Assembly (NCBI GenBank): GCA_010093605.1
Contig: MU004181.1
Coordinates: 1,302,001-1,366,000 of the forward strand
Reading direction: 5' to 3'
DNA from: Lophium mytilinum
Lineage: Eukaryota
Length of the DNA stretch: 64,000 nt
The notes under the pieces were generated by a model that saw nothing but the letters and a program-made list of their open reading frames with translations, made no database searches and was not told where the DNA came from. Below, one piece after another: positions 1 to 64,000 of the stretch; position 1 is the stretch's first letter, and every line of letters starts with the position of its first letter. The translations under genes were made by a program, and so were the position numbers.

Positions 1-45
1 AGTTAGTGAGTTGAAACTATCAGCCTTCCGAAGATCGAAACTTAC

Positions 46-903
46 CATGAAGTTGAATCCAGCCATCAGTAAGACCATGTAGATCAGTATGAGCCAGTGC
101 TTCTTCAGGGCGACTTTGCCTTCGGCAATGAAGGTGTGCGCGACGTTGTGGCCTGCTTTTCGGACCCTTTCACGCTCTTGGAAGGCCTGTGTCTCGGGAA
201 GCAAGAGACGGAAGATGATGAGCAGAACTGGAGGTCCCGCACCGAACCAGAACAGCGGGCGCCATTCGTGGCCGACGGTGTCCACGAAGGCTCTCGAGAA
301 AACAGTCGCGAGCAAATATCCAAACGCGTAGCCCTGTTGCAGCATACCGGAGATGATACCTCGAGCAGCCGGCGGGCAATCTTCTAGGGCCGTAGCAGCA
401 ACGTTCCCGTACAGTCCACCCATGGCAATCCCAAAGAGCGCGCGCACGCCCAAGAATTGGTGGTAGGTGTTGCAGAATCCGGTACTCATCTCCAGGATAA
501 TGAAAAGGACATTGTTGACAATGAAGGGCCACTTGCGTCCAAATCGATCAGCGGCAATTCCGAAGGTGATAGCACCGACGGATCGCAGCATCAGTACGAG
601 GGTGATGCCCCACGTGATGTCCTTTTTGCTGACATCAAAGGTCTCGGCGAGGTTTTCGACGGTCAAAGAGACAGTGAAGAAATCGAAGGCGTCCCAGGAC
701 CATGCAAAGAAAGAGATCAGGAAAAACATCCATTGCTGCTTGTTGAGAAGGGCGAGCAGCTTGAAGGGATTCTCAGCCTTGTCGAGGGTGGGCATGAGGG
801 TGGAAAAGCGGGTGGCTGCATAGCGGCCGGCGCTCATTTTCGGGGTTTCAGGTTCACCGGAGCCCAGATGGGCATTGTACTCGGTCTCATTTTTCTCGTC
901 CAT
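46..903 (-). CDS. JEN1: JEN1-type carboxylate (lactate/pyruvate):H+ symporter, MFS; first exon only, gene runs off the left edge
   Basis: Manual translation from ATG at 903: MDEKNETEY...FFAWSWDAFDFFTVSLTV...WGITLVLMLRSVGAITFGIAADRFGRKWPF...GMLQQGYAFGYLLA...LMAGFNFM, then a GTAAG donor at 45. Missing from the ORF track because no stop codon closes the frame inside the window. Confidence 0.9.
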
Positions 904-973
904 GATGGCTGCTGTCGAAGGTCTGCTGTCGAGGCTTGGAGGTAGAGTCGGAAAATAGGTGATCCGGTCTGGA

Positions 974-981
974 TTTATATA
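974..981 (-). promoter_or_regulatory. TATA box of JEN1
   Basis: TATATAAA on the minus strand about 70 nt upstream of the ATG. Confidence 0.5.
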
Positions 982-3075
982 GGCACGCTTTGGGCGAACC
1001 ACGGTTGCCGAACAATAGTGAATGCAGTCAGAAAACACCGACGGCGTTAGGGATGTGCTCAAGCCACGGGTCGAGCGTTCTCGAGCTCTGCCGTGTCAAC
1101 GAGTATTTCCCGGGGAATTCAGGTAGCGCCACCTAGTGAGGATGCAGAAAGTCAGGCTGGCTGCACTGTTGGTGTGTCTCGCTGTCCGAGGCCGGGAGGA
1201 GTTGGCTTCTTTATGGTGCGCTGATCGTTCCATCCCTTGTGTTTGGTGGCATTCCATGGTCCATCCAAGCAGTACGATGACTGACGCCCAGCGCCGTCCC
1301 CGCCAACCCCGCAGGCGGGTGCATGCATTCACCCAATCATTCGGCCCGACCATCGCCACGGCCGGCTCGGTATGCCTAGAAACAGTTTGGTGGGCCGATA
1401 AGCGTTGCTCCACACGGGGAGCCGGTGTGGCACGCGCGCATAGAAGACTCTCCCGGGGTTCCAAGCACGGCTAAGCTGCACACCAACGGGTCAATACTTG
1501 CAGGCTCGTCTTGGCAGCCTTGCTTGATACACCAAGATATTTGAAGTGTACACTACCTACGAGATGGAGATGCTCATGAGTCAAGTCAGGATAAATCTAA
1601 TGAGTATTCAACCTCCTTTGCAGAACTGAAATGGTGCTTCACACATCGTGTTACCGTATATGATCATACGAATAAACCTGGGGATCGTGAAGGATGGAGG
1701 ATTGTGGAGAGTGGGGAGAGTGGTGTTGCGCAACATCCTTGTTCAGTCAGAAATGGCTCACTGCAGAGAGCCTACGGGGGCTAGCAAGGGACGACGATGA
1801 TCTTCTGCCGAGGTTTGCTCCAAGCGCCGTTCAACCTGCATTTCAAAGTGCTGTACTAGAGCTATTGTGGTGGCTTCATCGTCTCGACGACTGGGTGCCC
1901 AGACCCAGGACTTCAATCCTTCTGTGTGACTGGCAGCCCGCTCTCCAGCGCCATGTAACGTCGACTGCAAGGCAGGCATGCCCGGCACTTGGGTTTCATA
2001 AATTAATGCCTACGGAACGGGGATGGGTACTATCCGGGAGCGTGCTATACTAACGACCGCTTCCTCGGACGCATCCGACAGTGACGAAGACCCAAGGACC
2101 AGGAACCTGCCCGCCAGGTCCCAATTCTCGAGCGAGTTTCTGAGTGAGTAAAGGCATTGATCTTCATCGAGTACCTGACTTGGGATCGGATATCTACATG
2201 GGTGGCTGCACGTGCATGACGAATTCTGTGGGCACATGGATACTTTCATTGAGCCATCATTGGATGGAACTTATCAGATCCGAACAGCAGAGCAAAAACT
2301 CTCCCAGGTCGTAGGCTAGCAGGGTTTCTGCTCCCTTAGCTTTGTAGGATGCAGTAGCTAGCTTTGGAGTAGTACAGTACTGGTAGGCGTCTTGAATTCT
2401 GTATTCATGAACGATTAATAACAGCACTGAAAACAGTGCCTCGCCAAGGTGCATCGTTGCCACTCTCTCCACAAACGATACCCTGCCAAGGTCTATTTAT
2501 TACCAGTCCCTCCACAGCAAACGGGTTGCTAGTAGTCCTAATTAACGCACAACAGAGGGTAGGCATCGTGTAATTTTCTGGATTTAGGAAGGGAGAACCC
2601 AGAACTATCTGGTCTGATACCTACATAAACTTATTAAAGGTGGTGGCTTCCAATAATCTCGTTGCAGGATCTTGTATTGAAAAGGCAAAGACTGAGTGGT
2701 TTAGTGGAACAATTAGTTCTTCAACCTTATATTATAGAATGACTGTGTCTGTATCCGGTATCTTAAATGCAGCGAAGTGTGGTGAAAGCAGGATAATGCT
2801 ACCCCTGCAAGCAGACCTGCTAGTATGTTCAGAGCCAGGACCAACAACGAACTTCCAACAGCGAGCTATCCCTAACATAACCGCGACGACGACGCGACAC
2901 GGCCTTTATTTTTTACGAAAAGCTGCCGAAGACAACTATGCTCTGCATCCATCTTCATGTTTTTGAATTAATCATGAGTAGCCATCACTTTTCGTCGCCG
3001 CTTAGCTTTTCGTATATAGCCTGTTCTCCTTTGACCTCTAGTCCTTTACCAAGCCGGTGGTACTGTTCACTTCCC

Positions 3076-4396
3076 TTACAATATACCATCATAAACACTG
3101 CATAGTTTCCCATCCCGCCATACTCCTCTCAAGTTTAGCGTGTCTTCAATGTTCTCTAGCGGATTCCCCGCCACCAACAGTAGATCTGCTTTCAAACCCG
3201 CAGCCAATCTTCCTCGGTCGTTGAATCTAAACCTCTTCGCTGTCACTGCTGTAGCGGAGCGAAGCGCCTCTTCAGGCGACATTCCCACCTCGTTCACTAA
3301 CAAGCGGAGTTCATGGTGCATGGACAAGCCCCAGGCAGTTCCCAGGGCTGGGCCAGCTGCATCGCTCCCACTACAAGCCATTCGTTAGCATCTACTCAGC
3401 CTCCGCCATTGCACAGAGGTATGCGAGGACTTACCAGACGATATCAATCCCCGCTTTCCTCAACAGTCTAACGCTCTCATACGCATACTCTACCTTCGCA
3501 GTCGGGATCGTCATGGCCATGCACTTGCACAAATTCCCCATTTCCTTCTCACCAATCAAGTCTCTGACTCTCTCGTCGTGCGCGAACTTCTCCTGCAGCT
3601 CTTTGCCCTCAGTCGTGAGGCTTCCAATAGCTGCTAGCGTTGGATTGAGCCAAGCATTGTTCTTTTTGTACGCATCAACTAGCTCCTGGGTCGGGGGCTG
3701 GTCACAAATAGTGTGCGCGAGTCCATCCACTCCGGCTTTGAGCACATCCAGCGTATCCGTCAAGCAAGTCGCATGCGCAGTGGTCAAATAACCAAGCTTA
3801 TGCGACTCCTCAACGATGATCCGCTGCAGCTCTTTCGTCGGATGCGAAAATTCCGCCCCCATGCTCCTACCCGACTCATTCATCAGCTTCACGTAATCAT
3901 TATTCGATTTGCGCTTATTCGTCTCCAGGTACTCGATCACGTCCTCCCTGGTGCTCAGCTTCGGCCACGTCGCAATCTCCGCCGCCGTCTCTGGACTCTT
4001 GTCGTGCGCCGTAATTACAGGAATCGGCCAGCCGTTGTCGATCGTGGCCGCTTGACCCGCGGTCTTGAGTTCCGCGGTGTCTGGCTCCAGCATCTGCTGT
4101 TGCAGCTTTTGGGTGTTGGCGTACTCGTTATGCATGTCACATACGGTGGTACAGCCGAACCGGAGCGATTGGGGTAGAGCTACCGGATTGGCCTTGTCTG
4201 CGTGGATGTGAGCATCGATGAGCCCGGGGAGAAGCGTGTGTCCGGGTTTTGCGAATGTTGGGACATCGATTGCGCTGGGCAGTGATGATGTTTCTCCTAC
4301 GGACGCAATCTTTCCGTCCTGGACGTGGATGTAGCCGTGCTCTATAACGAATTCGCCAGTATATACGCGAACATCCGTAATGATGAAGTTGGACAT
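3076..4396 (-). CDS. Metal-dependent amidohydrolase (imidazolonepropionase/prolidase-like TIM barrel), 2 exons
   Basis: LLPGLIDAHIH (HxH), AHAT, GLAHT, CGSD and GRLAAGLKADLLLV motifs. Intron 3371-3434 (GTAAG...CTAAC...TAG) joins ORFs 3431-4459 and 3076-3381. Confidence 0.9.
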
Positions 4397-5144
4397 GTCT
4401 GAGTTGCTCGATCGAATGCCGGTTGCGATGTATAGGAATATTATCAGGTTGAATAACAAGACGAACGCTTCAAATCAAACTATGGATCTGCATTGAAGGG
4501 TGGATCATCAGCTTTACCTTTATAGTCAACCGCTTCCGATGTGGCTTACTAGGGCTAGACCACACTTCCGAACTCCGAAACAGGGCTGTACACATATAAT
4601 GTCTCCTTTGAAGTTCACTGCTATAGGGGCATATCAGCCAACCTGGGTAAACATCGTTCCGGCAGTTCAGCACGGCTTCTAGATCTCATGACGGTCCTCT
4701 TCAGGCTATAAGTACTGAAATATGGGCAGTCTCGAGGAATGGTGGTATCAGCCATGCAGAGAATGACTATAAGGAGCTGTTCAGCCGCATGAACCTTGTT
4801 TTGTCGGGCGAACTCCTGGAGAGCCGATCTCGGGACGTATGCGGGGACCTTAGTAGCCTAGGAGGCGTAATCTTTAAGAGCATCATTGGACACGTTTCGA
4901 AAATTTAAAATTTTACTCAATTATCGTGTCGCTGCGGTCTATCCCTTCCGCCATCGACCTAGTTTCCGGCCCTACCACATTGTCTAGATCCTGATCCACA
5001 CCTGCCGGGCTACCTGCCTTCCCAGCATCGGCATCAGTCTTTCTGCAAAGCAGTTGCCCATCCAAATGTACTGGCCCACAAGTGGCGGGCGGCCTGGCTG
5101 GCATAGTCCAATTCGAACCTGGTCTAGGGATCGCATCCCCTCCC

Positions 5145-5631
5145 TTACTTTCCTCCTATAGCCGCCTTCCTCCTCTCTTTTTCCATCTCCATCCATACTC
5201 CTACAACTCCCGCCACAGCCACAAGCCCCGTCCCCACGGCCTGCACGGCCGGAAGCATCTTATACCCCAGACTTAGCCAGTCATTTGCTTCCTCTGCGGG
5301 AACGAGGGCGAGCTCGGGTTAAATGGGTTTGGCCTCTTCATTTTGGAGTAGGTATGGTGGCGGAGGTTGTCCGCGATCTGGGGGAGGTGGAGAAGTGAGG
5401 CTCGGGGTGGGATTTGGAGGTGGTGGTGGTACGGAGACAGCGGGGGCTGGGACGGCAACTGGTGTGCGGGTGAGGATAACACGTCCGCTGCGTAGATCGA
5501 GTTCTAGGCGGGTTTCTTTGGTGGGTTTTGGGGACTGCTAGGCGTTAGATTTAATAGAGGAGGGGATGGTGGGAGAGGAGAGGGCGGACCTTTTGCGGTT
5601 TATCCTTAGGCTTGCGTTTGAAGAGGGGCAT
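5145..5631 (-). pseudogene. Small Pro-rich PPxY protein with a C-terminal hydrophobic segment, interrupted by one in-frame TAA (5319-5321); pseudogene or truncated allele
   Basis: ATG 5631, 14-codon exon, 52-nt intron 5538-5589 (GTCCGC...CTAAC...TAG), then QSPKPTKETRLELDLRSGRV...PPPPDRGQPPPPYLLQNEEAKPI*PELALVPAEEANDWLSLGYKMLPAVQAVGTGLVAVAGVVGVWMEMEKERRKAAIGGK*. Confidence 0.45.
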
Positions 5632-7667
5632 GGTGAGCTTAAATTTTCGATGGTTGAGTTAAGTTTGAAGTTAGAGCTGTATACACGCTTCAAACGTTCA
5701 GCTCCTCCCGATCGAGTTTCGGGCCTACATGAATTATAGATGGATACTGGAGTCGCATGGGAGCGGTGGGAAAAAAGGACAGCCAATTGTTGCAGCCTCA
5801 CGCCACGACAGCACATGGCAGATGGCGATTGGACAGAGCTTGGGCAGTTGAAGCTGATTCGACCAGCCTCGAAAGAAAACATTCTCTCCAGCGCCTTCTC
5901 TACACCGCTGTGAGCTCGGCATGCATAAAGAGCCTGGTATTGTGTAGCCAGCTAGTCCGTGCGGAGGAAAAATACGCCTCCTTCGTATACGGAAGCTGCT
6001 GAGTAATCGGCTTCAGCGGAAGGGGCTAACGCCGCGATCGTTCTCTGAAGGAAAGGGGAAATATTCGAGCTTGTGAGAACTCAGGGATTAAAGCCGAGTC
6101 TCATGCTGCCCAACTATTTAAACTGTTGATACATTCTCGGTGTTCTTCGATCCTGTAGACGTATTTCACGGCACTCGCTTTTCCCGCCTTTAGTCTCAAC
6201 CCACTCAAGACTCTATTCAATCCACCTGGAGTTATTTTATACGGATGTGCCTTTAATTTGCCGTCTCCCAAGAGCTGTCCTAGATAGCGCGACTAGAGAA
6301 AGCTCAAGTCCTTGTATATCGAAAACCCTGGGCACAGCGCTATTAATAGCTATTACACCACTTAGGTACTTGCAGTTACCTTTATCCGATCACTCCGCTT
6401 GTGTTGCGATTCCGCTTTAAGGCGTGGTCTGAGCGGAGGTACCATTGTGTAAGTCGTTCCCCACAGACATCCGTCTTCGAGTGATCCAATCACGACCCGG
6501 GATGCAACAGGAATCCATGCACTCATATCGACGAGGCTGTTCATTCATGCAATTGGTGGGTATTCGCGAGTTGAGGTTCTCGATGAGACTGACGATCTGC
6601 TATGGTCTTTGACTAGAAGAATCAGTGTACGAGAATCTTCACATTGCATTTCCAGCAACCTTCAGTCTTGGGCGCCTGCGACGTGATTCAATGACGCCCG
6701 GGTGTGGTAGCACGTAGGTCTCTTTTATCTGCTTCGTTTCGCAGAGCCTCTCGGGTCACATTGACTTATCTCAACTCACCTTTCTAATCGCCTCCCTCAC
6801 TCCATATTACTTTCCATTGTTCTCTTCGACGAAAGGTGCTCACTTTTCACCGTACACTTTCAACTGAATGAGCAGCACCGCTCGTGAAGATGTAGAACTG
6901 GCATCGAAATTCAGCCACGGTGACACGGATCTGATTGTTTTGTCTCGTGGTACGCGAGCAAGTCATGTCTGGACCCGACTGGGTGGGACTGGGTCAATAA
7001 TAATGAGCCCATTATACGTCGTACCATAGAGTCTATCATACTTCTGGTGTTTACGCCTCTAAGATACTATTGAGCCGGTCAGATCGCCAATTTTCATACT
7101 TGTAAAGTCCAGGTAGCTTACCCGACTATTCTGATTCGATTCAAAAGATTTCGACGTCGCTCTCCCTTTCGGAATAAGGAGGCCTCTTACTGGCGTGTTT
7201 GGAACCAAGATCTCCAAGTTGAAGCTAGTCAAGCCCGAGCTATGGAGCACTCTCCAGTCCACAACTACTTCACCTTTCAGTGCGTCGCCAGCAACCCAAG
7301 GAGGTGATATCTATTAGGTAAAAGTAGCGCAAAATCAGCGGTGATGCAGCGTGTATGGACCCGACTCCACCACCACTAAATCGAAAACCGAGCATGTCCG
7401 ATATAGCCTCGAGCATACGCCTCCTTGTGGCTGCTGTCTAGAGCGAACGCCAATGCCATCTCCTCCTCACATCGAACTTCATGAACCCGATGGCTTGCTC
7501 GGTGAGTCCGACGTCACATTGCTTTTCTCCTTTGAGAAATCGAGTTCTCTCTCGCGCTCGCATATAAAGTCCCCCATTTTCTCTTCTCAAGATCGCAATC
7601 AAACCTTACATCTCCTGCAAGACTAAATCAACTGAATCCTGAACCAACTCTACGCGTAACGGTCAAG

Positions 7668-8281
7668 ATGGTGAAAGTATGTGACCACTATAGGAGCATT
7701 ACTGCATACCACTCAGTAGCACTCACCCTTCGTAGTTTACATCTCTCATCCCCGCGATTGCCCTCTTCATGTCAACTCTCAGTCAAGGCAGAGTGATGCC
7801 GGACACGGAATCCCTTCACAAGCGCGACCCTTCGCCCGATGGCGCTCTCGGCGTTGAAGCCAGGGCCGCTCCGCCCTTCGAAGTTGTCAGTAAACCCCAC
7901 ATCCAGCACCCATCGTTCTCAGACCCTGCCTCTAGCTAACAACACCTCATCCAGGTCTACTTCCAAGCCCCCCTCTGCGCTGGAGCCAACGCCGATCTCG
8001 CCGCCGAAACCGACGTGCAGCCGGGAACATGCGTGGACTCTGTCTTCCCGGATCCCGTCACCGGGAACAACTTCGCAGCGCCCTTCGAGAGCTATATCCT
8101 GGCAGGCGGTAAAGACGGGCAGAACTGCCCGCTGCAGACTTGGTCGCAGCCCGACTGCAAGGGCACGCTGGTCACCGGCAGTGCTCTGAAGGGCCAGTGT
8201 GAGGCGACGGTCAAGCTCGCTCCTCTGAATCTGGTTGCCCAGTCGTTCAGGGTTTGTTGCCAGGGCACGGCGGGGTGCTGA
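7668..8281 (+). CDS. Small secreted cysteine-rich protein (8 Cys), effector-like, 3 exons
   Basis: TATAAA at 7563. MVK|FTSLIPAIALFMSTLSQGRVMPDTESLHKRDPSPDGALGVEARAAPPFEV|VYFQAPLCAG...CPLQTWSQPDCKG...SFRVCCQGTAGC*. Signal peptide, KR pro-site and two GT-AG introns. Confidence 0.8.
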
Positions 8282-8998
8282 GTGCGCTGTTCTCTATGTC
8301 ACGGACTTAACGGTATACTGTCGTTTCCGCGAAACCGAGGGGAGAAGGGGTTTGGATTGGATGGGCCTGCTTTTTTTGCAACATACATTCACTTTGTAGC
8401 TACTGCTTTTATACAGTCCTTTCCTCAATGTGATTGGCTAACCGGTAAACCAACCATCCTTGACACGTCCTGTACTTGTGCCTTTCTCCTGCTGCCAAGC
8501 AAATGAGACCCCGATACTGAGACAAATGCCACAATCGAGGTTGGATAATCGGATACTGGAACCCCATCCAGGCGGAGAGCTTGCACGAGCCCAAGCTTAC
8601 CCGGTGGCGTATGCATGCAACACACCATGAACCCGGGGACCAGGGTCGGCGTTCTCAAACATGGCGGGGCTAAATCTATGTTCCATTTGACGTAGTAGTG
8701 GCTTGCTCATGAATGCCTAAGAGACATGGTGATTCAAGCACGACGGACTAGCCTTTCAGAGATAGAGCTCTACCACCGCCACGGTTACTCTTCTTACATT
8801 CTGAATATTGTACTCCGCAACGATGAGTGAGGAACAGTTGACGTACGGGACAGGTCTACTCTTGGTACTACCATTGCTAAGGTCCTGAAACGAGCAATGA
8901 TACTAGCTCTTTTTCATTACTCCAACTCCCCCCAATCCAGCCCCTGCCAGATGCTCAGTCTCACAGACAGACCTGCAAACTATGCCTCATTCCCAACC

Positions 8999-9838
8999 TT
9001 AAACCATCCCGGCAACTACCGCACCCACCATCGCCAACACCCCAAACACCGTTCCCTCTACATTCGCGGCCGCCCCAGTAGACGTTGGGGATGCAGCCGC
9101 CGCCGTCCCGCTCGACGCAACCGCTGCCGAAGTCACCGACGCAGCCGACGACTTCGCAGATGCCGCAGACGACTTCGCAGACGCACTTGCGGCTGAAGCC
9201 GACGAGCTAGCCGCCGACGACGCGCTCGCAGCCGCCGACGACGAGCTCGCCGACGCCTCGCTTTCCGGCTTCGTGACGCCGCCTGCAATAGCCTTGGGCG
9301 TCGTGCTGTCGCTCGCCTGGGCGGCAGCCGAGGCGTATGCTGCGAGGGTATCGCCGGACGAACTGCTAAATGGTTAGCTTGCGGATTCTCCAATAACAAA
9401 TCTCTCATTATTTCTAGATATAGCTAACATATGTGAGGTGGTTGATGGGGTAAGTAGAGGAGAAGTGGGAAATGCGGCTTACGGCACGTTAACACCCCCA
9501 ACCATGCCGCTCTGGCAATGCTCCGGCACGGAGCAGTAGAAGTAGATGGGCTTCGTGTCGTTAACGGTCACGATGAACACGTCTTTTCCGGATGGCGCGA
9601 GCGCCTCGCCGCCGCTGTAGAAGCCGCCGCTCTTGTAGTCACATGGCTTCCCGAACTCGCTTTCGGTGATGTCGTGAGCAGACGGGTTAAAGTGGAAGGT
9701 GAGGGTGTCGCCGGTAGCGGCGGTCGTAGTATTCGGCGTGAAGACTAGGGCTGGGCCGACGGTGATGACGTGGTTTGCGGCGAGCGTGGTGGAGAGTAAG
9801 GAGAGGAGAGAGAGGGAGACGGGCTGAGAGAGATGCAT
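8999..9838 (-). CDS. GPI-anchored extracellular cupredoxin-domain protein with Ser/Ala-rich stalk, 2 exons
   Basis: Signal peptide; HVITVG..LVFTPN..AATGDTLTFHF..AHDITES...YFYCSVPEHCQSGMVG. Intron about 9364-9482. Exon 2 is Ser/Ala-rich and ends TSTGAANVEGTVFGVLAMVGAVVAGMV* (GPI-signal-like). Confidence 0.85.
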
Positions 9839-10464
9839 GATGGAGAGGCGACTTGGGGGGAAGTTGAACTAGAGTTGAGGAGAATTGACTAGATGGAGGA
9901 TGGAATGTAGAGATGGACGGGAAATAAACATTCCCCAGGACAACAATATATATAAGCATGCGGGGGGCCTGGCTACCAGGTACAAGGGTAGCACAAGAGG
10001 TACCCGTGTGTCGTGGCTTGCAGGCCTGCCCTACTTCGTACTCGTGACGAGTAGCCTTCAAGGTCGTCAGCCTCAGGGGCTGCAATGGGCGCAGCCGCTT
10101 GGGTCTGATTGGCTACAGCATTCCACCGCAATTCGCTCGGATTTCTCGGTGGTGCTTTAATTCATAACCTGCATCGAGCTGGAAATGGAGTCTTTGCGGA
10201 TGAGGTGCTCAAATGAAGCCAATTAGAGGTAGTGTTCGTGTGTTCTTTAATTATCGTGTCCGCCGTTATCCCTCTACGCTAATGACACCGAAACGCCGTA
10301 CACCCCGAGATTTCCTCCATATCATACACTATAACCGAACAGAAAAATCGTCTAGGTATTCTAGCCCATAGAAAAACTCATGCGGAACAACTCAAGCTAA
10401 CGACCTCGTCCTGGTCGTTCTCGCAAACTGTACACGTAACCTCCGTCTCACCTCATCCACCTGG

Positions 10465-12639
10465 TCATCGAGCTTCAGGGAACTTAATACCTGGAACGGT
10501 TTGGTCGAATGCATTGTAATCCAGCATCTCGTATCCTGGATTCGCGAGGTAATCTCCTGGATTGACATCCTGATACATATTCCCGGCGTGCATAGGACCT
10601 TGACCAGCTATCTGAAAGTTGAAGTTATTCAGTGCCGAATTATCGAGCACAAACGACAAGTCGCTGAACTCGCCCCCAAGGTTTTCGTAATAAGGGTTTA
10701 CCATATATGGATTATCAGCGACCCCTGCGAGCGATGTAGATCCAGACATAGTCGCGTTCGTCGCACTTCCCATGAATGCCTTGGGAATTTGAGGCTGCTG
10801 CTTGCCCTCCTTGTATGCTCGCGCCTTGGCCATCAGTACGGAAAGAATCTCCCCGTTCTTCGAGATCTTGATATCCCCAGACCACCTCGTGAACCCGGCC
10901 TCAGCGACCGTCCACGCTCGATCCATGATCTCGGAACTTGGGAGCTGACATGATTCTGTGAGAATGAAAGCCAAGGGCAGAAAGTGAATGTACGCATCAA
11001 GAAGCCACGACCATTGTCTGGCCTTGGCATCTTCTTTCAGCAATTTTGGAATGTCAACGATGTCGCTGGCCATCTGCACTAGTCGAATGTGAGTACCCTC
11101 GGTTTGCGGCGAGGGCTTCAAGGACCCGTAGAGCTTGAACCACAGCTCAGCGACCAAGACACGAGCAACGTGTCGGGCAAGCCAATGAATGGGTTCTGAA
11201 CCAACGCAGTATCGTATAAATGTCGATTGTATGGTTCTATGGCATGTCTTTATCGTGCTTTCTTTGGCTGGGAGTAATGACGGCTCGTTGTCGTGTAAAC
11301 CATGATAGTGCGGGAATAGTCCTCCAATCTGCTCACTCGCTTTCGCTATTTCGAAGCGCATGAGACAAAAGCTCATTTCGGTCCATTCGACTCGAGGTAC
11401 GGGTAGTAGGTCTGTATCGGGGATCAGATCACGGTCGTTGATGTTGAGAGGAAGGCTCGGGCAGAAGTCTATCTCCATCGAAGGAGTCAGTCCGTGGTCT
11501 TCCGCGGCCCTCTGATCAAGATACCAAAGCTGCCACCAAAGTCGCTTCTCCATTTCGGAGTCGAATGCCGAGTAACTTCCAAGCTGAAGAGACGAACTGA
11601 TACATTTTGCTAGAGCACATATCGCCCAAGTCAATTTCGTTGAGTCCATGAATCGATTGAATGACAAATATAGAACGAACGCTTGGAGCATGGCGAGCTC
11701 TTCTATAGTTGATGGATCGGACTCCAAGAGGGCTTGCTCAACGGCGCAGCGGCGTGTTATCAAAGCGGCATTCTTTGGCATTTTGAAGCAGCCTTCGACT
11801 TCGCTGTCTGACATAGTTATGGCAGCTGTGAAACAGATAGTAAGGAGCAACGCATCTTCTCCTTTGGTAAGGGCTTCCTCGTTGTAAGTTCTCCGGAGTA
11901 TTATTGCTTCCAGTGAAGGTTTGTGGACAATTTTCACAAGCGGATCCACCTTATCCAAGAAAGCTTGGAAGCAGTATTGAGCCTGAGACGGTGTCGGACG
12001 GACAGCGGCTAGATCCATGAACGGGTTTCCAAGGGATTGCTTAGGGAACGTAGATTGAATAGTCGAACTTGTTGAATAGCCGCTAGAATTGTTGGATGCG
12101 GGCGTCCTCATGCCATTCTCAGTGCTCTCATACTTGTCTGTGTTTACGGACAGATTTCGTGAAGACCCTCTCGACGCCTGCATACCAGAGCCGGTACTAG
12201 AATGGTTGGATGAAGGTGTCTTCACACCACTGTCGTAGCCATCGCCGGCACTAGGACTCTGACTCTGGGCTGGATTTGCCTGAGCCGCCAGCAGTGCCTG
12301 GAACCCCCGGCGCTCACTCTCAATCAGCTTCGTCAGATCTTGGACTACAGTCTCCAGCTTCCTCATCCTCGCGTTGAGCGACTCCGGAGACTCCGTCACG
12401 TGATCGCCTTGCTCCGCCTTCGTATTCGAGGAGTTCCGGGGTCTTCGGCGACACTTGCGTACCGGTGACGGGTAGGTGCATTCGATTTTCCATTCTGTGC
12501 AGTTCTTGCAAGGGGATTCTTTGTTGCATTTGACTTTGCGCGTCTTGCAACCTATGCACGCTTTCCGGCGCAACGGGGCGTCTGGCGAAGGCTGGCCTGA
12601 CGAGAAGTCATCGGTCGGGGACAACAGCTGCATCGACAT
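10465..12639 (-). CDS. Zn(II)2Cys6 transcription factor with fungal-specific TF (middle homology) domain
   Basis: ACIGCKTRKVKCNKESPCKNCTEWKIECTY binuclear cluster; EMEKRLWWQLWYLD and LPLNINDRDL motifs; intronless 724-aa ORF. Confidence 0.93.
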   Translation of the reverse strand: MSMQLLSPTDDFSSGQPSPDAPLRRKACIGCKTRKVKCNKESPCKNCTEWKIECTYPSPVRKCRRRPRNSSNTKAEQGDHVTESPESLNARMRKLETVVQDLTKLIESERRGFQALLAAQANPAQSQSPSAGDGYDSGVKTPSSNHSSTGSGMQASRGSSRNLSVNTDKYESTENGMRTPASNNSSGYSTSSTIQSTFPKQSLGNPFMDLAAVRPTPSQAQYCFQAFLDKVDPLVKIVHKPSLEAIILRRTYNEEALTKGEDALLLTICFTAAITMSDSEVEGCFKMPKNAALITRRCAVEQALLESDPSTIEELAMLQAFVLYLSFNRFMDSTKLTWAICALAKCISSSLQLGSYSAFDSEMEKRLWWQLWYLDQRAAEDHGLTPSMEIDFCPSLPLNINDRDLIPDTDLLPVPRVEWTEMSFCLMRFEIAKASEQIGGLFPHYHGLHDNEPSLLPAKESTIKTCHRTIQSTFIRYCVGSEPIHWLARHVARVLVAELWFKLYGSLKPSPQTEGTHIRLVQMASDIVDIPKLLKEDAKARQWSWLLDAYIHFLPLAFILTESCQLPSSEIMDRAWTVAEAGFTRWSGDIKISKNGEILSVLMAKARAYKEGKQQPQIPKAFMGSATNATMSGSTSLAGVADNPYMVNPYYENLGGEFSDLSFVLDNSALNNFNFQIAGQGPMHAGNMYQDVNPGDYLANPGYEMLDYNAFDQTVPGIKFPEAR

Positions 12640-14762
12640 AGTGAGGATTGGCCGTCTCAGGTGCTGCGTCGCGCAGCCAGCGTCACGTTGTGGAGAAGCA
12701 GGGAAAAGCGGAGAGAAAAGTACGGAGGAGCCGATGGATGCAGCAGCGTGGTCCGGCGTGCTCTAGGACCGGTAGTGGTAACAGTCGGCTGTCGACGATC
12801 CTTTGTCTTGGGTTGCTGGGGCTGACGGGAGGAGTGTATGGTAACAGATGAGCACACGCGCAACACCTCTGTGACCTCCAACGTGGAAGCAACAATAACG
12901 AGGTACTTCGGGCCGCGATAAATAATGGAGAAGAGATATTCGGACTCACTCCGCACGGGCGCAATGCCGGGACCTAGTCGAGTTATCTGACGTTGGAGAC
13001 TTTCGATATGTAATCAGCATTTTAGCGCCCGTCTGCCGACTCCGGGGCTGTGTATAGTCACGTGCAGCGTGGCTGTGTATGAAGTAGGTGAAGCTTTCAA
13101 GGTTCTTTCATCAAAACAACTCTCGGCCAGTGCGATCAAATGGGGCATCCGGTCCGGGCCTCGCAAATCTCGGCGCGTAATCACCATGCCTTGCGTCGTC
13201 AACATCAAGAGCTGATAGCAGGGTAGAGGTCGACGGCGCTAAGAGTCATTTCGAGAAGGCTGCGCTTCTTGCAGCAAATTCGCTTTACTGTATACATGGG
13301 GCAAGCAAAGCGCAAGTCTCAATGGACCCCAGGGAAGCAGGTTACTATTCCTAGTAAGTGTGTCCACTGATGCTCTTGAGAGGGTCATTTGGAATAGGTA
13401 ATGCATGTTGATAGGCCTCTATAATAGAACGCTCTTGTATGGGACTGGATTTATGCTGCAGGGATAGTCGCATTCTACTTCGCTATGTTCTCTACTGAAA
13501 AACGAACGAGCTCGTTGTTCGCAAGTCCTAGACCCTCGCTTAATCTTGGTGGTCGGACAGGACTCAAGAAAGGCAAGCTCCCTCGTAAGCCGACCATGAC
13601 AATCAAGTCCTCGTTGCGAATACGCTGAGCTAGGATCCACATGAGGCTTGCTTACCTACATAATCTTGTTCTCAGTATACGGTTTGTAATTCCCTACTCA
13701 TCATGGACGGACTGCAGACGCTGACGCGGTCTACGCCCTGTATGCAGCCTCGACGACACAAATGACTTCTACTGCTTAACTTCTGCCCAGTCTGGTAACG
13801 ATGTGTTCGACCACTACGTCCCCAACCGCACTTGAAGTGGAAGCCGCGTGTCCCCTTAAGAGGACCTTATTATATCCTATTACAGCCTACAGGTGCTTAC
13901 TTCGTCACTCCACCACATTTCGTCTTACAGCTTGATCCTAGCTTGTTACGTCTCATTGTATGGGGGTTTGAAGTCCAACAACCACGTATCAATGGGATGG
14001 CATGGGCGCCGGAAGCCGAATTGCGGAGTTGACCCATCCCTCAATCCTCATGTACCCACAGAGAGCAACAACGTAACCGTCCCACTGAGAATAGCTCGAG
14101 CCACTCTCAGCTAATCTTGTGATCCGGAGCTTAGATTATCGTGAAAGAAGGAACAAGAATCGATCATAGAAATATGAGAGCAAGCGTGAGATGCGAGCAA
14201 GACAAGACGCAGGCGGAATTGTAGCTGATTTAAGTGAAAATAGTGAGAACTGCAAATACAAGTTGGTGGCGTCGTTTACTACTGCCCCTTCTACGCATTT
14301 ACAAGAAAGGAGATACCTTGAAAGTTGCAGATACGGCCGATTAGCCACGTATTGGCTCCATCTACCCTCAGAAGTATCGTGGTCTTTCTAAAGCGAGCAC
14401 TTTGGCCTAACGCGCAGATTCGGGTGCGGAAGGGCGTTCATTACGCCAGAAATCATCAATGGAGGGTTCAGTCTTACCCCTGGCGCCAGCATTACCACTG
14501 GAGGTATTGGTTATGAGTTGTTGCCAGACTTGCCTTTTCAATCTACACTCTGGTCAGTCTGATGGAGCAGTTTAAAACAGGAACAAAGGAGGATCAGTAG
14601 TGGCTGGAAGGTTCATAGGACGGCCTTGGCTGGTCGATATATATGGAAGCGTCACTCTATCATAGAGCCAATAGACCTAAGATATCGCGCAATAAACGTG
14701 ACGAGGTTGGCGTTACTAAATATGTTCGCGTATACACTACAGGCCTTTCTATTAATCAATTT

Positions 14763-15461
14763 TCACATGACTATACATTCAGTCGGGGCTGTCCTACCAC
14801 CTTTTTCAGTGGTAGTTTTGGCTGCGGTCCTAGCAACATCCTCCAGGACTTGTGGGCACAGTTCCCCAGTGAGAGCGCTGCACTCGGCATAGCGGTCACA
14901 CATCATTTCCTGGGCGACATTCAATGCCTCCTGTGGCATGATACTGACACCAAGCTTGCCGGCCTTCTTCTCCTCTTCTTTCCATTCGACTCGCAGGTCT
15001 CGTTTCAGGCCAAGGACCATGACTGGTAATTGCTCGTCGTAGTTATAATGAGCTTCGACGAAGTTCTTCCAACGTGTTTTCAGCGAGTGTAGGGTGGAGC
15101 GATTCGATATGTCAAAGCAAAGAATGATGAAGGACGGTTTGAGGAGGGTGTAGTTTTCTGGGGACGCGGTATCGTAGAAGTAGAAGCGGTATGGCCGGTT
15201 GTACATGGTTATGTTGAAAGTGAAGGGCTGGTCGCCATCTCGCAAGACGGGTAGCTGATACGGGGGTAGCAACTCGTGTTGAGGATGGATGCCGAGAGTG
15301 AGTCGCCTGGATGCAATTAGCCCTCGAACTGTATGTGAATTGCTTCTTCGAAGAGACGGAGCCGCCTTGTCATGGATGGAGACGTACGAGAGGAAGGTCG
15401 ACTTACCAACTTCTGCATCGCCCAGAAGAAGGATAGTGACCTCGGGTGAATCGGCGTCCAT
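14763..15461 (-). CDS. Atypical Rho-family small GTPase with CaaX box, 2 exons
   Basis: G1 GDAEVGKS, G3 variant DTASPENY, G4 GLKRDLR, G5 ECSA, C-terminal CIVM. In-frame 81-nt intron 15307-15387 (GTACGT...CTAAT...CAG). Confidence 0.88.
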   Translation of the reverse strand: MDADSPEVTILLLGDAEVGKSTFLSYVSIHDKAAPSLRRSNSHTVRGLIASRRLTLGIHPQHELLPPYQLPVLRDGDQPFTFNITMYNRPYRFYFYDTASPENYTLLKPSFIILCFDISNRSTLHSLKTRWKNFVEAHYNYDEQLPVMVLGLKRDLRVEWKEEEKKAGKLGVSIMPQEALNVAQEMMCDRYAECSALTGELCPQVLEDVARTAAKTTTEKGGRTAPTECIVM

Positions 15462-17224
15462 GGCTGTGTGGTTAGTGATAGAGAAGGAAGCTCGTCAAGG
15501 CGTATCTTCACATGTGCTTCATGCTAGCGAGTAGGTATCGGGCACCGGCAAGACTTTCTCGGTAGGGCTCTTAGCATAAGAAAAAGCGGGTTTCCCCAGA
15601 CACCAGGATGACCCCGGATTGAAAACGTTGGAATGCTTCTCCAAGAACTGACGTGTGGCGGCACGATGTTCCTACTGACATGGCATGACTGAGAACGTGA
15701 TGTTCAATAATATGCTGAAGCAGAGGATGATTTGATGGTCGATAACACTCGATGCGGCTCATGAATCGCGATGGATCTGGCCCCTCTGCTCAGGCCTCAC
15801 TCGCTAGCGACAGATTGGTCTCATTTGACAGTGGTACCATGGCTGGACCGCTGGAATTGACGGCTCCAATTCTGGTACGGCGCGATTGGTTCTTACAGGA
15901 GTACCACGGTAATGGAACACAACAGGACCAGAGAGCCCTATGCGGCATGCGCTCCAGGAAGTCGGGGGCAGTTCGGAGATGCCGTGGCGGGGCTGTCATT
16001 GGTATTGCCGCCACACGGGTAGAATACAGTGTAGAGAGTTTAGTTAGGGTCGTAATATTGAATGTATTGTAGAGGTACCGGGATAAGGATCCCATGCACG
16101 GGCCTAACTGCTGACCATGCCGCCAGTATTCCTCCTCTCTTTTCTTTCTTTAATGAACCGAGTTTTTCACATGCAATGAGAATGTCGACCTTTGCCTATT
16201 AACAACAGATCCTGCTGTCGTGAAATGTCGCAAGGGAGAAATGATAGTGATGCCGACGGTAACTGGACCAACAGCCGTCCAGCTAGACTTGATCTACAAT
16301 ATGAGACGTCAAGATGAAGAACTTAGCAAACTTAGTAGATCCTCAACCATGAGTCGAGCAAGAGCTCCTCGAGGGCAAGTCTTTAAGTCACAGATAGTAG
16401 AGAGGGGTGCGTATGGCTATATCCGTGTCAAAAGGGAAGACTATGGGAGAGGTAAATGAAGGAGTGTAGTGTCGCCTGTAACTTGATCAGGAACCAGCCG
16501 GAGGAAAGTTATATAGCAACGGAGCTCATGTTTGGAGTTCAGGCGCATTGTCGACGGTAGAAGGATCGACAATAGGATGCTCAAAAGACGAGACCACGAT
16601 GGGACCTCTCATTGGGAGTGTTTGGCAGCTTGGTCATTGATTGGGCCCGTGCATAGAATTCTATGATACACTCAATATTACGACACCACCTAAACTCTCT
16701 ACACCGGCTCTGTTTCGAGGGGTCTTCTAGTCCAGGTCCCTGCGTGCCTACTGCACATGACGGCGGGCGACAAACGCCCTTTGCTTCGAAGCGCCCGACT
16801 CCAGCTCGAACACTTACCTCCTCTCTCCTCTCTACACTGCTCTGCTCCGGTGCTATTGCCTTTGTCCTCTGCCCTAGGACGCCGAAGAACGAGAAAGAGC
16901 CGCCGCTGCCTGTCAAAGCGAGTACTACGACCGCCTCACCTGGCACGGCAATACAGCACGATTCCTTAAACCCGCCCAGCTGCTCTTCCGCCACCGACCG
17001 TTACGTCTGCCACGGGACATCCTCTTGCATCGTTGCGGCTGCCAATTCAGCCTCCGACCGGCCGTTCTGCGCTGCTGGCCTGCTGAAACAACTGCAGGGG
17101 ACCGACGGCTTCCCCGAGTTGCCTGCATACACACCCTCCGCGACTACAAGTCAACCGTGGCACAGCTCCTCCGGAGTCATAACATGTCTCTATCGAGACT
17201 GTTTGCTACCGCACAATCACCACA

Positions 17225-18418
17225 ATGAGCCCCTTTATCACCGCCGGCCAGTCTGACCAGTCTGTCCCCGGCCCGTATTCCGCCAACAAATTCACCTCTC
17301 CTCCACACGACACCACCTCCCGCCTCGACACAACTCCCGCCCTCACCAAAGTCAGCGACAAGACCAGCATGCACGCGAAGCCCGTCCCCGATCTATCAGC
17401 CCATGAGCCCGTCATGAAGGCCACCTCTGAGGACAGATCTTCAAGGGCCCTCCAACAATCTCAAACGCCCACCGCACCAGCTCCGAAGGTGGCACGCATC
17501 CTGAGAGAAGAGCCAGAACGCCTGCCACAGCTTCACCAGCCACGCCCTTCTACGCCTAGAGCTCAAACTGATCCCACCCCGGATCTTCTCCTCCATGCTA
17601 CCCACCACCCTCGCCCGCGTAACCGCTCTCCCTACTCTCGCAGCCACCTCCGCTCGCAGTCGAGCTCCAGCTTGCTCAGTGCACCGCTCATGACACGAGC
17701 TCACTCACTCCCGAGCGTCATCAACACAGTCGGCAGTCTCTCCTTCTCGCCCGCTCGACCCTCCAGTCCTCTGCGCTCCCCAGCTCGCTCTCGCAGCCCC
17801 TTCAAAGCTTCCGACGAGCCATACAGCCACTCGGGCGCGCCGAGCGTGTGTGACATCTCAGAAGACGCCGAACTCGAGCTCACTCCGCGCGGTTCAGCCG
17901 ACAAAATGCCGCCGCTCATCTCATTCCACAGCACCACGTTGCCTCGCAATCGCCGCCGACCCGCTTCGCCGCTCTACCAGGTCTCCAACGTGCCCTTCGG
18001 CAGTGCTCCCACGAGTACACCGACATCTACCAACTCATCCCCGCTCCTCGCACCTACGAAGTTCAACGAGCCGTTCCCCTCGACATACCAATACAGCAGC
18101 TCCTATTCCTCCTCTGTTCCGTCAACACCAACCTCCATGCGCTCCCGGAGCCCCAGCGTCTCCTCGCTTGAGACCATACCCGATTCGCCGGACGCAGAGG
18201 AAGAAGCCATAGAGGCCGACCGCATCGCGAAGCTGAAGGCCGCAGCTGACGCCGAAAGCGCAGCAGCAGACCCACTGCGTCGGGGTAGCCTAGACGTCCC
18301 CGGCGAGACGAGGACACTCCGATTCGGCAAGCGCGACGCGCGAAAGAGGTGGAGCGTGTGCGGTGCAGAGCGGCGAGGCGACCTGGACCTCGAGACGATT
18401 TGGGAGTCGGCGGACTGA
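17225..18418 (+). CDS. Ser/Pro-rich disordered fungal protein with C-terminal RKRWSVCGAERRGDLDLETIWE motif
   Basis: 397-aa ORF with good ATG context (CACAATG) and coding-like codon bias. I recognise the C-terminal motif from uncharacterised Pezizomycotina proteins. Confidence 0.8.
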   Translation: MSPFITAGQSDQSVPGPYSANKFTSPPHDTTSRLDTTPALTKVSDKTSMHAKPVPDLSAHEPVMKATSEDRSSRALQQSQTPTAPAPKVARILREEPERLPQLHQPRPSTPRAQTDPTPDLLLHATHHPRPRNRSPYSRSHLRSQSSSSLLSAPLMTRAHSLPSVINTVGSLSFSPARPSSPLRSPARSRSPFKASDEPYSHSGAPSVCDISEDAELELTPRGSADKMPPLISFHSTTLPRNRRRPASPLYQVSNVPFGSAPTSTPTSTNSSPLLAPTKFNEPFPSTYQYSSSYSSSVPSTPTSMRSRSPSVSSLETIPDSPDAEEEAIEADRIAKLKAAADAESAAADPLRRGSLDVPGETRTLRFGKRDARKRWSVCGAERRGDLDLETIWESAD

Positions 18419-19532
18419 GTATGTTACGGGGTCACACGATCGTGCAACGTGTCTCTACCCTCAGTTCCAGAACATACGCGAGGACACTCGCGTCCTCTTG
18501 CTGCGAACCCCGTCAACACCATTGAGCACCTTCACCCATTAGGGCTCAAACTCATATCATGCATTCAGCCGGCGTTATCAGCTCCTCCGTATCCAGATGC
18601 GCAAGAGCCTATTTCCTCTTTCTCTTTTCATCCTGTCACGGTCCCTTTCTTTCCAATCACTTGCATACTCTCGGCGTCCTGCGTTGAAACATCTTACCAG
18701 CAAAACTCTGTTTCCTGTTTTTGCTGTTCACAGCATATTGCATCTTGCCTGTCTCCATACAAATACCATACCATGATACCCCCCGTTCGCTATGGCGGAA
18801 TGCGAGAGCCAAGGGGATGCTGGAGTTGCAACTGGAGTTTTATTTCCGAGAGCGAGAACGGAATCAAACGGCGTCATACCGGTGCCTGGATTGCATACGA
18901 GTACGTTTGTTGGGTAGGTTTGCCAGACTGTGGGCTACAGACTTAACAAACTACGTACTTCAATATGTGAGTAGTCTTTGCTGACGGACGGCAAACGAAT
19001 TCGTGTGGAAAGTCACACATTATATGTATACAATACGATACTGCTACTGCATACGTGGCTTTCACGATGTTTTTTGATGCGTGCGTGATCTACTATACGA
19101 ATGTGATGTACTGAACTAGAGAGTTATACCTAACGAATGTAGCGTATCAAATAGGTGCGCCGCACCGAGTGAGTGTGATTTACTGAACGAGTGTGTGAGT
19201 CTTCACGGAGACTCTATTGAACTGCTGTTGTTGAACAGCACGAGGTAATTCTACAACTCTAGGTAACCCGAAATATGCAAAATACCCAAAGAACGCCGCC
19301 GGCCATACCGATCCGTTCAATGCAACCAGCCGTCAATGTCCAAGAAAGTACAATGCGAATGCAGGGCGACCGACCATCCTAAACGGAGCACCCTTAGCCA
19401 AGACCAGTAACCAGGCCGGTCCCAAAATCCTGTAACGCCATCCATGTAGCCAAGGCGGAGACGATGATTTCTGCCTCCCAAACGAACATATTTGCAAGAT
19501 TTCTATATCTTAGATACTTGATTGTGGGTGTC

Positions 19533-21326
19533 CTAGTCGTCCATGTCGCTTGAGTCGCTTCCGGCCTCGAGCTTCTTCCGCCTCTCCTCGTCCATTTCTT
19601 TGTAGGTTGCATGGCTGAGTAGCCCGAATGCGCCGATGATGAGGAGACCGCCTACGATCGCGGCGGGGGTAAGTGGGGTATTGAGGGGCTCCGGGAGGAG
19701 CTGGTCGACGATGGCGACAATGAAGATGGTGAGCAGAGCGGCGACGGAGGAGAGGACGGGGGAGGTGAGGGATATGAGGACGAGGAAGGAGCCGGAGAAA
19801 GCTGCGGACATATGTCAATAAGGGGACCTACTGAAGGGAGTGGTAGGAAGGTAACACTCACTTGCGTTGGCGAGGACACTAATGGCCATCATCCACGCCG
19901 CTTCCCCGCGAGGCAACGCAAACTCCTCCATACCCGTGTAGTTCATGATAGGCAGCGGGATCCATAGGATGCAGAGCGTGAAGCATCCGATCAGCGAGCC
20001 GAAGAAGTTGGCGAATATCATGCCCCGGCCGGGACTGCAGCCGTCAGGGGGGCATGCGAGTTTCTTGTAGAGCACCTCGTAGAAGCCGTAGAGTACGCTT
20101 CCGACTCCGATAATCAGATTCCCAAGGGCGCGATTCTCCGCCTCGTGCGAAGGAGGTGATTTGTCTCCGCCAGCTCCACCGCCAGATTTACTTCCGTGCT
20201 TTGCGGGAGACGAGTCGCCGTATGCAACGACAAAGACCCCGATAATGGCAATACCCACGGCAACGACTTTGGAAAGGCGGAGCTTTTCATGTAGCAGTGG
20301 GATGCTGAAAGCATAGGCGAAGAACGCGGAGCAGTTGTAAATAGCTGTGAGGTCGCTTGCGGTGGTTAGGTTGACGGCAACGTACCAGCTCCCTCCGGCG
20401 ACAGTGAGTGCGCAGGTCACGAGAGTGGTCATTCTGAGCATGTAGGGAACCGGAGAGGACTGGGAGGCGCGGACCGAAGGGTGTAGGGTGCCGTGCTCGA
20501 CCATTAGGGCAGTCTGGCGGAGTATCTGAACGTGCCGTCGCCAGAAGGTTTTCCAGGGCATGTTCCATTTCTGGAGTCGGAGGATTAGGAGTTGGAACGG
20601 CCAGAGGATAACCCAGGAGCCGTGGGTGAAGTACCTGAGATCGAGGATATAAACATTAGCATTTAGGCAGGTGAGTATGAGAGTGTTACAGCCGCATCTA
20701 GGGTCATTTGAGTCCACTCACAGCATGCAATACGGCTTGTTCCATTTGAGCTGGTGCTGGATGTACACTGCCGTTTCGGTCTGCACCGTGAAGCTGACCA
20801 GGCTTAATGATAAAAATATGGCAGCATATATGTATTTCCTCCGCGTCTCGAATGAAGCCTGCGATTCTGGGTCCCGCTCGTGAAAGGTGGACCGCCGGGA
20901 CAGGCCGCCTGGCCGCGTTGGGGAGTCGAAATCCGGGCCATCGTCTTTAGATGCTAGGAGCGGCTGATGATGTGACCGGCTGTGGTCAGCGCGGTCGTAT
21001 GAGGGTCGCAGGTCGGAGGGCATGTCTGGGTCTTCGACGTCTTGGTCATTCCAGTCCTCGAAGTCGAGGTCGCTGTCAGATTCGTTGTCTCCTGGGAGGA
21101 CACCTGGATCTTTGGCTTTACTTCTGGAAGGCCACTCCTGAGGATGGGGCAGGTCTGAAAAGGGCGACGAGGTCTCTGAGAGTTGTCGTGACGAAGGCTG
21201 AGAGATTATCACAGGGGAGCTGAAGCGATCGGACGAGGCTGCGTCGTTGAGAGAGTGTGGCGTTCGTTCCGGAGGGTGGAGGGAGAGCGACTTTGTCTTC
21301 TGGAGTGGGATGTCTTCGGCAGGCAT
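19533..21326 (-). CDS. EamA/DMT-superfamily (SLC35F-like) membrane transporter, 3 exons
   Basis: Acidic N-terminal tail and about 10 hydrophobic segments (TAIYNCSAFFAYAFSIPLLHEKL, GNLIIGVGSVLYGFYEV, LTSPVLSSVAALLTIF). Introns 20635-20721 and 19802-19861. Confidence 0.88.
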
Positions 21327-21918
21327 CCAAGCGACTCACGCGGTACGGCACAATGGCAGGCGGCTATAAAGAGTGTGGGTGGAGACTCAGATCATGAATG
21401 GTGTTGCAGGCCATGAGGACGCGGCACCAGCCCTGTTCACCCTCGACGTACGCCCAGTCTGTGCAGTAGTGTGGAGAAGCTAGCCTAGGGAGTGACCCCG
21501 TGACTGCCAAGCCTCAGGGTCTCAAAGTGAACGACATGTGCCTCAGGGGACTCTCCGCGACAATCACAGCTCCTTTTCCCGAAGTAAGTAATGCGTCTTT
21601 GTCCCGCTGTGATGCCACCTGGTTGCTTTGGCGGGCAGCGATGCCATCATCGTGCACCCCCTGTGAATCCTGCTACGATTCCGTAAGCAGCTACAACCTA
21701 TCGCCGCGGACTTTGGGCGCCGTGAGAGTGTGAGAGCGTTGTGGACCATTCACTTATTATCTCCGGCTGTTGGTGCACTCTATCCGCTTAGAAATGTAGA
21801 CCCCATGCTGTTCAGCTCAAAACGTCTTTGACTTTGACTATAAGTCGTTCTTCCCTTATGACACTTTAATCACCACAATTTCATCGATCCTCTGCCTCAG
21901 GTTTATCATTCCATCATC

Positions 21919-23179
21919 ATGTCTCAGATCTCAAAACCACGAGTTATCCTCGGTCTGATGACCATGGGTATGTGTCTCTCCACAATACAGCTTCGACCAG
22001 GTTCACAGACTCACTTCTCTAGGCCTCGATGAGTCTGCTGGTGCTCGTATCACCGGCCTCGACGAGTTCAAAAGGTCGTTGGACTACTTTCAGGCTCAGG
22101 GCTACAACGAAGTTGATACTGCCCGCACCTATGTTGGTGGTACACAGGAAGCGTTCACGAAAGAGGCTGGCTGGAAAGAGCGCGGCCTCAAGATTGCAAC
22201 CAAATGGTTCCCTATGAAGCCCGGCGACCATAAGGCGGAGACCGTCAAGGAGCAGTTGAACAAGAGCTTGACCGAGCTAGGCACTGATTCAGTGGACATC
22301 TTCTATCTCCATGCTGCAGATAGAGCGGTTCCCGTATGTCGTCTCCAAGCGTAACTAATCTTTTGGGTCTGACGCCTGGTAGTTTGAGGAAACTCTCGGT
22401 GCCGTGAATGACCTCTTCAAGGAAGGCAAATTCAAGCAGCTTGGACTCAGCAACTACACCGCCTACGAAGTGGCTGAGATCGTTATGACATGCAAAGCCC
22501 ATGGCTGGGTCAGACCGACCATTTATCAAGCCATCTACAACGCCATAAGTAAGCTTCCTATGCCAGCCATATCCTATTGTTCCCTTTCTTTTGGATCGAT
22601 ACTTCAGACTTCTAGCGTTTATATTTCCTCTATCTCCTTCCTCCTCTAACATTCCCAGCCCGCACCATCGAAATTGAACTCATCCCATGTCTCCGTCGCT
22701 ACTCTATCTCCCTCGTAATCTACAACCCCATCGCCGGCGGTCTCTTCTCCGGCAAGATCAAATCCGCATCCTCTGTACCCACCGACGGCCGCTTCAGCAA
22801 CACCACCAGCGTCATGGGCGGCATGTACCGCTGGCGCTACTTCAAAGACCAGACTTTCAATGCGCTCGCGCTGTTAGAACCAATAGTCGCAAAGCATAAC
22901 CTCAATATGCTGGAGGTCGCATTCCGGTGGCTGGTGCATCATTCCGCGTTGCGGATGGGGACGGTCGAGAAGGAGGGCGATGGGATCATCATGGGGATCA
23001 GTAAGTTCGAGCAGCTAGAGATGAATTTGGAGTTTTGTGAGAGGGGACCGTTGCCGGAGGATGTGGTGGAGGCGCTGGACCAGGCATGGCAGCTGACGAG
23101 TGCGACCGCGCCGCTATATTGGCACAAGGAGCTGACGTATGGGTATGATGTGCAAAAGGAGCTCTTCGGGGAGGGCTGA
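21919..23179 (+). CDS. Aldo-keto reductase, AKR7 (aflatoxin B1 aldehyde reductase-like), 4 exons
   Basis: PRVILGLMTMG, EVDTARTY, IATKWFP, DIFYLHAADR, LGLSNYTAYEV, YNPIAGG; three GT-AG introns. Confidence 0.92.
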
Positions 23180-23418
23180 ATGTGTCTTGATTGGTGCTCA
23201 GGTCTTAGGTGCAGTTGACGGTATCAGCCGTGAAGGCGACGAACGGTCGGTGAAATGAAAACAACGGATTAGAGTATTCCGCTCCTGTGATATCGAGGTG
23301 ACCCATTGGGAGAAGCCACGTGCTCAGCCACAGTCTTTTACATTGTGGCTTGACCGGGCACACGAGTAAGTCTATACATTTAATCTAATTCTGCAATCCT
23401 CAGCTAATTTGTACAGCA

Positions 23419-23490
23419 GGTCCGTCGGCTCAGTTGCTTAAGCACACCAACAAGCCACCAAGGGTTTGTGAGTTCGAATCCAGCCCCAAC
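23419..23490 (+). other. Degenerate tRNA-like sequence (tRNA pseudogene or SINE head)
   Basis: GGTCCGTCGGCTCAGTTGCTTAAGCA (D-arm/A-box-like) and GAGTTCGAATCC (B-box) at tRNA spacing. The acceptor, anticodon and T stems do not pair. Confidence 0.3.
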
Positions 23491-24497
23491 TTATGGCTGT
23501 TTTCACGAAGAATCGTCCGAAAGGGCGCAGCGCGGAAAGACGCAAGTCCATCCGGAGTAAAATCCCCTTGGAATTGTTCTACACCCTTCTCGAGGAGCGT
23601 AGTCTTTTGCTCCTCGGATGTTTTTTTGCGCCTGTGCCTGTTTTGCAAGAGGAGAACTAAAGCAGTATGACACGTTAAGGGAAAGAGACCTCCGCGATGG
23701 CCTCGCACTTCGCTTTTTAGAAGCGCATTGCCTTCCTCTTCACATTTCCCTCACAAGCTCCACGCCTGCGACACTGACCAACAAAATGCTTTTCATTTCA
23801 TTCCTAGTTGATGATATGTCCAGAGCTGAATCGGTTTTTTCCTCTCCCTTGAAAAAGGCATTAGGATGGGAACCTCAACGACGAAACGGCATCAAGCAGC
23901 TAGACTGGATGCTCGCTCCGAGCAGAATTTTAGCCTTTAGAAAGATGCGTGTTTCGAATGAAGCTCCCATATTAGTGGTGCTCTATTCGCTCTCAAGAAG
24001 GTTGGTGCTTTGCCCCTTTGACTTCTTCTAGTCTACTATTGCCAGAGTTCTTAGGGATCAAGATTAAGGCGAATAGTAGTGAGCAGCTAAAGCGAGATTT
24101 GTAAGTAGCTAAGTTGCGAAAGTGGAAAAGAGTTCCCTTCACTGCGAATATTCGCCCCGGAATCGATAGGCTAGTACATCAAGTTGCAATCTCTTGGCCG
24201 CTGTGGCTCTGAAGTGTTGATATGTTGAGTACGTGGCCGTGCTTGCTGATGGCATTTATGGCACATAACGACGTTGTTTGACTACGTACTTAATGTGCTG
24301 TCAACATCTTCACTGCTGTATTTCAAGTAGCTATATCTTCTCCGCCCAAGAACCCCAATTTCTCTTTTACAAGCTACATAAAGTCTATTCTACAAACTAT
24401 CGTATATTCCCAACATCCATCTACAACAAACACCAACCACTCTCGAGGTTAAACTCTCAACAGTACCTTAGTCCGTCATCAACATCAAACATTCAAC

Positions 24498-25577
24498 ATG
24501 CCTCATACAAGGTCTGGTACGTCCTCCACCAGGACTCTCACCAGCTCTCCCCGATCGTCTCCCCCCATCTCCACCACCTCGGTATCATCCGCCATCAAAG
24601 CTAGCCAGGCCATAAAGCGCCTAGCGATCCTCCGCACCACCACCCCAACAATCCACTCCCTGCTTGCGGCTATCACTACCGCCCTCTCCGATTTCGACAC
24701 CGCCCTCTCCACCTTCGCCACCCAGGAAATCCTCCTCAGCACCCTTCGCTCAGAACATGAAGCCCCACCCGAAGGTGTGATCGACCCCGCCTCTCCTACT
24801 CTCGCCAGTCTCTTAGCCATGACACGCCTCGAACCGGAAGAACTCCCCGATCCGGAAGAGCAGGTCATGGAGACATTCGCGCGCGAGCATGCCGTCATTC
24901 TCGTTGCTGCTCTGTCCCGCGCCTCGGATAACGTGCAGTACCTCATCGACTGTCTCGGTACCTGCTATTCCGGGCGCACAGACGACACATGTGACGCGCT
25001 CTTCTTGCACGACTGCAGCGGCATCAGTGTTCTGGGCAAGGACGTAAACCGCATCAGACTCAGGAATGTCTTGCGCAGCTTGTCCGCTTCGGCAAGGGAG
25101 CTCCTCACACGGATCGTGACGGCGGTGGATGAAGATAAGGAGGTGGAAAATGAAGTGAAGGAAACGTGGGTAGCAGCTTTTAAGACCGAGTCAGAGCGGG
25201 CTGCGAGGGTTGTGCAGAGGCTGAAGGAGGCGGTGGTAGTGTTCGAGACGATTGAGGTGGATTGGGAGGGCGACGAAAGTATGGATGTGGAGAGCCAGAG
25301 CGGTACTGGGATTGGAGGATCTGATGCTGGCAGTGCCTGTGGGTTGCGTGCTGGAACGCCCCCGACTGGCAATGATGCTATGACACCCAGCTGGCATGGC
25401 TCTGGTCTCCACAGTCCTGCGAGATCTGCAGCTAGTGGGAAGTGCTACCTGTGCGGGAGGAGTCCTGTGGTGTCTCCGGCAGGCAGTGTGCGTAGCTCGC
25501 ACATACCAAGCAGCCCTGCGAGATCACTGACGGGTAGTGCTTGTGCTTGTGGAGAAGATCATGTAGGGGTGAACTAA
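24498..25577 (+). CDS. Hypothetical protein (helical core, Ser/Gly/Cys-rich tail)
   Basis: 359-aa intronless ORF with CAACATG start context; no recognised domain. Confidence 0.65.
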   Translation: MPHTRSGTSSTRTLTSSPRSSPPISTTSVSSAIKASQAIKRLAILRTTTPTIHSLLAAITTALSDFDTALSTFATQEILLSTLRSEHEAPPEGVIDPASPTLASLLAMTRLEPEELPDPEEQVMETFAREHAVILVAALSRASDNVQYLIDCLGTCYSGRTDDTCDALFLHDCSGISVLGKDVNRIRLRNVLRSLSASARELLTRIVTAVDEDKEVENEVKETWVAAFKTESERAARVVQRLKEAVVVFETIEVDWEGDESMDVESQSGTGIGGSDAGSACGLRAGTPPTGNDAMTPSWHGSGLHSPARSAASGKCYLCGRSPVVSPAGSVRSSHIPSSPARSLTGSACACGEDHVGVN

Positions 25578-25983
25578 GTTTTCCGAGACTTCGGAAGGCA
25601 GTAGAGGTATTGACTGCGTTGTGCGTAGGGCTTTGCGAGTGACAGTCGGCTGGCCGGCAAGTATCTAGCGGCTGCTCTAGTCCGGTATGTATTGACAATT
25701 TAGGAGAAATAGACTATCTTTTGCTCCACCGCTAGTTCAGTTATTATAGACTATTTGTTGCTTAACTGGAGTATTTTAACGTAGCTCCATGAAATATGCC
25801 TCCCCATTTTGTCCCATAGTGCCCATGTGCTTCCATGATAGTAGAAAAGGATACAATGCATATGCAGATACGGATATAAAGTCTTGCGTTTGCAGGAGAG
25901 ATATCAACCATAGGAATTAGAAGCCTAAACAGATTCGCAACCGAAGCACTGAGGTCGACCGTGAGAAACGCGAAGGGACGGAC

Positions 25984-27764
25984 CTACCATTCGACCTCCC
26001 TGCCTAAGATATCCCAACCAACGAGCCTCCAGACCTCCTGCTTAAACCATTCGGCGACGTCCTTCTCTTCTACTTTTGGATGTGACGGCAAAGCTGCCAA
26101 GCGAGGAGGCATCCTAAGGCAGTCGAGGAAGTCGTCTTTGTCGTCTCCTCCGAACATGCAATTGATGAGTGTCTGCTGAAGGCGCTCTTTTGCGTGCCGA
26201 TTCAAGGCAACTTTCGCACCAATCGTTGGACGTCTAGGACCCAGATTAGGTTTGCTAGATTGTGATCCGCCTTTCGCAGGCTTCGACACCGCTTCGGAGT
26301 GATCGTGCATATGGTGTGGAGCGTGAGAGATCGCTTTCTCTAGCATGGCAATGAGGTTCGGGATCTCTAGCCGAAGAGCACTTTGCTCCAACTCCTTACC
26401 AGGTCCAGCAGATGCAGAACCAAGATTCTCTGGCGGGCTGATATCTCCTTCGATAGTTGCACTTCGCTCGCGGTCGAATGTGCAGACGTAAAGGCGCTTT
26501 CCAATGCGTTCAAGCAGAACAAACATGAAGCCTTCAAACAACTGCTTGTGCAGTATGTCGCCGACATCAAGGTAAGAGATGACAGCGTTGAGAAACTGAG
26601 CAATAGCTCGAGAGGTGGTATCCTGTACATATTTGATAGCCTTTGCACGGCTCTTTCCGGTAGCCGCGGAAGAGCTGGCTGCTCCCGCCACCTGCGTGTT
26701 GAGCTTTGCTGTTGCCAGAGCGGATTCTGTGATGCCGTCAAGGATAGTCCGAAACATCTTGACACATTCGTAGACTACTATGCCTGCAAGTTGGGTTTGG
26801 CGATGTTCTGAAAGTCTGGCTAGGCCAACCAGCAACGAAGTGAAGACTCGGGCTGAAGCTCTGATAGTCGACCCTAGATCAAGTTGCTCTTTCGCGAGAA
26901 GAACGGACTCTACTGTCTGGTTTTGTTTACCCGCGGGCATAGAGGAGGTCATGGCTGAATCTTGTCGCTTGCACAACGAAAATATCACGGACCCCAAGGA
27001 ACGAGCAGTTTGAACCAGATTGAAACATAGTGCTTGGGAGTCCGCGCTTGACTGCCAAGACTGCTTGTACAACTTGTGGACGCTGTACAAGCTGTTGGCT
27101 AGAGTGGTGCCGACTATTTCAAATCAGATTGGTAACATAACGTTTGCATGCGAAGTGCGACTTGCCTTCTCCCACGTGGCTGAGAACATCATAGTCTTCG
27201 GAGAAAGGGTCGTTGGTAGCTTCACCTAGCACAGTGCTATCGTCTGATACTTTAGGGCGTTTAACAGGCTTGGAGGTCGAGGAAGGTTTCGCTGCATCCC
27301 GTTTACGCTTCGAGGAAGTGGTCGCCGGCCCTGAAGACCTGGCATCTGCTAGGAGGCGCTCCAGATCGTCCTTTCCCCGCTCAAGGTGAGAGACCTTAGC
27401 TTGGAGCTCGAGTCTAACTCTCTCTGCCCGTTCGAATTGGTCCCGCCAGTAACCAGCGCCATCGAGATGCTGATGCTGGACTGCATTTAGCACTGGCTGC
27501 TTCCCACGCCTCAGATGCTGGCGCAGGCCGAGTATAAAATCTAAGACCAATTTAGCGGTACTTCTTAGCTTAGGCGTGCGGTCTAGGAGATGAAATACCC
27601 CTAATCGAGACATCATCTGGCTTCGACTTGAGAACGGCAACGGCGAGTGCGATTTGCAATGACGAAGGTACGGCCTGAGGGGGAATCGAGGGTGGATCTA
27701 AAGGTGCTGTTGAGGGCGCCTTTGACACTGTTTTTAGAGCACAAGGAACCGTTGCTGGAGCCAT
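25984..27764 (-). CDS. Fungal protein of unknown function with coiled coil and basic NLS-like patch, 3 exons
   Basis: ORFs 27570-27845, 27119-27640 and 25984-27090 join through an intron near 27542-27598 and a GC-AG intron at 27114-27165. The protein ends WFKQEVWRLVGWDIL. Confidence 0.75.
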
Positions 27765-27981
27765 TGAAATTGTAGTGAAATGGATGGAAGATTGATTGAT
27801 TTTGCAGATGTCCTCCTTTTTAGGTTTCAGCACGGGCCTCGGCACACGGAAACGACCACTCTTCTCTAAAGTCCTTCATAACAGGACACCGCGTGGAGCT
27901 CGATTTTAGTAGCACTACACGCTGATCTGATGAAGCTAACTCCTTCTGAGTCTTGCGTCTGGTCCACCTTCCTTCAACCCC

Positions 27982-28299
27982 CTAATCCCAGCACTTAGCT
28001 GAGTACAACCACCCAATGTTCGAGTTATGACACCCCGACGTCTCGCCCTGGTGGTTTCCCCCGCAGTTCCAATCGGTGTAAAGTTCGCACCACATTTCAG
28101 GCTTGTCAATAGAGAAAGATGCTACCCCCTCTTTAAGGTTGAAGCAATTCCCGTTGCTCCAGCTATCGCCCTCGGTCCATCCGTTTGTGTTTTGACCGCA
28201 AGTTTCTCCACAATAACAGGACCGTGTCTGGAGTTCGTATGCGGAACTCATGGGGAGAACGACGGAGAAGAAGAGCGCGGTGATAGCGGAAAGACGCAT
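27982..28299 (-). CDS. Small secreted cysteine-rich protein (105 aa, 8 Cys), beta/gamma-crystallin-like motif
   Basis: Signal peptide MRLSAITALFFSVVLPMSSA, LQTR pro-site, WCELYTDWNCGG and SAKCW motifs. Confidence 0.8.
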   Translation of the reverse strand: MRLSAITALFFSVVLPMSSAYELQTRSCYCGETCGQNTNGWTEGDSWSNGNCFNLKEGVASFSIDKPEMWCELYTDWNCGGNHQGETSGCHNSNIGWLYSAKCWD

Positions 28300-29243
28300 C
28301 GTGGTGTTCTAGATGAGCTGTAAGCGAAGAAGAAAACAGGTGCACATATTTTAGCGGCGAATGTAGAGTGCCTCATTATCGGTCTGAGTAAGCTCCTTTA
28401 CCACTGTCAAGGTCGTTCCCAGCCGCTGTCGAATACATGAATGCCAGGAAAGGTTATTGATTCGGAAACTCGCTGGACCACTTCTGGCGGCTTCTTCGCC
28501 GAAGTGCGATAAGCCCTACGAAGATCTAAAAATACGTTGAAGTACCAGGACCATTCTGAGAAGAGCGTACGAGGGCTTGTAACGGAGCACTGCATGCTCT
28601 GAGATTTGAAATTTGACGTACCTTCGGATATGATCGGCGGGAAGATACAGTTGTATTGTGCCTTTTTCTTTCGCTTTTAGAGAACAGTACACGGGAGAGA
28701 TAATTATTTCTACCTCTTAAGCTACATTTCGGCGAAGATATTGAACTCGGAGTACAGAACATTGTGGACATGCCAAATGGAGCCATTGCTGAGCAATGGT
28801 TAGTACCTTGTAAGCATAGCCCTGGCTGCCTGGTTCATAGTCATTGTGCTTATTGGGTCCGTGTGCGATCATCAGGTTACTCAGGTACGCGGGATGCCAA
28901 TCAGCCTTGCCGCTACTGAGGTTAGCCTATGATGTAGCTTGCACGAACCCGGTAATGATTCCACATCGTGATTTTGGCATGGATGGAATGACATAATATG
29001 CATGCACGAAGTACTCGGAGTACCATCAAGCAGTAAATGCGGGGTCTGGTACGCTTTAGCATTGCCCTTCCGAATATAGTTAGAAAAGCTGGACGAATAT
29101 GCGTGTGAGACGGAGGCAGAACGAAGCGGCAGTTCGACGTCCTATGTGTGCGTCTAACTATGGCTCGACATAAATTGCCCAAATTCCCACCTTGGTGGGT
29201 CAAGTGAATTGTCTGGAACTCTTTGTAAATTTTACCATAAACT

Positions 29244-31331
29244 ATGGCTTCGACTTTCGATTTCATCATTATTGGCGGTTTGTTCATTCCCGCTTTACTG
29301 GACTGGATTATATACAGGCCCAGTTAGTACATTTCAGCGTGGGCCAATACTGACTGCGTCTGCAGCTGGAACATCGGGATGTCTTCTTGCTAATCGTCTC
29401 GCCCAAGCCCGGACCCGCCCATCAGTGCTGCTGATTGAGGCCGGCGGTCGGCCGGAGGGCGATACCTTGCGTGCTCCATTCCATCGTTGGACACCTGCGT
29501 TCACGCGTCCAGATTTGGACCATGGCTACTCAACAGTGCCGCAAAAAGAACTGAATGACCGCTGCATCTCGTATGCTAGAGGCAAAGGGCTGGGCGGAAG
29601 CAGTATCTTGAACTTTGCGGTCTATCTTTATGGGTCTAAAGAGGACTATAACAGGTGGGCGGAGCTGGTGGGCGATGATAGTTGGAGATGGGAAGAGACG
29701 AAGGAGCGTTTCAAACGGGTGCGTCGAGTTCATCACCTGTTATGGAACTTTCTGACCACTCGCTCTACAGATTGAAAATTACGATACGTCGGCTGCGCAT
29801 AAGTACTCGAAGTACGCAGACCCGAAGGCTGAAGACCACGGCCATGAGGGGTATGTTCTTGTCAGTTCTCAAAGAAGGACTGATCGTGCTGAAAGTGTAT
29901 AGGACTGTAGACATATCCATTCCGGTCGCTCTTGAGAAAGGATGCGAGGCGTATTTAGACGCCTCGTTGAATCTTGGGGTCGGTGTTTCTGCCTGATAGA
30001 TGTCTTCACGGCTAACAGTAATAGCACCCACTGAACCTGGATCTAAATTCTGGAGACCCAATCGGCGTAGGCGTATTTCCAGGCTCGTACTCTAAGGCAG
30101 GCAGGACCACTAGTGCAACTGCACATCTGGCAAACCCGCCAAGCAATCTTACCATCTGGACCGAGACTAAAGTGGCACGACTATTGAAGAACGGGAAGAA
30201 GATCGTTGGCGTTGAAGTTGATGACGGACGAAAAGGCAAGACCCAGAACGCGAAGCGACTTCTGTAGGAGAAAGCACTAATGATTTCGCCAGCCACTTCT
30301 CTCAAGGACGTCATTGTGAGCGCCGGAGCCTTCGATACGCCAAAATTGCTCCTGTTGAATGGCATTGGTCCTGCTGCGGAGCTTAAAGCTCACGGCATTG
30401 AGGTTGTTAAGGACCTCCCTGGCATTGGAAAAAACCTGAGTGACCACATCATGGCCTTTGTATGCGCCGAGGTCGACGCGGATCTGACAGAGAGGTACGC
30501 CTTTGAAAGTAATTCAGACGGCGTCCGTGATGCACAACAGCTGTGGAACGAAAGCCAAACAGGTCCCATGGCCCATCACAATGGCACGCTGTCCGGAGGG
30601 TTTTTCAAGGATCCTCATCTGGAAGAATATCCGGAGTTCTACGCCCTGCCAGAAGACGTTAAGCAGTATATGTCGAAGCCGACTGTTCCGGCTTGGGAGG
30701 TTATTGCCGGTGCACTGCTTTTCCCACCGGGGTCACAGTTGTCTCCGAATTCTGACTACCTGTCAACTGTGACGTTCTTGATGAACCCCCAGTCTAAAGG
30801 AGAGATTACCTTACGTTCTGCGAACCCCCAAGATACCCCAATAATCGACTTCAAGTACATGGAGCATCCGTACGATAGAAAGGTGATGACAGAGGCGGTT
30901 CGGAGTACGGTGGATCTCTTCCAGAAGTCCGATTTGAAGAAGTATTTCAAACGTTTCCTCTTCGCGCCGGAGAATGGATCTGATGAGAGCGTCCAGGTAA
31001 GCAAGACACGTTTGAAACATAGTCCCTTCTTTAACGCCTGCCAGAAATTCCTGAAGGACGCTGTTGGGACTGTATGGCATGCGCACGGGACGGCAAAGAT
31101 GGGGAGACCTGACGATTCGACGGCTTGCGTCGACACTGCCTTTCGAATATTCGGAGTAGACGGCCTTCGCGTCGTTGATCTAAGCGTCGCTCCAGTCACA
31201 ACTAAGTAAGCTAAAGCATGTGTTTGTACATAGAACTTGGACTGACATAAAGAAGCAACCACACTCAACCTACGGCGTATCTGATCGGTCAAAAAGCGGC
31301 GGAGGTGATCATCGAAGAATATGGTCTTTGA
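29244..31331 (+). CDS. GMC oxidoreductase (AA3, choline/glucose dehydrogenase-like), intracellular, about 8 exons
   Basis: MASTFDFIIIG|AGTSGCLLANRLA FAD motif, RGKGLGGSSILN, SAGAFDTPKLLLLNGIG, TVWHAHGTAKMG, GVDGLRVVDLS, NHTQPTAYLIG; no signal peptide. Confidence 0.92.
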
Positions 31332-31572
31332 TGAAGCGCAACAGGTGACGTCTAGCAACATCGCTGGCTGTCTCGAGGTCTTCCATATCTTGCCGATCCA
31401 TGGGCCTTTCCTATGAAGATCGTGATCGAAGCAGATAGATCTAGTGTAGATAGATGCAAGTAGCATATCATGAAAAGAGAGATCCAATACTCACACAGCC
31501 GGTGCACTAATATAGCGGGCATATATAATACACATCCTACAGATCTTACTAACTTTTACAAGCCTGCTTTCT

Positions 31573-32928
31573 CTACCGGTATCTAGCACCATCCTTCTTC
31601 TTATATGGGAGAGGCTCAACGCGTTTCCTCTTGAACTCCATATTCACCTGGTCTCCCAAGCCTGCTCTCTGCATGACACCGGCCATATTCTCGTCCCACT
31701 TCGTCCTGAAAACGGTGACGCCCACTGGCGTCAATTTCTGCTTGTCCATAAAGCTCCGAAGAATGAATCCGTCTCTCTTTGTGCTATCTCCAACCTTAGC
31801 AGTGTCGATAACCTTGCCATCTGCTTGTCGTAGGAGGAAGACAGCTAGTCGATGGTAAGGGGCGCCCCTGTGAGCTGTTGGTGGGAGCCAAGGGAGAGCG
31901 ATGTGCTTCGCACTAGCATCTTTGACTCTCAAATCGAGTTGGTTTAGAGCAATGGAAGTCGAGGTTGGCGAGATCGGGATGTTTGAAGCAATGAAATGAC
32001 ACCGGTAATCGAAACCATCCCTCTGCACAATAGGAACATCCGGGTCCACCACCACTACCGTAACGAGCCTCTCTCCCTTGTCAAAGACTTGAACCTTTAG
32101 CCTAGGTACATTCTCACTAATCAACGAGTCCACAAAATCGCCATGTGGTATTTTGTGGCGACCGAAAGCAAGGTCGACTTCTGCAACAGGGTCCAGATTT
32201 GGGAGGATATCGGGGACGAGGTTCAGTTGGGAAATGCGCTGTTCTAGGATCTTTCGTCGATATTGGCGCCACTGCTTGTCCGCAAGATATCGGTAGATAG
32301 GCTTGTTCATATCCCCTGAGATGAGTTAGAAAACAGGGTATTGCCAAATATGAGCATCAAGGGTCCCACCTTCGCCATCTTCATGCTTCTTCTTGACCAC
32401 GGGGTCGTTGATATCTGCCAGAATTTTTAGTTCTTCCAGGCGATTGTGCATGCTTCGGAGCCGGTTTTCTTTGGCTTGCTTTCCACCACTGATAGCTTCA
32501 TCTTGGGCCTTCAAATTCGCGATCCTTAGCCTTGCAACTTCGATCTGCTTGATCTTCTCTTGCCGATCATCTTGGAGCACTTTTCGCGCGTCCTGGAAAC
32601 ATTGATAGGGGAGTTGTTCGAAGGGTATGTTCAGAGAATCTTTCAGAGCGGCCCGACGTCTTCGAGAACCAATTGGCATAACGCCCCGGAAGCGAATCAA
32701 ACGCCTCTCATCGCGTTTGCCAACGACAGTCGCTGGGTCGAGTTCAGGGAATTTGTCTACTCTTTCGACCTTCTCGACTTTGTTCACTTGTACATCTTCG
32801 GAGGTCCGCGCCGTCGAGGAGAGGAGTCGAGCGGAGCTGGCAACGAAGGGGCCGTTGCCATTGCCGGGTTGTCGAATGCATCGTAAACACGAATTCAAAG
32901 GATGCACAGCATGTTTTACAGGCGCCAT
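31573..32928 (-). CDS. MRPL35: Mitochondrial large ribosomal subunit protein mL38 (PEBP domain), 2 exons
   Basis: Arg-rich presequence, PFEQLPYQCFQDARKVL, DMNKPIYRYLA, VVVDPDVP, PYHRL. Confidence 0.92.
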
Positions 32929-33092
32929 GATGTCGATTGGCGCGAGGCGCGTGGTCGGGGGAGGTGATGGGGAATGGGATGAAGTTCTCGGCCTCTCCCA
33001 AGTTAGCGAACTTTTTTTGAGCCGCATTGACGACCTCCACTTTCTGCATCCAGCAGCACCAGCGGCATCCACTCCCTACTAGACCGCCGACC

Positions 33093-34079
33093 ATGGCAGC
33101 ACGACACGTCTCAAACCCGCTACGGGGCATAATATCTCAATTGAGCAGGACAAGCGTCGCACAGGAGGGCCTTGCCGTACGATGCCCGCCCTCCCCTTCC
33201 GTCTGGATCCATCTCTAATGCTATGTCTAGAATACTCGCTCCCCGAATCTCACCCGCTCGATAACTACCCAATCTACTGTCTCCTCACCTGAAGCCACGC
33301 AACTGTATCCATCAGCAGAGATCACAAGTTCACCCGAGCACATCAATGTCTCTACGAACCCCTCGCCCGCGCCCATTGGCCCACAAGCCGTCACAGCTAC
33401 CATCTTCTCATTCCCAGCTCTCGAACCCCTCCGCTTCGAATACTACCCCGCAAACTACCTCTATCTACCTACCCGTCGTGATATCCTGCACCGCGCCATT
33501 GTCTACGAGGGTGACATGACCCGCTTGGGCACGGCCTCCACCAAATGGCGCGAAGAGGTCCACGGTTCGACGAGAAAAGTTCGACCACAGAAGGGTTCGG
33601 GTAAAGCGCGTCTCGGCGACAAGAAGTCCCCCATGCTACGGGGTGGTGGGGTGGCATTCGGCCCTAAGCCTCGCGACTTCAGCACCAAATTACCACGGAA
33701 GGTGTACGATCTGGCGTGGCGGACAGCGCTGAGCTATCGGTACCGGAAGGGTGAGCTGATCATCGTGGATGAGAGCTTAGAGATGGAAGATTACAGTACT
33801 GGATACGCTAGGGAGGTGTTTGAGGCGCATCAGTGGGGCCGGCCGCATGGTCGGAGTTTGTTAGTGACTGAAGGGGCGAGGCACGAGAGGCAGAACCTGT
33901 TCAGGGCTCTTGATGGTATGGGGGAGGAGGGAAGGGCCCTGCCATGGGAAGATGTAGATGTCAAAGATTTGTTGGAAATGGGGAGAATAGTGGTGGAGAG
34001 GGGAGCATTGGCCAGGATTCTGGAGGCCCATCAAACCGATTTGACCAAGACGAAGAGATTAGTAAACAAGTTGGAGTAG
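33093..34079 (+). CDS. YML6: Mitochondrial large ribosomal subunit protein uL4m, 2 exons
   Basis: RLGTASTKWREEVHGSTRKVRPQKGSGKARLG..SPMLRGGGVAFGPKPRDF (L4 signature); intron 33177-33230. Confidence 0.93.
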
Positions 34080-34431
34080 AGGGAAGCTATATCAAGGAGT
34101 TTGTAAAATCACGCAGAGATTTGCTGTTTGGGGCTGTATGGTAGGACGGGACGGCAAAGAGCATCTGGGAGGGCGCAGTGGTGTATAAGTACTGTGTATT
34201 TTACAGCTATGTAAATAATATATCACATCCACAAAAAGACCCTTCATTCACTCGACTCCTTGAATCTGGGTGAACTCCAAATGCCCAAGTCGCCCGAATC
34301 TGACACCTAGAGACACTGTATCAACAGAATGTCAATGAAATATACCAGCTTCATGTCGTGAATCCTCTCTGAGTCTGACAGATTGTAGTCTGCTTCTTCT
34401 GAGTTCTGGTTTCCAATTCCTACAAAACCTG

Positions 34432-35190
34432 TTACTCCTTATCCTGGTCTGACTTCTTTTCAATTAGGGCTCCATCAAAGTACAATGTCATCACTCCCCC
34501 TATGGTGCCGTCCGCCTTTTTAGTCTCAGAAGACCCTTTGCACTCTCTCACCGCGTCCCTGACCTTCTCCAAAACCGCCTCCGCCTCCTCCCGCGTAGCC
34601 TTCCTCTTCGCCTTTGCCTTAGTCCCCAGCATGACCTCCACTTTCCTCCCCTGCATCAAAAACTCTTTTAATCTGTTCAGTCTATGCCTCAAATCATTCG
34701 CATCAATCGCCCAATTGACTTCCAGTTGCTTTTTCGACGCCAAAACCGACTTCTGCTTGCTTGCTTGTTTTAGTTTTGTTTTCCGTCGCTGTTGCAGCTC
34801 CCGTTTGGCAACGATCTTGCAGGTCGGCAGCGAGTCAGGATCGCTGGGTGTAGGCAGCTCTCCGTTGGGTTTTGAGAGAAGGACAACGTGAAATTGTTCG
34901 CGGTCCAGACCGCTTAGCGTGTTGCGCAGTCGGCAGGCGGGGTGGAAGCCCTGCTCGTCGACGAGGTTGATGTAGGTGCTGCGAATGTTCTCATCGACTG
35001 TGTAGGTGTCTTGTATCGGGGTGGCCCAGCTTTTGTGGCGTCGAGAAGGAAGAGAGATTATGGGTCTGACTATGAACGGCGTAGGCTGCCTGAGAGCTCG
35101 CAAAGGTGACGCGTAGGCCTGTTGGAGGGAGGGCTGGATGAAGACACGGTAGAGGGCACGGGTGGTGCCGGCGAGGTGAGTGGCGGGCAT
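34432..35190 (-). CDS. Mitochondrial translation initiation factor IF-3 (Aim23/mtIF3-like)
   Basis: Presequence-like N-terminus; DENIRSTYINLVD, PTCKIV and KQLEVNWAIDANDLRHRL..FLMQGRKVEV (IF3 N- and C-domain patterns). Confidence 0.85.
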   Translation of the reverse strand: MPATHLAGTTRALYRVFIQPSLQQAYASPLRALRQPTPFIVRPIISLPSRRHKSWATPIQDTYTVDENIRSTYINLVDEQGFHPACRLRNTLSGLDREQFHVVLLSKPNGELPTPSDPDSLPTCKIVAKRELQQRRKTKLKQASKQKSVLASKKQLEVNWAIDANDLRHRLNRLKEFLMQGRKVEVMLGTKAKAKRKATREEAEAVLEKVRDAVRECKGSSETKKADGTIGGVMTLYFDGALIEKKSDQDKE

Positions 35191-35476
35191 CGCGAGAACA
35201 TGCAGTCCTAAGCAGAAGGGAGATCGAGTAAACAACGAGACGCGGTCGAAGGAAAGACGTCAAAGAGTGTGGATGTCAATTCTCCAAGCATCTACACAAA
35301 TTTCATGGGGTCGAGGACTTTGGAGGAAGCTCGGGCCAGCTTCACCTCCGATGTCCTCCTCCGCCCCGCTGCCTGACATTCACACTCTTGCTGCGGCTTC
35401 CTTGATAGAACCTCAACATGCCTTCCGAACACCACAGTCTGTTTGGTAGTACAACACCCACATTCATACTACCACC

Positions 35477-36218
35477 ATGAGCTCCTGGCTTGTGCAGTAC
35501 GGCTCTGCGCTGGACGTGCGTGATGCACGAGAGCAAAAGCATAGCGCGTATATCAGTGCCTGTAAGTGAGCTTGGAATACCATATCTATATCAAATAGTC
35601 TTTGGGAAATTCCTGCATTCTTCTTCGTGTTGCTGGTCTCCAACGACCATACCATCTTGACCCATATCCTAACCCAAATATGTAGATACAAAGCTCGCAG
35701 ACCGCACCGCAACTCTGAGCTCCCAGCCAACAGCGAGTCCTGCAGAGACGCTCCCGGGAACACCTCTACCAAAGCCCGCGCGCCCAAGTACACCGAGAAA
35801 TAAACCGGCTCTGCCTCCTCATGAGCCGCTCACGGCCGAACATCTCGCTCTCATGCGCGCCGAGCTCACGGCCGCCCAAAGTGCTCGTACCGCTCTTGAA
35901 GCCCGCGTGAAAAGTTTATCCTCTGAGCTTAGCAGCTTCCGAACCCAGTCCACCGCCCAGGCGTCGCAGATAATACATTTGGAGCAGACAAAACAGCACT
36001 TGGAGCGAAGGGTCAACGATAGAGCGGAGGAGCTCAAAGGCAAGGGCCGATTAGTCGTGAACGTGCAGGATGAGATGGTGGCACTCGAGCTGCAGCTCAA
36101 TATGTCAGAGCAGAAAGTTGAGAAACTCGAAACCGAGAATCAAGAGTTGACTAGGCGGTGGTTAGCGAAGATGGAGCAAGAGGCGAGCGACATGAACAAT
36201 AGTCCTTTTACCCGGTGA
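35477..36218 (+). CDS. ATG16: Autophagy protein Atg16, 2 exons
   Basis: MSSWLVQYGSALDVRDAREQ...Y|TKLADR Atg5-binding helix, coiled coil, QDEMVALELQLNM..LETENQELTRRW. Confidence 0.9.
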
Positions 36219-36728
36219 ACGTCGTGGTAATAGAGACCTTTCACTATAGGATACGGAGCTGGACTATGATTTATACAATAGTACATCAAGCGGAAACGCA
36301 CGAAGCGCCCTCAGGGTACTTGAGTACCTTTGGTTGCTGGTTACTTGGTTAAATAACACTATCCAATTTTCAAATGTGACCCTTAGATCACTAGTACATG
36401 GTCCTATGTGATATTCTTCCCCCGGGGAAAGTCCAGTAGAGTCTTGTCTTCGAATAATACTATTCGCAAAGTCCCTGTATAGTCTAGATGATTCCTTCTG
36501 GAATGGCCCAACGAAATTCGAAATATACAAATGTAAAAGCACATATTTATCAGATGTTTGCACGCGTATCAAGACACCTCTAACATTGGTAAATAAATGT
36601 AAACAGATGGTGGGTGAATAGACGTGGGGCTGGTGCCTGGATATAACACCCCGCGCTAGCTCATTTATCTATCGAGCTCAACCTCGAAGCTCTCCACAAA
36701 CATCATTGCTCCACCACACTCGCCCACC

Positions 36729-37809
36729 ATGAATCCCGCAATGAAGACGTGGGGTAAGTTCTTCGCAGTTACCCCTTAATGTACACATCGCTAACAAACA
36801 TCTAGAGCTCGAAAACTCCGTCAAGCTTGTCGACCCCCACCGTGACGCCCTCTACGCCTACGACCCCTCCGCCCAAAAAACAATTAACGAAGCGCGGCCA
36901 TGGAAGAAAGACCCGCACCACTTCACCTCTGTGCGGATATCCGCCGTCGCCCTCCTTAAAATGGTCATGCACGCGCGCTCTGGCGGCTCGATCGAAGTCA
37001 TGGGCCTGATGCAAGGCAAGATCGAAGGCAGCACTTTCATCGTGACCGACGCTTTCCGGCTGCCAGTCGAGGGTACCGAAACCCGCGTCAACGCCCAAGA
37101 CGACGCGAACGAATACATGGTTGAGTTCCTGACGCGGGCGCGCGAGCTCGGGCAGATGGAGAACGCTGTCGGCTGGTACCACTCGCACCCAGGCTATGGC
37201 TGCTGGCTATCTGGTATCGACGTCAACACGCAGAAGACGCAACAGCTGTACCAGGACCCGTTCCTCGCGGTGGTCATTGACCCGGATCGCACGGTTTCGG
37301 CAGGCAAGGTTGAGATCGGAGCGTTCAGGACGCTTCCAGAGGACTATGTTAAGCTGCAGGAGGCGAGGTCTACGCAAGGAGCTGGCGAGTCCCAGTCGAT
37401 TCCACTCGCGAAGATTGAGGACTTCGGCGCGCATGCGAATCACTACTATTCGCTTGAGGTGTCACATTTCAAAAGCACGCTAGATGCGAAGATGTTGGAG
37501 GCGCTGTGGAATAAGTACTGGGTGCAGACACTCTCGGCCAGCCCGCTCTTCTCAAATCGAGAGTATGGCACGAAGCAGATTCAGGATCTGGCACACAAAA
37601 TCACCCAGGAAGACAAGCAGCTGAAAACGATGCGTGGTGGCATTTATGCACAGGGCGACAAGAAGGTGAACCTGGCTAAGATTGTTGGACCGAGCAAGAA
37701 AATTCAGAGGGAAGAGGAGATGGGGCTCCTGGCTGCGACTGTGAAGGAGAAGGTATTTGGGGTGGCAGATGAGGTCAAGGAGGTGAAGGATGAGGAGATG
37801 AAGACGTAA
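36729..37809 (+). CDS. CSN5: COP9 signalosome subunit 5 (JAMM deneddylase), 2 exons
   Basis: [26 protein letters not shown] and [18 protein letters not shown] (JAMM motif); intron 36754-36805. Confidence 0.97.
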
Positions 37810-38117
37810 GGAGACGATGGCTTCACGACGAAAGGTATGATTGCATGGCTAAGGCGTTTGGATCTGGCATTATATGTCTGTGGAGTCTTAGAGAGTAGCT
37901 TTTAGCCTCAGGCTGAAAACAAATGAACCCCTGAATGTGTATTCAACATTTTCAGAGTTGAGACAGCTTTGTAAGACCATTACTGGCCAGAGGCCTTGAC
38001 TTGACATACTTTTTTAATTCTATCCAGTATCGCCAGGTTGACTCTGATGAGTCCATACATATACCCAACATATCTGTACAGTATTACTACAGGTGACGAC
38101 CCCACAGCAAGCGTAGA

Positions 38118-39944
38118 TTAGGTTTCAGAAGAAACCTGTTTTTCTAAGGCTTCTTCTCCCAACCTTCGGAATGTTTCTTCGCGTCCTAGGATCGTCATGA
38201 TATCGTGGACACCAGGACCATGTTTTCCATTGGCCACCAACCCACGCAAGAATTGGTAACCCTCCTTCTCCGATTTGCTATTCGTGGCGCACCATTCGGC
38301 CATTCCCGCCTTGATGGCATCTTTGACGGGTTCAGAGTCCCAGGGCAGTTCTTGAGGGAGTTTCTTAAGTGCCTGTATAAATGGGAGACTTAGAGCAACA
38401 TTCTCGTGACTAGATGCAGGCTCCGGTAGGTTGAAAAAGTAGTCGCATTGCTCGACGAAAGTTTTTGGAGTCGACCAGTCTTTTCGAGCAGCAGAGCGTA
38501 CGATGCTAGCAACATATTCTCGGAGATTTTTGCTGCCTAGAATGACCTCACTAAACAATGGTTGGTTAGCCTAGCCGGCCATGGATTGTCATATTTGGAA
38601 AGCGTACTATTTTGCAGGGTCCAAGTCTTTCTCAACAATAGCAACGACGTCGTCGACCATTTTGTCGAAAGGCGGACCTCCTGCGTCAATGCGACGGATC
38701 GCATGTTTTTGCTGCAAGAACCACAGCTTTCCCAAAGTCACAGTACTGTTGCCCTTTGTGAACTTCATAACGAACTACCTATGCTGTTAGTCTGATTGAT
38801 ATCTATCAGCGAGTTGCGTTCGTACGTTATCGACTAGCTCGTTCATGGTCATGACATCGGTCTTGTTCTTATGCGACCACCCAAGAAGAGCAACAAAGTT
38901 CGAAAGAGCCTCAGGAAAGACACCTAACTTATCCCTATATGAGGCAATGTCGGTGTCAAAGTTCCTTTTGCTCAATTTGTTTCCTTTCTCGTCCACGAGG
39001 AGCCCCACGTGAGCAAACTCTGGTGGTGACCATCCGAATGCCTGATACATAACCAGATGCTTCGGCGTTGCAGGTAGCCATTCAGTTCCTCGAATGACAT
39101 GAGTGATCTTCATGTGATGGTCATCGACCACATTGGCAAGGTGATAGGTGGGCAGACCATCCGATTTGAGTAGAACAGGATCTTCATATCCATCGTTGGC
39201 ACCAATTCGTTTCGTGTGCCCCACCTTCTTATAAACCAGGTCGTTGAACTCCGGGTAGACATCTGGGACTTTGAGACGCACGACATGTGATTCCCCTTTT
39301 GCGGCCCTCTCTTGTGACTCTTCCTCGGAGATGCCAGCGCAAGTGCGGTCGTAATCGGGGGAAAGACCTTGTTCCGTTCGAAGTTTTGCCATTTCAGCGA
39401 GCCGTTGAGAGGTGCAGAAGCATCGATATGCGTGCCCAGAGCTCACTAGCTTCTCCGCGTGCTCTTGATACAGCGTCGTCCGCTCGGACTGCTTGTAAGG
39501 GCCATACGGACCCCCGACCTCAGGGCCCTCGTCCCATTCCAGACCAGCCCATCGCAAGTCCTCCAGCAGCCTCTTTTCCGCACCTGGAACTGTCCTTTTC
39601 TTGTGCAATTAGCACGGAAGTGTATATCGCGCTCCACCAACACCCACCTGGTCTGTATCCTCGATACGCAGCAGAAATTGCCCACCAGTACGCTTGGCGA
39701 GAAGATAATTGTATAGAGCAGTTCGGAGGGATCCAAGATGAAGGTAGCCCGTGGGAGAAGGTGCGAAACGCGTTCTAGCGGGACTAGAAGGGAGCTCTAG
39801 CTTCCTGGGCGACTTTGGGATACGCAGCCGCGATTCGAAGCCAGAGGTCGAATTAGTCCGTTTCGAGACTCGGGAGAGCCGCGCGAGACATGCTGCGCAT
39901 GTAAAGGCCCCTGGGCGGGATTGGCGTGCGAGATAATTAAACAT
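38118..39944 (-). CDS. MSE1: Mitochondrial glutamyl-tRNA synthetase, 4 exons
   Basis: [23 protein letters not shown] (HIGH), [25 protein letters not shown] (KMSKS); presequence. Confidence 0.95.
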
Positions 39945-40367
39945 TCTCGTGCAGACGATGAGGGTCGAGCAATAATCCAGACAGGCAGGGCATAGAAAAT
40001 GTGGCACTTTACGTAGGTGCGTGCACGTGTATGCCGCCGTGGGGTGCTCTAACGCATTTTCGGAAGTCTGAACGTGATAGAAGCTCCTCACCTTGGACTA
40101 TGTACAAATTGTGGAAGCATTTCAAGCGGGTCTCCGGGTTGGTCAAAAGTTTTGCCAAGCCCTCGGACGAGGTGAACATTTTGGTGGTCGAGCTTTCATC
40201 CAAACTTTTCCCCTCCACCGCCCCTCCTCAGTTTGGTCCCGTACATAATAAACTTTCGTTCCCTTGTACATATTGCAGCTTCTTCTTGCTGTGTTTTTCG
40301 ACGTCGTCATCTGAAGGCGATTCATCAGTACGGATTCCAGCCTGACCATTTGCAGCACTTCATTAAC

Positions 40368-41887
40368 ATGGCTACAGTGAACGACGTAGACGAAGTAGAC
40401 CTCTATGGTATGCCCCACCGCCAAAGTGCAGACAAGGTTCGTTCTAACATGATAAGAGGTCCTCGGAGTTACAAGTGGCGCAAGCAAAACCGAGATCAAG
40501 AAGGCGTATCACAAAGTTAGTCGCATCATCATGCTATCCAGTCAAGCAAACGCCTTAGTTCGAGATACTAACCAGCGCCATGTTTAGGCCGCACTATCCC
40601 ACCACCCTGATAAAGTCGCCGAACACGAGCGAACCGAAGCCGAAATCCGCTTCAAGTCCGCGAAACAGGCATACGAGATCCTTTACGATGACGACAAACG
40701 GACTCTCTACGATACCCACGGCATGGCTGCCTTCGATCCCAACCGAGGCGGCCCGGGAGGTCCGGAGGTTGATATTGACGACGTCCTAGCACAGATGTTC
40801 GGCGGTGGTATGGGAGGCATGGGAGGCATGCCTGGGATGGGTGGGATGGGAGGGATGCCCGGGGGAGTTCCAGGAATGGGACGGCAACCACGGAAGGGCC
40901 GAGATGTAGAGCAAGAGTATGAGGTCACACTCGAGGAGCTTTACAAGGGGAAGACGACACGATTCGCGAATACCAAGAACGTCGTGTGTCAGACATGCAA
41001 AGGCACTGGAGGGAAAGAGAAGGCAAAGCCACATCAATGCGCTGTGTGTGGTGGCAACGGTATGTTTGATATTATAACCTCGTTCCAAATCCCGTCTTTT
41101 ACTTCGAGTCCCTAGCTGACTATTTGTCTCACGTACAGGCGCTACTACTCGTCTTCGCTCCGTCGGCCCCGGGCTGGTCACGCAGGAAACCGTCCCCTGC
41201 TCTACCTGTTCCGGCACTGGTTCTCTGTTCAAGGACAAAGATCGTTGCAAGAAATGCAAGGGTAAGAAGGTCACAGAGTCCAAGAAGGTCCTGGAGCTCT
41301 ACATACCACGAGGAGCACGAGAGGGCGAGCGAATCGTTCTAGCTGGCGAAGCAGACCAACTACCGGATCAAGAACCCGGAGATATCGTCTTCGGATTGGT
41401 CGAGAGACCTCACGACGTCTTCGAGAGAGCTGGAAGTGACTTGAAGGCAGACTTGAAGATAACGCTAGCGGAGGCACTTACCGGATTGAACCGCGTAGTT
41501 GTCACACATCTCGACGGGAGGGGTATCAAAGTCCACGTGCAACAGCCGCAGGGCAAAGTCTTGACCCCAGATCAGGTCATCAAAGTTCCAGGAGAGGGAA
41601 TGCCAGTCAAGAAGAGCGATGCGAAGGGCGATCTATTCTTGGTCGTGAAGATTGAGTTCCCGGCAGATGGGTGGATAAAAGACGAGGAAACGATCAACAA
41701 GATCAAGGAGGCTCTGCCTGGCCCCACCAAATCCGAGGACGCTGTTCCAGAGACCACCGACGAGGTCGACATTGACTACGATGCTACCCTGGAAGACTTT
41801 GGAGCTGGAAGCGACGACCCTCGTGCTGGGGCCGGGTGGGAGGATGATGAAGAAGAGGAGGGTGGGCCACAGTGTGCCACCCAATGA
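40368..41887 (+). CDS. XDJ1: Type I Hsp40/DnaJ co-chaperone (Xdj1/Ydj1 family) with CaaX box, 4 exons
   Basis: J domain with HPD, G/M-rich linker, CxxCxGxG zinc-finger repeats, C-terminal CATQ. Confidence 0.88.
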
Positions 41888-43887
41888 TCAAAGAGCTTCA
41901 ACGACATGCATAGATCGGCGTTCGGGGCGGGAGTATTGGGTGAGTCTAGGCCACTGCCTCGTTTTGGAGGTTATTTCCTGGTCACGCATAGATGATAACA
42001 GCTCCATCACCGTTTTGAGATGAGCGGTGCCTTTCCTCAATCAAAGGTTGACCTTCTCCGCGACAATTCTTGCAGGATTATGAGGGACTGTGGCCTTGAC
42101 TACGGGCGTGATTGACGTTACAAGGAGCTGGACGCTCATTCTCTCACAGTCTCACTTGTATCGCTCGCGTGTGAGTACGCTCAACTGACCGTTCCGGTCT
42201 TTTGAATACTTTCAAACAAGATCCTAGCTTGATATACAGCGTCTTAAGTCTGTCTAAGGTCTCCCCAAGCAACAAAGAACTATGTTCTTACAAAACAGAC
42301 CCTAGTGATGCGGGCGCCCGCTTGCTAGCTAAATGCAGACAGATGAGAGCAGATTGCGAGCAACGAACTGACATCAAACTAGACTTCTGCATTAAACAAA
42401 TGATCTCAGCATCTACCACAACTTATTTTCAGTCAACAATGTACAGCTCGTCACTCGTTTCAACAGCCCTTCAAAGCAGGCTCTTATAACCTAATGTGCG
42501 CGGCTAGTTGACAGCTCCTGGCTTACTTCCACGACAGGGTTTCTTACGGCGCTACGTACTTTCTGCTTCACCAGTCAATGAGTATCTTCTGCACGCAGTC
42601 TATCTTTTTGTTAGACCATATCAGGCCGTTGCTAGGTCGATGAGAGGCGGTGCTAGCTAGGTAACACGATAGCTTGGATCTCGAGCGCTGAAATTTGCTT
42701 TCCGCTTCCCGAGAGGCATGTTTGTTCGCTAACATCATTGCTCTTAAAGGTGTTCTCTTCCCACTGCTAGGAGCATAAGGTCGGAGCGTTAATATCGTAT
42801 CAGTACGATTGCATAGTCCTACAGATGTACAAAAAACCTCGAAATGCTTTCTCATTTGATGTTGTTTGCTCGAAGAAGAGTCAATAGTCCACTCTTCTCT
42901 TCCCTAAGCTCCCGCGCAGGCCGTTCGTTGGCTTTCCATGGGCCAAGGGTGGTCGATGATGGAGATGGACTACCAAAAAGATGCTGTCAGCGGCGCAATG
43001 AGAGGCTCATCGGATTAGCATGGATGCTCTCGGTCTGTGAACAAAAACCTAATGATTTGATCTTTGACCCCTGACCCCTTGTATGTTTGGCATTTTTCGC
43101 GTTTGGAAGCTTGGATTCCTGGCATCTCGGGACTTGTGCTTGCGAGCGTGGAACTAATCCACATTATACTAACACAAGTCTAATGACTGCCAAGTAAGTG
43201 AAAGGGCCCGGTGGCAAGGGAAGCTGACGTGCACGTCCTCCTCCGTTACGACCTGCAATCCTAACCTCCCCTATAACCTCTCCGATAGCTAGTATCACTA
43301 TTCTTAAATGAGCGTACGGACAGTACTATATCTCCGATCCTTGTGGCACGTTCAGGGTTTCAGGACCATGTGCTACGTGCCGCCCCATTGCCCTATTCGA
43401 CAGCTCCTGGCGCGCCCCTGCAGTACGAATGCCTTAGCCACTAAATACGAGCCTTGGTATGGTACGAAACGGGGACGACAACGGCTTCACAGATGCGAGC
43501 AGTCCGTTCCATGGTCGCGTACCGCCGCCGTTAGATGCATGTGCCGATTAAAAAGATGATCGTTCGGACGAAACACCACAGAACGAGGGCACTCGGCGTG
43601 AGCGATGGATGGCAGTTCGTATTCTCGCTCAATATCAAACAATCCTGTCCAGTAAAACCAATGGTTTTGTTTCGTTTCGTTTCTCCGACCCTCATTAGCT
43701 CTCAATAGTACGAGGACTTCGGAGCGACCTTGATTTACTATTAAGAATAGAAGGTTGCGTCAAACGCCTTTTCTACAGAAGCCATAGCAGCAGTACTACT
43801 AACACTTCCGTTCCCTCAGTCAGTACTATATGTGTATGCCTGTTTTTTTCTCCTTCGCGCCGTTTTTAATTTCGCTTTTACATCAAG

Positions 43888-44693
43888 ATACTCCGAACTT
43901 CCATCATCGCCGGTCTAGCCGTCACAACTCTCGCGCGCAAAATCCCCTCTAACGTCCAAGCCTTCTACGATGCACACCTCGTACGTTCATCCTCTGAAAA
44001 AGCCCACTTCCCACAGCCTCACTAACCCATCTCAGAACACAGACTGCTCAAACCCCATCTCCGACAGCTTCTCATCCGTCGTCTACTGCCAGGATGACGC
44101 AAGCGGCGCGCTCTTCCTCAAAGGCCCGTCTGGCTCCTACGATAACATGGACATCGACTGCGATGGCGCCAATGCTTCCGAGGGCCTCTGCGATAACGAC
44201 CCGACGGGCCAATCGATGACGGCGTTCATGGATCAAGTCGCCGAATTCGGCATCAGTGATTTAGACGCCCATATCCATACGTACGTCGTGCTCGGGAATG
44301 AGGGCGCGACGCCTAGCTTTGACCCGCAGAGCGTGGGGATCGAGCCGCTGAGTGTGGTGGCTGTGGTGTGCAATGGCAAGATGGTACGTCCTGCTGGTCT
44401 TCTAGATCTTGAATTTCTGAGCTAACGTGGTTGGCGACTAGTTCTACGGAGTCTGGGGTGACACGAATGGCGGGACTTCGACGGGCGAAGCAGCTTTGTC
44501 CATGGGCCAGCTCTGCTTTGGCGACGACGCAGTGAATGGGAATGAGGGCCATGACGAGGCGAATGTGCTTTATGTTGCTTTTCCTGGTAGCGACGCGGTT
44601 CCGGGAAAGTCTGCGGCGTGGAAAGCGGAGACGGAGGAAGAGTTCGAGGAAAGCCTTGCTGCGATCGGAGACAAGCTCATTGCAAACCTGTAG
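43888..44693 (+). CDS. GH75 fungal chitosanase, 3 exons; the expected start codon reads ATA
   Basis: (I)[34 protein letters not shown]...NMDIDCDG...[13 protein letters not shown]...[24 protein letters not shown]; introns 43981-44035 and 44384-44441. Confidence 0.88.
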
Positions 44694-45175
44694 AGAAAGG
44701 ACAGGGTCGTCTCCACTGTTAGTACCGCCGCCGCTGCTCTGACGAGGACGGCGGCGGAAGGTCAGTCTTCTTCATTTGCGACGGTCGTGGTTACAGCTAT
44801 CTCAGAGAGACTGGGAGCGGTTTGAAACTATAGAACCTACTATAGTCCCAATTTGCGGCCATTGACGCGAGTAACACTAGGGCTGGTTTCTGAAATTGAA
44901 GGAGGGTGAGTGCTGTGAAGTTACATGTTTCAAATCATGTACATCCTAGCGGTGGGGCTTGACTGCCTGAGAGCCTTCACAGGTCGCATTAGGTAACTAA
45001 AAGAGATTAAGCAACCGAAGTTTTAAACTGCATCAATCATATGCTTTGTACAACACTTACGGCTCTGAGATTCTTAAGAAAGCCCAATTAGCATATGATA
45101 TTGTGTGACATCAGAGAGGACATCGAAACACCCTGGAAGACTGCAAGGACCTGCCTTACAACTAGAACGAGCTCC

Positions 45176-48100
45176 TCATATCACCAATAGCTCCTGAACA
45201 TCAAGCCCAGCCTTCCTCAGCCCATCCACATCCATCCCTTTCCCTTCCTCCCCAACCCATTTCCGGATTATCTCCCCATCCATAATCCCCGGTACGTAAG
45301 CTTCCCCCGCAAGCATATACATCGTCTTAACACCCTTCCCTTCGACCTTCATCTCGCCCAACGACCTAAGCAAATGTGGTGTTCGAGATCCCAGCAAAAT
45401 AAACAGCTCATGGCTTGGACTAGCACCCGTTCCCAGGCCCATATAGCCCGTGTCCGTACGGAAGAAGCTGCGTGACAGTACCGCAGACCGAATAGCATTA
45501 TCGGCCGCCACCACCCGCGCATAGTCTTCTGCGGACGGGAAGTCTTTGAGAGCAGGCGGCTGCCGAACCCCGTGGCTCGCCTGTCCTGCTATCCACTTCC
45601 GCCACGCCTGGATGCTGGCCAAGTCCCCTTCTTCCGTAGCGCGACGGAACATGTTTTTGGTGTCTGGGCCTGTTTTCGACGTTTCTTCTTTGGCATCGGC
45701 TTCGGCGGACGTAAACATAGTGTCGGCGCACAGGGCGCGCCAGGTGGCGTCGTACTGTGTTCCCCCTGCGACATAGGGCTGGGTTGACAAGGGGCTGTTG
45801 GCTGGATAGATCGGCAAGGGCAGCTTATCAGTCTTGAGGGCTGACATGTTTGTGACTAGAAAGGGAAAAGTGGCCTCCGCGATCTTGCCCACGCGGATTC
45901 CGAAAAGAGTAAGGACTCGTGTGCGGGTGAGGACTGGCGACTCGGTATACAGTATATCGGGGGCTGGAGCTGGGCAGGAAGCGCATGCATTGAAATTGGA
46001 AATGCGATTGATACGTTCGGTGGTCTGTATTTCGAAGCCTCTTTGATTGATGGTTTCCCAGTTGGGCGTCCAGCTTGGTAAAGTCAGGTGGACAGGATTG
46101 TCGGGGTCGAGGGTTCCACTGGGTAAACTTGTGCCAGGAGGGTAGGCAGCAGCTGTCAAGATCTTTCTCAATTGCTGAGTGACTCCATGATACATGCCTT
46201 CCGTGCGGAAGACAAGAATATCAAGGGTTCCGGAGCCTAATATGGACTGGACAGCAACGTCTTGGAAAAGGACCGAGGATGTAATGGCATAATCCGGTTT
46301 GATTTTGGGGGAGCTGTCTTGGCTTCCCCAGTCTGTTACAAGGCCGAGTAGTCCATACACCTTGTCTCTTGGGTCTGTGGCATCTTTAGTGAAGTAGAGG
46401 CGGAGGAGTGTCAAAAGAGACGTCTTCTCTTTACGACGCCACAAGTTTGCACTCTCAGTGATGATCTTCATTTTCTGAGTGAACAAGCCCATAGAGGATT
46501 TGTCTTTGTCGTTGGTAAGATCGATACTCGCACAACAGGACAGTTTATGCTTTCTCAGGTTGGAATATGCGTCTGCGTAGAGTTGAAGTGGTGCTGTAAA
46601 GTGACCAAAAATCACCGTGACGGTTGGAGGTAGTATTACTTCTTGAACAACCCAAATGCGATTCCACTACAACATTGTTGACGTTAGTCCTAATCGGCAG
46701 GGTATGAAAGGATGCGCCAAGTGCTGGGCTGCTGGAACTGGGCTTGTGCCTGGGCTTTTGAACTGATACTAGACAGAAATGGACCGCACTTACCCATGCT
46801 TGGGACACCAGATCTCGAAATGCTATTAGACACAAAGACCGTAAGTTGATGTTTTGCAAGAGTGGTATATCCGACAAATGAACGTCTCCAGCAAGCAGCC
46901 TCATGAAGCAGAACCCAAGCACCAGAGGATTAGCGGAGCGCGGGTCTGACTTCTCCGGATATGTGTCAGCTAGAGCTGCTGCGAACGAAAGAATCGAGTT
47001 GATTTTTGGAACGTCGCTCGCGTCTCCAGTCCAATTGAAACAGCCACTATCCCAGAGCTCATCGCCAGGAGACGCCTGCGTTTCTCCCAACCAAACCACG
47101 ACTTCAGTGGGGCGCTCGAAGATCTCTCTCATAAGCCCAACCTGGTGCATACGTTCCTCTATGTCAACTTGATTGATACAGATTGCGTCGACCCAGTACC
47201 AGTATGGGGTGTCCGTGTCAAGCGCACGAAGGCTTTGGAGAGCCTTTTTGAGGTTGCGAGTGACATCGAAGCGCTGACCGTTTAGCGTAATAGGAACGGT
47301 GTCGTTGGGGTTTCCCCAAGTGTAAGAGAGGGCTTTGTATTTGGGGTTCTGATCGAGAGAGGCTACAATGAGCTCGCAGCCAACATCGTAGTTGGGATCG
47401 GGGGATGGAGACAGTTTGATCAAGCGGATCTCATTGCGGTCTTTCGCTAAGGATTGGTATACTTTCTCGTGTACAGGACCTTGAATAGCCGTTAGTAAGT
47501 CTATATCGATACCGATCAAGAGTAGGCACGAAGAATGTGTGGGATGACTCGCCTTGCGGTGGATCCTGCGACTGAAGCAGAATCTTTGAAGACCCGCCAG
47601 CGCCATGCAAAGCAGATGAGGTTCTCGTCGCCAGGGCTTGTGCATTGAACTTGACAGTTCCAGAGTTTGGTGCAACGGTACCCGCAGTGCTTTCTTTGAC
47701 CTGGACCCTCTCCATGCCTCTTTTCTTCGCTTCTATGATCTTTTCCAACGTTTTAGGCGGTAACTTCATCATTGAAGCTATCGACTGTGGATTGAATCCC
47801 AGTAATTCGAGAGTTTCCTCGGTTGTAGGAGCGGGTGGCTCCACAACCGGAGTGACAATAGTAGCCTTCACAGGTAGGGTTCTGGCGGTGGTCCCTGCAG
47901 CCATAGTCGGAGGTCTACTCTCAGAGCTATTCTTTCCAGCCCGTACATCTGTCAGAATCGTCTTGGTGGTCTGATCGATTTGTCGGATAGCCTTCGCTAG
48001 GTCTTCCAGAGTCGGCTGGCACTCGATCTTCTCAAGAAGACCTATCACACTACCACAGAGCTCTTTAACGACGTCGTAAGGGACTTGCTTCACAGCACTG

Positions 48101-48225
48101 CCTTCCCCGGTACTTGCGCTCCGATCATGGTCCAAAAGCGAGTTGATTTCCTTCTTCAGTTGGCTTGCGTGAGCTGATAAACTCAAGTTGGCCGAGCTGC
48201 CTATGGCAGGCCATTCGTCCATCAT
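45176..48225 (-). CDS. HET-domain (HET-6-like) heterokaryon-incompatibility protein with an unusual N-terminal extension, 3 exons
   Basis: YKALSYTWG, VTRNLKKAL, WVDAICINQ.DIEERMHQVGLMREIF, W|WNRIWVVQE, ATDPRDKVYGLLGL, LAGEAYVPGIMDGE. Introns 47480-47552 (GC-AG) and 46667-46793. Confidence 0.85.
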
Positions 48226-48696
48226 GACCCGAATTCTGACGCAGGTGGATTGATTATGTTGAGATTGAGACGATTGGAAGAGAAGAAGTTCTTTAGGTGC
48301 TCATGAATTTTTTTTATCTTCTAGCAACGCTTTCAGCTAAGGGGCAGAACATGACGAGGCGGTTGACATGAAACTCAGCTGAAAAGAATACGAGCGGCCA
48401 CACCAATAGGACAGCTGCACGGCGGGTTATTCTGATGGTGGCTTTCTATGCATTACAATTTGGAGGCTCTTGTTTTTCCAATAGTGCTGTGAAGAAAGAT
48501 GACGAGGGCTATCAAAGCTTAACAGATAGGTACATGCATACTGAGAGCGCTAGAGGCACCGACATGCGGCCCGTGTCTAGGTCACGTGCCTTTTCATCCT
48601 GATACTAATAATGTGCCAACTTCATAGACTGAACCGCATCCAAGTCTAACCTATGAAAGTGTATACCACTATTACCAACAGGATAGTTCTCTTACT

Positions 48697-49903
48697 TTAG
48701 GATTGCAGGTACGTGACAATAGCATTGTATGCGGCCTTCGGATTGTAGCTAGAGTCAAATAGGACGGGAGTGCTGCTCGCTTTCCACGAATCCGTATCGC
48801 GGACACCCCAAACAGTTATACCAACGCACTTCGAGACTTGGATACACGCAGTGACAGCCTGAGACATGTTAGTAACTCGTCTGCTGATAGGGGCACATCG
48901 AAGAATCGTCTCTTACGGCAACATAGTCGGTAGAAGACGCCCCAGTAATGTCGAGTTCCGTCATCGCAACTTCTGAGACCCCCGTCGCAACAAGAGCATT
49001 GAGACCACCAACCAAGGTATCTGCGGATGATCCAGAGCCGAGATGCTCTTGGGACCCTACTCCATCGTTATTATGTGCACCACTCGACTTTCGCTCGTGT
49101 TAACGAACCAATTCCGTCAATCGGGACCCCAGCACTGATCCACCTCTTAACAGCAGTCGCAAGCGCTTGCGTCTTCACACTCGAGGCAGATCCAATGCTG
49201 TAATCGTTGATATAGAGCTTCGCAGCAGGGTCGGCAGCTCTGGCAGCGTTGAAAGCGATTGATACGAAGTCTTCTCCGAGGACGTTGTAGAAGACTGAGC
49301 TGCGGAATCCACCGTTGTTGTCGTCGAACATCTCGTTGATCACGTCCCAGGCATAGATCTTGCCCTTATAGCGCGTCATTTCGGTATTCACGTGGTTCTG
49401 GATGACAGTCGTGAGAGTGGCCTTGTCGGAGATGGATGTAACCCATGAGGGTAGTTGGGAGTGCCACACTAGATAAGAATTTAGTTGCAATGTTTGGATC
49501 GGTCTGTACACGTTCCATGCCTACCCAAAGTGTGCCCACGGACGATCTTGCTATTATCCTGAGCCCATTGGACAAGATAGTCAGCTTTTGTCCAGCCGAA
49601 AGAGTTCCTTGAAGCTACGAGGGTCAGCGAATGCCATCAAAATGATCATACATGCGTACGTTCAATTGTATCCCATTTCATGCTGTTCTCCGGAGTGACT
49701 TGGCCAAAATTTGACTGGATGATTGCGGCATTCTTGCCCGTGGTCAATAGTCCTTGATCAGTACAAGTACCGAAGTACTTCTTTCCCTTGGCTTTGATTA
49801 AGGTGTCGATGCTAATTGATGCTTGACGGATGTCTAGTTCTGCGACCGGGGCGGCAGAGACCAGGAACGGTGCTAGCACCAAGGCAAGAGAGAATTGACG
49901 CAT
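48697..49903 (-). CDS. GH10 endo-1,4-beta-xylanase, secreted, no CBM, 5 exons
   Basis: Signal peptide plus ELDIR pro-site, [29 protein letters not shown] (acid/base), AMTELDI (nucleophile), GITVWGVRD. Confidence 0.95.
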
Positions 49904-50137
49904 ATTGAAGTTTAAATACGGAACAGCGCTTTGTAAAAATGTGAGACAATGGTCTCTTTCGAAGAACGAGAGCTCTCATGTTTTTATCTGCGATCGAGTT
50001 GCGAATGCTTTCCACGACCCACGTTCGGTCAGGGCCGTAGCCCGGCCATAGTGCCGAGCGCTTTGAAGGGGAAGGGAATGCGGAGACCCTTCCCGGAAGA
50101 AGGCTTGGCCGCAAGGTTGTTGACGGGGTATAGTTTA

Positions 50138-50247
50138 GGCTGATTTATGTTTCAGCTTCGAAGTCTTGGAGTCGCTCCGTAGAGGGAGGGGTTCAACTTC
50201 AAGAAAATCGATCTATTTGGGAGCTTTGATTAAAGAGGACAGGCTAA
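50138..50247. promoter_or_regulatory. Candidate XlnR sites upstream of the xylanase
   Basis: GGCTGA (50138) and GGCTAA (50242) lie 235-345 nt upstream of the xylanase ATG. The motifs are short and could be chance. Confidence 0.3.
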
Positions 50248-50768
50248 GCTCAGCTTGGCAACAGAATGTGCAGACGATGGAGATGACCTTCATTCGCAGA
50301 CTCGGAAACGACTTCCATATAGACAGGAGGAGATAGAAGTTTCGCGCGTCTTACCTGTTCTCAAAAAATAACAGCCCGCTTGGTAGGCTCGATTTATAGT
50401 GACATCAGTCCGGTTAGAAGATCATGAGCCCACTATCGATTGTCGCGCAAGAATTTGAGGCTGATTCTGTCCTCGCTGAATATTTGGTTATCATCTAGAA
50501 TTGATCAGAAACTCGCAATAAATCTACAACAGTTATGACGCATGATTGATGAGATGCTGCCGGCTGCTCCATGAGACTTTCTGGTCCCTTTATTTTCCTT
50601 TCCAGAAGTCAAAGTACGCCAAATACACTCATCTCCATAGAAGAGCTATCCAAAGAGCCCGCTAAAGATGGTGTGTATGCAGAATTGGTAGTTTTGAGAT
50701 TGCGAACGTGTAGCCTGCCGGTACCGCCCGTCCCTTATAGTACATCGTTAAAGTGAATATCTTTTGCA

Positions 50769-52007
50769 TCACCGCGCATCCAGCAAATGCTTGAATTTTT
50801 CAATCTAGAGAGAGCTATCAGCAAAAGTAGATCTCACAGTATGTCAGTGGCTTACCTTGGTTGATAGGTATTTTTCGACCTCCTCGCTGTTGATACCCAT
50901 CTTTCCATTGGTCTTCCAAGCCAAGGGAACCATTGCCACCCGCTCCTTGACTACCACTTCACGATTTGGCCCTTCAACAGCGAGAATCTTGTCAGGATTA
51001 TTGGTGAGCAGCCGAATTCCTTTCTCACCACCCAGGCCCAGATCCATGAGTATTGCCGTCGCAAGACCGTAGCTCCTGGCATCCGCTGGATGTCGTAGCA
51101 ACAAATTGGCTTCGTATGTGTCGTTTCCCAGATCCTGCAGGTTGTACGCCTTCAGCTTCTCACTAAGTCCAATGCCACGGCCTTCTTGCCGCAGGTATAT
51201 GATGGCGCCACCTGAAGGGGAGACGGAATCGAGGGCCATGAGTCGAGCTGCTTCCTCGAGCTGCTCGCCACAATCACAACGCGCAGACCAGACAGTCTCG
51301 CCGGTATAACATTCGGAGTGGATGCGAATGAGGGGTGGGACATCTGCGGGATTCACGGTTTGCACTCCGCTCTCTGCGGGTACGCGCTTCGGAGCAACAC
51401 CATTAGCGGCGGAAGCTGGTATACTAGGGAAAGAAGGCGAATCAGCTTTTCGCGGCGCCACACCCTCTCCTTGTCGTATCTGGTCAACTCGACTGGTTGT
51501 GCGTCCTGGGTATAGGCGTCCGACATAGGCGCCTCTGGTCATCCGAGCATATTCTGTCTCTCCGGGCCTCTCGGCATCCAGGCTTTTGCTCCTTATGTGA
51601 TTCCCGAAGACAATCGCTAAATGGTCCTTCTTGTCTACGTTGTTACTGTAGACATGCAAGAACATCTCCTGCCCGGCTACGGTCGGTATGCGCGCACGAA
51701 CCTCGCATTCGACGATCGGCAATGTGTTCAGAAGGTTGGGGGGCGGGGCATCGGATGTGAGGGACGTGTCGACGGCTACCGAGCGAGGAATGGGATTCGG
51801 GGTAGAGTTACCGGGAGTCGCTGGCGGCGTGAAGGCTGGTGATATCAGAGAAGGCGGAGGCTCGTGAGCGCTTGCATGGGCATGTTCATGGCCGGTAGGC
51901 CCAGTGTGGGTGAGGTTGAAGTCGAAGGACTGGCGACTCGGAGATTTCGCCTGCGGGGAGTAGATGGGATTGAAGGCGGGTGAGGCATGCGCCGGTAATT
52001 CAGGCAT
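50769..52007 (-). CDS. RIB1: GTP cyclohydrolase II (riboflavin biosynthesis), 2 exons
   Basis: [40 protein letters not shown]; short last exon [11 protein letters not shown]. Confidence 0.95.
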
Positions 52008-52607
52008 GGCGACTAGCAGGAGCACGAGGTGCGCAGGATGGAGGGACTCGAGACGTCTTCTTTGGAGGTTTCGGGGAGAGAGGCGGGCATGGCATGGCAG
52101 ATGTTATTATTCAGAGGCCGTCTGTCAGCGACCTCGGAACCCTGGGATCACCGATTAAGCCACGGCACTGTGTAGATAGAGGGGTTCGGCCAGCTCGTTC
52201 CGCCCCGCCCTTCACACTTCCGATCCGCCATCGGGTCTGTTGCCACGAACTAGGTACATCACAAAGCCTCCTAGACGGATTATGGGGATATCACTACAAA
52301 GTCTACCCTTGATACTGTCATAGAGACTCTCCCCACGGGCAGCATTGCTCATCGCGGCAATTCACGCCGGGGATTAGGTTAGCGTCGCCGACTTTCCGCC
52401 GACGCATTTGAAATGCTGTAGCACAGTAGTCAGCAATACAAATCACTCCAAGAAGTGCCAATTCCTTATGTGATGCTGTCAACTGGCAACAATGAGGTGT
52501 TGAAAAATACACGGGCGTAGTATTGGTACAATGACACTATCCACAACGCCGAACTCCTCCCGTTCCACCCAAACTAGATATGCCTCTACTAGAAACGCTG
52601 TCGAGAA

Positions 52608-54248
52608 CTAGTCGTCCCGTCTCTCTCTACCCCACACCTCATCAAGTGTCTTCTTGCCTTTTGTCTCGGGAACATACCATGCAGTGAATATCCAGAAGAA
52701 AGCAGCGAGACCTGCGAAAATGAAATAGACCTTGCCGTGTAGTTTCTCACTCGCTAGAGGGAAGAATTGCGCGACTACAAAGGTTGCAATCCAGTTGGCG
52801 GCCAAAGCGAGACTTTGCGTGGCACCCACTGCTTCTGGGCCCACCAATTCGCTGGATAGAATGAATGGGACGGGGCCTAGCCCGAGGCCGAAACTGGACA
52901 CGAAGAGTAAGACTGCGACGGCAGAGAGTATAGGCACTTGGTTGATAATGCCGATTGCCAGCAGGAGAGAGTTGATGCCCATGCCGGCGATTGAAGCCAA
53001 CAAACAAGTCTTGCGGCCGAGTTTGTCAACTAGGGGAGCGCATCCAGCAGTCACGACAATGTTGATTGCTGAGACCGCGAGGTTCAATAGCGCCGAGTTT
53101 GACTTGAGTAGGTCAGATAGCAGCGAGACGCCATACATGACAATGCTATTGATACCTGCAGGTTGAATTAGTATGTGACAGCCAGTCAGGCTAGTGGGGA
53201 GAACATACCGCACAACTGTTGAGCGAGCATGACCATCATCACTGCTATGGCAGCCTTATGATACTGAGGATGCCGAATCACTTGCAGTAAGCCAAGGACC
53301 TCTTTCTTCGCCAAGTCGCGTTTGGAGATGGATGCGTCGCTGTGATGAGACATCCGATCCTCATTGTGCAGGAGAGTCTCCTCCTCGTCTGTGTGGAATC
53401 AGCATCCAGCGCTCGTTTTAGTCATAGGAAAGATCACATACCTTCCATGTCACTGGAGCTCTCCACCCCCCATCCGCTCACTTCTTCCTCCAAATCGAAT
53501 TTGTCTCCCCTAATCTTCCGAAGAATCTTCTTTGCCTTGGATGGATTGCCCTGATCTGCCAGCCATTTCGGACTCTCCACTCCTCCAAGCAACAGCCCGA
53601 GTGTTTGAAGGGCACCAATCACACCTCCAGCAGCGAGGATGATCCTCCAGTATTGGCCTCGGCTGAGGAAGTACCCCAGTACCTGAGCAACGAGGATACC
53701 GACGTTCACCATGACCTGGGTGAAAGAACCAAAGAAGCCTTTTTCGGCTGGCGGCGAGACCTCCGAAACATATATAGGGACCACGACAACCGATGCACCA
53801 GCTCCAATGCCAGATATAAATCTTCCAACAGCCATGACGCCAATGTTCGGGGCAGCTGCTTCAAAGATTGGGCCAATAGCGAAGAAGACAGTTGTGAACT
53901 GCATTCCTCTAAGCCGGCCGTATCGTGAAGAGAAGGGGCCGGCGCAAAGAGCACCGACCAGGCCACCGAGTGTGAATATAGATCCGATCAGCCCCCATTC
54001 AGTTGGGTTCATCGGTATGCATTGCGGTAATTCGGCGCCGGTAGCGACAATGGAGGTCTTCTTGCAGCGGATGACATCTTCGGGAGCGTTCAGTTCAGCC
54101 TGGTGGATGTAAGCTTGTGTCTCTAGGCATTGTAACAAAGCATAGAGCATACCAGATGGAATCCAAACAGAAGGGGGCCAATAGTAGATATGAAGAGCAG
54201 GTACAGGAAATACGGCGTGAGGTCTGAAAGCCAGGTTCGGGGATCCAT
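52608..54248 (-). CDS. MFS sugar-porter family transporter (Vps73/YBR241C-like), 4 coding exons
   Basis: GPLLFGFHL|AELN, SRYGR, GRFISGIGAG, PIYVSEVSP, ESPKWL, QQLC|GIN, VDKLGRK, VPETKG. Confidence 0.9.
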
Positions 54249-55346
54249 CGTGTGAGGAGTGCGGAAGCTTGGTCGTTTCGGCTCTGTGGAGTCAGCAACA
54301 GTGAGAGTATTGTACTGCATTGGGCTGTTAGAGACCATCTTGGCCAATCACGTAGATGAAGATGCGCAATATGGGGGTGATATTCGTTCTGATTACTTCT
54401 GGAGTTGAGTCTATGGAAGAAGTGATATATACCTGGCTGCTCTGCCGCTATCCGAGCGACACCTATCGCCGGTGTAGAATGCTTTTCACCTCGTCGTCAT
54501 TGAGCAGCAAACGCGGCGCCTTGCGAAGAAAGCTCTGGGTGGGTTGCTGAAGCAGGTGGTAAAGAAGGCGAAACCGTCGGAGTTGGCCGCGAGATGGGAT
54601 CAGGGACGCGCTCGTGACTTTGGCGCTGCCTCTGGGATTACGTCGACGTCGGATTCTTTGTATTTACTGGCTACTTCCAGGAAACTAGAGAAGTTAAAGC
54701 AATCAGATGCTGTGGATAGCCTTTAGGTGTCATCAGCTGTGTCTTGCCACACTTCAACAAGCTGGCAACCCCTCGACGCGATTTCGGTCCGCTTACTTTG
54801 CTCGCATCATATCACGTACTATACCCTTTACGGACCTGGACAGCTGTTTGAGTCGTTGGACAGTGACGTCCTATCTTCGAACGGCATATCCAAATGATGA
54901 TTAATTTGCTACAATATGCTATATAGACGCGTCCTTATCGCCCTAGATAGCTTGTAGTATTGTCTTGGGAGCCTCAATGCAACGGTTGATGAGGTTGACA
55001 TGCTCTAGTCACGCGCAACATAGCCAGGGCGGGAGCCTAGGCATGAGACGCTCCCATGGTCCACCCGTTGAGGCTCTGATGACCTCCGTATCAGCTCTCA
55101 TCTGTCCTGCAGCTTCCATCTATCTGCATATTGTCCCTCTTTGCTGGTTCCACCACCACCGAGCCAGGTGGCCACCAAGCGCTCCCTCCTCTGCTCACCG
55201 CCGCTCCGCCACGCTTGGATCCTGACGCGGGCGCTGGACGATCCGCCGCGCCCGGAGCTGTTGACCCTGTGGTGGAGCTCCAGCGGAATAGGTGTCCCCG
55301 CCGGGATTCTGTACATAAACGAGACAGTACCTAGACGAGCTCCACG

Positions 55347-57168
55347 ATGAATCAGCCCTCGACAAACACTCCAATCCTCTCTGCGGGGAGTGTGCCGTCA
55401 GCCGCTGCTTCCGCCCGAGCCACCCAAGCCCAGGCGCTGAAAAGCAGCGTCCAGGCTGCGTTCAATGGTCGGTATTGCCGCGGCCTTACGCCTTCTTCCT
55501 TCTCCATAAATTTCCCGTCTTGTACCGTTGCTACCGCCCATCTATTTTGCTTTTCTGCTACTTCTTGCATCAAGAGTCCGCTTGGATAGATTGCCGTTTC
55601 CCGTAAGACAGTCGGCCTCCGCGCCTGTTCAGGAGCCCGGTCATCGATCCGCATAAAGCGAAGGAAGGTCCTTCTGTCAGTCTTTCGTGCCGCTGATCGA
55701 CGACGCGCCTAGTAGGATTTCTGCGGTGCGCCTATTTTCTTTGCAGACTCCATTGTGGATGAATATTTGTATCTGTGATATCCGGTGCTGGATTCTTCAT
55801 CACCTTTCATGTCTCCTTTGAGCTTTTCATCCATGCCTATCATCCATGCCTATTGTGTATTTTAGCTAACTCATTGTTCTTCTTCCGTGTAGACCCCTCA
55901 GATTCCTCCCAAGCTATGTTCGCAGGCTACTCCAGCAAGAAACGCGTCAATGAACGGTACCGAATCATTGGATTCATCAGCAGTGGCACTTATGGCCGGG
56001 TGTACAAGGCTCAAGGCAGACACGGCCAAATTGGAGAGTTCGCCATAAAAAAGTGATTTGCCCGAAATAAGGCCTTTTCAAGAGTCTAACGTGTTCCAGA
56101 TTCAAGCCCGACAAGGAGGGTGAAATCCAGTACACAGGAATTTCCCAGTCAGCAGTTCGGGAGATGGCACTATGTACCGAACTCGCCCATCCCAACGTCG
56201 TCCATACCGTTGAAATAATTCTGGAAGACAAGTGCATATATATCGTATTCGAGTATGCAGAACACGACTTGCTTCAGATTATACATCACCACAATCAGCC
56301 CACTCGCAGAGCTATTCCCGCACGGACATTACGATCCATCTTGCATCAGCTTCTGCAAGGCCTTCTTTATCTGCATAAGAATTGGGTCATGCATCGAGAT
56401 CTCAAACCAGCCAATATCATGGTCACTCGTGCGGGGAAGGTCAAAATTGGGGATCTCGGCCTCGCAAGACTCTTCTACAAGCCACTCCACTCTCTTTTCA
56501 CGGGCGACAAGGTCGTTGTGACTATTTGGTACCGGGCACCTGAGCTACTTCTTGGAAGCAGGCATTATACCCCTGCCGTTGATCTGTGGGCCGTCGGATG
56601 CATCTTTGCGGAACTGATTTCTCTGCGGCCGATATTCAAAGGCGAAGAAGCCAAGATGGACAGCAAGAAAACCCCGCCATTCCAACGGAACCAAATGCAA
56701 AAGATAGTTGAGGTCATTGGACTGCCAACGAAAGAGCGCTGGCCATTGCTTACCTCGATGCCCGAATACTCTCACCTTAGCGGCCTTGCTGCAGGCAATC
56801 CCCGCGTCAGTCGTCCTATAGGCCTAGAGAGCTGGTACAGGCAATGCCTCAAGAACAACCAATACCCTGAGGGCCCATCGCCTGAAACCCCGGGTGCCGA
56901 TGGCTTGTCGCTAATGCAGGGCCTCCTCGAGTACGACCCTCATAAGCGGTTGACTGCTGAAGCTGCCCTCGCGCACCCCTACTTTGCCGGGCCCATGGAA
57001 AAGCCGTTAGACAATTGCTTTGAAGGTTCTAAGATCGATTATCCGAACCGTAGAGTAAGCCAGGAAGACAACGACATCCGGACTTCGAGCTTACCAGGAA
57101 CGAAGAGGAGTGGGTTGCCAGACGACTCGTTGATAGGCAGGCCTGCGAAACGATTGAAAGAGGGCTAA
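55347..57168 (+). CDS. SSN3: Mediator kinase CDK8/Ssn3, 3 exons
   Basis: [71 protein letters not shown]. Introns 55468-55892 and about 56053-56099. An alternative start at 55916 is possible. Confidence 0.95.
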
Positions 57169-58358
57169 GGCGTGGCTAAATTGCAAGAAACTTTTGATAA
57201 AGTCGGTCGAGATTACCGAGATTGAATAGGTTGGTGCTGGATTCGATTTCGTTCAGCTCCACGAAAGCTCTATGGGATATCGTCATCGCGTTACATCAAA
57301 AGAGCATCCACAACACACATATTGCCGAGAAGATCTGTAGCCGATTTCTCTAATTGGCCAGAAAGACATGAGCTATCGAGAGCCCCTTTCAAGGTTCGGG
57401 GTTACAGTGCGGATGCATATTGTGTACAGACAGTAGAGTGTCTAAGCGAGTCCACTGAGCGGACTTTGCAATCTCCCATCACTTTTGGTTGCTCTGAAAG
57501 GAGAAATAGCTAGCCCGAAGAACGTATGATGACACGAATTGGCCGAATATAGAGCTGAGTTGTCACCCTTGGCTAGATTCATATATCACACTCAATATCT
57601 CTATACCACTCATAAATGTTTATACATCATCGACTCAATTGTCATCTTCAAAGAGCTTCTAGTTCTTACTTGAGTAATACCACAATGCAAATAGTCACTC
57701 CTGTCTGAGACGACCTAAACAAACCAAGAAGCCGAAGCATCAAAGCGAGCTCGGTATCTCAACATACTGGCCGTTCCTTCCTTTTGCATTTGGTGCTACG
57801 ATCTGTTGGGGCGGCTGTGCTGAGGTTCTCCACGTGGACAGTCAGGGTGCCTCCCCATCATTTTTAGGCAAGCAAAGTCTCCAATACAGGTAGGTATGGA
57901 GCCATCATCGTAGGTGAATGATAGATGCGGACATTGCTGCCATGATGAAGTCTCTGCCCGTGCTGCTGGTCTCTGCCCCTGAGGCCTCCGGCATCGCAGC
58001 TGTTTGAGGGAGCGGCGTGAAGAAGCTCAAATTGCCTCGACCGAGCAAGGCCGGGCAGCGCTCCGCGCGCGTGGCATCTGTTGAGGGCCGCCTGAAGCCG
58101 TTGGCCGGCTTGGCAGACTGCACTTGCTGTATATAATCTCCCCTCTTCAACGTCCTTCTTCTAACCTCCACCATCCACTCACTCTTTTCCACAACACAAT
58201 CTCTTCAACACAAACTCTCCTTCGTGTCTTCAATCCAACTGGACTGCCCTCTCCTCGAGCCGCTCCACTTGGACTACAGCCACAAACCTTCTTTTCACTC
58301 ACTTCTTTGAAACCTCGCGGGGCTATCAATCTTTGCTCACCACTTCGAGACCTTCGCC

Positions 58359-59675
58359 ATGAAGCTCACCTCGCTCGTCTCTGCCGCTGTCCTGGCCTTG
58401 GGTGTTGTTGCCCTCCCAACTCCGTCTGACGACCAGACTCAGTCGGCCCAGCCGCCCGACATCAATGACAAGCGCCTGCAGGACCAGATCATCCGAGCCC
58501 ACAACTGGATGCGTGGCCCGCACTGTGCCCAGCGTCTTACCTGGGACGACGGCCTAGCTCAAGCTGCTCTTGCCGGGACCAAGGCCTGCGGCAAAACCCT
58601 GGACCACGTACGTTAGCTCGCTTTTGAAGCTGGAGAATTGAAGCTGACCCCAATCAAGTATGACCTCGGCACCAACCTGGCTGGGCAGGGTCCTCCTCCC
58701 GCCAATCGTGAGGACTACTACTACATCACCTGGAACATTATCGCCCACAGCTGGGGCACTGAGGAAGAGGCCAAGTACGACTACAACCACCCGGGCTTCT
58801 CTGAGGACACTGGCCACTTCACCCAGGTTGTCTGGCGCGACACTTCCCGGGTTGGATGTGCCTGGAACATTTGCCCCTCAGATACTCCTTTCAATGCTCG
58901 CTTCTACTGTGGTAAGTGCGACTTGGATTCACTCTAGCGACGTGCGGTTTGAGCTAATCACCATTTCCTCCAGGCTACCACAACGCCGGCAACATCTCAC
59001 CCTTCTACCCACAGAACGTCTGGCCGCGCGTGTGTGCACCATTCCCGGAAGTCGGTGGTCGTTCCGTCGACACCTCCCCAGCTTCCCCGGCGCCTGAACA
59101 AGAAGAAGTGAACAAGCTCAAAATCCGTGCCGCTCTTGCTATGGCTCAGGACGTGTGGACGCATTCTGCCGCCGAGGACAATACGGAAAACAAAGAGCCT
59201 GGACAGGAAGAAGTGAACAAGCTTAAGATCCGTGCCGCTCATGCTATGCCCCAGGACGTGTGGACACATTCTGCCGCCAAGGACGAAACCGTCTCTCCAG
59301 ATGTCGCTCCACTGGAAGAAGCGAACAAGCTCAAGATCCGTGCCGCTCATGCTATGCCCCAGGACGTGTGGACGCATTCTGCCGCCAAGGACGAAATCGT
59401 CTCTCCGGATNNNNNNNNNNNNNNNNNNNNNNNNNNNNNNNNNNNAAGAAGCGAACAAGCTCAAGATCCGTGCCGCTCATGCTATGCCCCAGGACGTGTG
59501 GACGCATTCTGCCGCCAAGGACGAAATCGTCTCTCCGGATATCGCTCCACTCGACGAAACGAACAAGCTCACGATCCGTGCCGCTCTTCCTGTGGCCCAG
59601 GACGTGTGGACGCATTCTGCCGCTAAGGACGGAACCGTCTCTCCGAATGGGGTCGACTCCGCTCCTGTGGTCTAA
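58359..59675 (+). CDS. Secreted CAP/SCP (PR-1-like) protein with a C-terminal tandem peptide-repeat array, 3 exons, spans an assembly gap
   Basis: TATATAA at 58130; signal peptide; AHNWMR..H, LTWD, GHFTQVVWRDTSRVGCA, FYCGYHNAGN. Introns 58608-58658 and 58912-58973. Confidence 0.9.
59102..59645 (+). repeat. Coding tandem repeat, 105-108 nt unit (35-36 aa), at least 5 copies
   Basis: AACAAGCT anchor at 59111, 59216, 59324, 59454 and 59562; unit EE(V/A)NKLKIRAAHAMPQDVWTHSAAKDE(T/I)VSPD(V/I)APL. Confidence 0.95.
59411..59445. other. Assembly gap (35 N) inside the repeat array
   Basis: Run of N flanked by near-identical repeat units. Confidence 1.
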
Positions 59676-60780
59676 TCTGCAGTAAGTCTTCCATGATCGA
59701 TCAACGCTCCACCGAGACGACTTACTGATATGGCATTCCAGACTATAGCCCAGTTAGCAACTTCGGTGGTCACTACGAAGACAAGATCTGATCTCCGGTC
59801 TGCTAGTCTGTCCGCAGAGCAACCCAAATCCATTTACGCCTATCAAATGTTGTCGTGCTAGGAATTGGCAACACACTGGGTGCTGGGCAAAACGATTGAT
59901 GAATGCATGACACCCTCTCGTGGATACGAGAGTACGGTTTATGAAGTCCTCGGAGGAGCTTGAGGCAATGATTTCCTTTTCCAATTGTATATTTCCTTCT
60001 TCATATACCCTTTCGGCTCGCTTGCGACTACGTAGGTAGCCTGGCAGCTCTTCAACACGGAGGCTAGACGGGGAATACATAGCGAATGCAATGGGTGTCC
60101 ACAAATGAATTTCAAATATGCATTGAGTGCTCCTTCGTGATTCTACTCTTCAGCCCCGCATACACTGCGATCTGATAGGTATAGTGGCTTGCTGTGCACT
60201 TCCCTACCATTGTTTGAGGGGCTCCAACTTGCGCTTAGAAACCAGGGACGGCGGATACGCTTTGAATCCGTGTACATCATGTCGACATTGTCCGGAGTAG
60301 TCTCCGTGGTTTACTAGCTGTCCAAAATGCCGTACTTTTCCCTTGTTCGGAACGGTGAAACGACCATGGGGCTCCTCAAGCAGTGGTAGTCAGGTGTACG
60401 GGTTTATATGATGAGCTATTGTATTCGAGATCTAGAGCACATGAGTCACTGGGGAGGAAGTGATACACTACAAGCTAGACTTTGAGCTTTCAATTCGCGA
60501 TGCACTACTGATTTATGCAATACTCTTCTGAGACTCTGCTCAACGATATTTGCACCACTATCTTTGTTGACAAACCATCTACACCTGTTGAAATACGGAA
60601 ACCCATACCCTCCGTTAGGAGGGGGTTGATTCTTCTGATATAGGCTACAGATGGGTTTGTTTCAAACAGCTTGTCTCATCCGATATTGTTTGGGGTTTTT
60701 CAGTCCAACAACACCCTCATATGCCAACAACCCATGCTACCGACTCTATTTCCCAACCCAACGCACATCGCTATGCAAAC

Positions 60781-62214
60781 CTACGACCAGGAAATCCTAA
60801 ACACACTCAAGTCAGCAAAACTCCACTCCACACACCAGAAAGAGAACCTACGCAAGCATGATCCCCGCTCCCGTAAACATGGCCAAAAACTGCGTCAACG
60901 TCTTCCGCAACTCCTCCCCCTTATTCGGTCCCGTCTCCAACAACTCCGGAATCACCGCGACAGTCCCCACATACAAAAACGTCCCCGCCGTGAACGGCAG
61001 CAACATGTCGCCCCACTGCAGACTCGTGCCATACAGCCCCGCCTGTACCTCGCCTCCTACAGAACCGCTCGACCCCCCGAATTCTTGCACCGCGATACCG
61101 ATGCATGTCCCGAGGAAGGCGCCGATGGCGGTGACGAACTGCGCGCCCATGGCGGCGCGCTTGGAGAAGCCGGATTGGATGAGCAGGGCGAAGTCGCCGA
61201 CTTCGTGGGGGATTTCGTGGAAGAAGACGGCGACGGTGGTGGTGGCGCCGATGGTGGGGCTGGCGTAGAAGGAGGAGGAGAGGGCCAGGCCGTCGGTGAT
61301 GTTGTGCGTGAAGTCGGCGATGAGGTTGAGGTAGCCGCCCAGTTTGGCGGAGGGGTTTACTTCTTTGGTGGGAGGGGCGGGGAGGGGGGTGTCTTTGGTG
61401 GGCTTACGGGAGCGGAGGGTGGAGGAGTCTGAGGTGACGAAGAGGAGTTAGTGTTTGTGGGTTTGAAGAGAGGGAATTGGGGGAGGACGTACCCTTCTTG
61501 TCAATGCCGCTGGCGGCGGCCTTCTCGCCGCCTTCGACTTTGCCGTGGGCGTGGCTGTGATCGTGGGGATCTTCGCCGCCGGTAGCAATTCGCAGACCTT
61601 TGTCCATGGCTACGAAGGTCAGGAAGCCGACCATGATGGCTACGCCGAGAATGAGGTTCTTGTTGGGCTCCACCATGACGAATCGGACGTGCTCTTCTGC
61701 ATCTTCGCCGAGGAATATCTCAGGGAGAAGGTGGAATAGGGTATCTCCAAGCAGCCCTCCTACAGCGAAAGCCACCATAACGCTGAGGGAGGATGGATCT
61801 ATATTTGGAGGGCATAATGCAAGTAGGAAATTAGGTGGCCCGGAGATGTAGAGGGTTGCGAGCAATGCGTTGACTGCTGGGCTACCGGGGAAGAGGACGG
61901 CGAATATACGAGAGGTTACGCTCGAGGTTGGTGGGTGGGTAGCGACTTTGTGCTGGTTGAGAGCTTGCACGAGGGGGCATTCCTGTTGTGATGTGTGAGC
62001 TTGAATCAGAGATTTTGTATAGAGCTAGTATGGAGCGTCTCAAAGAGTTTGGATGACACAATTGAGAAAGCTGTACCTGGAGCTTATCCTCGATCTCGGC
62101 GACGCTCAACGATGCCACAGAAACATCTTTACTTTCGAAAATGTGAGCGTACGTCTGGCACACGAGGAGCAGTGCAATAACTGCACAAAGCAGCAGTGAT
62201 ATGCGGGAGGGCAT
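60781..62214 (-). CDS. YKE4: ZIP family (ZIP7/Ke4-like) ER zinc transporter, 4 exons
   Basis: VAFAVGGLLGDTLFHLLPE, His-rich HDHSHAH loop, GYLNLIADFTHNITDGLA, FFHEIPHEVGDF (CHEXPHE motif), LPFTAGTFLYV; last mini-exon ISWS*. Confidence 0.92.
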
Positions 62215-62396
62215 TGTTGCGGATATATGAGGTGCAGATGAGACGAGCAATGCCTTCAGGGGCACGAGGGGTGGTGCAGTGGGGCCTGACGTCCACCGCA
62301 AGGCTGTGCCAAGATTTCGCGGGCCTCGATTTTTGCACATTTAAATCCGACCCCGGATTTGCTGTTTCTCTCCGCCACAACGTTTTTACCGCAATC

Positions 62397-63150
62397 ATGG
62401 GCCGCGAACTCCAAAAGAAGAAGAACAAGTCTTCAATCTCCAAAGTCAAGAAGAAGCCAAAGTCGAAGAAGAAGGTCCTCCACAACCCCATCATCGCCGC
62501 AAACTGGTTCGTCCATTCCATACCTCCGACAAAACACCTAAAAACCTTTAACACCCCCCAGGAACTCCCATGAAACTCTCAATCAGAACTACCGCCGGCT
62601 AGGCCTCACAGCCCGCCTCAACCACGCCGCCGGCGGCGCCGATAACATACATAAACCCACGTCCTCCGAATTGACCTCGACTTCCTCAAAAGCCGCCGCG
62701 CCCCCATCCGACTCCCTACGCATGCCAGCGCCTTTAGCCAAGACCCTCACACCCCAAGATGCGCGCGTAGAGCGGGATCCCAAGACGGGCGCGATCCTGC
62801 GCGTCCTCGACGACCCCACCGCCCCGCGCAGGCCTAACCCGCTGAACGACCCGCTGAACGAGCTCGAGGAGGAGAACGAGGAGGAGGAGTGGAGCGGCTT
62901 CGCGCACGTGGCGTCTTCGGTTCCGGCGACTACGAGCGTGGTGCAGCAGCTTGAGGAAGCGGCGGCGAATGGACTGCGCAAGACGCCGCGGAAGCAGAGT
63001 ACTAGGGAGGAGGACTGGGTGGAGCGGTTAGTGGCGCGGCATGGGGACAATTATGCGGCTATGTTTAGGGATGGGAAGTTGAATCCCATGCAGCAGAGTG
63101 AGGGTGATATTAGGAAGAGGGTGAAGAAGTGGAGTGAGAAGCATGCGTGA
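62397..63150 (+). CDS. NOP16: Nucleolar ribosome-biogenesis protein Nop16, 2 exons
   Basis: MGRELQKKKNKSS...NPIIAANW|NSHETLNQNYRRLGL...RHGDNYAAMFRDGKLNPMQQSEGDI. Confidence 0.93.
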
Positions 63151-63723
63151 GGGAGTGGGGAGGAAGTGTGCTGTGTTCGGATACCCTTCTTTGAGGCTAT
63201 GTGAGGGAGGGTAGGCTACAGTGATGGGCGTTAGGCGTAATGATGGTCAAAGACTATGTAACAGATAGCTACCTGGAGATATACCTCTCGCGAGGAGAAG
63301 TTCCAGCACTTTCAAAGTAACAGACGTGCCTTCCACACTACATACACCTTCATTGCTTGTAGTGCCTCATTGTGTAGAAGGCAACTCGGGTCTAGTCCGC
63401 ATACACCTATTCGTCATTGCCTGACGCAACCCGGCAAGGAATCAGGTGTGTCAAAAGAATGAAAGTTTATTCACGTCAAAATTGACGCAGATGTCTCGAT
63501 TCACTTCAAACGATGCCGATATGGTGTCAGCAATCAAGGAGACAAGTAGAGCAGAAGTAACAGATCAGTACAATAGATATGCTGATTTATATACCAAGTT
63601 CGTCATTCTTACAATACATAACGCTAATTCATACAGATAATTACGAAGGAGTGGTCTAGTAGACATCGCAACCAAGGATTCAAAGCCGAAGCCGATCACT
63701 CGGCCACCATACCTATCCCCGCT

Positions 63724-64000
63724 TTAGTGCAACGGCGCACTCTCAAGCTCCTTATCACTCGCATCGTGCGAACCGTTCGAGGGGCTCACATGTGCGTTCT
63801 GCGGCGCCGTCAACTGAGCGCTCCTCTCCGGGTTTGTCGCCTCAATATCCCGCCTTGTCTTCTCGTCCATGAGCTCCAGAGGTGGTACTTCCCACTTGCT
63901 GCTCTGCCATGGCTTGACGCCCATAAGATACATGGTGTCGATCTCTTCGAGGGTTCTTCCTTGGCCTTCAATGACGAAGAAGTAGATGCCAATGCCAGCG
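63724..64000 (-). CDS. C-terminus of an MFS hexose/sugar transporter (gene starts beyond the right edge)
   Basis: AGIGIYFFVIEGQGRTLEEIDTMYLMGVKPWQSSKW, the typical post-TM12 sugar-porter tail. Confidence 0.85.
   Translation of the reverse strand, partial: AGIGIYFFVIEGQGRTLEEIDTMYLMGVKPWQSSKWEVPPLELMDEKTRRDIEATNPERSAQLTAPQNAHVSPSNGSHDASDKELESAPLH

Follow-up and report, generated by a model that had tools for sequence, protein, structure and literature searches.

In mammals, L1TD1 derives from the ORF1 of L1 and has retained its RNA-binding part, with no death domain, and the BED domains of plant NLRs represent the zinc finger of a DNA transposon. HET is among the most abundant of fungal domains, and most HET genes are without known function, as stated in passages of PMC10890737. 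Passages of the same paper and of PMC10197012 describe a remote homology of HET to TIR domains and a presumed activation via oligomerisation by an unknown mechanism, and those of PMC10197012 present HET genes as proposed immune genes whose triggers are mostly unknown. Among LINEs, passages of PMC4120745 assign the ORF1s bearing zinc knuckles (type I, with an RRM upstream of the CCHC motifs) to the I, Jockey, R1, and Tad1 clades.

The gene described here lies in a stretch of 64,000 nucleotides of Lophium mytilinum (assembly GCA_010093605.1, contig MU004181.1, positions 1,302,001 to 1,366,000 of the forward strand), referred to below as the window, and all coordinates are positions within it. 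The gene encodes a HET protein headed by a domesticated transposon part, which is intact and, in one contig of one study, expressed and spliced into the host gene.

Gene Structure and Transcript Support

The gene, its transcript evidence, and its two neighbors were located as follows.

44997..48498: spliced RNA contig (record 3 of run X1), which does not give strand or transcript ends
47553..48225, minus strand: HET gene exon 1, residues 1-224 and one base of a split codon, from the RNA contig and the frame
47480..47552, minus strand: intron 1, 73 nt, GC-AG, phase 1, with a CTAAC branch site at 47495-47491
46794..47479, minus strand: exon 2, residues 225-453, most of the HET domain
46667..46793, minus strand: intron 2, 127 nt, GT-AG
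45176..46666, minus strand: exon 3, residues 454-949 and stop, the end of the HET domain and a long C-terminal region
46640..47339, minus strand: HET domain PF06985, residues 272-462, interrupted by intron 2 (Pfam E 2.1e-25)
43919-44693, plus strand: GH75 chitosanase, flanking the HET gene tail to tail, a synteny marker
48697-49900, minus strand: GH10 xylanase on the other flank of the HET gene, a synteny marker

A sequence-only reading of the window had proposed that a 73-nt GC-AG intron joins exon 1 in frame to the HET domain, and this junction is present in the transcript data. Both introns (73 nt, and 127 nt at 46793-46667) are skipped in a single 3302-nt contig of X1, where each joint is flanked by 255 letters on its shorter side. 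The first joint can be placed in six ways, of which only the GC..AG placement is canonical, giving an intron of phase 1 with GCGAGT at its 5' end and CTAACGGCTATTCAAG at its 3' end. X1 also skips ten other GT-AG introns, in neighboring genes, and therefore behaves as RNA; its identity as RNA was a guess that these skipped introns support, and the junction itself is seen in one contig from one study. The exon 1 peptide quoted in the earlier reading was recovered at 48225-47553 on the minus strand as 224 aa plus one base. Since the exons are joined by the RNA contig, an artefact of gene prediction was rejected. The spliced coding sequence of 2850 nt gives a 949-aa product identical to P0002, a protein annotated as a HET-domain protein of L. 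mytilinum, and a word-index search among proteins of 393-2000 residues returned nothing besides this protein itself.

The HET frame is also open upstream through intron 1 (46545-47732, minus strand) with two methionines before it, and an unspliced HET-only isoform from this frame is formally possible. The sole RNA evidence is of the module spliced to HET. In the neighboring genes, record 4 of X1 (49660-51952) connects a GTP cyclohydrolase II gene with the GH10 xylanase gene that lies downstream of it, skipping a 215-nt intron between them (50140-50354); this joint transcript is possibly a read-through or a spliced 3' UTR.

The PF06985 match scores 90.2 bits against a cut-off of 22.5 and covers profile positions 1-146 of 146. 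HET was the sole Pfam family at E 0.1, with no NACHT, NB-ARC, or repeat domains found, and so the protein is not an NLR. A precomputed entry on the whole protein lists PF26639, a family unreported by the Pfam scans of this analysis. The AlphaFold model of the full-length protein has a mean pLDDT of 37.8, and no sequence relative was found in the PDB. By its domain content the protein belongs to the HET family and is neither an NLR, a LINE, nor an ORF1p; a part in cell death would be a candidate role.

Homology of the N-Terminal Module to LINE ORF1 Proteins

Exon 1 can be divided into the following parts, two of which overlie its module and linker.

47932..48225, minus strand: LINE ORF1-derived module, residues 1-98, with a W-P start, three helices, and a Q-P kink, from homology and AlphaFold2
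47932..48009, minus strand: heptad coiled coil of helix 3, a predicted self-association surface, from the heptads and a three-copy model
47554..47931, minus strand: exon 1 linker, residues 99-224, not ORF1-like by profile search
47692-47823, minus strand: second conserved helical block, residues about 135-178, with no ORF1 match and a model pLDDT of 61-68

The sequence-only reading had likened exon 1 to the N-terminus of a LINE ORF1 and had suggested a profile comparison. Reciprocal searches found the two to be homologous over residues 1 to about 98, and the likeness did not extend to the remainder of the 224 residues of the exon. When residues 1-100 were searched by phmmer against 1.84 billion representatives, 12 proteins were obtained, 11 of them exon-1-like and the last, P0013 (E 2.2e-5), a gag-like protein of 568 aa with three Cys/His knuckle-type motifs. 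An ORF1-free profile, built from the query and the 11 exon-1-like sequences, matched P0013 at 98.1% probability over 92 columns. P0013 used as query returned 13 ORF1-like proteins including itself, five of which the ORF1-free profile matched at E<0.01 on database scale, all at the N-terminus; the N-terminus is missing from four of the 13 and half missing from another, and E was 1.7-60 for three Macrophomina proteins.

In the reverse direction, a profile of 23 ORF1 N-termini matched P0002 with 63.6 bits (E 1.4e-12 scaled to 1.84 billion sequences) and all 20 exon-1-like proteins, three of which are near-copies, at E 1.6e-4 or better. Against this profile the 100-aa peptide scored 68.8 bits and the reversed peptide 1.4, with 4000 shuffles, 3859 of them reported, reaching at most 8.3 bits (plain) and 11.0 bits (heptad-phase). 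The module was the best match to the ORF1 profile among 931 ORFs of the window, at 66.2 bits, with the next at 4.2. Removal of P0013, which the query itself had selected, left 51.5 bits (E 8e-9), and removal of P0013 together with the next two closest sequences left 44.9 bits; a profile of the eight ORF2-linked ORF1s only gave 49.0 bits (E 5e-8), and controls on these reduced profiles reached at most 13 bits. A mere coiled-coil look-alike is ruled out by these shuffles and controls (at most 11 and 13 bits), and because the match also spans W5-P6, H19, P49, and Q70-P71, which lie outside the coil. A scan of prokaryotes yielded a single match of 30 residues (L081), attributed to a chance resemblance between coiled coils, and viral contigs contained no relatives.

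Residues common to the fusions and the ORF1s are W5, P6, H19, L30, P49, S59, K66, Q70, and P71, together with the hydrophobic pattern. Identity between the module and the aligned ORF1 N-termini is only 22-33%, and some positions, for example F53, S57, D69, and A79, are nearly fixed in the fusions and different in ORF1 (L020 is omitted from this column table). On these profile matches, the N-terminal module is homologous to the N-termini of fungal LINE ORF1s and occupies the same position in the protein.

The homology ends near residue 98. None of the 16 exon-1-like sequences examined has the W-A-x-V-A motif, which comes next in these ORF1s, and no ORF1 match was obtained with a profile of residues 99-225 among 1896 ORF1 and locus ORFs (best E 0.043). 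When seven LINE proteins were compared with the 64-kb window by tblastn, the module alone was found and neither knuckle nor reverse transcriptase, in agreement with the earlier reading that both are missing nearby; three ORF2 queries gave no match in the window at E 0.1. By these searches, the central domain and knuckles of ORF1 were not captured in the HET gene. Pfam gave no match on exon 1, and on 25 aligned modules only scattered weak matches, each in at most two members.

The Donor Elements

A metagenome scan was conducted with patterns from the central and knuckle regions of ORF1, not from the module, and gave 80 loci. From these, the ORF1-free profile picked out 14 of 1875 ORFs, with E values no higher than 4e-4 and the match always at the N-terminus of an ORF1 (L004 and L013 appear to be the same element). 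An ORF2 or its start lies downstream in nine of the 14 loci (L001, L003, L004, L007, L008, L009, L013, L021, and L022, that of L021 being detected by tblastn), and the remaining five, on contigs of 1.3-3.4 kb, have no ORF2 frame of at least 250 aa. Pfam reverse transcriptase, endonuclease, and RNase H domains were found in all five ORF2s scanned. The matching proteins were identified as ORF1s of LINEs because of their CCHC knuckles and the endonuclease-RT-RNase H ORF2 downstream. The label "Tad1-like" for the donor, used in the sequence-only reading, would follow from the element architecture. No blastn match was found between exon 1 with its upstream region and the 80 loci.

The ORF2s of the module-bearing elements are only about 38-43% identical to one another, and the hosts of module-bearing ORF1s include Exophiala and Macrophomina. 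One donor lineage (L004:5980-8190 and P0047-P0049) has ORF1s of more than 700 aa that carry an additional C2H2-like finger at the C-terminus (Pfam E 0.0014, below cut-off), and L003, L017, and L021 have an interrupted ORF2 next to an open ORF1. As a lead only, the ORF1 P0039 was placed at rank 17 (0.90) with an ESM Atlas cluster named "Orf1 for rna binding protein."

Predicted Structure and Self-Association of the Module

AlphaFold2 modeled the module as three helices (residues 12-37, 50-68, and 73-98) with a mean pLDDT of 73. Helix 3 carries a 3-4 repeat with a and d positions at L73, L76, I80, I83, T87, I90, and V94, a repeat conserved in the fusions and largely in the ORF1s too. The core is mostly beta-branched (I80, I83, T87, I90, and V94), and beta-branched residues at both core positions favor trimers in GCN4 variants. 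LINE-1 ORF1p trimerises via an N-terminal coiled coil.

A three-copy model of the module scored 0.33 (runs 0.33, 0.33, and 0.37), against 0.00 for the best of three controls; it only just cleared the mark of 0.32, with no alignment used and with three copies as the only number tried. The runs agreed in at least 81% of contacts, with a partner pLDDT of 56 or more. Most of the best contacts join residues of the same register, at positions 73, 76, 80, 83, 87, 90, and 94, which indicates a parallel coiled coil. In the calibration, which used two copies and no trimers, the mark had been passed among microbial proteins by 21 of 30 solved homodimers and no monomer out of 23, and among eukaryotic ones by 17 of 29 homodimers and no monomer out of 30; coiled coils may pass it through their likeness to solved ones, and among eukaryotic pairs without an older solved relative, only one of seven passed.

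No match of significance to the module came from Pfam, the PDB, or the ESM Atlas. A fold search returned unrelated helical bundles (best Z 8.8, rmsd 4.4, 88 aligned), uninformative for a three-helix model, and the ESM Atlas gave no usable feature match for residues 1-110, with generic helical structure matches only. The best matches of a profile search of the PDB (E 0.007) were designed helical proteins and an exportin, taken as chance, and weak matches to trimeric coiled coils (E 0.03-0.14) were not used as evidence.

The heptads and the three-copy model together lend narrow support, and not proof, to a parallel coiled coil formed on the conserved repeat. The oligomerisation module envisaged by the earlier reading is thereby weakly favored, as a prediction that narrowly passed. 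The module can be described as a domain of 100 residues that probably serves for assembly in fungal ORF1s of this class.

Relatives Carrying the Fusion

The earlier reading had called for a survey of relatives for the same fusion, and it was found in them. The module followed by a Pfam HET domain is present in P0007/P0017 (Lepidopterella palustris), P0008, P0034, and P0030, and P0011 has the module followed by the start of the HET region; read from the called proteins, the fusion recurs in L. palustris and in three 90%-clusters. The L. palustris protein is 53% identical to P0002 over 937 columns, and Lophium and Lepidopterella belong to different families, both of the Mytilinidiales.

In the eleven remaining representatives the HET domain is missing from the called protein. 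Eight of these (P0004, P0009, P0010, P0012, P0014, P0031, P0032, and P0033) keep a block at the end of the exon and then drift, as does P0015, the cluster mate of the truncated P0003, and P0005 and P0006 end earlier than this block. Drift at this point is as expected from a gene caller running into intron 1, and we infer that the eleven are likewise linked to HET. P0006, which branched nearest to the window module in the first tree, has a length of 124 aa and is divergent from about residue 110 onward; it is possibly a frameshifted or decayed copy.

Compared with P0002, the four HET-bearing relatives are 67-76% identical over HET residues 272-370, 41-49% over the module, 33-45% over the second helical block (residues 140-172), and 17-26% and 12-18% over the two linkers, a contrast which is a rough sign of selection only, since the linkers are of low complexity and the boundaries were set after viewing the alignment. 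The second block is missing from the divergent P0012 and P0014, and a further conserved block occurs at the end of exon 1 (residues 208-225). H19, P49, S59, K66, and Q70 are invariant in 12 of 12 aligned sequences.

These figures bear on whether the module has any role of its own. It might be a passenger, a fragment that gave the gene a start codon, a promoter, or a folded cap and that is held under weak constraint, with no part in assembly or sensing. Such a fragment could well be less conserved than HET, as the module is, and the frame open through intron 1 with its two upstream methionines makes a HET-only product conceivable. It would sit less easily with a module that is about twice as conserved as the linkers adjoining it, has the invariant residues listed above, and has been kept in frame in two families of the Mytilinidiales, and with RNA evidence that splices it to HET. 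We regard this explanation as unlikely.

No trace of repeat-induced point mutation (RIP) was found, the RIP indices of the module being at the background of the window and its RIP indices and GC3 equal to those of the rest of the gene. A recent insertion or a RIP relic is ruled out by these background indices, by the intact frame, and by conservation in relatives. Judged by the same comparisons, the module is an old domestication and not fresh debris.

In trees of the module, which are unrooted, 17 exon-1-like modules make up one side of a branch separating them from the ORF1s, with support of 46/0 when all 40 rows are included and of 93/85 after removal of two long rows (L020 and P0006). This topology is compatible with a single capture of the module, without demonstrating it. 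No HET relative without the module was retrieved, and the gain of the module is for that reason inferred from the diversity of the ORF1s and not from an outgroup.

With an unrooted tree, the direction of transfer could also be reversed, the LINE ORF1s having taken the module from a HET-like gene or both having received it from a third family; ORF1s are known to acquire domains by shuffling (passages of PMC4120745). Against this, the module heads the ORF1s of elements as divergent as the ORF2 identities above indicate and in hosts that include the two genera given, the named HET fusions are limited to one order, and protein searches with the module revealed no third family of carriers. A reversed or common origin is considered very improbable. 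Both this and the passenger explanation fit the conservation of the module and its spread among divergent LINEs less well than does clustering of HET chains by the module.

Proposed Role of the Module

The explanation that we favor, and hold to be somewhat more probable than the opposite, is that a self-assembly module captured from ORF1 pre-assembles or clusters HET chains and has been kept since its capture. The 5' end of a LINE ORF1, about 100 codons, would have been exonised ahead of a non-NLR HET gene in or before the shared ancestor of Lophium and Lepidopterella and retained ever since. The module would correspond to the self-assembly part of ORF1p, a helical hairpin with a short parallel coiled coil, probably a trimer, and the simplest reading is that the host kept this part and discarded the part that binds RNA. 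In the host it may do the same job, with HET chains clustered or pre-assembled on a long flexible tether, and such clustering might set or lower the threshold of the TIR-like HET domain. The long C-terminal region or a partner would presumably hold HET off until a trigger arrives.

The sequence-only reading had also suggested a decoy or integrated sensor. The module could act as an integrated bait that co-assembles with the ORF1p of active LINEs, either the fungus's own or arriving by hyphal fusion, as ORF1p polymerises on element RNA, and the gathering of HET domains would then trigger cell death. That the captured part is the predicted assembly region, with core residues still common to LINE ORF1s, is consistent with such a bait, as are a flexible tether ahead of a domain of the cell-death type and the proposal, in passages of PMC10197012, that HET genes are immune genes with mostly unknown triggers. 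The bait is also compatible with clustering and does not exclude it. However, the aligned ORF1 N-termini are only 22-33% identical to the module, and the nearly fixed positions at which it differs from ORF1 (F53, S57, D69, and A79) look like host-specific specialization. We consider the bait quite unlikely. An immune receptor for retrotransposons, in which the bait joins ORF1p assemblies, HET is switched on, and the compartment expressing the element dies, appears distinctly improbable.

Clustering of HET chains remains the favored role. In this gene family HET is provided with a defined input module that can be removed and whose origin is known. Among fungi, it is a clear example of a LINE ORF1 domesticated by exonisation and preserved in two families. 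If the receptor reading were true, there would be a protein-level defence against transposons besides RIP and RNA silencing, and a trigger could be named for a HET gene outside allorecognition.

Comparison with Known Systems

No report of an ORF1-HET fusion was found in a full-text literature search judged by title and start of abstract, although supplementary tables could list one, and none occurs in the passages considered of PMC10197012, PMC10890737, PMC6416283, and PMC7082219. The main text of PMC7082219, in the parts considered, gives no dates and mentions neither Lophium nor Lepidopterella. The gene represents a genuine case, expressed and conserved, in which the N-terminal module of a LINE ORF1 was domesticated as part of a HET protein.

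The type I LINE ORF1s of fungi, whose elements have an endonuclease-RT-RNase H ORF2 (compare CgT1 and Satine in passages of PMC4641428), share about 98 homologous N-terminal residues with the HET gene, in the same position. The HET gene differs from them in lacking W-A-x-V-A, the central domain, the knuckles, and an ORF2, and here the module belongs to a host exon that is spliced, shows no RIP, and is accompanied by no further remnant of an element in the window. The protein resembles non-NLR HET proteins (Neurospora crassa TOL, PIN-C, and HET-6, and Podospora anserina BH, as described in passages of PMC10197012 and PMC10890737) in combining a complete PF06985 with a long C-terminal region. 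BH and the NLRs HET-D, HET-E, and HET-R have HET at the N-terminus, whereas here it follows an extension of 270 residues headed by the transposon-derived module.

The EKA family of Blumeria graminis is likewise a proposed fungal co-option of part of a LINE ORF1 (passages of PMC4641428). More than a thousand element copies make up this family, with identities to the ORF1 of the element of up to 99%, and they are not fused to a host domain. The Lophium gene, in contrast, is a fusion, spliced and diverged, that has been conserved across families. For EKA genes, the avirulence role has reportedly been disputed since.

The Lophium gene resembles L1TD1 in being a domestication of a retroelement ORF1 and resembles the BED-containing NLRs in placing a transposon-derived domain in a protein of immune type. 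It differs from both in that only the helical, putative assembly part of a fungal ORF1 is present, joined to HET.

Follow-up and report, generated by a model that had tools for sequence, protein, structure and literature searches.

A CAP-domain gene of Lophium mytilinum with a C-terminal LxxR repeat array: a possible precursor of kexin- and Ste13-processed peptides

Does a fungal gene for a secreted CAP (PR-1-like) protein also encode, in its 3′ part, several copies of a processed peptide? The question is raised by a locus of Lophium mytilinum in a window of 64,000 nt (assembly GCA_010093605.1, contig MU004181.1, positions 1,302,001 to 1,366,000, forward strand; the window is this whole stretch). 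A preliminary description had proposed that a CAP protein is fused here to an array of pheromone-style peptides processed by Kex2 and Ste13. The architecture it proposed, a CAP domain with a putative signal peptide (by eye) followed by an array of at least five LxxR/X-Ala/Pro units, was recovered in our analysis, and the span that it gave (58359..59675) coincides with the exact ends of the coding sequence, which runs in three exons on the + strand from an ATG at 58359 to a TAA at 59675 (Table 1). The gene product is 100% identical to a 'PR-1-like protein' of L. mytilinum.

Table 1. Features of the CAP-repeat gene in window coordinates
Feature	Position	Strand	Remarks
Possible TATA box TATATAAT	58130..58137	+	~220 nt 5′ of the ATG; by eye
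Exon 1	58359..58607	+	83 codons; end set by X3 joint 58607 to 58659
Exon 1, signal-peptide-like N-terminus MKLTSLVSAAVLALGVVAL	~58359-58415		hydrophobic, by eye
Exon 1, Pro/Gln/Asp-rich stretch			KR at 58470-58475; followed by start of CAP domain
Intron 1	58608..58658	+	51 nt; GTACGT..AG; CTGAC branch-like site; absent from one X3 contig
Exon 2	58659..58911	+	CAP domain core including GHFTQVVW
Intron 2	58912..58973	+	62 nt; GTAAGT..AG; phase 1; joint 58910 to 58973 (cut +1), X3 only
Exon 3	58974..59675	+	CAP fold end, linker, repeat array, stop
Exon 3 start	58974..59110	+	CAP fold end (Cys 59033-59035), then Pro/Ser-rich linker ...VDTSPASPAPEQEEV
Copy 1	59111..59215	+	35 aa; NKL 59111; LKIR 59117-59128; AA-LA-MA 59129-59146; QDVWTHSAA 59147-59173; spacer EDNTENKEPGQEEV
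Copy 2	59216..59323	+	36 aa; NKL 59216; LKIR 59222-59233; AA-HA-MP 59234-59251; QDVWTHSAA 59252-59278
Copy 3	59324..59410	+	truncated by gap; NKL 59324; LKIR 59330-59341; AA-HA-MP 59342-59359; QDVWTHSAA 59360-59386
Assembly gap	59411..59445	.	35 N; between copies 3 and 4
Copy 4	59448..59561	+	NKL 59454; LKIR 59460-59471; AA-HA-MP 59472-59489; QDVWTHSAA 59490-59516
Copy 5 and stop	59562..59675	+	NKL 59562; LTIR 59568-59579; AA-LP-VA 59580-59597; QDVWTHSAA 59598-59624; tail KDGTVSPNGVDSAPVV; TAA 59673-59675
3′ UTR intron	59682..59741	+	60 nt; GTAAGT..AG; 6 nt past the stop codon

The CAP-repeat gene is expressed, being both transcribed and spliced. Both introns of the coding sequence are precisely removed in a contig of run X3 and retained in the DNA runs X1 and X2, and the intron in the 3′ UTR is spliced in one X3 contig (joint 59681 to 59742) and unspliced in the DNA runs. 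X3 is an RNA-like run from another study whose RNA label is only a guess in the run records; it was taken as RNA because its contigs contain three spliced joints. One X3 contig (record 16) is continuous from the CAP exons to 59254 in copy 2, while another (record 20) spans 59511-59681 and holds copy 5 and the stop together with the spliced 3′ UTR. On these spliced contigs the repeats lie in the reading frame of the mRNA, as the preliminary description had supposed, from the CAP domain to copy 2 and from copies 4/5 to the 3′ UTR, with the middle of the array unbridged. At the junction between the CAP part and the array, contigs from two DNA runs and from X3 read straight through with no mismatch (records 1, 9 and 16). 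Two air-metagenome runs carry 5-6% of the sequence words.

The CAP domain itself is well supported. Pfam CAP (PF00188) matched residues 46-160 of the deposited protein model (P0001, 369 aa) with an E-value of 7.1e-16 and 59.6 bits against a cut-off of 21.1, covering profile positions 2-110 of 117, and single exons also matched (E 3.5e-4 for exon 1 and 1.8e-8 for exon 2). Fourteen distinct PDB sequences are similar to the CAP part at E<=1e-3, the best solved relative being the CAP domain of yeast Pry1 (5jys_A, E 3.3e-15; 5ete, E 4e-15; residues 20/34-185), a protein that differs in being rich in Ser/Thr near its N-terminus and in lacking a repeat array at the other end. When long relatives of the CAP protein were sought by word index, one search returned a single hagfish protein and another six proteins. 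An AlphaFold2 model of P0001 built without an alignment had a mean pLDDT of 32.4, unusable for structural reading. The consensus of CAPE peptides is a CNYx cleavage motif followed by PxGNxxxxxPY; the equivalent stretch of the Lophium protein reads CGYH-NAGNISPFYP, which by eye partially resembles this consensus. None of the 10 Arg residues in the CAP part belongs to an LxxR motif.

Downstream of the CAP fold, the array consists of at least five tandem units of 35-36 aa, each composed of NKL(K/T)IR, three X-Ala/Pro dipeptides, QDVWTHSAA and an acidic spacer. Tandem Repeats Finder reported it in three rows that repeat every 105/108 nt, match at 86-90% and score 333-433. The final part of the Pro/Ser-rich linker is already similar to the repeat spacer. 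The hexapeptides (AALAMA once, AAHAMP three times, AALPVA once), the QDVWTHSAA core identical in 5/5 copies and the LxxR sites (LKIR in four copies, LTIR in one) are all as the preliminary description had read them; with Ile at P2, none of the five sites is dibasic. Across the five copies the nine core codons contain two synonymous and no non-synonymous variants, the LxxR block contains two synonymous variants and a single K to T change at the free P3 position, and all other amino-acid changes within the first 21 codons are confined to the hexapeptide. This pattern supports protein-level constraint on the array in this frame, which is open through all visible copies. Pfam gave no above-threshold match at E<=1 for the repeat tail, MF_alpha and MF_alpha_N found no match at E<=1 in the CAP-repeat protein, and ESM Atlas yielded no usable feature for the P0001 tail or the Cys-rich part of the paralog described below (structural TM scores all <=0.32).

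Two ideas on the origin of the sequence were set aside. A derivation of the repeat core from the CAP tail (PQNVWPRV against PQDVWTHS) was dropped, as chance alone would, by a rough estimate, give a match of this size about half the time, and the apparent survival of an ancestral C-terminus in the 3′ UTR (YSPVSNFGGHYEDKI and a stop, against SNDGHYKA and a stop in the ortholog) was not significant (shuffle p ~0.12).

The copy number is five, perhaps six, because the gap of 35 N lies inside the array. A seamless join across this gap would take 13 nt, or 13 + 108k nt, and the frame break at the gap is an artefact because its length is arbitrary. The deposited model was spliced across the gap and so contains a chimeric copy; neither this, nor the gap, nor the two introns figured in the preliminary description. 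The available contigs leave the middle of the array unbridged: contigs of X1 and X2 break at 59254, and neither X1 nor X3 has a contig covering the gap. Repeat contigs common to copies 3 and 4 have ~2.2-2.7x the flank depth in X1 and X2, a rough guide according to which the gap hides either no copy or one.

The preliminary description had proposed that the unit be sought in other proteomes and that the phasing of its dipeptides be checked in homologs. A phmmer search of 1.84 billion representatives found the QDVW unit in one other protein only, a Lophium paralog without a CAP domain (P0002); besides this, the search returned only the CAP tail of the Mytilinidion ortholog (P0003), which aligns to residues 1-40 of the exon 3 query and then ends without an array. 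In JGI metagenomes, three repeat units gave 253 pattern matches, 0 of which were confirmed by tblastn. Because the unit was found nowhere else, conservation of the phasing could be checked on one paralog alone: it holds in 3/3 P0002 copies, and the support extends to that single paralog in the same genome. Since none of the other organisms searched has the unit, it may have arisen recently and matter little.

P0002, a protein with Cys-rich modules, has no PDB sequence match at E<=1, and LxxR motifs are overrepresented in it. Eight were observed against a shuffle mean of 0.93, and 0/20000 shuffles reached eight; outside the QDVW units there are five against a mean of 0.48, again equalled in 0/20000 shuffles. 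The motifs precede Cys-rich modules 1-4 and all three QDVW units and follow module 5, which stands directly after the third QDVW unit with no LxxR between them; LDQR, LHQR, LSTR and LSKR are the sites at which Cys-rich modules might be freed. Two of the sites are canonical dibasic ones, LSKR and LLKR, the latter being the only dibasic separator among the three QDVW units; it occurs at the first copy, in register with LKIR of the CAP-repeat gene and followed by AALPMA-QDVWT. This placement supports a role for LxxR as punctuation in P0002, where it would mark the boundaries of modules.

Considering the five window copies and the three P0002 copies together, Leu at P4, Arg at P1 and Ala or Pro at each second position are present in 8/8, and three X-[AP] dipeptides followed by Q/E-D are likewise found in 8/8, with the N-terminal Gln replaced by Glu in one. 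Five hexapeptides occur over the eight copies (AALAMA, AAHAMP, AALPVA, AALPMA and AALAMP); Ala or Pro occupies positions 2, 4 and 6 in every case, and the two even positions that vary toggle only between these residues, the chance of each such change landing on the other permitted residue being about 1 in 6 by a back-of-envelope inference. The P0002 cores themselves vary (QDVWTPSAA, EDVWTHSTA and QDVWTHSAV). Identity between the two arrays is 62-77% according to the span compared, so that they are not very recent copies of each other. Gene conversion or recent duplication between the arrays could preserve the motifs without selection, and the number of independent substitutions is small. On our main reading, to which we give about even odds, the QDVW unit, with its signals for cutting and trimming, is a cassette common to the CAP and P0002 genes, which an ancestral CAP gene would have acquired once Lophium and Mytilinidion had separated.

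Taken together, these observations point to a mechanism in which the CAP-repeat gene would act as a small polyprotein, cut by a kexin and trimmed in the manner of Ste13, a reading to which we give an equal chance of being right or wrong. The N-terminal signal peptide (by eye) would take the product into the secretory pathway, and in the late Golgi a Kex2-type kexin would cleave after each LxxR (four LKIR and one LTIR), releasing a Pry1-like CAP protein ending ...EEVNKLKI(R) and five, perhaps six, units. A dipeptidyl aminopeptidase of the Ste13/DPAP type would then strip the three X-Ala/X-Pro dipeptides and halt at Gln-Asp, since Q-D is not an X-A/P pair, and Kex1 may trim the C-terminal Arg. 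What would result is a set of acidic, hydrophilic peptides that begin with (pyro)Gln-DVWTHSAA and are 25-29 aa long, a length that follows from units of 35-36 aa. Their computed pI is 4.2 and their net charge about -4, and they are not amphipathic. No fungal pheromone, repellent or antimicrobial peptide is known to resemble them, and a signalling or competitor-directed role is favoured over a membrane-active one because they are neither cationic nor amphipathic.

Kexin/Ste13-type processing is supported indirectly, by the LxxR punctuation of P0002 and by the motifs and phasing kept in both arrays. LxxR, with Leu at P4, Arg at P1 and free P3 and P2, is also reported where the pro-domains of SnTox3, ToxA and FolSIX1/4/6 are joined on, and these sites are described as cleaved in vitro by yeast Kex2 (bioRxiv 10.1101/2020.05.27.120113; PMC8528282). 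Such effectors with a Kex2-processed pro-domain (K2PP) share with the CAP-repeat gene the pattern of the site and a disordered acidic context, whereas they have a single N-terminal pro-domain without a dipeptide run in place of the C-terminal tandem array seen in Lophium (bioRxiv 10.1101/2020.05.27.120113; PMC8528282). The yeast Kex2 pattern is given as Leu at P4, Lys/Arg at P2 and Arg at P1 (bioRxiv 10.1101/2020.05.27.120113), and LKIR and LTIR may thus be poor Kex2 substrates, because their P2 residue is Ile. In alpha-pheromone-type precursors, and in some other Kex2-processed repeat proteins (KEPs), the Ste13 signature consists of a run of X-Ala/X-Pro behind the Kex2 site (PMC6339444).

KEPs resemble the CAP-repeat gene in being secreted precursors with near-identical tandem units and a kexin-type site before each (PMC6339444; PMC7329392), and those of the alpha-pheromone type also have the X-Ala/X-Pro run after the site (PMC6339444). 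In contrast, the KEP survey is described as using KR/RR/KK sites (PMC6339444), so that its pipelines would miss a gene in which only LKIR and LTIR are present; a KEP separator is found in the CAP-repeat gene only when the motif is extended to LxxR. Further differences are the folded CAP domain ahead of the Lophium array and the size of the predicted peptides, 25-29 aa here against 9-13 in alpha-factor-type/KEP precursors.

A closer parallel in layout is Hum3 of Ustilago maydis, in which 17 imperfect tandem repeats of 31-36 aa, 14 of them separated by putative Kex2 motifs, are combined with a hydrophobin domain, and Kex2 processing of repeats into peptides is described as demonstrated for Rep1 of the same species (PMC4617103). 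Hum3 therefore joins a folded secreted domain and repeats in one protein, as the CAP-repeat gene does, but its repeats precede the hydrophobin domain while the Lophium repeats follow the CAP domain, and the Hum3/Rep1 repeats are amphipathic whereas the Lophium units are not (PMC4617103). PMC6339444 reports no Ste13 signature for Rep1, unlike the Lophium units, which have one, and Hum3/Rep1 show no sequence similarity to the Lophium repeat (phmmer found P0002 and P0003 only). Plant CAPE and UmPR-1La of U. maydis provide the precedent of a CAP protein carrying a released peptide, as proposed for Lophium; the CAPE type consists of the last residues of the CAP fold, one per protein, cut by a plant protease at CNYD (PMC10505147). 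The putative Lophium peptides, unlike CAPE, would come from an added array with signals of the fungal secretory pathway.

Several other explanations of the array have to be weighed against this polyprotein reading. The array might be an uncleaved, largely disordered C-terminal tail whose task is to keep a distance, to anchor the protein at the wall or surface, or to bind a ligand or metal, with the LxxR and Ala/Pro positions inherited from an ancestral unit, a possibility that we rate rather low. Fungal CAP proteins with extensions outside the domain are on record: that of MpPR-1g is C-terminal and KEKE-rich, that of MpPR-1b rich in Ser/Thr/Pro (PMC3447762), and UmPR-1La and yeast Pry1 have a Ser/Thr-rich region for cell-surface display (PMC10505147). 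The lack of any dibasic site among the five of the CAP-repeat gene and of a Pfam match at E<=1 above threshold in the tail also agrees with such a reading, and two His and several Asp/Glu per unit, next to an adjoining ZIP zinc transporter gene, are a loose hint of metal binding. However, an uncleaved tail leaves unexplained why Leu at P4 and Arg at P1 are invariant beside variable P3 and P2, why the even positions of the hexapeptide change only between Ala and Pro, and why the QDVW unit of P0002 sits beside module-boundary LxxR sites that include LSKR and LLKR. It is unlikely, in our estimate, that the LxxR sites are cut and the units are by-products, that is, a pro-region or spacer that helps the CAP protein to fold, to be secreted or to reach its dosage, and have no activity as peptides. 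Kex2-removed pro-domains are reported to aid the folding of fungal effectors (bioRxiv 10.1101/2020.05.27.120113), the predicted peptides are without features of known bioactive classes, and the Mytilinidion ortholog manages without the array, but known folding pro-domains are single and N-terminal, not C-terminal arrays. Moreover, conservation within the unit is highest in the core that trimming would expose as a new N-terminus, with 0 non-synonymous changes in five copies, and a trimming signal on waste would have no obvious purpose.

A young neutral fusion, in which a repeat block copied from a gene like that of P0002 was inserted at the CAP gene's 3′ end and persists without function, or an artefact of assembly or annotation appears quite unlikely. 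That the array is missing from the Mytilinidion ortholog and from everything else searched, that a gap of 35 N interrupts it with no contig bridging the middle, and that the deposited model was spliced over this gap would all be expected of such a history; against it stand the mismatch-free junction in contigs of two DNA runs and X3, a frame open through the visible copies with synonymous changes alone in the core, and the retention of the motifs in arrays that are only 62-77% identical. A precursor of a RiPP of the ustiloxin/dikaritin type, whose class layout of a signal peptide and a repeated core with protease sites is similar (PMC7329392), seems highly improbable. The core of the Lophium unit has neither Tyr nor KR sites, and no DUF3328/UstYa, tyrosinase or methyltransferase was detected in the 77 ORFs scanned at 38-64 kb, the neighbours being a protein kinase, a ZIP transporter, Nop16 and a sugar transporter. 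The scan took 77 of the 82 stop-to-stop ORFs of at least 90 aa in this interval (the other five overlap the CAP-repeat gene) and covers 4.3 kb downstream; intron-split genes may escape it.

The preliminary description had further claimed that no precursor of this kind was described, which is too strong: Kex2-processed repeat proteins are already known (PMC6339444, PMC7329392), and Hum3, with its repeats, Kex2 motifs and hydrophobin domain (PMC4617103), weakens the claim again. Table S2 of PMC7329392 has four rows with 'CAP' in the HMM-profile column. Literature searches found no paper linking Lophium mytilinum and Kex2 and none on a fungal secreted CAP domain with Kex2 and tandem repeats, and for PR-1-like proteins with Kex2 in fungi returned one unrelated paper only; neither 'Lophium' nor 'Mytilinidion' nor 'DVWT' occurs in the supplements of PMC6339444.

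The case is confined to one saprobic wood species, and its value lies mainly in being a testable example, not the answer to a long-standing question. If the polyprotein reading is true, a CAP/PR-1 protein could carry several copies of a secreted peptide that secretory proteases of the fungus itself release, in contrast to the single CAPE-type peptide that a plant protease excises from the CAP fold. LxxR-only sites could then punctuate repeat precursors, and counts of KR/RR/KK would underestimate fungal peptide precursors. More tentatively, and in our view with the balance against it, the QDVW unit may be a portable cassette (a kexin site, a dipeptidyl-aminopeptidase run and a core) that moved between two unrelated secreted-protein genes, one for a CAP protein and one for a Cys-rich polyprotein, so that its carriers might co-deliver a new peptide signal at fixed stoichiometry with the protein; with P0002, this would hint at a class of monobasic-LxxR precursors unseen by KR/RR/KK surveys. 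If the processing is real, a cassette that holds its own processing signals could be transferred from gene to gene, and new secreted signals might then arise in a simple way.

The CAP gene was modelled by reading the sequence at 57800-60300 and splicing it by eye and by script, giving three exons on the forward strand (58359-59675). Its translation begins with a hydrophobic, signal-like N-terminus, and the deposited protein P0001 (369 aa, 'PR-1-like protein [Lophium mytilinum]') is 100% identical to the window gene. Residues 46-160 of P0001 match Pfam CAP PF00188 (E 7.1e-16), the translations of exons 1 and 2 each match Pfam CAP separately, and the nearest solved relative is the CAP domain of yeast Pry1 (E 3-4e-15). 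A dibasic KR lies at 58470-58475 (residues 38-39), after a Pro/Gln/Asp-rich stretch and between the signal peptide and the CAP domain; the N-terminal piece up to this KR could be a short pro-piece removed by Kex2. The Mytilinidion ortholog, P0003, has AR at this position.

Features of the CAP gene and its surroundings (window positions)
Feature	Position	Strand	Basis
Exon 1	58359-58607	+	reading + script
Intron 1, GTACGT..AG	58608-58658	+	reading + script; removed in X3 contig
Exon 2	58659-58911	+	reading + script
Intron 2, GTAAGT..AG	58912-58973	+	reading + script; removed in X3 contig
Exon 3, ends TAA	58974-59675	+	reading + script
3' UTR intron, 60 nt, GT..AG, 6 nt past stop	59682-59741	+	X3 contig joint
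Ser/Thr protein kinase gene, upstream of CAP gene	56071-57165	+	Pfam
ZIP zinc transporter gene, tail-to-tail, downstream of CAP gene	60851-62024	-	Pfam
Glu/Gln-tRNA synthetase, DnaJ, GH75 chitosanase, HET-domain protein, GH10 xylanase, GTP cyclohydrolase II, sugar MFS transporter	within 38121-54291		Pfam

A Pro/Ser-rich linker follows the final Cys of the CAP fold and leads into a tandem array (period 105/108 nt, matches 86-90%, TRF scores 333-433). The five visible units begin at 59111, 59216, 59324, 59454 and 59562, and each runs from NKL(K/T)IR through a hexapeptide (AALAMA once, AAHAMP three times, AALPVA once) and QDVWTHSAA to an acidic, Pro-containing spacer. The preliminary description, which reported at least five units with these hexapeptides and an invariant QDVWTHSAA, was correct in all details given. 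Across the five DNA copies the nine core codons show synonymous variation only (two variants), the NKLxIR block carries two synonymous variants and one K-to-T change at P3, and the amino-acid changes otherwise sit in the hexapeptide. The CAP-repeat feature is real and well-formed. The CAP tail (59009-59032) reads YPQNVWPRV and the repeat MPQDVWTHS, with P-Q-[ND]-V-W in common, a likeness that by rough estimate may well be due to chance.

Between copies 3 and 4, inside the coding array, lie 35 N (59411-59445), a gap absent from the preliminary description. A seamless join requires 13 nt, to which any multiple of 108 may be added, and therefore the gap length is arbitrary and the apparent frame shift an artefact. 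The P0001 model is spliced over this gap, producing a chimeric copy (KDEI joined to DVWTHS) with one LxxR fewer than the DNA. Contigs of both DNA sequencing runs (X1 and X2) stop at 59254, within the array, and no contig spans its middle; contigs common to copies 3 and 4 have a depth of roughly 2.2-2.7 times the flank, from which we cautiously place the number of hidden copies in the gap at 0 or 1.

Transcription was assessed using a third run, X3, whose RNA label is a guess. One X3 contig (58250-59254) lacks introns 1 and 2 at exactly the modelled borders, and a second joins 59511-59681 to 59742 onward; none of the three splice joints was found in the DNA runs. The CAP exons and the array start are thus on one spliced transcript, with the array end and stop on the other contig. 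The expectation that the repeats lie in the mRNA reading frame therefore held for the start and end of the array, its middle being bridged by no contig. An out-of-frame stretch within 59744-59791 reads YSPVSNFGGHYEDKI followed by a stop, faintly resembling the C-terminus of the Mytilinidion ortholog (SNDGHYKA, then stop), and could be a relic of an ancestral last exon, although the resemblance is not significant (shuffle p ~0.12).

To determine the distribution of the unit, the exon-3 translation (145 aa) was searched with phmmer against 1.84 billion cluster representatives, yielding two matches at E<=1e-3, P0002 and P0003. P0003, a 216-aa 'PR-1-like protein' of Mytilinidion resinicola, is matched in the CAP tail only; it is 72% identical to the CAP part of the Lophium protein and stops shortly past IDTSPAP, without an array, indicating that an ancestral CAP gene gained the unit once the Lophium and Mytilinidion lineages had parted. 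JGI metagenome contigs gave 253 pattern matches and no confirmed unit, and nothing was found in the ESM Atlas for the array or P0002. Because the unit outside P0001 was found only in P0002, it is an orphan of Lophium mytilinum as far as the data reach.

The comparison with P0002 is the most informative result. This 494-aa hypothetical protein of the same genome has no Pfam or PDB match and comprises a signal-like N-terminus and five ~45-aa Cys-rich modules (roughly CxxC-x6-C-x3-C-x5/6-C-x3-C-x4-C-x5-C...), with modules 4 and 5 flanking three QDVW units; its layout suggests a polyprotein from which small disulfide-rich peptides would be released. The loose end that X2 record 10 shows at window 59313 belongs to its locus. 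Eight LxxR motifs (LDQR, LHQR, LSTR, LSKR, LLKR, LTIR, LTIR, LNHR), two of them canonical dibasic Kex2 sites, stand before modules 1-4, before each QDVW unit and after module 5, while the third unit runs into module 5 with no LxxR between. The shuffle mean is 0.93 and none of 20000 shuffles reached eight; outside the QDVW units there are five against 0.48 expected (0/20000 shuffles). By contrast, none of the 10 Arg in the CAP part of P0001 belongs to an LxxR motif. LLKR directly precedes AALPMA-QDVWT, in the exact register of LKIR in the CAP gene. Across all eight units (five in the window, three in P0002), Leu at P4 and Arg at P1 are invariant, with K, T or L at P3 and I or K at P2. The hexapeptide opens with two Ala, position 3 is L/H and position 5 M/V, and positions 4 and 6 switch between Ala and Pro only, so that the five different hexapeptides all keep the X-[AP] phase. 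The proposal that homologues would conserve this phasing was thereby borne out in every unit of the sole paralog. The following pair, Q-D in seven units and E-D in one, would stop dipeptide removal.

In five fungal effectors LxxR is reported where Kex2 cuts off the pro-domain, and the cleavage was shown in vitro (PMC8528282; bioRxiv 10.1101/2020.05.27.120113), and X-Ala/X-Pro runs are described as a signature of the dipeptidyl aminopeptidase Ste13 (PMC6339444). The combined pattern is as predicted for a kexin/Ste13-type processing signal. Cleavage would release a CAP protein with EEVNKLKI(R) at its C-terminus, together with four or five 29-aa peptides and a last one of 25 aa. These predicted peptides are acidic (pI about 4.2, charge about -4), hydrophilic and not amphipathic. 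Against this, the CAP-gene sites are monobasic with Ile at P2, not among the preferred yeast Kex2 patterns in the literature excerpts consulted, and the comparison involves one paralog of the same genome, so that the shared motifs might reflect gene conversion instead of constraint. We give putative kexin/Ste13 processing of the precursor an even chance; the mechanism first proposed is unproven, has gained indirect support and is the best available reading. That the array is an uncleaved tail of the CAP protein, as the monobasic sites would allow, is a less probable but serious alternative. It is unlikely that the precursor is cut into peptides without activity, and slightly more so that the array is a neutral fusion or artefact, given the phasing kept across both genes. 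A RiPP precursor is very improbable, because no DUF3328 or tailoring enzyme was present among 77 of the 82 ORFs scanned at 38-64 kb (the other five overlap the gene). The neighbours at 38121-54291 are an ordinary mix of housekeeping and secreted-enzyme genes, without a biosynthetic cluster. Every repeat unit contains two His along with several acidic residues, and a ZIP zinc transporter gene adjoins.

Kex2-processed repeat proteins (KEPs) are a defined, very diverse class (PMC6339444; PMC7329392). The CAP gene fails their strict dibasic definition (0/5 sites) but fits with the extended LxxR motif. Its nearest documented architectural precedent is Ustilago Hum3, with 17 repeats of 31-36 aa, 14 of which carry Kex2 motifs, ahead of a hydrophobin domain; processing has been demonstrated for Rep1 (PMC4617103). 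In plant CAP proteins and UmPR-1La, a plant protease reportedly cleaves at CNYD, releasing a single peptide from the CAP fold (PMC10505147). Our full-text literature search found no account of a CAP and Kex2-repeat combination. Four rows of the 7878-KEP Table S2 of PMC7329392, including PHH90556.1 (Cordyceps sp.) and OJD18287.1 (Emergomyces pasteurianus), carry the HMM profile 'CAP' and receive no discussion in the main text, so the combination may already be flagged computationally; the proteins in these rows may represent additional precursors that join CAP to repeats, with dibasic sites.

As far as the data reach, the unit occurs in a single saprobic species. The distinctive features of the system are a CAP protein as carrier, LxxR punctuation that is monobasic and comes with a clean Ste13 signature, and the evidence for the unit as a cassette common to two unrelated precursor genes.
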